This document shows positions 1-24,000 of a stretch of 24,000 bases of DNA, one piece after another. Each line of letters opens with the position of its first letter. Positions within the stretch are counted from its first letter, which is position 1. Source of the stretch: Arenimonas maotaiensis. Lineage in GTDB: Bacteria; Pseudomonadota; Gammaproteobacteria; Xanthomonadales; Xanthomonadaceae. Made by a program: the position numbers and the translations under genes. The notes below the pieces were generated by a model. That model was given only the letters and a program-made list of their open reading frames with translations. It was not told the DNA's origin and did no database searches. The stretch is from NCBI RefSeq assembly GCF_014638745.1, contig NZ_BMFO01000003.1:129052-153051 (forward strand), written 5' to 3'.

Positions 1-1
1 C

Positions 2-1231
2 GAGACCGGCGTGCACAGCTTCTACCGGACCACCGTCGACGGCATGCCCATCGAGTTGGCGATCTGGGGCGAGGGCAACCACGACGGCCAAGCCATGCTC
101 AAGGACCTGGCCGCGATCAGCAAGACCACCAACGCCCTGTTCGGCAGCACGCCCTACAAACGCTATCTATACATCGTGCATGCCACCGACGGGGTGCGCG
201 GCGCCACCGAGCACATGAACTCGACCGTAATCCAGGGCGCGCGCTGGAACTTCGCGCCGCGCAGCGAATACCTGAAGTTCGCGCGCACCGCCGCCCACGA
301 GTTCTTCCATACCTGGAACGTGAAAGCCTACCGGCCCAAGGAAATGGTGCCATACGACTACCAGAACGAGAACCACAGCAACCTGCTATGGATTTCCGAA
401 GGCCATACCAGTTATTTCGAAAACCTGATCGCGCTGCGCGCCGGCGTGCAGAACGAGAAGGAATACCTCGGGGACGTCTCCGCTACCCTGCAGCAGTATC
501 TGCATACGCCGGGACGCTTCGCGCAGAGCGCCAACGAATCCAGCTTCGACGAGTGGATCCAGCCGAGCGGCGACCGCCACCAGAACGCCTCGGTCAGCAT
601 CTATCCGAAAGGCGAGATGCTGGGCCTGGTGATGGACCTGACCTTGCGCAAGGAAAGCGGCGGCAAGCGCGGCCTTCAGGACGTGCACCGCATCCTGTGG
701 CGGCAGCACCGTGTCGACCAAGGCGGTTTCTCGGAAGCCGACGTGCTGGCCGCGCTGCGCATGGTCTCCGGCCGCAGCTGGCAGGATTTCTGGCAGCGCT
801 ATGTGGTCGGCACCGAAGAATTGCCGGTGCTGGCCCTGCTGAAGGACGCCGGCCTGGAATGGCAGGCCGACAAGAAACCCGATGACGGCAAGCCGTATTA
901 CTGGACCGGCCTCAGCTTGGCGCCCGGCAGCGATGCCGAATTCGCCGTGGTCGCCGGCGTCGAGAAGGACAGCCCGGCCTGGAATGCCGGCATCACCGCC
1001 GGCGACGTGCTGGTGTCGGTCAACGGCTTCCGCGTCACCGCCAAGAGCTTCGAGACCCGCGCGCAGACGTTCGGCGCCGCGCCGTTGCAGATCGAGCTCT
1101 ACCGTCGCGACCGCCGGCAGTCGGTGACGCTCGCGGCCGTCAGCCAAGCCGGTGCCGCCAACAAACTGGCGGTCTCGGCCACGGCCGGCGCGCGCCAGAA
1201 CGCCCTGCGCAAGGCCTGGCTCGGCAACTGA
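2..1231 (+). CDS. M61-family metallopeptidase (glycyl-aminopeptidase-like) with C-terminal PDZ segment; 5' end cut by window edge
   Basis: The frame is open from base 2, so the listed ORF 11..1231 merely starts at an internal GTG. HEFFH (HExxH zinc motif) lies at nt 296-310. The C-terminal GVEKDSPAWNAGITAGDVLVSVNG looks PDZ-like. Stop TGA at 1229-1231. Confidence 0.85.
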   Translation, partial: ETGVHSFYRTTVDGMPIELAIWGEGNHDGQAMLKDLAAISKTTNALFGSTPYKRYLYIVHATDGVRGATEHMNSTVIQGARWNFAPRSEYLKFARTAAHEFFHTWNVKAYRPKEMVPYDYQNENHSNLLWISEGHTSYFENLIALRAGVQNEKEYLGDVSATLQQYLHTPGRFAQSANESSFDEWIQPSGDRHQNASVSIYPKGEMLGLVMDLTLRKESGGKRGLQDVHRILWRQHRVDQGGFSEADVLAALRMVSGRSWQDFWQRYVVGTEELPVLALLKDAGLEWQADKKPDDGKPYYWTGLSLAPGSDAEFAVVAGVEKDSPAWNAGITAGDVLVSVNGFRVTAKSFETRAQTFGAAPLQIELYRRDRRQSVTLAAVSQAGAANKLAVSATAGARQNALRKAWLGN

Positions 1232-1243
1232 GCCGGCCCGCGA

Positions 1244-1627
1244 TCAGCTGAAACGGCCGCTGTGGTAAAACCAGCGGCCGTTCTGTTTCAGGAACAGGCT
1301 GTGTTCGTGCAGGCGTTGCGCCGAGGCGCCGCCCTGTTTGAACGCGGCGCTGAATTCCACCCAGGCCCGTTCCGGCGTTTCTTCGCCGTGACCGAGGATC
1401 TTCAGCTGCAGCCAGCGCGTGCCGTCGTTCAATTCCAGAGTGCCGGGCGCCGGCCGCGTGTCGGGATGCCAGCTGGCCAGCAGATAGTCTTCATCGCCCA
1501 ACACGTAGGCGCTGTAGCGCGAACGCATCAGCGCCAACGCGTCCGGCGCGGCGTCGCCGGCGTGCCAGCGGCCGCAGCAGGCGGCGTAGGCCTTGCCGGT
1601 ATCGCAAGGGCAGGCGCGCGCCGGCAT
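1244..1627 (-). CDS. ychJ: YchJ/UPF0225-family protein with SEC-C-type Cys motif (CPCDTGKAYAACCG)
   Basis: Listed ORF 1244..1993 is over-extended. Its first 122 aa are Arg/Pro-rich and overlap the receptor gene. The recognisable protein starts at ATG 1625-1627 (MPARACPCD...LMRSRYSAYV...NGRWFY) and is 127 aa. It lies 8 nt downstream of the receptor stop on the same strand. Confidence 0.8.
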   Translation of the reverse strand: MPARACPCDTGKAYAACCGRWHAGDAAPDALALMRSRYSAYVLGDEDYLLASWHPDTRPAPGTLELNDGTRWLQLKILGHGEETPERAWVEFSAAFKQGGASAQRLHEHSLFLKQNGRWFYHSGRFS

Positions 1628-1635
1628 CGCGCGGC

Positions 1636-4506
1636 TCAGAAATCGACGCTCAGGCTGGTCCAGTAATAGCGGCCGACGGTGTCGAAGGTACGTTCGTCGG
1701 TGTTGCCGTTGACCGTATTGTTCTGGTACAGCAGCGGCGGCTGCTTGTCGCCGGCGTTGTCGACGCCGATGCGCAGCGTGGCGGCGTCCGCGAAGCGGTA
1801 GGCGGCCTGCAGGTTGTGGGTGCTGACCGCGCCGACCCGGAACTGGCAGCCGGCGCTGCCCGGCGGTAGGCCGCGGTTGGCGCAGGGGCCTTGCGGATCG
1901 AGGCTGCCGACGCGGAACGCGCCGACGTGGCGCAGGTTCCAGGACAGATCCCAGGCGCCGCGGCGCCAGCCCAGTTCGCCGGCGGCGCGCCAACGGCTGA
2001 AGTTGCCTTCGCCGCCGTTCTCGACCGACAGGAAGCTGCCGGCGTTGCGCATTTTGCGCAGCACCTCGCCCTGGTAGATCACGGTCACGTCGTGGCGGTC
2101 GATGTAGGTCGCGTCGAATCCGGCACGGATTTCGCCCAGGCCGTTTTCACTCTCGCGCTGGAACGCCAGGCCGAAATCGACGCCGGCGGTGTCGATGCTG
2201 CCTTTGTTGGCGCGCCGGTCGAACAGGCGTTCGATCGAGCCGTCCGGACGCCGGCTGAACAGCGCGCACAGCGGCGAGGGATCGGCCGCGCTGCTGTCGA
2301 AGCAGTCGTTGAGGATGTTCTGGCTGCCGTAGCTGCCGATGGCGTCGTCCAGCCGCATGCGCCAGAAATCGACGCTGGCCGAAGCGCCCGGCAACCCGCC
2401 CGGTTCGTACAGGAAGCCCACGGTGGTGACCGTGCCCTGCTCCGGATCCAGTCCGGCGGTGCCGCCTTTGATGGCGTTGAGCTGGGTGTCGGACTGGCTG
2501 TAGCTGCCGTCGGCCACGATGTTGGCGCAGGCCGGGTTGACCGAAACGCCGCCGCCGGCCTGTTGGATGCCGTTGCACGGGTCGTTGAAGGTGTCGGCCG
2601 AGGCGGTGTCGCCGCCGAACAGGTCGCGGATGCCCGGCGCGCGGAACACCTGCGCGTAGGTACCGCGCAGCAACCAGTGGCCGGACGGCCGCCATTCGAC
2701 GCCGAGCTTGCCGTTCAGCGTATCGCCGAAGGTCGAGTAATCCGACCAGCGCACGCCGAAGATCAGGTTGACCTCGGCGGTCACCGGCGCCAGCGTCTCG
2801 GCATAGGCTTCGGTGACGGTATAGCTGCCGCGGGTCGGCGCGGTGCACAGGTCCGAGGACACGCCGCAGGTGTAGCCGGCGGCCGGATCGACCACCGCCG
2901 CCGCGAACGGGTCGAAGCGCAGCGCTTCGTGTCGGTACTCGACGCCGAACGCCGCCAGCACGCTGCCGTTGGCGATTTCCGCCAGGTCGCCGCTGACGTT
3001 GGCCTGGAAGCCTTTCAAGGTCTCGCGTTGCCGGTGGCGCACGTCCAGGCTCATGGCCTGCAGCGCCGCCGATTGCGTCTGGCCGGCGGCGGATTGCGGA
3101 TCGAACGCGCCGATGAAATCGACCGGCACGCAGCCGGGAATCGACGTGCCGAAGCCGCCGTCGGTGTAGCAGATGCCGTTACGCGACGGACCCAGTGCCG
3201 CGGCCAGCGCGTCGAAATCGAGATAGCCGAGGTTGCGGTTGTCCTGCGTGATGCGGCCGTAGCTGAAGGCGGCGTCCCACGACCAGCCGCTCCCGCCAAG
3301 ACTGCCGCTGAAACCGGCGTTGATCTGGCTGACGTCGGTGGCGTATTCGAAGCGGCGGTTGCCGAGCCGCTCCAGGCGCAGGCGCAGGTCCTGGATGTCG
3401 ACGCCGAAGGGATTGTATTGGCTGTCGCGCGAGAGCGTGACGCCGTCGGATCGGCCGTCGAACGGCAGCGGCGCGATCTGCGCGGCCGAGCGGGTATGGT
3501 TGCCGAACGCGTCGATGTAGGCGGTGACGCCGCCGCCGAGATCCAGATTGCCGGTGACGAACACGCCGGTGCGTTCCTGCGGCGTCAGCTGCAGGTTGCC
3601 GGCCGCTTGGTAGTTGTAGGAATCGCGCGCCAGGTCGAAGCAGCGGAAATCGTCGGCGCCGCTGCCGGTCCGGCCGGGAATGCGGGTCACGTTGTCGCAG
3701 CCGTAGTAACCGGTCAAGGCCGCGCTGGCGGCCGGATCCAGCGGATCGCCGTCGGCGTCGGTCGGCACCAGGTTGTAGCGGCCGGTGACGCCGGTGCTCG
3801 AGCCCAGACGCACCACGTCCGTGGAGAATTCCGAACCCAGCGACAGCGCGTAGTACGAGTAGCCGCGGTCGGCCGCGCGCACTTCCGATTGATTCGCGTA
3901 GTTGGCGCTGACGATCAGGTTGCCGCGTTCGCCGGAAACGCCCCACACCGCGCTGGCGCCTTGCCGTTCGCCGTCGCCGCGCGAGGAAACGCCCCAGTCC
4001 AGGCGGGCTTGGGCGCCGTCATAATTGGATTTCAGGATGAAGTTGACCACGCCGCCGACGGCATCGGAACCGTAGATCGCCGATGCGCCGTCTTTCAACA
4101 CCTCGACGCTGGCCACCATCGCCATCGGGATGGCGTTGATGTCGCGGCTGACCATGCGGCGGCCGTTGACCAGCAACAGGGTCCGGTCTTCGCCCAAGCC
4201 GCGCAGCGACACGGTGGCCGCGCCGTTGCCGCCGCCGTTGTTCACCGCCGGGTTGATGGCGGCGCCGGCGACGGCCGGAATGTCCTGCAGGAAGTCGCCG
4301 ATGGTCAACGCGCCGCTGCGTTCGATCGCCTCGCGGCCGATCTGCTGCACCGGACTGGCGGTTTCGGCGTCCACGCGTTTGATGCGGGTGCCGGTGACCT
4401 GGATGCTGTCGAGCGTCTTCACCGGCTCCTGCGCCGAGGCGGCGCCGTGGGCCGTGGCGAGCAGGGTGGCCTGCAGGGCCAGAGTCAGGATGTTGCGGTT
4501 GCTCAT
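1636..4506 (-). CDS. TonB-dependent outer-membrane receptor (956 aa)
   Basis: N-terminal signal peptide (…ATAHGAASAQEP). Plug start LDSIQVTGTR. Glycine/aromatic-rich beta-barrel repeats throughout. Terminal aromatic residue (…SLSVDF). ATG at 4504-4506. Confidence 0.95.
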   Translation of the reverse strand: MSNRNILTLALQATLLATAHGAASAQEPVKTLDSIQVTGTRIKRVDAETASPVQQIGREAIERSGALTIGDFLQDIPAVAGAAINPAVNNGGGNGAATVSLRGLGEDRTLLLVNGRRMVSRDINAIPMAMVASVEVLKDGASAIYGSDAVGGVVNFILKSNYDGAQARLDWGVSSRGDGERQGASAVWGVSGERGNLIVSANYANQSEVRAADRGYSYYALSLGSEFSTDVVRLGSSTGVTGRYNLVPTDADGDPLDPAASAALTGYYGCDNVTRIPGRTGSGADDFRCFDLARDSYNYQAAGNLQLTPQERTGVFVTGNLDLGGGVTAYIDAFGNHTRSAAQIAPLPFDGRSDGVTLSRDSQYNPFGVDIQDLRLRLERLGNRRFEYATDVSQINAGFSGSLGGSGWSWDAAFSYGRITQDNRNLGYLDFDALAAALGPSRNGICYTDGGFGTSIPGCVPVDFIGAFDPQSAAGQTQSAALQAMSLDVRHRQRETLKGFQANVSGDLAEIANGSVLAAFGVEYRHEALRFDPFAAAVVDPAAGYTCGVSSDLCTAPTRGSYTVTEAYAETLAPVTAEVNLIFGVRWSDYSTFGDTLNGKLGVEWRPSGHWLLRGTYAQVFRAPGIRDLFGGDTASADTFNDPCNGIQQAGGGVSVNPACANIVADGSYSQSDTQLNAIKGGTAGLDPEQGTVTTVGFLYEPGGLPGASASVDFWRMRLDDAIGSYGSQNILNDCFDSSAADPSPLCALFSRRPDGSIERLFDRRANKGSIDTAGVDFGLAFQRESENGLGEIRAGFDATYIDRHDVTVIYQGEVLRKMRNAGSFLSVENGGEGNFSRWRAAGELGWRRGAWDLSWNLRHVGAFRVGSLDPQGPCANRGLPPGSAGCQFRVGAVSTHNLQAAYRFADAATLRIGVDNAGDKQPPLLYQNNTVNGNTDERTFDTVGRYYWTSLSVDF

Positions 4507-4678
4507 GTGTGGTGGTCCCGTTCGGCGACTGCGTCAGCCACGGCATCCGCGGCACTATCCGTATATTAAGGATTTTTTAACATCATATCGGGGCAGGGCG
4601 TAAAAATCCGTTAAACAGCTTGACAATACGCTGAAAATTGCATGTTCTATGAGGTCTCTCGGGGGAAAATAACACACA
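4507..4678. promoter_or_regulatory. Divergent promoter region between the receptor gene and the TonB-domain lipoprotein gene
   Basis: This is the only AT-rich stretch in the left third of the window. TAATAT (-10-like, minus strand) at 4563-4568. TTGACA (-35-like, plus strand) at 4620-4625, but with no convincing -10 at 17+/-1 nt. GGGGGA ribosome-binding site at 4661-4666. Inverted repeat GGATTTTT (4570-4577) / AAAAATCC (4602-4609). Confidence 0.35.
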
Positions 4679-5665
4679 ATGAAAACGAATCGGAACAACC
4701 GCATTTCACGCCGGATCGGCGCTCTGGGCCTGTGTGCGGCCCTGTCTTTGGCCTTGACGGCCTGCTCGGAGAAATCCGGCGAACAGACCGGCGGCGCCGC
4801 CGGCGTGGTCAAGACCCAGAAGCAGAAGGCGCAGACCTCGATCGACCGTCTGGTGCAGTTCCCGGAAAAGGACCTGCGCGACGGCGCCCGACAGGCGGTG
4901 ATGGAGCAGCGGTGGTACAAGCCGTCGGGCAACAACGCCTTGGAATACTATCTGGCCCTGCGCCAGAAGCTGAAAGCCCCCGATGATTCGGTGGAGACCG
5001 CCTTGGTCGACATCCTGCCGTATGCCGTGATCGGCATGGACCAGGCCATCGCCAATTTCGACGACCGCGAAGCCCTGCGCCTGGAAAGCCTGATCCGCAT
5101 GGCCGACCCGAACGCGCCGGCCCTGTCGCGGGTCAAGGACGATCTGGAAAAGATGAAGGCCCGCCAAGCCCAAGCCGTCGCCGAGGCCTCGGCCGCGGAA
5201 GAGGCCAAGACCGCGCAGGAAGCCAAAGCGCTGGCCGACGCCAAAGCCCGGGAAGAGGCCGCACGCCGTGCGCGCGAAACCGCCGCGCCGGTGGCTGCCG
5301 CGCCGGTTTCCGCCCCGGCACCGGTCGCGCAGACGCCTGCGCCGTCGGTACAGCCGCCTGCGCCGCAGACCCAGGCGCCGGCAACGGCCGCTTCGGCACC
5401 GCCGCCGGCCGCCACCCGCGCCGCGGTCACGCCGATCAGCACGCCGCAGCCGCCGTATCCGCGCGAAGCGCTGGCCTCGGGCGTGACCGGCGAGGTGGTC
5501 GCCGAAATCAGCATCAACGGCGCCGGCGACGTCACCGGCGTGCGCATCATCAGCGCCTCGCCGCGCAACGTGTTCGACAAGACCGTGACCAGCACCGTGC
5601 GCCGCTGGAAATACCGCGGCAACGGCGAGAACACCACCATCCGCCGCACCTTCGCGTTCAATTGA
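4679..5665 (+). CDS. Lipoprotein with Ala/Pro-rich linker and C-terminal TonB-type (TonB_C) domain
   Basis: Signal peptide ending in lipobox LALTAC, with Cys codon at 4763-4765. Long A/P/Q-rich spacer (…APVAAAPVSAPAPVAQTPAPS…). The C-terminus PQPPYPREALASGVTGEVVAEISINGAGDVTGVRII…WKYRG is typical of the TonB C-terminal fold. Confidence 0.8.
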   Translation: MKTNRNNRISRRIGALGLCAALSLALTACSEKSGEQTGGAAGVVKTQKQKAQTSIDRLVQFPEKDLRDGARQAVMEQRWYKPSGNNALEYYLALRQKLKAPDDSVETALVDILPYAVIGMDQAIANFDDREALRLESLIRMADPNAPALSRVKDDLEKMKARQAQAVAEASAAEEAKTAQEAKALADAKAREEAARRARETAAPVAAAPVSAPAPVAQTPAPSVQPPAPQTQAPATAASAPPPAATRAAVTPISTPQPPYPREALASGVTGEVVAEISINGAGDVTGVRIISASPRNVFDKTVTSTVRRWKYRGNGENTTIRRTFAFN

Positions 5666-5883
5666 TGGAGCGCGTCCGCTTCGGCCTCGACGGCGACTAC
5701 GTGGAGCTCAACCAGCTGCTGAAGCTGGTCGGGCTCTGCGGCAGCGGCGGCATCGGCAAGCAGATCGTGGCCAGCGGCGAGGTCTCGGTGGACGGCGTGC
5801 AGGAACTGCGCAAGACCGCCAAGATCCGCGCCGGGCAAGTGGTCCGCGTCGGTGACGTCGAGATCCGGGTCGACCCGGCCTAG
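5665..5883 (+). CDS. ybcJ: S4-domain RNA-binding protein, YbcJ family
   Basis: The translation MERVRFGLDGDYVELNQLLKLVGLCGSGGIGKQIVASGEVSVDGVQELRKTAKIRAGQVV matches the YbcJ pattern. ATG 5665-5667 overlaps the upstream TGA (5663-5665) by 1 nt. The track's 5662 start is a TTG one codon earlier. Confidence 0.8.
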   Translation: MERVRFGLDGDYVELNQLLKLVGLCGSGGIGKQIVASGEVSVDGVQELRKTAKIRAGQVVRVGDVEIRVDPA

Positions 5884-5900
5884 GCGCGGGCTTCAGCGGC

Positions 5901-8822
5901 TCACCAGCCCTCTTCCAGCACGCGTTCCAGCTGCGCCACGAAGAATTCCGCGTCGTCCTGCGTCAGGCACATAGGCGGCTTGATCTTCAGCACGTTGTTG
6001 CGCTCGCCGGTGGGCTGCACCACCACGCCGAGCTCGCGCAGGCGTTCGCAGATGGCGAAGCATTCGGCGCTGGCCGGTTCCAGGCTGTCGCGGTCGCGCA
6101 CCAGCTCCACGCCCTGGTACAGGCCCATGCCGTGCACCGCGCCGATCAGCGGGAAGCGCGCCTTCAATTCGGCGAAGCGCGCCAGCAGGAAGTCGCCGAC
6201 GCGCGCGGCGTTGGCCTGCAGGCCTTCGTCGCGGATCGCGTCCAGCACCGCCAAACCGGCCACGCACGAGGCCGGACTGCCGCCGGCCGAGGAGAACAGG
6301 CTGCCTTGCTTCTTGAACGCCTCGGCGATGGCGCGGGTGGTGATCACCGCGCCGAGCGGATAGCCGTTGCCCATGGCCTTGGCGATGGTGATCATGTCCG
6401 GCACCACGCCCTGGCCTTCATGCGCCCACCAGCGATGGCCGAGCCGGCCGTAGCCGACCTGCACTTCATCGGCGATGCACAGGCCGCCGTGCGCGCGCAC
6501 CGCGGCGTAGGCCGCGGCCAGGTAACCGTCCGGCAGTAGCACGCCGCCGGCGTTGCCGAATACCGGTTCGGCGATGAAGGCCGCCGGCGGCCGGCCGCGC
6601 GCGGCCAGGTCGTCGACCAAGGCGCGGAATTCGCTGGCGTAGCCGCTGGCCGCCTCCGCGCCGCGGAAACGGCCGCGGTAGGCGTTCGGTGCCGAGGCCA
6701 GATGCACCCAATCCGGGCGCGTGGCCAAGGCGTTGGGATTGTCGGCCACCGAGGTGGTGACCGCGTCCGACAGCAGGGTCCAGCCGTGGTATGCCTCGCG
6801 CACGGCCATCACGTCCATCCGGCCGGTGACGGTCTGCGCCATGCGCAAGGCCAGATCGACCGCCTCCGAGCCCGAATTCACCAACAGCACCGTGTCCAAC
6901 CCGGGCGGCGCCAGTTCCACCAGGCGCTCGCTGAGTTCGGCGATGGCGGCGTAATGGAAGCGCGAGTTGGTGTTGAGCGTCAGCAGCTGCCGGTGCACCG
7001 CTTCCGCCAGACGCGGATGGCCGTGGCCGATGGCGGCGACGTTGTTGACCATGTCCAGATAAGAGCGCGCGTCGCTGTCGACCAGATACTGCTTCCAGCC
7101 GCGCTCCATGCGCATCGGCTGGTGGTAATAGTGCACTTGCACGTCGGCGAACGTACCCTTGCGCCGCGCCAGCAGGCCGTCGGCATCGGCGTCCGGCGCC
7201 GCCAGCGCGCAACCCAGCAACGGCGAGGGATCCGGGCAGAGGCGCTGCCAAGCCGGCGCATGCACGCCATCGCTGAAGCGCGGCGCGGCCAAGGCATCGC
7301 TCAGGCAAACCTGCACCCGCAAGCCGCGGCCGTCGCTGCGGCCCAGATGCTGGCCGCGCGCCAAGGGCGTACCGACGGCAAGGTCGTGCTGCAGTCCGTC
7401 CACCCGGATGCGGCCGGCGGCGCTGTCCAGTGTCAACCCGGCGGCATCCGCCGCCACCACCCGGCAATCCAGCGGCGCCACGGCATCACTTTCGGCCGGC
7501 ACGCGGAAATCGATGCCGAGCGCGCAGGTCTGCGGCGCCTCGGCCGACAGCGCCGGCGTGCGCGTGAAGCGGAATTCGCCGTAACGGGTGGCGGCTGCGC
7601 CGGAACGCACGGCCGCTTTGGCCAGGATGCGGGCATCGCTCTGGGGTTGCAGCCATTGCCCGGCGTGCAAGGCCTCGCTGGTACTGGACAGGTCCACCGC
7701 GTCGAAGTGGGTGATGCCGGGGAACAGCGGCGTGCAGCCGGCCAGCACGGCGCGCATGGCCTGCTGTTCCGGCGTGGGCTCACGGCCGAGCGCCGCGCGC
7801 AATGCGGCGTCGGCCACGGCGAACGGCACCGAGGCCGCGACTTCGAACAGGCGCCATTCGTTTTCGATCGGCTCCAGCACCGAGGGATTGTCCGGATCGA
7901 GCTTGGCCTGATGTTCGCCGCTGACCACCAACGCGCCGCCGCGCAACACCATCAGCGGCCAGAACGCCGCGATCTCGGCATCGGTCAGCGGCACATGCCG
8001 GTCGAACGCGCGCACCGCATGCAGGATTGCCAGCGGCGCCTCCGGCCGGTGATGCAGCACCGAGGAGCAGGTGATGGCGAGTTCGCCGATGCGCCAGGTG
8101 CGGGTCAGGTCGCCGAGGTCGATGATGCCGTCGGGCCGGATGCGGCCGGCTTGGTCACGCGGGCCCACCACGTTGTCGTCGGTGATGTCGCCGTGGATGG
8201 CCTGCATCGGCAGCAGCGGCTTGAGCGGCGCCAGCGCGCGTTCGGCGGCGGCGGCCGCCGCCAGCACCGTGTCGCGCCGGTCCGCGCTGCGGATATCGGG
8301 GTGCAGGCGCGCGATCACCTCCTCGGCGTGGCGTAGATCCCATTGCACCACGCGCTCCAGTCCGGGATGGTCGAAATCGGCCAAGGCCGCGCAGGTACGG
8401 CCGGATACCTCGCCCAGGTCGGCGATGACCTCCGGCGCCAGGTAGCCGACGCCGGTCAGCGGCCGGCCTTCCACATACGACAGCAGGCGCACCAGCAAGC
8501 GGTCGTCGCCGACCGGGTATTCGCGGATTTCCACGCCGGCGGCGTCGGCGAACGGTACCGGCGCCTTCAGCCCGGGATCCTTGCGCGTCAAATGGCGCAT
8601 GGCGGCATGCTGGGCCTCCAGCGTGTCGCGGCCCCAGCTGCGGTTGGCGACTTTCAGCACCCGCGGCCCGGCGGCGGTATCGATGCGGAAATTGCGGTCC
8701 TGCGAGCTGCCCAGCTCGCGCACCGGCCCTTCCGCGCCGAACAGCTCACGGCCGATGCGGGCGGCCAAGGTGTCGTCGACGGGCGGACGGGGGGAGATGG
8801 CGATGCGGTTTTCGGTGTCCAT
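5901..8822 (-). CDS. Three-part fusion: APH/hydroxylysine-kinase-like phosphotransferase + degenerate M23-like segment + class-III (AGXT2L/phospho-lyase-like) PLP aminotransferase, 973 aa
   Basis: Kinase catalytic loop HGDITDDN at nt 8172-8195, followed by IIDLGD. The mid segment (aa ~430-510) has an M23-like spacing (GIDF…APLDCRVVA…VGTPLARGQHLG) but lacks the His ligands. The C-terminal 410 aa carry class-III aminotransferase motifs (LVNSGSEA, ADEVQVGYGR). The PLP lysine is in ITIAKAMGNGYP, codon 6378-6380. Confidence 0.85.
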   Translation of the reverse strand: MDTENRIAISPRPPVDDTLAARIGRELFGAEGPVRELGSSQDRNFRIDTAAGPRVLKVANRSWGRDTLEAQHAAMRHLTRKDPGLKAPVPFADAAGVEIREYPVGDDRLLVRLLSYVEGRPLTGVGYLAPEVIADLGEVSGRTCAALADFDHPGLERVVQWDLRHAEEVIARLHPDIRSADRRDTVLAAAAAAERALAPLKPLLPMQAIHGDITDDNVVGPRDQAGRIRPDGIIDLGDLTRTWRIGELAITCSSVLHHRPEAPLAILHAVRAFDRHVPLTDAEIAAFWPLMVLRGGALVVSGEHQAKLDPDNPSVLEPIENEWRLFEVAASVPFAVADAALRAALGREPTPEQQAMRAVLAGCTPLFPGITHFDAVDLSSTSEALHAGQWLQPQSDARILAKAAVRSGAAATRYGEFRFTRTPALSAEAPQTCALGIDFRVPAESDAVAPLDCRVVAADAAGLTLDSAAGRIRVDGLQHDLAVGTPLARGQHLGRSDGRGLRVQVCLSDALAAPRFSDGVHAPAWQRLCPDPSPLLGCALAAPDADADGLLARRKGTFADVQVHYYHQPMRMERGWKQYLVDSDARSYLDMVNNVAAIGHGHPRLAEAVHRQLLTLNTNSRFHYAAIAELSERLVELAPPGLDTVLLVNSGSEAVDLALRMAQTVTGRMDVMAVREAYHGWTLLSDAVTTSVADNPNALATRPDWVHLASAPNAYRGRFRGAEAASGYASEFRALVDDLAARGRPPAAFIAEPVFGNAGGVLLPDGYLAAAYAAVRAHGGLCIADEVQVGYGRLGHRWWAHEGQGVVPDMITIAKAMGNGYPLGAVITTRAIAEAFKKQGSLFSSAGGSPASCVAGLAVLDAIRDEGLQANAARVGDFLLARFAELKARFPLIGAVHGMGLYQGVELVRDRDSLEPASAECFAICERLRELGVVVQPTGERNNVLKIKPPMCLTQDDAEFFVAQLERVLEEGW

Positions 8823-8944
8823 GCGCGGCGGATTCTGTCGGCGGGTCGGCGATTCGGGGTCATCGGCATTCTATCGCAGGCGCTCCAGGCCGCGATATGC
8901 CGTTACACTATGCGCTGGGGAAAGCCGTTCCGGAGTGATTGCGG

Positions 8945-11884
8945 ATGCTGCGTTTAGCTTGGGTCTTGTTGGCGCTGATGGCGTTCGGCAGCGGCATGTC
9001 GTGCGGCGCGGCGCGGGAACCCATTTCCGAATATTCCCGTGCCACCTGGAGCACCCGCAACGGCCTGCCGCACAACCAGGTCAACGCCATCGCGCAGACG
9101 CCGGACGGCTACCTGTGGTTCGCCACCTGGGAAGGCCTGGTGCGCTACAACGGCCAGGACTTCCGCATCTTCGGCCCATCCAACACCCCGGCGTTGAAGG
9201 ATAACGGCATCCGCCGGGTGACCGTCAGCCCGCGCGGCAGTTTGGTGGTGTCCACTTCGCGCGGCGGCGTCGCCGTCCACCGCCAAGGCCGCTGGCTGCA
9301 CTACGGCCATACCCAGGGTCTCGCGCAGGAGGACATTTCCGATGCCTTCGAAGACGGCAAGGGCGGCCTGTGGGTGGCCTACGAGCGCGACGGCCTGACG
9401 TACATCGCGCCGGACGGCAATGCCGTGCGCTGGGGCGCCGAACAAGGCGTGCCCGAAGGACGCGTCTACATGGTGAAAGCCGATCGCCAGAACGTCATCT
9501 GGGCGGCCACCGGTAGCGGTCTGATCCGGCTCGAGAACGGCCGCGCGCGCCTGTTCGACGGCGGCGCCACGCCCACCGGCGCCGTGTATGCCGTGGCCGA
9601 CGCGCCCGGCGGCGGATTGTATCTGGGCGCCCAGCGCGGCCTGTTCCTGATCCGCGACGGCGCGGTGCGCAATCTGGCCGCGCCCGGCGATGCCGTGGTC
9701 AGCCTGCAGCCCGACGGCGCCACCGGCGTCTGGTTCGGTACCGTCAACAAGGGCCTGCGCCGCTACGGTCCGGCCGGTCTCGAAGTGCTCGATACCGACA
9801 ACGGAATGCCCAACAACAACGTGCGTTCGCTGTTCATGGACCGCGAAGGCAGCCTGTGGGCCGGCACCAGCAACGGCCTGATCCGCTTCGCCGATCTGCC
9901 GTTCACCTCCATCGACCGCAACCGCGGCCTGCGCGACAACTACGTGCGGACCCTGCTGAAACGGCCGGACGGCAGCATCATGATCGGCACCGCGCGCGGC
10001 CTGAGCCGTTTCGAAGGCGGCCGCGTCAGTCCGGTCAACGGCGACTTGAGCGTGGAGAGCGAGGCGGTCCTGAGCTTGGCCAACGCCAGCGACGGCAGCA
10101 TGTGGATCGGTATGTATTCCACCGGCCTGTTGAACTGGAAGGACGGCAAGGTGCGCGAACGCATGGCCGAGGACAGCCCGCTGTTCGGTTCCCAGGTGCG
10201 CGCCATCCTCGAAGACCGCGCGGGCAATCTCTGGGTCGGCACCTCGCGCGGGCTGTTCCGCAAGCGCGGCGCCGAGGTCGCGCGCATCGGCGAGGACAAG
10301 GGACTGCCGGTCGAGTACGTGATGGCGCTGCACGAGGCCCGCGACGGCCGTATCTGGGTCGGCACCACGGCCGGCCTGGTCTATATCGAAAACGGCGTCG
10401 TCAACAGCCTGCCGATTTCCCGCTTCGACGATGCCGCCGACGTGTACGCCTTCCACGAAGACGACGACGGCACCCTGTGGATCACCACCGACCGCGGCGT
10501 ATTGCGCCTGCGCGACGGGCGGCTGGCCGCGGTCAATGCCCGCCACGGCTTGCCGGTGTCCTCCATTTTCGAAATCATCACCGACCGCTCCGGCAACTTC
10601 TGGCTGACCTCCAACCGCGGCGTGATCTACGCCGCCCGCGCCGAGATGGAGGCGGTCGCCGACGGCCGCGCGCCGCGTCTGCAGACGGTGCGTTTCTCCG
10701 AGGCCGACGGCATGGGCAGCGCCCAATGCAACGGCACCTCCGGGCCGGCCGCGCTGCGCGACGACGACGGCAGCATCTGGGTCGCCACCGCCGACGGCGT
10801 GGCCGTGGTGCAGCCGAACGAGCTTTCACGGCACCAGATCACCCCGCCGCCGGCCTTGATCGAAACCCTGATGGTCGACGACCGCAATGTACCGCTGGCC
10901 TCGCCGATCCGCCTGCCTGCCGGTTCGCGCAAGGTCGAGCTGTTCTTCGCCAGCCTGCTGTTCCGCTCGTCGGACCAGATCCAGTACCGTTACCGCCTGG
11001 ACGGCTTCGAGGACGAGTGGATCTACCGCGACCGCCTGCGCAACGTCCAGTTCACCAACCTGCCGCCCGGCCGTTACGTGTTCCGCGTCAGCGCCTCGGT
11101 GCACGGCGGCGACTGGAGCGAGGGCGGCGAAGGGCTCGCCTTCGAAATCCTGCCCAAGCTCCACCAGCGGGCCTGGTTCTATCCGTCGGTCGCGGCGCTG
11201 GCGCTGCTGGTGGTGTTCGTGCTGTTCCGCTTCCGGCTGAGCCAGCTGCGCCGGCGCGAGGCCGAGCTCAGCGCCACGGTGGACGAGCGCACGCGCGCGC
11301 TGCACGAGAAGAACATCGAGCTGGAGCAGCTGAACCAGCAGATCAGCCGGCAATCGGCGGCATTCGCGCAGCAGGCCCGCACCGACGCGCTGACCGGCCT
11401 GTCGAACCGCCGCAGCCTGGACGAGAAGCTGCAGAACCGGCTGGCCGCCGCCATCGCCGCGCATCAGCCGCTCTGTTTCGCGCTGCTCGACATCGACCAC
11501 TTCAAGCGCGTCAACGACACCTGGTCGCATGACGCCGGCGACCAGGCCCTGTGCCGCGTCGCCGAGACCATCCGGCGCGAACTCGGTTCGGTGTTCCAGG
11601 GCCGCTGGCGCGGCAGCGACCTGTGCGGCCGTTGGGGCGGCGAGGAGTTCGCGCTGATCCTGCCGGACCGCGACGCCGCGTCGGCATTGGCGATCTGCGA
11701 GCGCCTGCGCGCGGCGGTCGAGGCCATCGACTGTTCCGGCTTCGCGCCGGGCCTGACCTTGACGGTCAGCATCGGCCTGGCCGAACGCGGGGACATCAGC
11801 CATCACGAAAAGCTGGTGTCGAAGGCCGACACCAACCTGTATCTGGCCAAGAACGGCGGCCGCAACCGCGTCTGCGGTTCGTAG
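8945..11884 (+). CDS. Sensor diguanylate cyclase: signal peptide, periplasmic two-component-regulator-propeller repeats + Y_Y_Y-type domain, one TM helix, coiled coil, GGDEF domain
   Basis: Many repeats of the type G(L/V)xxxxVxxIxxDxxGxLW(I/V)(G/A)T. TM helix AWFYPSVAALALLVVFVLFRF at nt ~11171-11233. GGEEF at 11636-11650, with an RxxD I-site (RGSD) at 11609-11620. I prefer ATG 8945 over the track's TTG 8939. Confidence 0.9.
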   Translation: MLRLAWVLLALMAFGSGMSCGAAREPISEYSRATWSTRNGLPHNQVNAIAQTPDGYLWFATWEGLVRYNGQDFRIFGPSNTPALKDNGIRRVTVSPRGSLVVSTSRGGVAVHRQGRWLHYGHTQGLAQEDISDAFEDGKGGLWVAYERDGLTYIAPDGNAVRWGAEQGVPEGRVYMVKADRQNVIWAATGSGLIRLENGRARLFDGGATPTGAVYAVADAPGGGLYLGAQRGLFLIRDGAVRNLAAPGDAVVSLQPDGATGVWFGTVNKGLRRYGPAGLEVLDTDNGMPNNNVRSLFMDREGSLWAGTSNGLIRFADLPFTSIDRNRGLRDNYVRTLLKRPDGSIMIGTARGLSRFEGGRVSPVNGDLSVESEAVLSLANASDGSMWIGMYSTGLLNWKDGKVRERMAEDSPLFGSQVRAILEDRAGNLWVGTSRGLFRKRGAEVARIGEDKGLPVEYVMALHEARDGRIWVGTTAGLVYIENGVVNSLPISRFDDAADVYAFHEDDDGTLWITTDRGVLRLRDGRLAAVNARHGLPVSSIFEIITDRSGNFWLTSNRGVIYAARAEMEAVADGRAPRLQTVRFSEADGMGSAQCNGTSGPAALRDDDGSIWVATADGVAVVQPNELSRHQITPPPALIETLMVDDRNVPLASPIRLPAGSRKVELFFASLLFRSSDQIQYRYRLDGFEDEWIYRDRLRNVQFTNLPPGRYVFRVSASVHGGDWSEGGEGLAFEILPKLHQRAWFYPSVAALALLVVFVLFRFRLSQLRRREAELSATVDERTRALHEKNIELEQLNQQISRQSAAFAQQARTDALTGLSNRRSLDEKLQNRLAAAIAAHQPLCFALLDIDHFKRVNDTWSHDAGDQALCRVAETIRRELGSVFQGRWRGSDLCGRWGGEEFALILPDRDAASALAICERLRAAVEAIDCSGFAPGLTLTVSIGLAERGDISHHEKLVSKADTNLYLAKNGGRNRVCGS

Positions 11885-11896
11885 GTTCCCGCCGGT

Positions 11897-12895
11897 TCAG
11901 TCGGCCGGCGGCGGCACGGCTTCGGCCGCCGTGTAGAACGCCACCAGCGCGCGCATCTCCTCCGCGCTGTAGGTGGTTTCCATTTTCCGGCGTGCGGCCT
12001 GGCCCAGCGCGGCGCGCAGATCCGGATCGTCCTTCAGCGCCAACAGCATCGCCGCCGCCTGTTCGCGGGTGTCGAACAGCAGACCGTCGGTGCCGTGCTC
12101 GATCCACTCGGCGTAGCCACCGCGCCGGTGCGCCACCACCGGGATGCCGCAGGCCATGGCTTCCATCACCACGCGCCCGGACGGCTCGACGCGCGCGTCG
12201 CTGCTGCGGAAATAGAAACAGTCCAGATGGCGCAGGAAGGCCTCCGGCGGCTCATGGCCGGCGGGCATCAGTTCGATCCCCGGCGTTTCGGCGAGTTGCG
12301 GCGCCAGCACCATGCCGCCCATGATGCGGACATGGCAGCCGCGTTGCGCCAGATGGCGGTACAGCGCGATGTCCGGCGCGTGGTGCTTGTCGGCGGTATC
12401 GCGCGACAGGCGGCCGATGCGGAACGCGCCGGGCGCCCGTTCGGATATCGGCCGGAAGCGCGTGAGGTCGATCGGCGAGGCATGCACGAAACCGGGCACG
12501 CCCACGGCGTCGCGCATCCAGGCCGCGGCATATACCATCTCGATGCGCGCGCCGAGCGCCGACAGCGCGATGGCGGTGGCGGTCAGGCGCCTGGGCGTCG
12601 GCGTGTTGTACAGCAGCACGGTGCGCCGGGCATGCGATGCCCGGAGCCAGTCGCCCGGAACCCGGTAGCAGCCGATGAACAGCAGGGTGCCGCCTTGCGG
12701 CAGCGATCCCGCCGCCGGATCGATGCGCTGCACCGGTACATAACGGCACAGCTCCGGATCCGGCGTGCTTTCGGACCAGATGCGCACATCGGCATGCGGC
12801 GCCAGCAGGCGGTACAGCTCGATGGTCCGCCACTCGCTGCCGCCGACCGCGTTCTCCATCGGGTTGATCAGGTGGATCACCGGTTTTTCCGTCAT
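11897..12895 (-). CDS. GT-B fold glycosyltransferase (family 1/4-like), 332 aa
   Basis: Only the C-terminal 332 aa of listed ORF 11897..14227 look real. They start at ATG 12893-12895 (MTEKPVIHLINP…). The E-x7-E motif EPSGRVVMEAMACGIPVV is present. The upstream 444 aa are Arg/Pro-rich and lie out of frame over the permease gene. An alternative start 18 nt upstream (MDAGAM…) cannot be excluded. Confidence 0.8.
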   Translation of the reverse strand: MTEKPVIHLINPMENAVGGSEWRTIELYRLLAPHADVRIWSESTPDPELCRYVPVQRIDPAAGSLPQGGTLLFIGCYRVPGDWLRASHARRTVLLYNTPTPRRLTATAIALSALGARIEMVYAAAWMRDAVGVPGFVHASPIDLTRFRPISERAPGAFRIGRLSRDTADKHHAPDIALYRHLAQRGCHVRIMGGMVLAPQLAETPGIELMPAGHEPPEAFLRHLDCFYFRSSDARVEPSGRVVMEAMACGIPVVAHRRGGYAEWIEHGTDGLLFDTREQAAAMLLALKDDPDLRAALGQAARRKMETTYSAEEMRALVAFYTAAEAVPPPAD

Positions 12896-12948
12896 TGCGC
12901 CTGCGTCCATGATGCCGTCGTCGTTAGTGTAGCCGCATCCGCTGAGCC

Positions 12949-14115
12949 TCAGCCCGAGACCGCCAGCTTCTCGTCGTGGTAACGGCGGGCCGCCAACCAC
13001 CACAGCACGGCGCCGAGGCCGAAGCCCGCGGCCAGATACACCGCCCATTCGGCGGACGAGACGCTTTCCGAACGCACGATCTTCAGGATCAGCTGGTTCT
13101 GCGACAGGAACGGCACCGCGAACTGCCAGAGCTGGTTCTTGATCGGATTGACCATCAGCACCACGGTCGGGATGATCGGCAGCATCATCAGCGCGCTCAT
13201 GTAGCTCTGCGCCTCCTTCACGCTCTTGGCGCCGGCGGCGATCAGGGTCAGCAGGCAGGTGCCGATCAGCACGATCGGCAGCAGCACCACCAGGATCTGG
13301 CCGACCGCGGCCCAGCCCATGCCCAGCTTCAGGCCCATGGCGCCGGCCACGACGAAGCTGCCCTTGAATGCCAGCAGCGTCAGCACCAGGCTGAACATGC
13401 CGAACACGCAGGCCGCCGCGATCTTGCCGCTCATGATCGCGCCGCGTGCGGCCGGCGTGGCCAGCAGCGGCTCCAAGGATTGCCGTTCGCGCTCGCCGGC
13501 GGTGGCGTCGATCACCAGATAGGCGCCGCCCAGGAAGCCGGACAGGATCAGCAGATAGGGCAGGAACGCCAAGGCCTGGCCGATGCGGCTTTCCGGCGTG
13601 GCCAAGTCCTTGCGTTCCACCAACACCGCCTGCCCCGCCGACGGACTGACGCCGCGCGCCAGCAGACGCAGGGCGCCGGCGCTGCGGCTGTAGTTGTCCA
13701 GCAATGCGTTCAGGCGTTCGGTCGGGATGCGGGCGTCGTCGCGCGAGCTGTCGCTGATGACCTCCACCGGCGCCGGTTCGCCGGCCCGCCATTTTTCGGC
13801 GTAGTCGGCGGGAATCGACAGGATGACCTCGACGTTCTGCGCCGCGATCTCGCCCTCCGGGTTGGCCGGCGCCGGCTTGATCAGCACATTGCGGCCGGAT
13901 AGCCAGTTGATCAGGTTCGGCGCGCGTTCGGCGCCGATCACCGGCAGCTCCAGCGGCTTCTCCAATTGGGTCGACATGCGGTTGTTGGCCAGCTTGGCCA
14001 TGCCCAGGATCAGCAGCGGCGCCAGCAGGGTGAATGCCAACGAGATGGCGATGGTCTTGCGGTCGCGGAACAGGTCGAGCAGTTCCTTGCGCATCACGGT
14101 GATGAGTGCGTTCAT
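12949..14115 (-). CDS. ABC-2-type transporter permease, NatB-like (large extracytoplasmic loop after TM1), 388 aa
   Basis: True start is ATG 14113-14115 (MNALITVMRKELLDLFRDRKT…), which overlaps the ATPase stop as ATGA. One N-terminal TM helix, a hydrophilic loop of about 190 aa, then five or six hydrophobic helices. The listed ORF 12949..14298 is over-extended. Confidence 0.85.
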   Translation of the reverse strand: MNALITVMRKELLDLFRDRKTIAISLAFTLLAPLLILGMAKLANNRMSTQLEKPLELPVIGAERAPNLINWLSGRNVLIKPAPANPEGEIAAQNVEVILSIPADYAEKWRAGEPAPVEVISDSSRDDARIPTERLNALLDNYSRSAGALRLLARGVSPSAGQAVLVERKDLATPESRIGQALAFLPYLLILSGFLGGAYLVIDATAGERERQSLEPLLATPAARGAIMSGKIAAACVFGMFSLVLTLLAFKGSFVVAGAMGLKLGMGWAAVGQILVVLLPIVLIGTCLLTLIAAGAKSVKEAQSYMSALMMLPIIPTVVLMVNPIKNQLWQFAVPFLSQNQLILKIVRSESVSSAEWAVYLAAGFGLGAVLWWLAARRYHDEKLAVSG

Positions 14116-14858
14116 GCGTGGAAACCCTCCTCGCTGCCGATGATCTTGACGAAGGCCTCTTCCAGGTTGGCCTCCCCGGTCTGCGCGCGCAGTTCGTCGG
14201 CCGTGCCGTCGGCCATGACCTTGCCATGCGCGATCACCACGATGCGGTCGCACAGCGCGGCGACCTCCTGCATGATGTGGCTGGAGAAGATGACGCACCG
14301 TCCTTCGGCCTTCAGCTGCTTGAGGAACTCGCGCAGGGCGCGCGTGGTCATCACGTCCAGGCCGTTGGTCGGTTCGTCCAGGATCACGTTTTTCGGATCA
14401 TGGATCAGCGCGCGCGCGATCGCGGTCTTGGTGCGTTGGCCCTGCGAGAAGCCTTCGCACTGGCGGTCGAGGATGTCCTCCATGCCCAGCGACGCGGCCA
14501 GGCGGGCGATGCCCTGGTCGATGGCGGCCTCGGTCATGCCGTGCAGGCGGCCGAAGTAGCGGATGTTCTCGCGCGCGGTCAGGCGTTTGTACACGCCGCG
14601 GGCGTCCGGCAGCACGCCCAGGCGCGCGCGCACGTCGCCGGCGTGGGTGTCGGGCGAGAAGCCGTCGACCGCGATGCGGCCGGCGTCCGGCGACATCAGG
14701 GTATACAGCATGCGCAGGGTGGTGGTCTTGCCGGCGCCGTTCGGGCCGAGCAGGCCGGTGATCTCCCCGTCGCGGGCGTGGAAGCCCACGCCTTGGACGG
14801 CATGCACCGTTCCGGTCTTGGTGGTGAAGCGTTTATGCAAATCGGTGACGTCGATCAT
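14112..14858 (-). CDS. ABC transporter ATP-binding protein (NatA-like)
   Basis: Walker A GPNGAGKTT. Signature-like FSQGQRTK. Walker B VILDEPTNGLD. H-loop SSHIM. ATG at 14856-14858, 10 nt after the hydrolase stop, with a GAGGAA ribosome-binding site. Confidence 0.95.
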   Translation of the reverse strand: MIDVTDLHKRFTTKTGTVHAVQGVGFHARDGEITGLLGPNGAGKTTTLRMLYTLMSPDAGRIAVDGFSPDTHAGDVRARLGVLPDARGVYKRLTARENIRYFGRLHGMTEAAIDQGIARLAASLGMEDILDRQCEGFSQGQRTKTAIARALIHDPKNVILDEPTNGLDVMTTRALREFLKQLKAEGRCVIFSSHIMQEVAALCDRIVVIAHGKVMADGTADELRAQTGEANLEEAFVKIIGSEEGFHA

Positions 14859-14868
14859 GTCGGTTTCC

Positions 14869-16413
14869 TCAGGGTTCCCAGCCGTAATAGCCGGTGAACG
14901 GCGATGCGTAGGTGAGCCTGTCCATGCAGGCGGCGTCGAGCGCTTTCGGATCGGCGCTTTCCAGGAAGCGGGCGTACAGCTTCGGCATGCAGCCCACCGG
15001 CAGCACGTTGTGGCCGGTGCCCTTGGCCACGATGTGGCGGGCGTTGCCCAGGTGCTTCATCACCAGGTCGCCGTAGCGCGGCGGCGTGACCGGGTCGAAT
15101 TCGCCCGAGAGCACCAGCACCGGCAGCTTGCCGGTCAGCGGCGCGCGGTAGTCGGCCGGGCGCGGCTTGTGCGGCCACACCGCGCACTGCGCCTGCATCA
15201 GCTCCACCAATCCGGTGCCGAGCAGGCGCGTGCGGTCTTCCGGATCCACTTTCAGGTCCGGCGCGTCCTCGGAGCACATCACCGACAGCTGCATGCCGTG
15301 CATGATCTGGTCGGAGATGTCGCGGGTGAGCATTTCGCTTAAACCCATCAGCGCATCGACGTGGCCTTGGTTGCCTTCGCTGAACAGCAGCGGCAGCACG
15401 CCCGCCGCCTGCGGCGCATAGGCCAGCATGCGCGTCAGCATCGCCACATGGCCGGCGCTGAACTGGCCGTCGCGCCATTCGCCGGTCAGCGCGTCGCGGT
15501 AACGCACCGGCACCGGGCCTTTGGCCAGGGTCGCCATCAGTTTGTCCAGCTGCGCGCGCGGGTCGCCCATTTTGGCACGGCAGGCCGCGTCGGCGCTGCA
15601 ACGGGTGAACTGCAGGTCGAGCGAGGCCTCCAGGTTCTTGGCGTGATCCTGGCCGAGCACGGTCTCCAGCGGCGCCACGCCGTCGAGCACCACCGTGCGC
15701 GTGCTGGCCGGATAGCGCTTGGCGTACAGCTGCGCCATGCGCGTGCCGTAGGAGATGCCGATCAGGTTGATCTGCGCGGCGCCGATCGCCTTGCGCGCGA
15801 GATCCAGGTCCTGGATGGCGTCGCTGCTGCTGAACTGGCGCACGTCCACTTTGCCCGCGTACTGCGCCGCGCAGCGTTCGGCGAAGGCGGCGGCCGAGGC
15901 CGCGCTGTAGTCCTCGTCTTCCACCACCGCGCTTCGGCCGTCGGCGTCCACGCATTTGAGCGGATGGGAATCGCCGGTGCCGCGCTGGTCGAGCAGGATG
16001 ATGTGGCGCGATTTGCGCGCCTCGGCGAAAGCGCCGGCGATGCCCGGGAAGCTTTCGCGCGCGCCCTGGCCGGGGCCGCCGGCCAGCATGAAGATCGGGT
16101 CGTCTTCGGCGTCGCGCGTGGCCGGCAGCCAGGCGATGGCCAGCTTCAGCTTCCGACCGTCCGGTTTGCTGTGGTCTTCCGGCACCTGCAGCTCGCCGCA
16201 GAACGCCATCAGCGCGTCGGTGCCGCGCGCCAGGGTGCAGGGCTGGAAACGGATGCCGCCCAGCGTACGGCCGAGGTCGACCGCGGCCACCGCCGCTTTC
16301 GGTTTCGGTGCGTCGGCGTCTTTGCCGCCGTCGGACAGATACGGTTTGGCGATCCAGGCCGCGGCGGCGATGACCACCGCCGCGCGCAGCCCGTTCCGGT
16401 ATTTGGCTTGCAT
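14869..16413 (-). CDS. Secreted/anchored alpha/beta hydrolase, S33 TAP-like (tripeptidyl-aminopeptidase-type) family, 514 aa
   Basis: Real start is ATG 16411-16413 (MQAKYRNGLRAAVVIAAAAWIA…, a signal/anchor sequence), preceded by GGAGGAG. Nucleophile elbow GISYG with Ser codon at 15751-15753. The C-terminal PVLVLSGEFDPVTP and GTGHNV are typical of TAP-like hydrolases. The listed ORF 14869..16719 is over-extended. Confidence 0.85.
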   Translation of the reverse strand: MQAKYRNGLRAAVVIAAAAWIAKPYLSDGGKDADAPKPKAAVAAVDLGRTLGGIRFQPCTLARGTDALMAFCGELQVPEDHSKPDGRKLKLAIAWLPATRDAEDDPIFMLAGGPGQGARESFPGIAGAFAEARKSRHIILLDQRGTGDSHPLKCVDADGRSAVVEDEDYSAASAAAFAERCAAQYAGKVDVRQFSSSDAIQDLDLARKAIGAAQINLIGISYGTRMAQLYAKRYPASTRTVVLDGVAPLETVLGQDHAKNLEASLDLQFTRCSADAACRAKMGDPRAQLDKLMATLAKGPVPVRYRDALTGEWRDGQFSAGHVAMLTRMLAYAPQAAGVLPLLFSEGNQGHVDALMGLSEMLTRDISDQIMHGMQLSVMCSEDAPDLKVDPEDRTRLLGTGLVELMQAQCAVWPHKPRPADYRAPLTGKLPVLVLSGEFDPVTPPRYGDLVMKHLGNARHIVAKGTGHNVLPVGCMPKLYARFLESADPKALDAACMDRLTYASPFTGYYGWEP

Positions 16414-16415
16414 GT

Positions 16416-16607
16416 TCACTCCTCCATGAAAATCGATTCGATCGGCAACCCGAACAGCCGCGCGATCTTGAATGCCAGCTTGATGCTGGGGTCGTATTTT
16501 TCCGTCTCGATGGCGTTCACCGTCTGCCGCGACACCTCCAGCCGGTCGGCCAGCTCGGCCTGCGACCAGCCGAATTGCTCGCGCAGCTGGCGGACCCGGC
16601 TTTTCAC
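16416..16607 (-). CDS. Mini XRE-family helix-turn-helix transcriptional regulator (63 aa)
   Basis: The translation …GWSQAELADRLEVSRQTVNAIETEKYDPSIKLAFKIARLFGLPIESIF is the widespread family of about 65 aa usually found next to small multi-TM proteins. GTG start at 16605-16607 overlaps the upstream stop (GTGA). Confidence 0.9.
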   Translation of the reverse strand: MKSRVRQLREQFGWSQAELADRLEVSRQTVNAIETEKYDPSIKLAFKIARLFGLPIESIFMEE

Positions 16608-16999
16608 GCGCGGTACCGCCAGATCCCGATGTAGCGGGTGACGATATAGACCAGGCCGATGACCAACACCAGCACCGACAGCATCTCGCGTGCATCCAGG
16701 CCCAATACCCGGAAGTCATGCAGCAGCAGCAGGCTGTAGCCCGCGAGAAGACCGGTCATTGAGGACAGCGCCATGGCGTCCATTTCGATCTTGCGTTCCA
16801 GCTCGTCGCATTCGCCCAGATAGCGGAAGTAAAGCCAGAAAATCCAGGCCAAGGGCGCCAGCGGCAGCACGGCCAGTCCGGCTTTGGCCGCCTGCGACGG
16901 CATCGACGGCGCCATCAGATACGCCGCGACGGTCAGCCCGACGCACAGCAGGCCCGGCACGATGGATTTCAGGTAATAGCGTTTCAGCGGCGCGCGCAT
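16604..16999 (-). CDS. Four-TM membrane protein, paralog B (131 aa), YLGECDE motif
   Basis: Four hydrophobic helices. Motif YLGECDE at nt 16802-16822, in the loop between TM2 and TM3. Ends …WRYRA. The stop overlaps the XRE start. Confidence 0.7.
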   Translation of the reverse strand: MRAPLKRYYLKSIVPGLLCVGLTVAAYLMAPSMPSQAAKAGLAVLPLAPLAWIFWLYFRYLGECDELERKIEMDAMALSSMTGLLAGYSLLLLHDFRVLGLDAREMLSVLVLVIGLVYIVTRYIGIWRYRA

Positions 17000-17009
17000 G
17001 CCGGGCGCC

Positions 17010-17444
17010 TCAGCGGTAACGGCGAACGGCCTGCCATTTGGTCAGGCCGTAGAAGCCGCACAGCGACGGGAATACCCAGATGGCGACGGTGCCGCCGCCC
17101 ACGGTGAACACGCCGGCCTGGATCAGGAAGCCGATCGACAGGAACAGCAGGCCGACGATCAGGCTGGCCAAGGCGATGGCTTCCAGTTCGACGTGTCGGA
17201 TCATTTCGTCGCATTCGCCCAAGTAGGCCACCAGCGCCTTGCCCAGCAAGGCCACCGGCACCACCGGAGCCAATGCCAGCAGGGCCTTCGCGCCGGCGGG
17301 CCAGTCCGCGGCCACGCCGCGCAACAGCAGGATCGAGCCGAACAGCAGGGCGACATAGGCGCTCATGGTGGCCACGACCCGGCGTGTGTAACGGATTTCG
17401 GCCGCGGTGCGCGGTCGGAAGCATGAGGTGTCGGTGTCGGCCAT
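17010..17444 (-). CDS. Four-TM membrane protein, paralog A (144 aa), YLGECDE motif
   Basis: Four hydrophobic helices. Motif YLGECDE at nt 17205-17225. Ends …VRRYR. ATG at 17442-17444 is preceded by GGGGGA. There are 10 nt between its stop and the paralog B start. Confidence 0.7.
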   Translation of the reverse strand: MADTDTSCFRPRTAAEIRYTRRVVATMSAYVALLFGSILLLRGVAADWPAGAKALLALAPVVPVALLGKALVAYLGECDEMIRHVELEAIALASLIVGLLFLSIGFLIQAGVFTVGGGTVAIWVFPSLCGFYGLTKWQAVRRYR

Positions 17445-17455
17445 GGCAGTCCCCC

Positions 17456-17473
17456 TGTAAAGTCGACTTTACA
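17456..17473. promoter_or_regulatory. Perfect 18-bp palindrome TGTAAAGTCGACTTTACA, candidate operator of the XRE operon
   Basis: The sequence is exactly self-complementary. It lies 12-29 nt upstream of the first start codon of the operon. Confidence 0.5.
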
Positions 17474-17509
17474 TAAGACTGCATGATTAAAGTGGTAGTG
17501 TCAAGCGTG

Positions 17510-17517
17510 CTTTACAT
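17510..17517. promoter_or_regulatory. Third copy of the operator half-site (CTTTACAT), next to a TTGACA -35-like hexamer
   Basis: The 8-mer CTTTACAT occurs at 17467-17474 (right arm of the palindrome plus 1 nt) and again at 17510-17517. TTGACA on the minus strand lies at 17499-17504, between the two sites. Confidence 0.4.
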
Positions 17518-17622
17518 TTTTGTTTCTGATGCGGAGCCTGAACCGGATAAATCGTTCTTCTCATTGGAAAAACGCCGGATTCCGGTCAGAATCGGGACAT
17601 AACGGGATGCTCAGGGAAGGCT

Positions 17623-20418
17623 ATGCCGCTCAGTTGGAACGAAATCAAAAACCGCGCCCTTGCCTTCGCCAAGGAGTGGGACGGCGAAGCCTCCGAACAC
17701 GCCAACGCCAAGCCGTTCTGGGATGACTTCTTCAACGTCTTCGGGATTACCCGCAAGCGTGTGGCGGCCTTCGAGGAGCCGGTCAAGAAACTGGGCGACA
17801 AGCAGGGCTTCATCGACCTGTTCTGGAAAGGTGTGTTGCTGGTCGAGCACAAGTCGCGCGGCAAGGACCTGGACAAGGCCTATACGCAGGCTCTGGATTA
17901 TTTTCCCGGCATCCCCGAGCGCGATCTGCCGAAGTATGTGCTGGTTTCCGACTTCGCCCGGTTCCGCCTGTACGATCTGGAGGAAAACACCCAGCTTGAG
18001 TTCGCGCTGGGTGATTTGCATAAAAACGTACAGGCATTCGGCTTCATCGCCGGCTACCAGACGCATAAAATCAAGGAACAGGACCCGGTCAACATCAAAG
18101 CCGCCGAGCGTATGGGCCGGCTGCACGACCAGATGAAGGCGGTGGGCTATGACGGCCACGCCCTGGAGCACTACCTGGTCCGCCTGCTGTTCTGCCTGTT
18201 CGCCGAGGACACCGGCATCTTCGAGCGCCGGCAGTTCCAGGATTACATCGAGCAGAAGACCCACGAAGACGGCTCCGATCTGGCGCACCACATGGCCACG
18301 CTGTTCCACGTGCTGAACCAGGAGCAGGGCAAGCGCCTGAAGAACCTCGACGAGCAGTTGGCGGCTTTTCCCTATGTCAACGGCAAGCTGTTCGCCGAAC
18401 CCTTGCCGCCGGCCAGTTTCGATTCGGCGATGCGGCAGGCGCTGCTGGATTGTTGCGCACTGGACTGGAGCCGCATTTCGCCGGCCATCTTCGGCTCGCT
18501 GTTCCAGTCGATCATGGACAAGAAGGCCCGCCGCAACCTGGGCGCGCATTACACCAGCGAAAAGAACATCCTCAAGCTCATCAAGCCGCTGTTCCTGGAC
18601 GAGCTGTGGCAGGAGTTCGAGTCGGTCAAGTCCAACAAGCAGAAGCTGTTCGCCTTCCATGAAAAGCTGCGTGCGCTGAAGTTCCTCGATCCGGCCTGCG
18701 GTTGCGGTAACTTCCTGGTCATCGCCTACCGCGAACTGCGCCTGCTGGAGCTGGAAGTGCTGCGGGTGCGCTTCAAGACCAACGAGAAGTCCGGGCAGAC
18801 CGAAAACATCCAGACCATGATCCTGCTGGACGTGGACCAGTTCTACGGCATCGAGATCGAGGAATTCCCGGCACAGATCGCGCAGGTGGCCTTGTGGCTG
18901 ATGGACCACCAGATCAACCTGAAGATCTCCGAAGAGTTCGGCGAATACTTCGCGCGCATTCCCCTGCGTTCCAGCGGTAGCATCGTGTGCGCCAATGCCC
19001 TGCGCCTAGATTGGAACGATGTGGTTCCGGCCAAGGAATTAAGCTACATCCTCGGCAATCCGCCGTTTATCGGCGCGAAATTCATGGATGACGCGCAGCG
19101 CGCCGATGTGGCTGAGGTTTTCGACAACATCAAAAATGCCGGCCTGCTTGATTTCGTGGCAGCGTGGTATGTGAAAGCGGCAAAAATGATGCAGGGCACG
19201 TCCATTCGTTGTGCCTTCGTTTCCACGAATTCCATCGTTCAGGGCGAGCAGGTCGGCGTTTTATGGAGTTGGATGCTGGCCAATGGCGTAAAAATCTTCT
19301 TTGCCCATCGCACCTTCTCCTGGAATAACGAAGCGCGCGGCAAAGCCGCCGTGCATTGCGTGATAATCGGGTTTGCGTTGAACGACATTTCACCGAAATG
19401 GCTGTTCGAGTACGAAGATATCAAGGGCGAAGCACATCGCGTGCAAGTAAAGAATATCAATCCCTATTTGGTCGATGCGCCGAATATCGTGCTATTCAAT
19501 CGCTCAAAACCTTTATGCGATGTTCCCGGAATTGGAATTGGCAACAAGCCGATTGATGGCGGATATTACTTGTTTTCAGATTTTGAAATGGCGGATTTCA
19601 TTAAAGCAAATCCTGATTCCAAGATTTGGTTCAAGAAATGGCTTGGAGCTGATGAATTTATTAATGGCTGGCAAAGGTGGTGCTTGTTCATACGAGATAT
19701 GCCGCCAAATGAAATGCAGGCTAACCCGGCAATTTTGGGCATTATTGATAAGGTCAGAAATTATCGACTTGGCTTGATTCCAGCAAGAAATGCCGCAACC
19801 GATAAAGAGCCAAAGGTTGGCCAAAGTGCAAAACAGCTTGCGGCCACGCCAACACGGTTTCATGTTGAAAAAGTTTCCGATACAACCCAACTTATTATCC
19901 CGTCCGTATCGTCAGAAAAGCGGAATTACATTCCGATTGGATTTGAGCCAGAGACAACGCTTTGCAGCAATCTTGTGTTTGTTGCGGTTAATGCAAACTT
20001 ATTCCATTTCGGAATACTGAATTCAACAATGCATAATGCGTGGATGAGAGTGGTTTCTGGACGGCTTAAAAGTGACTACCGATATTCTGCCGGCATTGTC
20101 TATAACAATTTTCCATGGCCCGAAAATCCAAGTGCCAAGCACAAACAGGCGATAGAAGAGGCTGCGCAGGCGGTTTTGGATGCCCGCGCCCAATTCCCGG
20201 ATTCCACCTTGGCCGATCTGTACGATCCGCTGACCATGCCACCTGTATTGCTGAAAGCGCACCAGGCACTGGATAAGGCCGTGGACGCGGCGTACGGCAA
20301 GACCAATTTCAAGAGCGAGGCCGAGCGCGTGGCGTTTTTGTTTGAGCGATATCAATCGCTTGATTCAATATTAGCTAGCCGGACAGTCAAACCAAACCGC
20401 AACAAGTCAGCAACCTGA
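17623..20418 (+). CDS. MmeI-family Type IIL (IIG) single-polypeptide restriction endonuclease / N6-adenine DNA methyltransferase, 931 aa
   Basis: The N-terminal MPLSWNEIKNRALAFAKEW…AKPFWDDFFNVFGITRKRVAAFE matches MmeI as I remember it. D-x9-E-x-K nuclease motif (DLFWKGVLLVEHK) at nt 17815-17853. SAM motif I FLDPACGCGNFLV at 18682-18720. Catalytic NPPF at 19057-19068. The size and domain order match MmeI (919 aa). Confidence 0.9.
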   Translation: MPLSWNEIKNRALAFAKEWDGEASEHANAKPFWDDFFNVFGITRKRVAAFEEPVKKLGDKQGFIDLFWKGVLLVEHKSRGKDLDKAYTQALDYFPGIPERDLPKYVLVSDFARFRLYDLEENTQLEFALGDLHKNVQAFGFIAGYQTHKIKEQDPVNIKAAERMGRLHDQMKAVGYDGHALEHYLVRLLFCLFAEDTGIFERRQFQDYIEQKTHEDGSDLAHHMATLFHVLNQEQGKRLKNLDEQLAAFPYVNGKLFAEPLPPASFDSAMRQALLDCCALDWSRISPAIFGSLFQSIMDKKARRNLGAHYTSEKNILKLIKPLFLDELWQEFESVKSNKQKLFAFHEKLRALKFLDPACGCGNFLVIAYRELRLLELEVLRVRFKTNEKSGQTENIQTMILLDVDQFYGIEIEEFPAQIAQVALWLMDHQINLKISEEFGEYFARIPLRSSGSIVCANALRLDWNDVVPAKELSYILGNPPFIGAKFMDDAQRADVAEVFDNIKNAGLLDFVAAWYVKAAKMMQGTSIRCAFVSTNSIVQGEQVGVLWSWMLANGVKIFFAHRTFSWNNEARGKAAVHCVIIGFALNDISPKWLFEYEDIKGEAHRVQVKNINPYLVDAPNIVLFNRSKPLCDVPGIGIGNKPIDGGYYLFSDFEMADFIKANPDSKIWFKKWLGADEFINGWQRWCLFIRDMPPNEMQANPAILGIIDKVRNYRLGLIPARNAATDKEPKVGQSAKQLAATPTRFHVEKVSDTTQLIIPSVSSEKRNYIPIGFEPETTLCSNLVFVAVNANLFHFGILNSTMHNAWMRVVSGRLKSDYRYSAGIVYNNFPWPENPSAKHKQAIEEAAQAVLDARAQFPDSTLADLYDPLTMPPVLLKAHQALDKAVDAAYGKTNFKSEAERVAFLFERYQSLDSILASRTVKPNRNKSAT

Positions 20419-20442
20419 ACAATTTCAAGCAAAACTTGTAAT

Positions 20443-20457
20443 CTATATAAAATATAG
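20443..20457. promoter_or_regulatory. Inverted repeat CTATAT-AAA-ATATAG in the AT-rich leader of the DUF4258 gene (candidate promoter/operator)
   Basis: The palindrome lies 11 nt upstream of ATG 20468. TATAAA at 20446-20451 is -10-like. TTGTAA at 20436-20441 is -35-like. Confidence 0.3.
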
Positions 20458-20467
20458 GTAATCTTGC

Positions 20468-20809
20468 ATGGCAAAAGCCAAAAAGCCCAAAAAAGCGGTT
20501 GCCCGGATTGCGCTGACAACGGCGAATGCATCACGGATCATCAGGCGCTTGGCGCAGGATTCCAATGCGGTTTACTTCACCGATCATGCCAGTAAACGGA
20601 TGGCGCAGAGGAAAGTGACCCGCCCGCAGGTGATGGAATGTCTGATGAAGGGCGCCATAACGGAAGGACCGGCGCTTGATATCAAGGGATGCTGGAAGGT
20701 TACGGTCAGCCGGGCCGTATGCGGAGATGGAATTGATGTGGTGCTTGCTTTGGATTGGGATGCGGAAAGCGCCAGTTACGTGGTTGTCGTGACGGTCATT
20801 AGGGATTGA
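20468..20809 (+). CDS. DUF4258-family protein (putative toxin of a type II TA-like pair), 113 aa
   Basis: The segment …VYFTDHASKRMAQRKVTRPQVMECLMKG… matches the DUF4258 signature (f..HA..Rm.eR.i). The N-terminus is Lys-rich. Its stop lies 4 nt before the next ATG. Confidence 0.75.
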   Translation: MAKAKKPKKAVARIALTTANASRIIRRLAQDSNAVYFTDHASKRMAQRKVTRPQVMECLMKGAITEGPALDIKGCWKVTVSRAVCGDGIDVVLALDWDAESASYVVVVTVIRD

Positions 20810-20813
20810 TTTT

Positions 20814-21263
20814 ATGTTTCATTACGTTGACTGCGGATTGTTGAATGTGTGGCTTTCGAATGGTTACAAGACCATCGATACGCCCTATGGACGTGCTACC
20901 GCCATCGAGGATGTCGCCGGTCTGCACCGCGCCATCGGCACTCAGCTGGCAAGGGAGAAGCGGCATCTTTCCGGCCGTGAATTCCGCTTTTTACGCAAAG
21001 AGCTCGGGCTGTCGCAGGAAATGCTCGGGCAGTGGCTGGGTTACACCGACGGGCAGCAGATCGCCAAGTGGGAAAAATCGGCCCGGGTGCCTAGATTGCA
21101 GGACGGCGTGCTTCGTCAGCTCTATCTGGAGTCGATCAATGAGAAGAACGCGCAGTTCACCGCCATATTGAGGCGCCTGCAGGAAATCGATGCGAGCAAC
21201 CACAACGCCAAATTGGTTTTCACCGAGAGCGCCAAGAAGGGCTGGACTTCCAAAGTGGCGTGA
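20814..21263 (+). CDS. MqsA/YgiT-family HTH antitoxin-like protein lacking the zinc-ribbon cysteines, 149 aa
   Basis: The segment FHYVDCGLLNVWLSNGY…IEDVAGLHRAIGTQLAREKRHLSGREFRFLRKELGLSQEMLGQWLGY…IAKWEK follows the YgiT-type pattern (Y..SGL.NV.L…C..CGE…LH..IA…LTG.EIRFLRK.LG.S). The CxxC pairs are absent: the protein starts after the first pair, and the second is replaced by DTPYGR. AGGGA ribosome-binding site 8 nt upstream. Confidence 0.75.
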   Translation: MFHYVDCGLLNVWLSNGYKTIDTPYGRATAIEDVAGLHRAIGTQLAREKRHLSGREFRFLRKELGLSQEMLGQWLGYTDGQQIAKWEKSARVPRLQDGVLRQLYLESINEKNAQFTAILRRLQEIDASNHNAKLVFTESAKKGWTSKVA

Positions 21264-21306
21264 TCGCCTGCAGGGCGTATAGCCATTACGCTGAAACGTT
21301 TCCGCC

Positions 21307-21334
21307 ATCATTTTGTTGGCGTCAACAAAATGAT
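21307..21334. repeat. AT-rich perfect hairpin/palindrome ATCATTTTGTTG-GCGT-CAACAAAATGAT between convergent genes
   Basis: 12-bp arms at 21307-21318 and 21323-21334 with a 4-nt loop. The right arm ends on the first base of the stop codon of the 21334..21834 gene. No U-tract follows on either strand. Confidence 0.6.
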
Positions 21335-21834
21335 CAGCCCGGCAACCGCCCGTAAGCGATCTCGCCCTCGTGATAGCACTCCAGTAGCCAGTCTCCGGTC
21401 TCGGACGACAGCCAGGCGTCGAAATCGGCGTCCAGCAATTCACGCAGATGCTGGCGAACGGCATCGGCGCGTAAGCGCAGGCCCGGCTTCAGGGCATTGC
21501 CCCAGACCAGCGTCAGGGCTTCGTCCGGCGCCGGCCACAGCGCCGTCAGCGTGGCCAGACACGCGGCATCGCGGGCCGTCGGATCCTGCCAGGGAATGCG
21601 CTCCGAACCCGGCACGGCCGCCCAGCGGATGCGGCCGATATCCCACGGAAAACGGCGGCCGAGCCAGCGCTCCCGCAGCTGCTCGGGCCAGATCAAGGCA
21701 TAGGGCGTGCCGGCGGCGTCCAAGGCCGCCAGCTCGTGGGCGACGGTCGCCCGGCAGGCGTCGCGTTCGCGCCGCGCCTGCAATTGGCGCCGTTTGGCCA
21801 GCAGTTCGCGGTGGCGGTCGTCGGGCGGGTTCAT
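21334..21834 (-). CDS. Hypothetical protein (166 aa), host-like GC
   Basis: I trimmed the listed ORF 21334..21960 to ATG 21832-21834 (MNPPDDRHRELLAKRRQLQ…), because the upstream 42 codons overlap the reductase gene. It lies 23 nt downstream of that gene's stop on the same strand. I recognise no motif. Confidence 0.55.
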   Translation of the reverse strand: MNPPDDRHRELLAKRRQLQARRERDACRATVAHELAALDAAGTPYALIWPEQLRERWLGRRFPWDIGRIRWAAVPGSERIPWQDPTARDAACLATLTALWPAPDEALTLVWGNALKPGLRLRADAVRQHLRELLDADFDAWLSSETGDWLLECYHEGEIAYGRLPG

Positions 21835-21857
21835 GGCGGACGCGCCGGAACGGCGAG

Positions 21858-22607
21858 CTATTTGCTCGACACGTACTTTTCGCGCCGGATGTGGTGCACC
21901 GACAGGCCGAATTCCTTCAGCGCCTCGAAGCAGGCGTCGACCATGTTCGGGTTGCCGCACAGATAGGCGATGTCGTGCGCGCCGTTCGGTGCCAATTCGG
22001 CCAGTTGCTCCTGCACGTAGCCGGTGCGGGCATCGGCAGTGGGATTTTCCGGCAATTTCCGCGAAAATGACGGCATAAAGCGGAATTTCGGGTTATCTTC
22101 AGCGAACTTGTAGAAATCTTCGCGGTAAATGAGGTCTTCTTCGCTGCGGGCGCCGAACAGCAGCACCACCTCCACGCCACGGCTGTCCATCAGCTGCTTG
22201 AGTTGCGGCAGCATGGCGCGGTACGGCGTCACGCCGGTGCCGGTGGCGATCAGGATATAGCGCGCGTTCTGGTCTTTGTCGTTCAGGCAGAACCGGCCGT
22301 ACGGGCCGCTGCACTGGATCTGCTGGCCGTCATCGAGCGCGGTGAACAGCGCCGAGGCCGCGCCGCCGGGCACGAAGCTGACCGCGATCTCGACGCTGTC
22401 GTTCACGCCGAAGGCGTGGTCGTGCTGGGTGGCCAACGAATAGCTGCGCTTGGTCGGGGTGCCGTCGGGGTAGTTGAAGTGCACCTGGATGAACTGGCCT
22501 GGGATGAAATCCAGGGCCTGGCCGTCGTCGCGGGTGAACTCCAGATGGCGGACGCTGGGCGCCAACATGCGGCTGCCGACGAGTTTCAGCGGGAAATGGT
22601 CTGCCAC
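21858..22607 (-). CDS. Ferredoxin-NADP(+) reductase-family flavoprotein (FAD/NAD(P)-binding oxidoreductase), 249 aa
   Basis: RSYSLA (RxYS FAD motif). ATGTGVTPY (NAD(P)-binding). YLCGNPNMV near the C-terminus. GTG start 22605-22607 with a GAGGAA ribosome-binding site. Confidence 0.9.
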   Translation of the reverse strand: MADHFPLKLVGSRMLAPSVRHLEFTRDDGQALDFIPGQFIQVHFNYPDGTPTKRSYSLATQHDHAFGVNDSVEIAVSFVPGGAASALFTALDDGQQIQCSGPYGRFCLNDKDQNARYILIATGTGVTPYRAMLPQLKQLMDSRGVEVVLLFGARSEEDLIYREDFYKFAEDNPKFRFMPSFSRKLPENPTADARTGYVQEQLAELAPNGAHDIAYLCGNPNMVDACFEALKEFGLSVHHIRREKYVSSK

Positions 22608-22622
22608 GGGCGGTTCCTCGGG

Positions 22623-22651
22623 TTCAGCTGGGGGTGCAAGCCCGATATACT
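22623..22651 (+). promoter_or_regulatory. Candidate sigma70 promoter of yadGH: TTCAGC-N17-TATACT
   Basis: -35-like hexamer at 22623-22628 and -10-like hexamer at 22646-22651, 38 nt upstream of ATG 22690. This is pattern only. It overlaps AT-rich sequence that could also serve the divergent reductase gene. Confidence 0.35.
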
Positions 22652-22689
22652 AAGCGTTCTGACGAAAGTTTGCCGTCTACGGAATCCCG

Positions 22690-23616
22690 ATGACCCAGCC
22701 CGCGCTTGCCATCCAATCCTTGCACAAGACCTACGACAACGGCGTGAAGGCGCTGAAGGGCGTCTCGCTCGAGGTCGCGCCCGGCGATTTCTTCGCCCTG
22801 CTGGGCCCGAACGGCGCCGGCAAATCGACCCTGATCGGCGTGGTCAGCTCGCTGGTCAACCCGAGTTCGGGCTCGGTGTCGGTGTTCGGCATCGACCTGA
22901 TGGCCGACCGCTCGGGCGCCATGCGCCAGATCGGCCTGGTGCCGCAGGAAATCAACTTCAACATGTTCGAGAAGCCGATCGACATCCTGGTCAATTACGC
23001 CGGCTTCTACGGCGTGCCGCGCGCCGAGGCGCTGCTGCGCGCCGAGAAGCAGCTGAAGGCCGCCCAGCTGTGGGAGAAGGCCGAGGTGATGAGCCGCACC
23101 CTGTCCGGCGGCATGAAGCGCCGGTTGATGATCGCCCGCGCGATGATGACCGAACCCAAGCTGCTGATCCTGGACGAGCCGACCGCCGGCGTCGACATCG
23201 AGATCCGCCGCGGCATGTGGAAGACCCTGCAGGAAGTGAACGCGGCCGGCACCACGGTGATCCTGACCACGCACTACCTGGAAGAGGCCGAGAGCCTGTG
23301 CCGCAACCTGGCCATCATCGACAAAGGCACCATCATCGAACAGGGGCCGATGAAAGCCCTGCTCGCCAAGCTGGATGTGGAAGGCTTCGTGCTCGACATC
23401 GACGGCGGACTGCCGGCCGAATTGCCGGCCATCGCCGGCGTCGAGCTGAAAGCCGCCGACAGCCACACCCTGGTGGCCGAAAAGCCGCGCGACCTGCCGC
23501 TGAACGACCTGTTCGAGGCGCTGGCCCGGGCCGGCATCACCGTGCGTTCGATGCGCAACCAGAGCAACCGGCTGGAAGAGCTGTTCGTGCGCCTGACCGC
23601 GAAGGAGGCCGCATGA
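22690..23616 (+). CDS. yadG: ABC transporter ATP-binding protein YadG (308 aa)
   Basis: Same length as E. coli YadG and near-collinear with it as I remember it (…LLGPNGAGKST…LVPQE.NFN.FE…LSGGMKRRLMIARA…EPKLLILDEPTAGVDIE.RR.MW…GTT.ILTTHYLEEAE.LCRN…RLEELFV). Confidence 0.9.
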   Translation: MTQPALAIQSLHKTYDNGVKALKGVSLEVAPGDFFALLGPNGAGKSTLIGVVSSLVNPSSGSVSVFGIDLMADRSGAMRQIGLVPQEINFNMFEKPIDILVNYAGFYGVPRAEALLRAEKQLKAAQLWEKAEVMSRTLSGGMKRRLMIARAMMTEPKLLILDEPTAGVDIEIRRGMWKTLQEVNAAGTTVILTTHYLEEAESLCRNLAIIDKGTIIEQGPMKALLAKLDVEGFVLDIDGGLPAELPAIAGVELKAADSHTLVAEKPRDLPLNDLFEALARAGITVRSMRNQSNRLEELFVRLTAKEAA

Positions 23617-24000
23617 GCCCGAACGCCACCGCCTTCGTCACCGTCGCCCGGCGCGAAGTGGCGCGCATCCTGCGCATCTGGGGTCAGACCCTGGTGCCGC
23701 CGGCGATCACCATGACCCTGTACTTCCTGATCTTCGGCAAGCTGATCGGCTCGCGCATCGGCGACATGGGCGGCTTCGACTACATGGACTTCATCGTGCC
23801 CGGCCTGGTGATGATGTCGGTGATCCAGAACGCCTACGGCAACATCAGCTCCAGCTTCTTCGGCGCCAAGTTCGGCCGCCACATCGAGGAGCTGCTGGTC
23901 AGCCCGATGCCCAACTACGTGATCCTGGCCGGCTACGTGGCCGGCGGCGTGCTGCGCGGCCTGATGGTCGGCCTGATCGTGCTGGCCATCGCCATGGCCT
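23613..24000 (+). CDS. yadH: ABC-2 transporter permease YadH, 3' end cut by window edge
   Basis: This ORF is not in the track because it runs off the window. My translation from ATG 23613 (ATGA overlap with the yadG stop) gives MSPNATAFVTVARREVARILRIWGQTLVPPAITMTLYFLIFGKLIGSRIGDMGGFDYMDFIVPGLVMMSVIQNAYGNISSSFFGAKFGRHIEELLVSP…, which matches the YadH pattern. Confidence 0.85.
   Translation, partial: MSPNATAFVTVARREVARILRIWGQTLVPPAITMTLYFLIFGKLIGSRIGDMGGFDYMDFIVPGLVMMSVIQNAYGNISSSFFGAKFGRHIEELLVSPMPNYVILAGYVAGGVLRGLMVGLIVLAIAMA

Follow-up and report, generated by a model that had tools for sequence, protein, structure and literature searches.

Six genes in the 24,000-nt stretch of Arenimonas (Xanthomonadales) DNA analysed here (the window) appear to join a switch of the CylR1/CylR2 type to a conserved operon of hydrolase and exporter genes, which would be repressed by a small XRE protein and derepressed through the four-helix (4-TM) membrane partner of that protein. 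We give this reading slightly better than even odds (about 0.55). Judged by gene distribution, the locus is a composite in which a switch cassette of 4-TM and mini-XRE genes is joined to a trio encoding an S33 hydrolase, an ABC ATPase and an ABC-2 permease. By the same comparison, the trio is the older, near-core unit, working without the switch in most relatives, and the switch is an accessory regulatory add-on. The six-gene combination had not been recognised as a described system in an earlier note on this DNA, and no description of it was found in the literature searched.

The ORF table and sequence reads place all six genes on the minus strand in the order TM_A (17010-17444, 144 aa, a four-helix membrane protein), TM_B (16604-16999, 131 aa, a paralogue of TM_A), XRE (16416-16607, 63 aa, a single-domain XRE/HTH_3 protein of the CylR2 family), S33 hydrolase (14869-16413, 514 aa, an alpha/beta hydrolase with a TAP-like C-terminal domain), ABC ATPase (14112-14858, 248 aa, DrrA/NatA-like) and ABC-2 permease (12949-14115, 388 aa, ABC2_membrane_3). 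The junctions are exactly those given in the earlier note: 10 nt between TM_A and TM_B, a GTGA overlap of the TM_B stop with the XRE start, 2 nt between XRE and S33 (or, with the GTG two codons upstream as start, a GTGA overlap), 10 nt between S33 and the ATPase, and an ATGA overlap between ATPase and permease. Its domain calls also agree with the matches to HTH_3, Abhydrolase_1, Abhydrolase_4, ABC_tran, ABC2_membrane_3 and Glycos_transf_1. The same order with short or overlapping junctions is found in more than 50 loci of four families, and in 30 of 33 linked loci, again from four families, the earliest start available to the hydrolase either overlaps the XRE stop or comes no more than 66 nt after it. 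Because the order recurs in this way, and the operators described below recur in 40 of 46 loci as compared to a control, the gene packing and the operator pair go beyond chance. Joined by overlaps or junctions of at most 10 nt, the six genes very probably constitute one operon behind a single operator-controlled promoter, as had been proposed. A glycosyltransferase gene (11887-12948, Glycos_transf_1 2.7e-17) follows the permease after 53 nt, the distance already noted, or after 38 nt if the in-frame ATG at 12910 is used. It lies outside the unit, since a relative with 90-93% identical flanking DNA lacks the whole gene.

One sigma-70-type promoter is predicted upstream of TM_A. The earlier note had described one palindromic operator region there; the palindrome is real and even perfect, but it is not single, as two operators bracket the promoter. 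The proximal operator, TGTAAAGTCGACTTTACA (17456-17473, minus strand), is a perfect 18-bp palindrome. The distal site, TGTAAAGCACGCTTGACA (17499-17516, minus strand), is a full second operator, more than a half-site, and its 3' half holds a perfect -35 hexamer TTGACA (17504 to 17499). A candidate weak -10 hexamer, CAGTCT (17476-17481, minus strand), follows 17 nt after the -35; it keeps A2 and T6, and TATCGT, CATTCT or TAGCCT stand at the equivalent place in other loci. A consensus promoter scan did not call this promoter, whose -10 is weak. The proximal operator begins 2 nt past the candidate -10, spans the predicted start of transcription and stops 11 nt short of the TM_A start codon. The operator centres are 43 bp apart, the distal site overlapping the -35 and the proximal one the predicted start.

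This promoter/operator anatomy is kept in 38 aligned loci, all 38 of which share the distal orientation TGTAAAG-N4-CTTGACA. More generally, the cassette operator has the form TGT(A/C)AAG-N4-CTT(T/G)ACA and lies over the -35 and +1 of the cassette's own promoter. Two sites occupy the equivalent position in 40 of the 46 TM-XRE loci and at least one site is present in all 46, as compared to one weak match in about 290 kb of control loci. No operator was found near the trio in 20 TM-less loci, or between XRE and hydrolase in a scan of the TM-XRE loci. With up to one mismatch allowed, the two sites are the only matches in the 2.16-Mb genome. Because the operator is thus unique to this promoter, XRE could control the hydrolase and exporter here only by read-through. 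In four of five other genomes the operator pair is all but confined to the cassette, and stand-alone cassettes have no further operator elsewhere in their genomes.

By sequence, the XRE protein (HTH_3, 3e-18) is a CylR2 homologue: it is a 63-residue single-domain HTH_3 protein, of which residues 5-61 align with the CylR2 structures 1utx/2xiu (57 residues, E 2.6e-13), making CylR1/CylR2 the closest known system. It also matches PDB 9k3w (E 1.6e-21) and is homologous to a 65-aa PbsX-family structure. Identity across all TM-XRE loci is 56-97%, and the protein is presumed to be a dimeric autorepressor. The pairing of mini-XRE and small multi-TM proteins, cited earlier as established, has its precedent as a signal-transducing couple in CylR2 and its partner CylR1, a small multi-TM membrane protein (PMC3709268). 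There, CylR2 represses via promoter binding and CylR1 is required for induction (PMC3709268; bioRxiv 10.1101/2024.08.13.607848).

The two 4-TM genes are paralogues, as first suspected (BLASTP 5e-11, 47% over the central motif). Their family has no model match in Pfam, NCBIfam, PADLOC or PHROGs, and a search for a structural relative found none. A structure model shows four long helices (pLDDT 80), and the positive-inside rule predicts that the DE motif, the N-terminal RY and the C-terminal RYR are cytoplasmic. In TM_A the conserved cytoplasmic motif reads ECDEMIRHVELEA. Among 90 family members, the acidic motif Asp79-Glu80, DE(L/M)xRxI, has both D79 and E80 in 100%, and its loop is the most conserved region (entropy 1.54 bits vs 2.2-2.65), while the periplasmic loops, all very short, are the most variable. 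The TM gene is always immediately upstream of XRE, other orders included, and ten longer family members inspected have extra TM helices and no HTH. Given an indel of TM_A, an allelic replacement of TM_B between near-identical genomes and recurrent duplication, the 4-TM genes are the plastic part of the locus. TM_A is missing from the closest relative, which is 95-98% identical in XRE, hydrolase and ABC genes; between these conserved flanks, the TM_B allele of that relative is only 54% identical in amino acids (64% in nucleotides). A tandem TM_A-TM_B pair is present in other genera. Such swapping of a sensor gene between near-identical genomes hints at changing signal specificity.

The trio was found in 283 of 301 Xanthomonadales genomes, about 94% of those sampled, and is scattered in other Gammaproteobacteria. 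At all in-order loci fetched, its hydrolase gene immediately precedes the ABC pair, and the same holds for 12 of the 13 genomes from other gammaproteobacterial orders that have the permease. The ATPase is 50-98% identical in the trios of other genomes (41% in one doubtful locus). All 20 of the 4-TM-negative genomes whose trio was fetched, five of them from the same genus, carry it without TM/XRE. Of the 301 Xanthomonadales genomes, 95 carry the cassette, as do 5 of about 397 from the rest of the class. It stands alone, or unlinked to the trio of the same genome, at 12 fetched loci from five families of the order, and also in 5 genomes from other orders. Four families have it directly upstream of the trio, often with overlapping XRE stop and hydrolase start. 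On the ABC tree the linked state changed at least nine times (gain or loss), and no mobile-element genes adjoin the cassette in the loci inspected. The proposal of a self-contained six-gene module is not supported, since the trio is near-universal in the order and occurs without the switch, and the cassette occurs alone elsewhere. Hence, the gene-neighbourhood survey that the earlier note had suggested largely bears out an independent distribution of the two units, and also reveals their stable fusion in four families. Because of this fusion, the cassette there is best read as regulating the trio.

The same data bear on a different view, which we consider unlikely, namely that the membrane protein is itself the effector, for example in immunity or membrane stress, with XRE only its autorepressor and the downstream trio independently expressed and functionally unrelated. 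In lone cassettes, whose operator occurs nowhere else in the genome, the regulated products would be TM and XRE only, and a cassette with the membrane protein as its only output fits an effector as well as a sensor. Most genomes having a working trio without the cassette, and the nine or more gains or losses of linkage, also speak for it. On the other hand, the cassette occupies one fixed site directly upstream of the trio in four families, and many loci, from all four, show an overlap of the XRE stop with the hydrolase start, which leaves no intergenic room for a promoter of the trio's own.

The constancy of this site, with no adjoining mobile-element genes, also weighs against a toxin-antitoxin-like or addiction cassette of small membrane toxin and XRE antitoxin/repressor, lying beside the trio by chance. 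A tightly autoregulated two-gene cassette of patchy spread (95/301 in the order, 5 of about 397 in the rest of the class), with a fast-diverging membrane gene whose alleles are swapped, could suggest such a system, as could a weak, sub-threshold match of XRE to Y4mF/HipB-type antitoxins. However, XRE is a bare 63-aa HTH without toxin-binding extension and scores 41.4 bits against TIGR03070, far under the cut-off of 71.65; tandem TM paralogues are kept in several genera, and the TM proteins lack PADLOC or PHROG matches. We regard this explanation as improbable. The HigA, HipB and MqsA models also stay below their cut-offs, and a type II toxin-antitoxin system with XRE antitoxin was rejected on these antitoxin scores and the missing PADLOC/PHROGs match.

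The S33 hydrolase combines Abhydrolase_1 (PF00561, 2.7e-18), a TAP-like Abhydrolase_4 domain (PF08386, 4.6e-16) and a Ser-Asp-His triad formed by Ser221 (GISYG), Asp440 (DPVTP) and His468 (GTGHN), as in TAP-like peptidases of family S33, and it aligns with the Hip1/CaeA structures (PDB 5ugq family, 1.5e-27). The triad motifs GxSYG, DP[VIA]TP and GH are kept in every orthologue having the segment (52, 64 and 64 of 64 loci, respectively). The enzyme has an N-terminal hydrophobic stretch (residues 11-23) without clear cleavage site, which a simple hydropathy scan missed; orthologues begin with Sec signals, lipoboxes or an anchor plus linker. An exported, Hip1/CaeA-like hydrolase is predicted. The ATPase (ABC_tran, PF00005, 2.2e-30) falls below every curated NCBIfam cut-off. 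The permease (ABC2_membrane_3, PF12698, 1.3e-17) has six TM helices, with a 137-aa periplasmic loop separating TM1 from TM2, which gives the pair the NatAB-type ABC-2 architecture already recognised; among NCBIfam models the permease best matches NF041647, 'ABC permease/CPBP intramembrane protease' (N-terminal half, 6.5e-60, below cut-off). This NatA/NatB architecture would suit an exporter of sodium or another ion under XRE control with the hydrolase as unrelated passenger, but we find that very improbable, as the hydrolase gene directly precedes the ABC pair at all in-order loci fetched and at 12/13 other-order loci, a constancy that marks an obligate partner and argues for a substrate other than Na+, the permease's best curated match again has a peptidase partner, and no NCBIfam equivalog cut-off was reached.

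In the CylR1/CylR2-type switch that we favour, XRE dimers on both operators would turn the promoter off, and repression would cover xre itself and both 4-TM genes, extending by read-through to S33 hydrolase and ABC-2 exporter. Since 63 residues leave no ligand-binding domain, the signal to XRE must come through a partner, which would be the 4-TM proteins; because their periplasmic loops are very short, these would sense within the membrane. Once engaged, their Asp79-Glu80 motif would hold or alter XRE and the operon would be derepressed, as proposed for CylR1/CylR2 and with SdpI/SdpR logic. As output, the cell would gain further sensor protein, an active serine hydrolase that is exported, and an exporter, which together most likely remove or process a membrane-associated peptide-like compound. 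We infer both the anti-repressor action of the membrane proteins and the role in detoxification or peptide processing. The near-core state of the trio, often not under this switch, argues for housekeeping rather than inducible detoxification. As a more speculative extension, possible rather than likely, the 4-TM/mini-XRE pair might be a phosphorelay-free, intramembrane-sensing switch, the Gram-negative counterpart of CylR1/CylR2 and SdpI/SdpR. Hypervariable, swappable TM hairpins would set its specificity for membrane-active peptides or lipopeptides and the invariant DE motif would capture the repressor, the switch being wired in Xanthomonadales to a machine that extracts (ABC-2) and cleaves (S33) such compounds.

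In the literature, CylR1/CylR2 is described as an enigmatic signalling system whose only known cases are the enterococcal cytolysin and close analogues. Xanthomonadales, among them plant pathogens and biocontrol Lysobacter, commonly carry a CylR2-homologous mini-repressor together with a small membrane partner. The sharp operator/promoter layout and single target of this pair make the mechanism readily testable in cultured strains. In addition, the analysis brings to light a widespread hydrolase/ABC-2 exporter trio.

Like the locus studied here, CylR1/CylR2 of the Enterococcus faecalis cytolysin (also BibR1/BibR2 of Bacillus thuringiensis) pairs a small multi-TM gene with the gene of an approximately 65-aa single-domain XRE repressor acting at its own promoter region (known binding for CylR2, predicted here), without phosphorelay, and has an ABC exporter and an extracellular serine protease among its target genes (PMC3709268). 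In contrast, the host here is Gram-negative, and the partner has four TM helices where three are predicted for CylR1, the two being likened by adjacency and topology only. The cargo here, the near-core hydrolase/ABC-2 trio with no lanthipeptide genes, is translationally coupled and runs in the same direction instead of being divergently transcribed; moreover, the 4-TM/XRE cassette is also found without any cargo. SdpR/SdpI of Bacillus subtilis is an autorepressed two-gene operon whose membrane protein, on meeting a membrane-active peptide, sequesters the repressor and so induces itself, a logic that fits stand-alone cassettes whose sole operator is their own. However, SdpR is ArsR-type, not XRE, SdpI is larger and unrelated to the 4-TM proteins, and, as compared to SdpR/SdpI, we know of no toxin gene for the 4-TM/XRE system. 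BcrR of Enterococcus faecalis BcrR-BcrAB, a phosphorelay-free sensor controlling an ABC-2-type exporter, likewise unites an XRE-type HTH and four TM helices, but in one polypeptide; here they are separate proteins, and a BcrR-type one-component sensor was discarded given the separate genes with GTGA overlap and the ten longer homologues without HTH. Hip1/CaeA (Rv2224c) of Mycobacterium tuberculosis and Streptomyces Tap/SlpD/SlpE share the alpha/beta hydrolase fold, TAP-like C-terminal domain, aligned triad and an exported or envelope-associated location (predicted here). The kinship is only distant, and the S33 hydrolase here is always encoded with an ABC-2 exporter, a partner that, to our knowledge, neither Hip1 nor Tap has. 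Finally, NatAB of Bacillus subtilis likewise consists of an ATPase and a six-TM permease whose TM1 is followed by a large extracytoplasmic loop, whereas the permease studied here best matches permease-CPBP protease fusions among curated models (NF041647, below cut-off) and the pair keeps a conserved hydrolase partner.

Six open reading frames lie within 12949-17444 on the minus strand of the window, as its ORF and sequence reads show. They encode two paralogous four-helix membrane proteins, TM_A (17010-17444) and TM_B (16604-16999), a 63-aa HTH_3 protein of the XRE type (16416-16607), an S33 hydrolase (14869-16413), an ABC ATPase (14112-14858) and an ABC-2 permease (12949-14115). TM_A and TM_B are separated by 10 nt, TM_B and XRE share a GTGA overlap, 2 nt lie between XRE and hydrolase, 10 nt between hydrolase and ATPase, and an ATGA overlap joins ATPase and permease. 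Gene limits and junctions agree exactly with those of the earlier note, as do its domain calls (HTH_3, alpha/beta hydrolase with a TAP-like C-terminal domain, ABC ATPase, ABC2_membrane_3 permease). A GT4 glycosyltransferase gene follows the permease after 53 nt. We do not count it as a seventh member, since it varies as an indel among close relatives and has no synteny elsewhere: the gene (11887-12948) is replaced by ~70 bp in the window's closest relative, an Arenimonas MAG (genome G009, locus L016), and no counterpart 3' of the permease was found in any other locus examined.

The earlier note had regarded the six genes as a self-contained module. The neighbourhood survey that it suggested, with the two halves taken separately, largely gave the outcome that it had named as speaking against this view: at this locus, two units with independent distributions, a TM-XRE cassette and a hydrolase/ATPase/permease trio, are fused in a lineage-specific way. 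Among 301 genomes sampled across Xanthomonadales, which are draws containing non-independent relatives, a profile search detected the 4-TM family in 95, representing 38 of 87 genera; in other gammaproteobacterial orders, it was present in 5 of ~397 genomes. A search for related loci by TM alignment, based on narrow patterns, returned Xanthomonadaceae only. A hydrolase orthologue (E below 1e-60) was found in 283 of the 301 genomes, with 39-55% identity outside the genus among the matches listed.

Gene contexts were read from 18-kb regions around TM loci. In four families of the order (f1, f3, f11 and f12), every TM locus (32 loci) contains one or two TM copies, XRE, hydrolase, ATPase and permease. 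The same full block is seen in all of the 26 named-collection loci whose contig extends far enough, from Arenimonas, Luteimonas, Thermomonas, Lysobacter, Pseudoxanthomonas and Aerolutibacter, and a tandem of TM_A-type and TM_B-type genes is common to many named-collection loci. Cultured strains with the fused locus include Lysobacter daejeonensis GH1-9, Luteimonas vadosa JCM 18392 and Aerolutibacter ruishenii CGMCC 1.10136. In families f2, f6, f7, f8 and f9, 12 loci consist of TM-XRE alone, with unrelated neighbours. The hydrolase is located elsewhere in the genome for 11 of these 12 stand-alone-cassette genomes, and no hydrolase match was obtained in the remaining one, whose assembly is 87% complete; in genomes G049 and G036, hydrolase and cassette are ~92-96 kb apart on the same contig. 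Outside the order, all five TM loci are TM-XRE pairs with no adjoining hydrolase, and two of the five cassette genomes carry the trio on another contig. In all 20 fetched TM-negative genomes, five of them from the window's own genus, the trio is complete and compact, and neither a TM nor an XRE gene precedes it. One of the 20 (G158) still has a degenerate piece of XRE, indicating cassette loss. In addition, the hydrolase is directly upstream of the ABC pair in 12 of the 13 genomes outside the order that have a permease orthologue.

A tree of ATPase and permease largely tracks taxonomic families, with linked and unlinked states interspersed. Its well-supported branches force at least nine changes of linkage state, and a single origin of the fused state was therefore rejected. 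Taken together, gene contexts, TM-negative genomes and tree establish the trio as an old unit, near-universal in the order, and TM-XRE as a separate cassette. The fusion is stable in four families, yet it was repeatedly gained or, more likely, lost. The near-universal presence of the trio argues for a housekeeping task, brought under inducible control in some lineages. All four linked families include loci in which the XRE stop codon overlaps the hydrolase start or lies almost against it. Where fused, the trio therefore probably no longer has a promoter of its own and relies on the switch.

The window's genus contains two deep trio lineages. The switch-linked one groups with other f1 genera, and the switch-less one (loci L116-L120, five genomes), with 42-47% hydrolase identity to the window, falls outside the f1 clade with full support. 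This suggests either that one version was transferred or that the genus is drawn too broadly. The flanks of the locus also vary. Positions 17522-21333 carry an insertion, comprising an MmeI-type restriction-modification gene and a toxin-antitoxin-like pair, where L016 has ~20 bp between flanks that are 91-96% identical. The space upstream of the trio or of the cassette is occupied in most other genomes by a divergent yadGH-like ABC transporter, and TM-less loci often have a ~250-aa FNR-like oxidoreductase there as well. The window's second ABC ATPase (22711-23370, plus strand) is 28% identical to that of the operon. Most genomes of the order, whether or not they carry the cassette, have such an ATPase together with an ABC-2 permease upstream of the trio in divergent orientation, a conserved neighbourhood of two ABC-2 systems.

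The TM genes are the plastic part of the locus. DNA identity between the window and G009 is 95-98% for XRE, hydrolase, ATPase and permease. G009 lacks TM_A, and its TM_B (L016:10036-10431) shares 64% DNA and 54% protein identity with that of the window (16604-16999), with 60 non-synonymous and 19 synonymous codon differences. The first and last 30 nt of TM_B and a central motif are kept, and both TM hairpins are near saturation. Other Arenimonas genomes split into the same two TM_B types. This favours replacement of whole alleles through recombination over point mutation in situ.

The AlphaFold model of TM_A contains four long helices (pLDDT 80), and a Foldseek search of the PDB found nothing with E below 1. 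Nothing usable was found for the TM_A/TM_B family, distant members included, in Pfam, NCBIfam, PADLOC or PHROGs at E up to 10. By hydropathy and the positive-inside rule, three parts are predicted to be cytoplasmic: the N-terminal RYTRR, the loop following TM2 (ECDEMIRHVELEA) and the C-terminal RRYR. The predicted periplasmic loops are just 7-12 residues long. Across 90 distinct family members, conservation is highest in the cytoplasmic loop (mean entropy 1.54 bits versus 2.2-2.65), Asp79 and Glu80 never vary, and variability peaks in the periplasmic loops. A sensor whose output face is fixed and whose input can change would be expected to show this pattern. Less probably, the TM protein is itself the effector and the linkage of cassette and trio incidental. 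Homologues of ~195-270 aa, searched for HTH-TM fusions as proof that the two parts work together, contain none, only extra TM helices. Many f1 and f12 TM proteins carry two extra N-terminal TM helices. In three f12 loci (L060, L068 and L086), an extra TM paralogue gives the order TM-XRE-TM-hydrolase, with an XRE-hydrolase junction of 450-540 nt.

Upstream of TM_A, the palindromic operator described in the earlier note is present, but as two full sites rather than one: TGTAAAGTCGACTTTACA (17456-17473) and TGTAAAGCACGCTTGACA (17499-17516), in minus-strand reading. All fetched loci were scanned for TGTAAAG-N4-CTTTACA with at most three mismatches. At least one site occurs in 46 of 46 TM-XRE loci, and 40 of the 46 have paired sites 43-47 bp apart just upstream of the first TM gene. 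Of the five TM-XRE loci from other orders, four likewise have the pair, the fifth having a single weak three-mismatch site. As a control, ~290 kb of TM-less loci yielded one weak match, far from the trio. No site was found upstream of unlinked hydrolase genes in the fetched loci. A second operator ahead of the hydrolase was rejected, none being present between XRE and hydrolase in any scanned locus. No other site in the complete genome of the window (2.16 Mb) matches with one mismatch or fewer. The motif is confined to the cassette in four of five stand-alone-cassette genomes, one of these four having one extra one-mismatch site outside it.

Promoter elements were called from conservation alone. 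In the aligned TM-XRE upstream regions, the distal operator is invariably TGTAAAG-N4-CTTGACA, so that its last six bases form a consensus -35. A weak -10 is predicted 17-18 nt further on (CAGTCT in the window; TATCGT, CATTCT or TAGCCT elsewhere). The proximal operator starts 1-2 nt after it and thus covers the predicted start site, and the first start codon follows ~10-25 nt on in the window and in most loci whose TM protein is not N-terminally extended. By sequence, the locus has a single predicted operator-flanked promoter and six coupled genes. In the most likely mechanism, XRE dimers would sit on both operators and repress; the TM proteins would take up an intramembrane cue and relieve repression via the cytoplasmic DE motif; the derepressed operon would yield more sensor, exported hydrolase and exporter. 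An unlikely alternative is that the TM-XRE pair is a toxin-antitoxin-like cassette.

The hydrolase and the Mycobacterium tuberculosis envelope serine protease Hip1/CaeA align across 400 residues (1.5e-27), and Ser221, Asp440 and His468 are kept in all orthologues checked. Orthologue N-termini carry Sec signals, lipoboxes or an anchor helix with an Ala/Pro-rich linker, and the enzyme is thus predicted to act outside the cytoplasm. The permease (ABC2_membrane_3) has six TM helices and a 137-aa loop after TM1. Its best curated match, below the cut-off, is the N-terminal half of an ABC-2 permease/CPBP intramembrane protease fusion family (6.5e-60), a second, independent pairing of such a permease with a peptidase. 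The literature searched contained no publication on the trio and nothing relevant on CPBP/ABC-2 fusions. Because the partnership of exporter and extracytoplasmic serine hydrolase is conserved and relatives are fused to CPBP, our best guess for the substrate is a membrane-associated peptide-like compound; an unlikely alternative is that the ABC pair is a NatAB-type ion exporter.

XRE is 56-97% identical across all TM-XRE loci, its TM partner often only 25-45%. Its nearest solved relatives are PDB 9k3w (E 1.6e-21), an unpublished 65-aa PbsX-family regulator that aligns over nearly the full XRE length and for which no publication was found in the literature searched, and CylR2 (E 2.6e-13), on which the same literature contained nothing relevant in Xanthomonadales genera. 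CylR2 is the cytolysin repressor and acts with CylR1, a small membrane protein required for signal-dependent induction by a mechanism not yet worked out (PMC3709268; bioRxiv 10.1101/2024.08.13.607848). The regulatory idea of the earlier note stands, outside its self-contained six-gene frame, and gains a homologous precedent: the window's XRE is homologous to CylR2, and in both cases the repressor gene is paired with one for a small membrane protein. The interpretation in the earlier note is partly supported, the locus being a probable case of CylR1/CylR2-type regulation joined to an uncharacterised, widespread hydrolase/ABC-2 trio.

Follow-up and report, generated by a model that had tools for sequence, protein, structure and literature searches.

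In restriction enzymes of the MmeI family, a single polypeptide binds an asymmetric site, protects the cell's own DNA by N6 methylation of one adenine on one strand, and cleaves DNA that lacks this mark about 20/18 nt downstream of the site. Toxins of the DUF4258 family have been classed in the BECR-fold RelE/ParE superfamily, and pairs and fusions of the DUF4258-MqsA type are already catalogued (PMC11980606). Chromosomal toxin-antitoxin (TA) modules are described as autonomous, with surroundings that change over time, a pattern that the present locus fits, and in the survey concerned TA systems were seldom clustered with defence systems (PMC13617665). Genes of both kinds are neighbours in the stretch of Arenimonas maotaiensis DNA analysed here (24,000 nucleotides, in the following the window). 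The best reading, with a probability of about 0.68, is that of two separable modules whose link is one of descent rather than of mechanism: an MmeI restriction-modification (RM) enzyme and an autonomous, persistent TA pair. The RM gene would then be ordinary and the islet not one new defence machine.

The islet occupies positions 17522..21333 (3,812 bp) and has a GC content of 0.536, compared with 0.679 in the remaining window. As described in the earlier note, it is filled by three plus-strand genes (17623-20418, 20468-20809 and 20814-21263), and the drop in GC is real, with a minimum of 0.42 over 300 nt at 19400-20150. An alignment with relatives, from which that note had expected the exact junctions, provided them to the base: the closest relative, an Arenimonas metagenome-assembled genome (L018; Fpr 99 % identical), carries an islet-free allele that aligns to 17456-17521 and, after about 20 nt, to 21334-23997. 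The left junction is spanned by the assembly L001 and the right one by L002-L005, independent assemblies from other samples with 99.98-100 % identity, thus the islet is not an assembly artefact. The search for mobility signatures yielded no tRNA, integrase, transposase or convincing terminal repeat, in agreement with the first inspection. The segment is a horizontally acquired islet of foreign composition between resident genes; since mobility genes are missing, it was probably acquired by recombination of homologous flanks. The flanks had been regarded as two core operons, which does not strictly apply, hyp166, the convergent gene at the right end, being lineage-specific and mem144 an indel of its own. 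Two operator-like palindromes TGTAAAG-N4-CTTTACA (17456-17473 and 17499-17516; 2 matches versus 0.11 expected by chance) belong to the divergent XRE/membrane operon outside the islet, with 5 nt between the second site and the first base of the islet; both sites are kept in L018 and L010. At the right end, a perfect palindrome with a 12-bp stem, ATCATTTTGTTG-gcgt-CAACAAAATGAT (21307..21334), overlaps the stop codon of hyp166. It is present in L010-type alleles and missing from the empty site of L018, and its folding z-scores of -2.75 (plus strand) and -2.92 (minus strand) suggest that it is probably a bidirectional terminator.

The first gene (17623..20418, plus strand) encodes an apparently intact Type IIL (IIG) RM enzyme of 931 aa. 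The earlier assignment to the MmeI type held: all five Pfam domains, MmeI_N, MmeI_hel, MmeI_Mtase, MmeI_TRD and MmeI_C, were far over threshold (E 7e-27 to 3e-93), the alignment to MmeI (PDB 5HR4) covered residues 1-927 with 1236 bits, and the PADLOC model REase_MTase_IIG scored 1220 bits. Of the three motifs named before, the PD-(D/E)xK nuclease motif D65-x9-E75-x-K77 (17815..17853, plus strand; IDLFWKGVLLVEHK, aa 64-77) aligns with the catalytic segment of MmeI and the N6-adenine methyltransferase motif IV NPPF (aa 479-482; 19057..19068, plus strand) with its counterpart there; the proposed FxGxG is instead a CGxG variant of methyltransferase motif I (DPACGCGNF, aa 356-364; 18688-18714, plus strand). 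Judged by its domains and motifs, the protein is a bona fide MmeI-type enzyme with intact catalytic motifs. Its leader and presumed promoter region (17522..17622, plus strand) is borne by the islet and is unlike the leaders at other loci that combine MmeI with the pair; DNA homology with L098 and L105 starts only at 17612-17615. No consensus promoter was found within this leader. Positions 17553-17566 of the leader form one arm of an unexplained 14-nt inverted repeat.

The target-recognition domain (TRD; aa 619-834, 19477..20124, plus strand) is hypervariable. Over its core (19674-20004) no DNA homology exists to the MmeI genes of L098 and L105, which are 79 % identical elsewhere, and amino-acid identity to both falls from 87-97 % outside the TRD to 20-67 % over aa 600-800. 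The GC3 of the TRD is 0.41, versus 0.81 in the remaining gene. On sequence grounds the gene is a mosaic, with the TRD as a recently exchanged and not yet ameliorated segment. The specificity residues S761, N783, L784, K816 and D818 (K816-D818 encoded by 20068-20076) occupy the positions of MmeI E751/N773/A774/E806/R808, and all five are identical to NmeAIII S761/N783/L784/K816/D818. The residue-to-base specificity rules and the NmeAIII site, GCCGAG, have been published (PMC2731914). Because of this identity, the predicted recognition site is 5'-..CGAG-3'; bases 1 and 2 are not predictable from the residues.

The second gene (20468..20809, plus strand) encodes a putative BECR-fold toxin of the RelE/ParE superfamily with 113 aa. 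Its DUF4258 label was confirmed by a PF14076 match of 40.7 bits over a cutoff of 25, and the residues H40, R44, R52, Q54, K61 and W76 were invariant among 13 homologues. Foldseek did not recover the BECR fold with a toxin model of medium confidence (pLDDT 73). Four nucleotides past the toxin stop codon begins the gene of the antitoxin HTH149 (20814..21263, plus strand; 149 aa). Its model (pLDDT 86) has an XRE-type HTH in the middle, preceded by a small beta domain at the N-terminus and followed by a helix and a beta hairpin at the C-terminus. HTH_31 and HTH_3 matched weakly, and in the predicted structure the HTH domain resembles HigA2-C, HipB, P22 c2 and MqsA-C. The label MqsA-like could not be maintained: with 30.6 bits the protein stays below the TIGR03830 cutoff of 61.8, and the zinc ligands are absent. 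That the two genes form a TA pair is supported by a DUF4258 gene directly upstream in 72 of the 77 HTH149-family loci with enough upstream sequence, and by the catalogued pairs of this type. A probable promoter-operator (20436..20464, plus strand) consists of TTGTAA, a palindrome and TAATCT and ends 3 nt before the toxin ATG. The palindrome, CTATAT-aaa-ATATAG (20443-20457, plus strand), occurs once in the window, with none upstream of MmeI in a search across the window, and is a probable operator. The block is near-invariant in the window, L010, L098, L101, L105, L108, L204 and L202, with or without MmeI, and the sequence farther upstream diverges. DUF4258 and HTH149 would thereby constitute an autonomous type II TA operon with a predicted toxin activity.

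MmeI followed by the pair was also found at L098, L105, L108 and L121, so that including the window five different chromosomal contexts share order and orientation. The earlier note had taken a lack of co-occurrence elsewhere as evidence against a coupling of the modules; these four loci carry both, and their identities for MmeI/toxin/antitoxin (81/83/87, 80/80/89, 62/74/78 and 63/39-49/55 %) reveal co-divergence. MmeI adjacency, present or past, applies to 6 of 9 close-clade contexts, and in 8 of the 9 the neighbour of the pair is a DNA-modification or defence-type gene (upstream: MmeI, MazG-like plus SLFN helicase, or a MerR-N6-MTase). The five contexts and the parallel divergence exceed what simple hitch-hiking predicts and count against the best reading. 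Together with the nearly always DNA-targeting or defence-type neighbours they speak for a true composite defence system, in which the pair would be the functional partner of the upstream effector, either as abortive-infection or dormancy backup in the event of failed or inhibited restriction, or to buy restriction time, and may team up with any nucleic-acid effector in the upstream slot. An experimental precedent is the cooperation of an MqsR/MqsA-type TA with restriction against phage T2 (PMC10783111). A 14-nt complementarity between MmeI leader and antitoxin mRNA could also be cited, however it is specific to the window and absent from the other loci.

We consider such a composite system, proposed in the earlier note, doubtful: the recurrent linkage stood, but a separate promoter-operator of the pair is conserved, no operator is shared upstream of MmeI, and the pair outlasts decay or replacement of the enzyme. 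In L105, the MmeI gene has two in-frame stops and the pair is intact. The same address is occupied in L010, L016, L211 and L212 by a MazG-like gene and a Schlafen-type helicase gene followed by the pair, with a 50-nt remnant of the MmeI 3' end, and L204 has a helicase, a decayed 3' remnant of about 130 nt and the pair. Spacing between MmeI and the pair ranges from 38 nt to 2.1 kb, with one intervening gene lying on the opposite strand; genes are inserted between the two modules in L098 and L105. An obligate tie between both modules is contradicted in either direction, by retention of the pair in L010, L211, L204, L105 and L098 and by MmeI orthologues that lack the pair (L022, L024, four viral contigs); in L101, L202 and L213 the pair occurs and MmeI does not. 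Of 27 loci of the wider pair family that offer 3 kb or more of upstream sequence, 1 has MmeI nearby, the neighbours being mixed and mostly unrelated genes, and no PADLOC model matched the pair. The rearrangement breakpoints cluster at the junction of the MmeI 3' end and the region upstream of the pair (20289..20410, plus strand): 20289 in L204, 20344 in L105, 20355 in L098 and 20368 in L010. Their position within about 120 nt, a further point against simple hitch-hiking, could indicate that exchange takes place at a particular site, beyond mere selection to keep genes intact.

An ancestral origin of the segment in the Arenimonas lineage, with a deletion in L018 and a low GC due to protein composition, is quite improbable. 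It would agree with the Arenimonas-like L105 (Fpr 90 % identical), where MmeI and the pair occur in broadly the same neighbourhood with a similar divergence of 80-89 %, with the near-host GC3 of 0.81 in the N-terminal part of MmeI (aa 1-598), suggestive of long residence in a high-GC genome, and with a GC dip in the TRD of all homologues. Against it stand GC3 values of 0.41 (TRD), 0.61 (DUF4258) and 0.72 (HTH149) versus 0.83-0.93 in the flanking genes. The islet is missing from about 60 further Lysobacteraceae, whose loci were retrieved with Fpr as query and in which Fpr adjoins XRE/peptidase genes or unrelated genes; presence in all relatives without a compositional break, which the earlier note had set against a foreign islet, was thus not observed. 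In other hosts, the same module resides at unrelated loci and is always 3-14 GC points under its flanks. Even if old in the genus, the segment would have been foreign at its origin.

A role of HTH149 as C-protein-like controller that times MmeI after entry into a new host, with DUF4258 as accessory, is highly improbable: the HTH149 gene lies downstream of the RM gene, a Foldseek list includes C.BclI and C.AhdI (TMt 0.52-0.56) about as well placed as antitoxins and a profile search lists C.BclI at E 1.3, but the sole conserved palindrome precedes the toxin gene with nothing similar before MmeI, the MmeI leader varies among loci, the HTH gene is coupled to DUF4258 and not to MmeI, and C-proteins solve an R-versus-M timing problem that single-chain R-M fusion enzymes do not have.

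For the two modules linked by descent, the following course may be envisaged. The first module is a Type IIL enzyme of the MmeI family, apparently intact and with a recently swapped TRD; the second would combine the DUF4258 toxin, a putative BECR-fold RNase, and after 4 nt the XRE-HTH antitoxin, HTH149 presumably binding the toxin and repressing the operon at CTATAT-N3-ATATAG. From locus to locus the pair stays and the gene upstream of it changes, the slot being filled by an intact MmeI, a TRD-swapped MmeI, a pseudogene or the replacing cassette of a MazG-like gene and a Schlafen-type helicase gene; local persistence is expected from the difficulty of losing such pairs. In an addiction role the TA module may stabilise the islet, and may add an independent layer of growth arrest under phage attack without needing MmeI.

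Among known systems, MmeI of Methylophilus methylotrophus (PDB 5HR4) and NmeAIII share with the islet enzyme the five-domain single chain, a full-length alignment, D-x9-E-x-K and NPPF, NmeAIII also the five specificity residues; the islet TRD is a distinct variant, with the closest database match just 63 % identical. The catalogued, uncharacterised family of DUF4258 (PF14076) with MqsA/YiaG-type HTH proteins (PMC11980606) has the same toxin-antitoxin order, a small N-terminal domain plus XRE HTH in the antitoxin and a palindrome overlapping the likely promoter. In contrast, the islet antitoxin is under the MqsA threshold, lacks CxxC zinc ligands and is extended by a further helix and beta hairpin at its C-terminus, and the islet toxin carries a Lys-rich N-terminal extension. 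MqsR/MqsA/MqsC (PMC10783111) likewise joins a TA with MqsA-type HTH antitoxin to restriction in phage defence; there the cooperation with McrBC is functional and not by gene linkage, whereas linkage is what the islet shows. PrrC-EcoprrI, the classic restriction-backup model, has a latent RNA-targeting toxin beside Type I RM genes. PrrC is an anticodon nuclease without own antitoxin, located in the hsd operon and silenced by the RM complex, whereas the islet toxin comes with an antitoxin and a promoter of its own and is kept where the RM gene is absent. As in defence-island cargo exchange between conserved flanks, strains of one species differ in the cargo that they carry at this address, here without a recombinase in the islet. 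Like autonomous selfish TA modules in high-turnover spots (PMC13617665), the islet pair outlasts its neighbours; in contrast to these, its linkage to MmeI is unusually long-lived, extending over five contexts and down to 62 % MmeI identity.

The interval at 17522-21333 of the window is an insertion, and its junctions are known at base level. Relatives were gathered with the neighbouring Fpr-like reductase as query, which gave 80 Lysobacteraceae loci and placed the host in Arenimonas. The closest relative, an Arenimonas MAG (L018, Fpr 99 % identical), aligned to the window at 12949-17000, 17456-17521 and then 21334-23997, with about 20 nt where the window holds 3,812 bp. The GC content was 0.536 in the island and 0.679 in the remaining window. 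Thus, the foreign islet with a compositional break that the earlier note had claimed is real, and the alignment to relatives it had proposed supplied the exact junctions. Both junctions were covered at 99.98-100 % identity by independent assemblies from other samples, therefore the islet is not an assembly artefact. No other relative of the Fpr scan carried the three islet genes; in these relatives Fpr is followed by membrane, XRE or peptidase genes within 0.1-5 kb. Where the slot is filled elsewhere in the Lysobacteraceae, the occupants are a histidine kinase, FG-GAP proteins, M50 peptidases or an ArsR regulator. Since these are ordinary genes, a dedicated defence hotspot between Fpr and the peptidase across the family was rejected in favour of a generic variable spot. 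Four Arenimonas MAGs in this set (L022, L023, L024, L035) had an Fpr 85-86 % identical to that of the window and a genomic GC of 48-50 %, compared to 68 % here, an unusually wide range for such close Fpr identity.

The insertion starts 5 nt past the second of two operator-like palindromes, TGTAAAG-N4-CTTTACA (17456-17473 and 17499-17516), located upstream of a divergent XRE/membrane operon. One site is perfect, the other has a single mismatch, 0.11 such sites are expected by chance, and both are kept in L018 and L010. The membrane gene mem144 (17001-17455, 144 aa), a paralogue of the adjacent mem131, forms a second indel relative to L018, which has 14 nt there; it is present in both island-bearing alleles, the window and L211. 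On the right, the insertion reaches up to the stop codon of hyp166 (21334-21834, minus strand), a convergent high-GC gene of 166 aa without family match. Its final codons are not the same in the island-bearing alleles, including the window, as in the empty allele of L018. An exact-protein look-up for a 208-aa version with GTG start found nothing, while the 166-aa ATG version is on record. As hyp166 occurs only in the lineage that comprises the window, L018 and L010, it does not belong to the core genes, and the placement of the islet between two core operons has to be corrected on this side. The islet holds no tRNA, no recombinase ORF and no significant terminal direct repeat, as had been noticed before, and it lacks the features that mark an integrase-mobilised genomic island, namely a gene for an integrase or transposase, a target such as a tRNA or att site, and direct repeats on both sides. 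A search for target-site duplications or terminal repeats at the junctions brought up no more than a short CATTTT(T)GTT similarity, which was put down to chance. A scan of the islet for consensus promoters and terminators revealed nothing above the shuffled expectation.

The ORF call placed exactly three plus-strand ORFs in the interval: an MmeI-family gene (17623-20418, 931 aa), a DUF4258 toxin gene (20468-20809, 113 aa) and the gene of an antitoxin with an XRE-type helix-turn-helix (HTH), named HTH149 (20814-21263, 149 aa). The composition of the islet is a mosaic. GC3 was 0.81 for MmeI residues 1-598, 0.41 for the target-recognition domain (TRD), 0.64 for the MmeI C-terminus, 0.61 for the toxin gene and 0.72 for the antitoxin gene, with 0.83-0.93 in the flanking genes. 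A perfect 14-nt inverted repeat has its arms in the MmeI leader (17553-17566) and in the antitoxin coding sequence (21137-21150); none of 300 shuffles reached 14 nt, and the repeat was not found in L098, L105, L108, L121 or L010. It is either a product of chance or lineage-specific. With both arms on the plus strand, RNA-RNA pairing of the arms is possible.

The first gene encodes an MmeI-type restriction-modification (RM) enzyme, as the earlier note had it. All five Pfam domains (MmeI_N, MmeI_hel, MmeI_Mtase, MmeI_TRD, MmeI_C) were found with E-values of 7e-27 to 3e-93, far exceeding the cutoff of 27 bits. The PADLOC run that had been suggested matched the 931-aa protein to the Type IIG model with 1,220 bits, and the end-to-end alignment with the crystallised MmeI (5HR4) reached 1,236 bits over residues 1-927. 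The nuclease motif D65-x9-E75-x-K77 and the NPPF motif (aa 479-482) are intact and aligned to the MmeI motifs. Only the FxGxG motif is not literally present; methylase motif I reads DPACGCGNF (aa 356-364), a CGxG variant. The architecture is that of the family, a single chain of ~900-1000 aa with nuclease, helical spacer, gamma-class N6-adenine methyltransferase, TRD and C-terminal domains. Enzymes of this family protect the host by adenine methylation of a single strand, cut ~20/18 nt from an asymmetric site and work without a separate methylase; the ORF inventory of the islet contained no second methylase gene.

Five positions set the bases 3, 4 and 6 of MmeI-family recognition sites (Morgan and Luyten, PMC2731914), and KxD in place of the ExR of MmeI leads to G at position 6 (PMC2731914). 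In the window protein these positions are S761, N783, L784, K816 and D818, the residues of NmeAIII even in the same numbering. As the site of NmeAIII is GCCGAG, the predicted recognition site is 5'-..CGAG-3', bases 1 and 2 being unreadable. Compared to the nearest full-length homologues, L098 and L105, the identity of the window protein was 87-97 % over aa 1-560 and 839-909 and only 20-67 % over aa 600-800, and the DNA homology was gone over 19674-20004. A donor search for the TRD revealed no close relative among 4,955 database hits, the best being 63 % identical. A GC dip at the TRD is present in every MmeI homologue, hence the dip alone was rejected as a means to date the TRD import. The GC3 contrast of 0.81 versus 0.41 within the gene points to a TRD exchange at a time when the remaining gene was already adapted to a high-GC host. 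Enzymes of this class are known to shuffle their TRDs.

The two downstream genes had been read as a toxin-antitoxin (TA) pair, which agrees with the present data. The toxin matched PF14076 with 40.7 bits (cutoff 25) over aa 37-112, covering profile positions 1-71 of 71. DUF4258 is one of 13 toxin families of the RelE/ParE superfamily with BECR (Barnase-EndoU-ColicinE5/D-RelE) fold, and DUF4258-MqsA fusions are known (PMC11980606). The toxin model was of medium quality (pLDDT 73); its topology would be compatible with RelE but had no significant match in Foldseek, thus the putative BECR fold is taken from Pfam and from published work. The wider pair family comprised 80 metagenomic loci obtained via antitoxin alignment (42-58 % identity) and two viral loci obtained via toxin alignment. 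Upstream sequence was sufficient in 77 loci, and in 72 of these the HTH gene is directly preceded by a DUF4258 gene, as it is in all loci of the close clade. As judged from gene order, toxin followed by antitoxin is a genuine module, with putative toxicity and neutralisation. A scan of viral contigs with the toxin found only two distant loci, and a search of plasmids yielded seven distant hits, including one on a phage-plasmid that lacks MmeI.

The label MqsA-like did not hold for the antitoxin. It scored 30.6 bits against TIGR03830 (cutoff 61.8), had no PF15731 match in the Pfam search and possesses in its N-terminal 50 aa a single cysteine (C7) and no CxxC, so that the MqsA zinc domain with its two CxxC pairs is missing. 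The antitoxin model (pLDDT 86) consists of a small N-terminal beta domain without match to full-length MqsA, a central XRE HTH and a C-terminal helix with beta hairpin. Sequence profiles gave weak HTH_31/HTH_3 matches and, in the PDB search, generic XRE HTH proteins only. Foldseek matched the HTH only, with HigA2-C, HipB, P22 c2, MqsA-C (3fmy, TMt 0.66, prob 0.93) and RM controller proteins about equally. On sequence and model, 'MqsA-like' is a description of the layout, not of family membership. A 198-aa protein (P0166) joins a gp49/HigB-like toxin domain (PF05973) to an HTH149-like antitoxin, which suggests that BECR toxins of more than one family have antitoxins of this type as partners. 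The 29 nt in front of the toxin ATG form a block that is nearly invariant in the close clade, while the sequence further upstream diverges. It runs from TTGTAA through the palindrome CTATAT-aaa-ATATAG to TAATCT; this palindrome occurs nowhere else in the window, and no similar sequence precedes MmeI. We infer that the block is the autoregulated promoter-operator of the pair.

The order MmeI, toxin, antitoxin was seen in four further contexts. Identities to the window for the three proteins were 81/83/87 % in L098-L100, with TonB receptor and HemN flanks, 80/80/89 % in L105, with Fpr/ABC genes about 5 kb downstream, 62/74/78 % in L108, between a caspase-like gene and a 246-aa gene, and 63/39-49/55 % in the Silanimonas-like L121, near a 1,006-aa gene and an aromatic amino acid hydroxylase. 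In each host the GC of MmeI plus pair was 3-14 points under the flanks. The earlier note had made its case dependent on a compositional break and on co-occurrence of the modules elsewhere; both are found. The rearrangement breakpoints fall close together, in a stretch of ~120 nt at the 3' end of MmeI (20289-20410). In L098 a hairpin-forming, REP-like direct repeat of 66 nt (3909-3974 and 8346-8410, 82 % identical) brackets the island of MmeI and pair; the window has no counterpart.

The modules are separable. In L010, L016, L211 and L212 the left flank, pair and right flank of the window enclose, instead of MmeI, a two-gene cassette (L010:220-2807; L211:2945-5532) of a MazG-like gene and a helicase gene. 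Of the MmeI ORF, only the 3'-terminal ~50 nt remain. The MazG-like protein has 116 aa, the helicase 744 aa with Schlafen-group-3/DUF2075 affiliation and an extra C-terminal region. PADLOC gave weak similarity only (PDC-S41 3.5e-14, AbiO, Nhi), and the two genes are a candidate defence pair. In another lineage, L204 and L205, a 69 %-identical helicase (L204:1-1734, the contig starting inside the gene) is followed by a decayed MmeI 3' remnant of ~130 nt with in-frame stops and then by the pair, thus MmeI had been there first and gave way to the helicase, and the pair was retained. The MmeI gene of L105 has two nonsense codons beside an intact pair, and in L098 and L105 other genes of 0.7-2.1 kb, one on the opposite strand, lie between MmeI and pair. 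Close pair copies without MmeI adjoin an amidohydrolase (L101), a MerR-fused N6-methylase (L202/L203) or Fic and XRE-M78 genes (L213). Conversely, L022 and L024 hold an MmeI orthologue in the same gene neighbourhood as in L105 and lack the pair, which is also missing beside four viral-contig MmeI homologues of 43-60 % identity. In the wider family, 27 loci had 3 kb or more of upstream sequence, and MmeI was near the pair in one of these; other neighbours included a Type III RM system, DarA-type polyvalent proteins, GGDEF-EAL and DnaN. The Type III system (L164:1673-6564 and L165) combines a Res helicase-endonuclease and an N6_N4 methylase on the strand opposite to the pair. The MerR-HTH fused to an N6-adenine DNA methyltransferase (L202:1-1896, minus strand, and L203) is divergent from the pair, and the L202 protein matched in PADLOC the Type I MTase (8e-49) as well as MADS mad2 (1e-41) and mad1 (7e-11). 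Given pairs without MmeI, MmeI without pairs and a conserved promoter-operator block of the pair's own, the three genes are not an obligate composite system.

The most economical reading is a linkage of two modules by descent. In this reading, one is an ordinary RM gene of the MmeI family, diversifying via its TRD, and the other an autonomous, hard-to-lose TA operon that stays in place as upstream neighbours come and go. A functional partnership of MmeI and pair is a minority hypothesis and rather unlikely. It is kept because the linkage is longer-lived than a survey of chromosomal TA modules would predict (PMC13617665), the breakpoints cluster at the MmeI 3' end, and MqsRA-type TA systems cooperate experimentally with restriction (PMC10783111); replacement, pseudogenisation, separation and the occurrence of each module alone speak against an obligate unit. 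More doubtful is a TA-anchored modular locus, with the pair as conserved anchor of an exchangeable defence cassette. Here, a recombination-prone junction at the 5' side of the pair (~20289-20410) would allow swapping of effectors, i.e., MmeI with varying TRDs, the MazG-like protein with the Schlafen-type helicase or the MerR-N6-methylase, and the pair would be shared by whichever effector is present, either as a backup through dormancy or abortive infection or as a sensor. An ancestral islet that was later lost in L018, the relative with the empty site, is improbable and less likely than the partnership. A C-protein-type regulatory role of HTH149, whose HTH resembles RM controllers and other regulators about equally, is highly improbable, again less likely than the partnership.

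With two modules linked by descent as the preferred reading, the parts of the islet are on present evidence ordinary and separable. Three natural alleles exist at one address in one species, the empty site, MmeI with TA and MazG-like/helicase with TA, which shows in a small space how defence genes turn over next to a TA module that persists. Two predictions are offered, an NmeAIII-like ..CGAG specificity on a novel TRD and a conserved operator for the DUF4258 toxin family. No description of an MmeI-DUF4258 association was found in the literature. A recent description presents chromosomal TA modules as selfish elements that are autonomous and sit in spots of high turnover (PMC13617665), and the pair of the window resembles them in persisting beside a changing upstream neighbour. 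It differs from the guarded toxin of the PrrC-EcoprrI type, which has no antitoxin of its own, lies inside the RM operon on which it depends, and co-occurs strictly with it, whereas the toxin in the window has its own antitoxin and a predicted promoter, and pair and MmeI each occur alone. Should the linkage of MmeI and TA nevertheless be functional, a TA-backed Type IIL system would join the known RM-plus-toxin designs.
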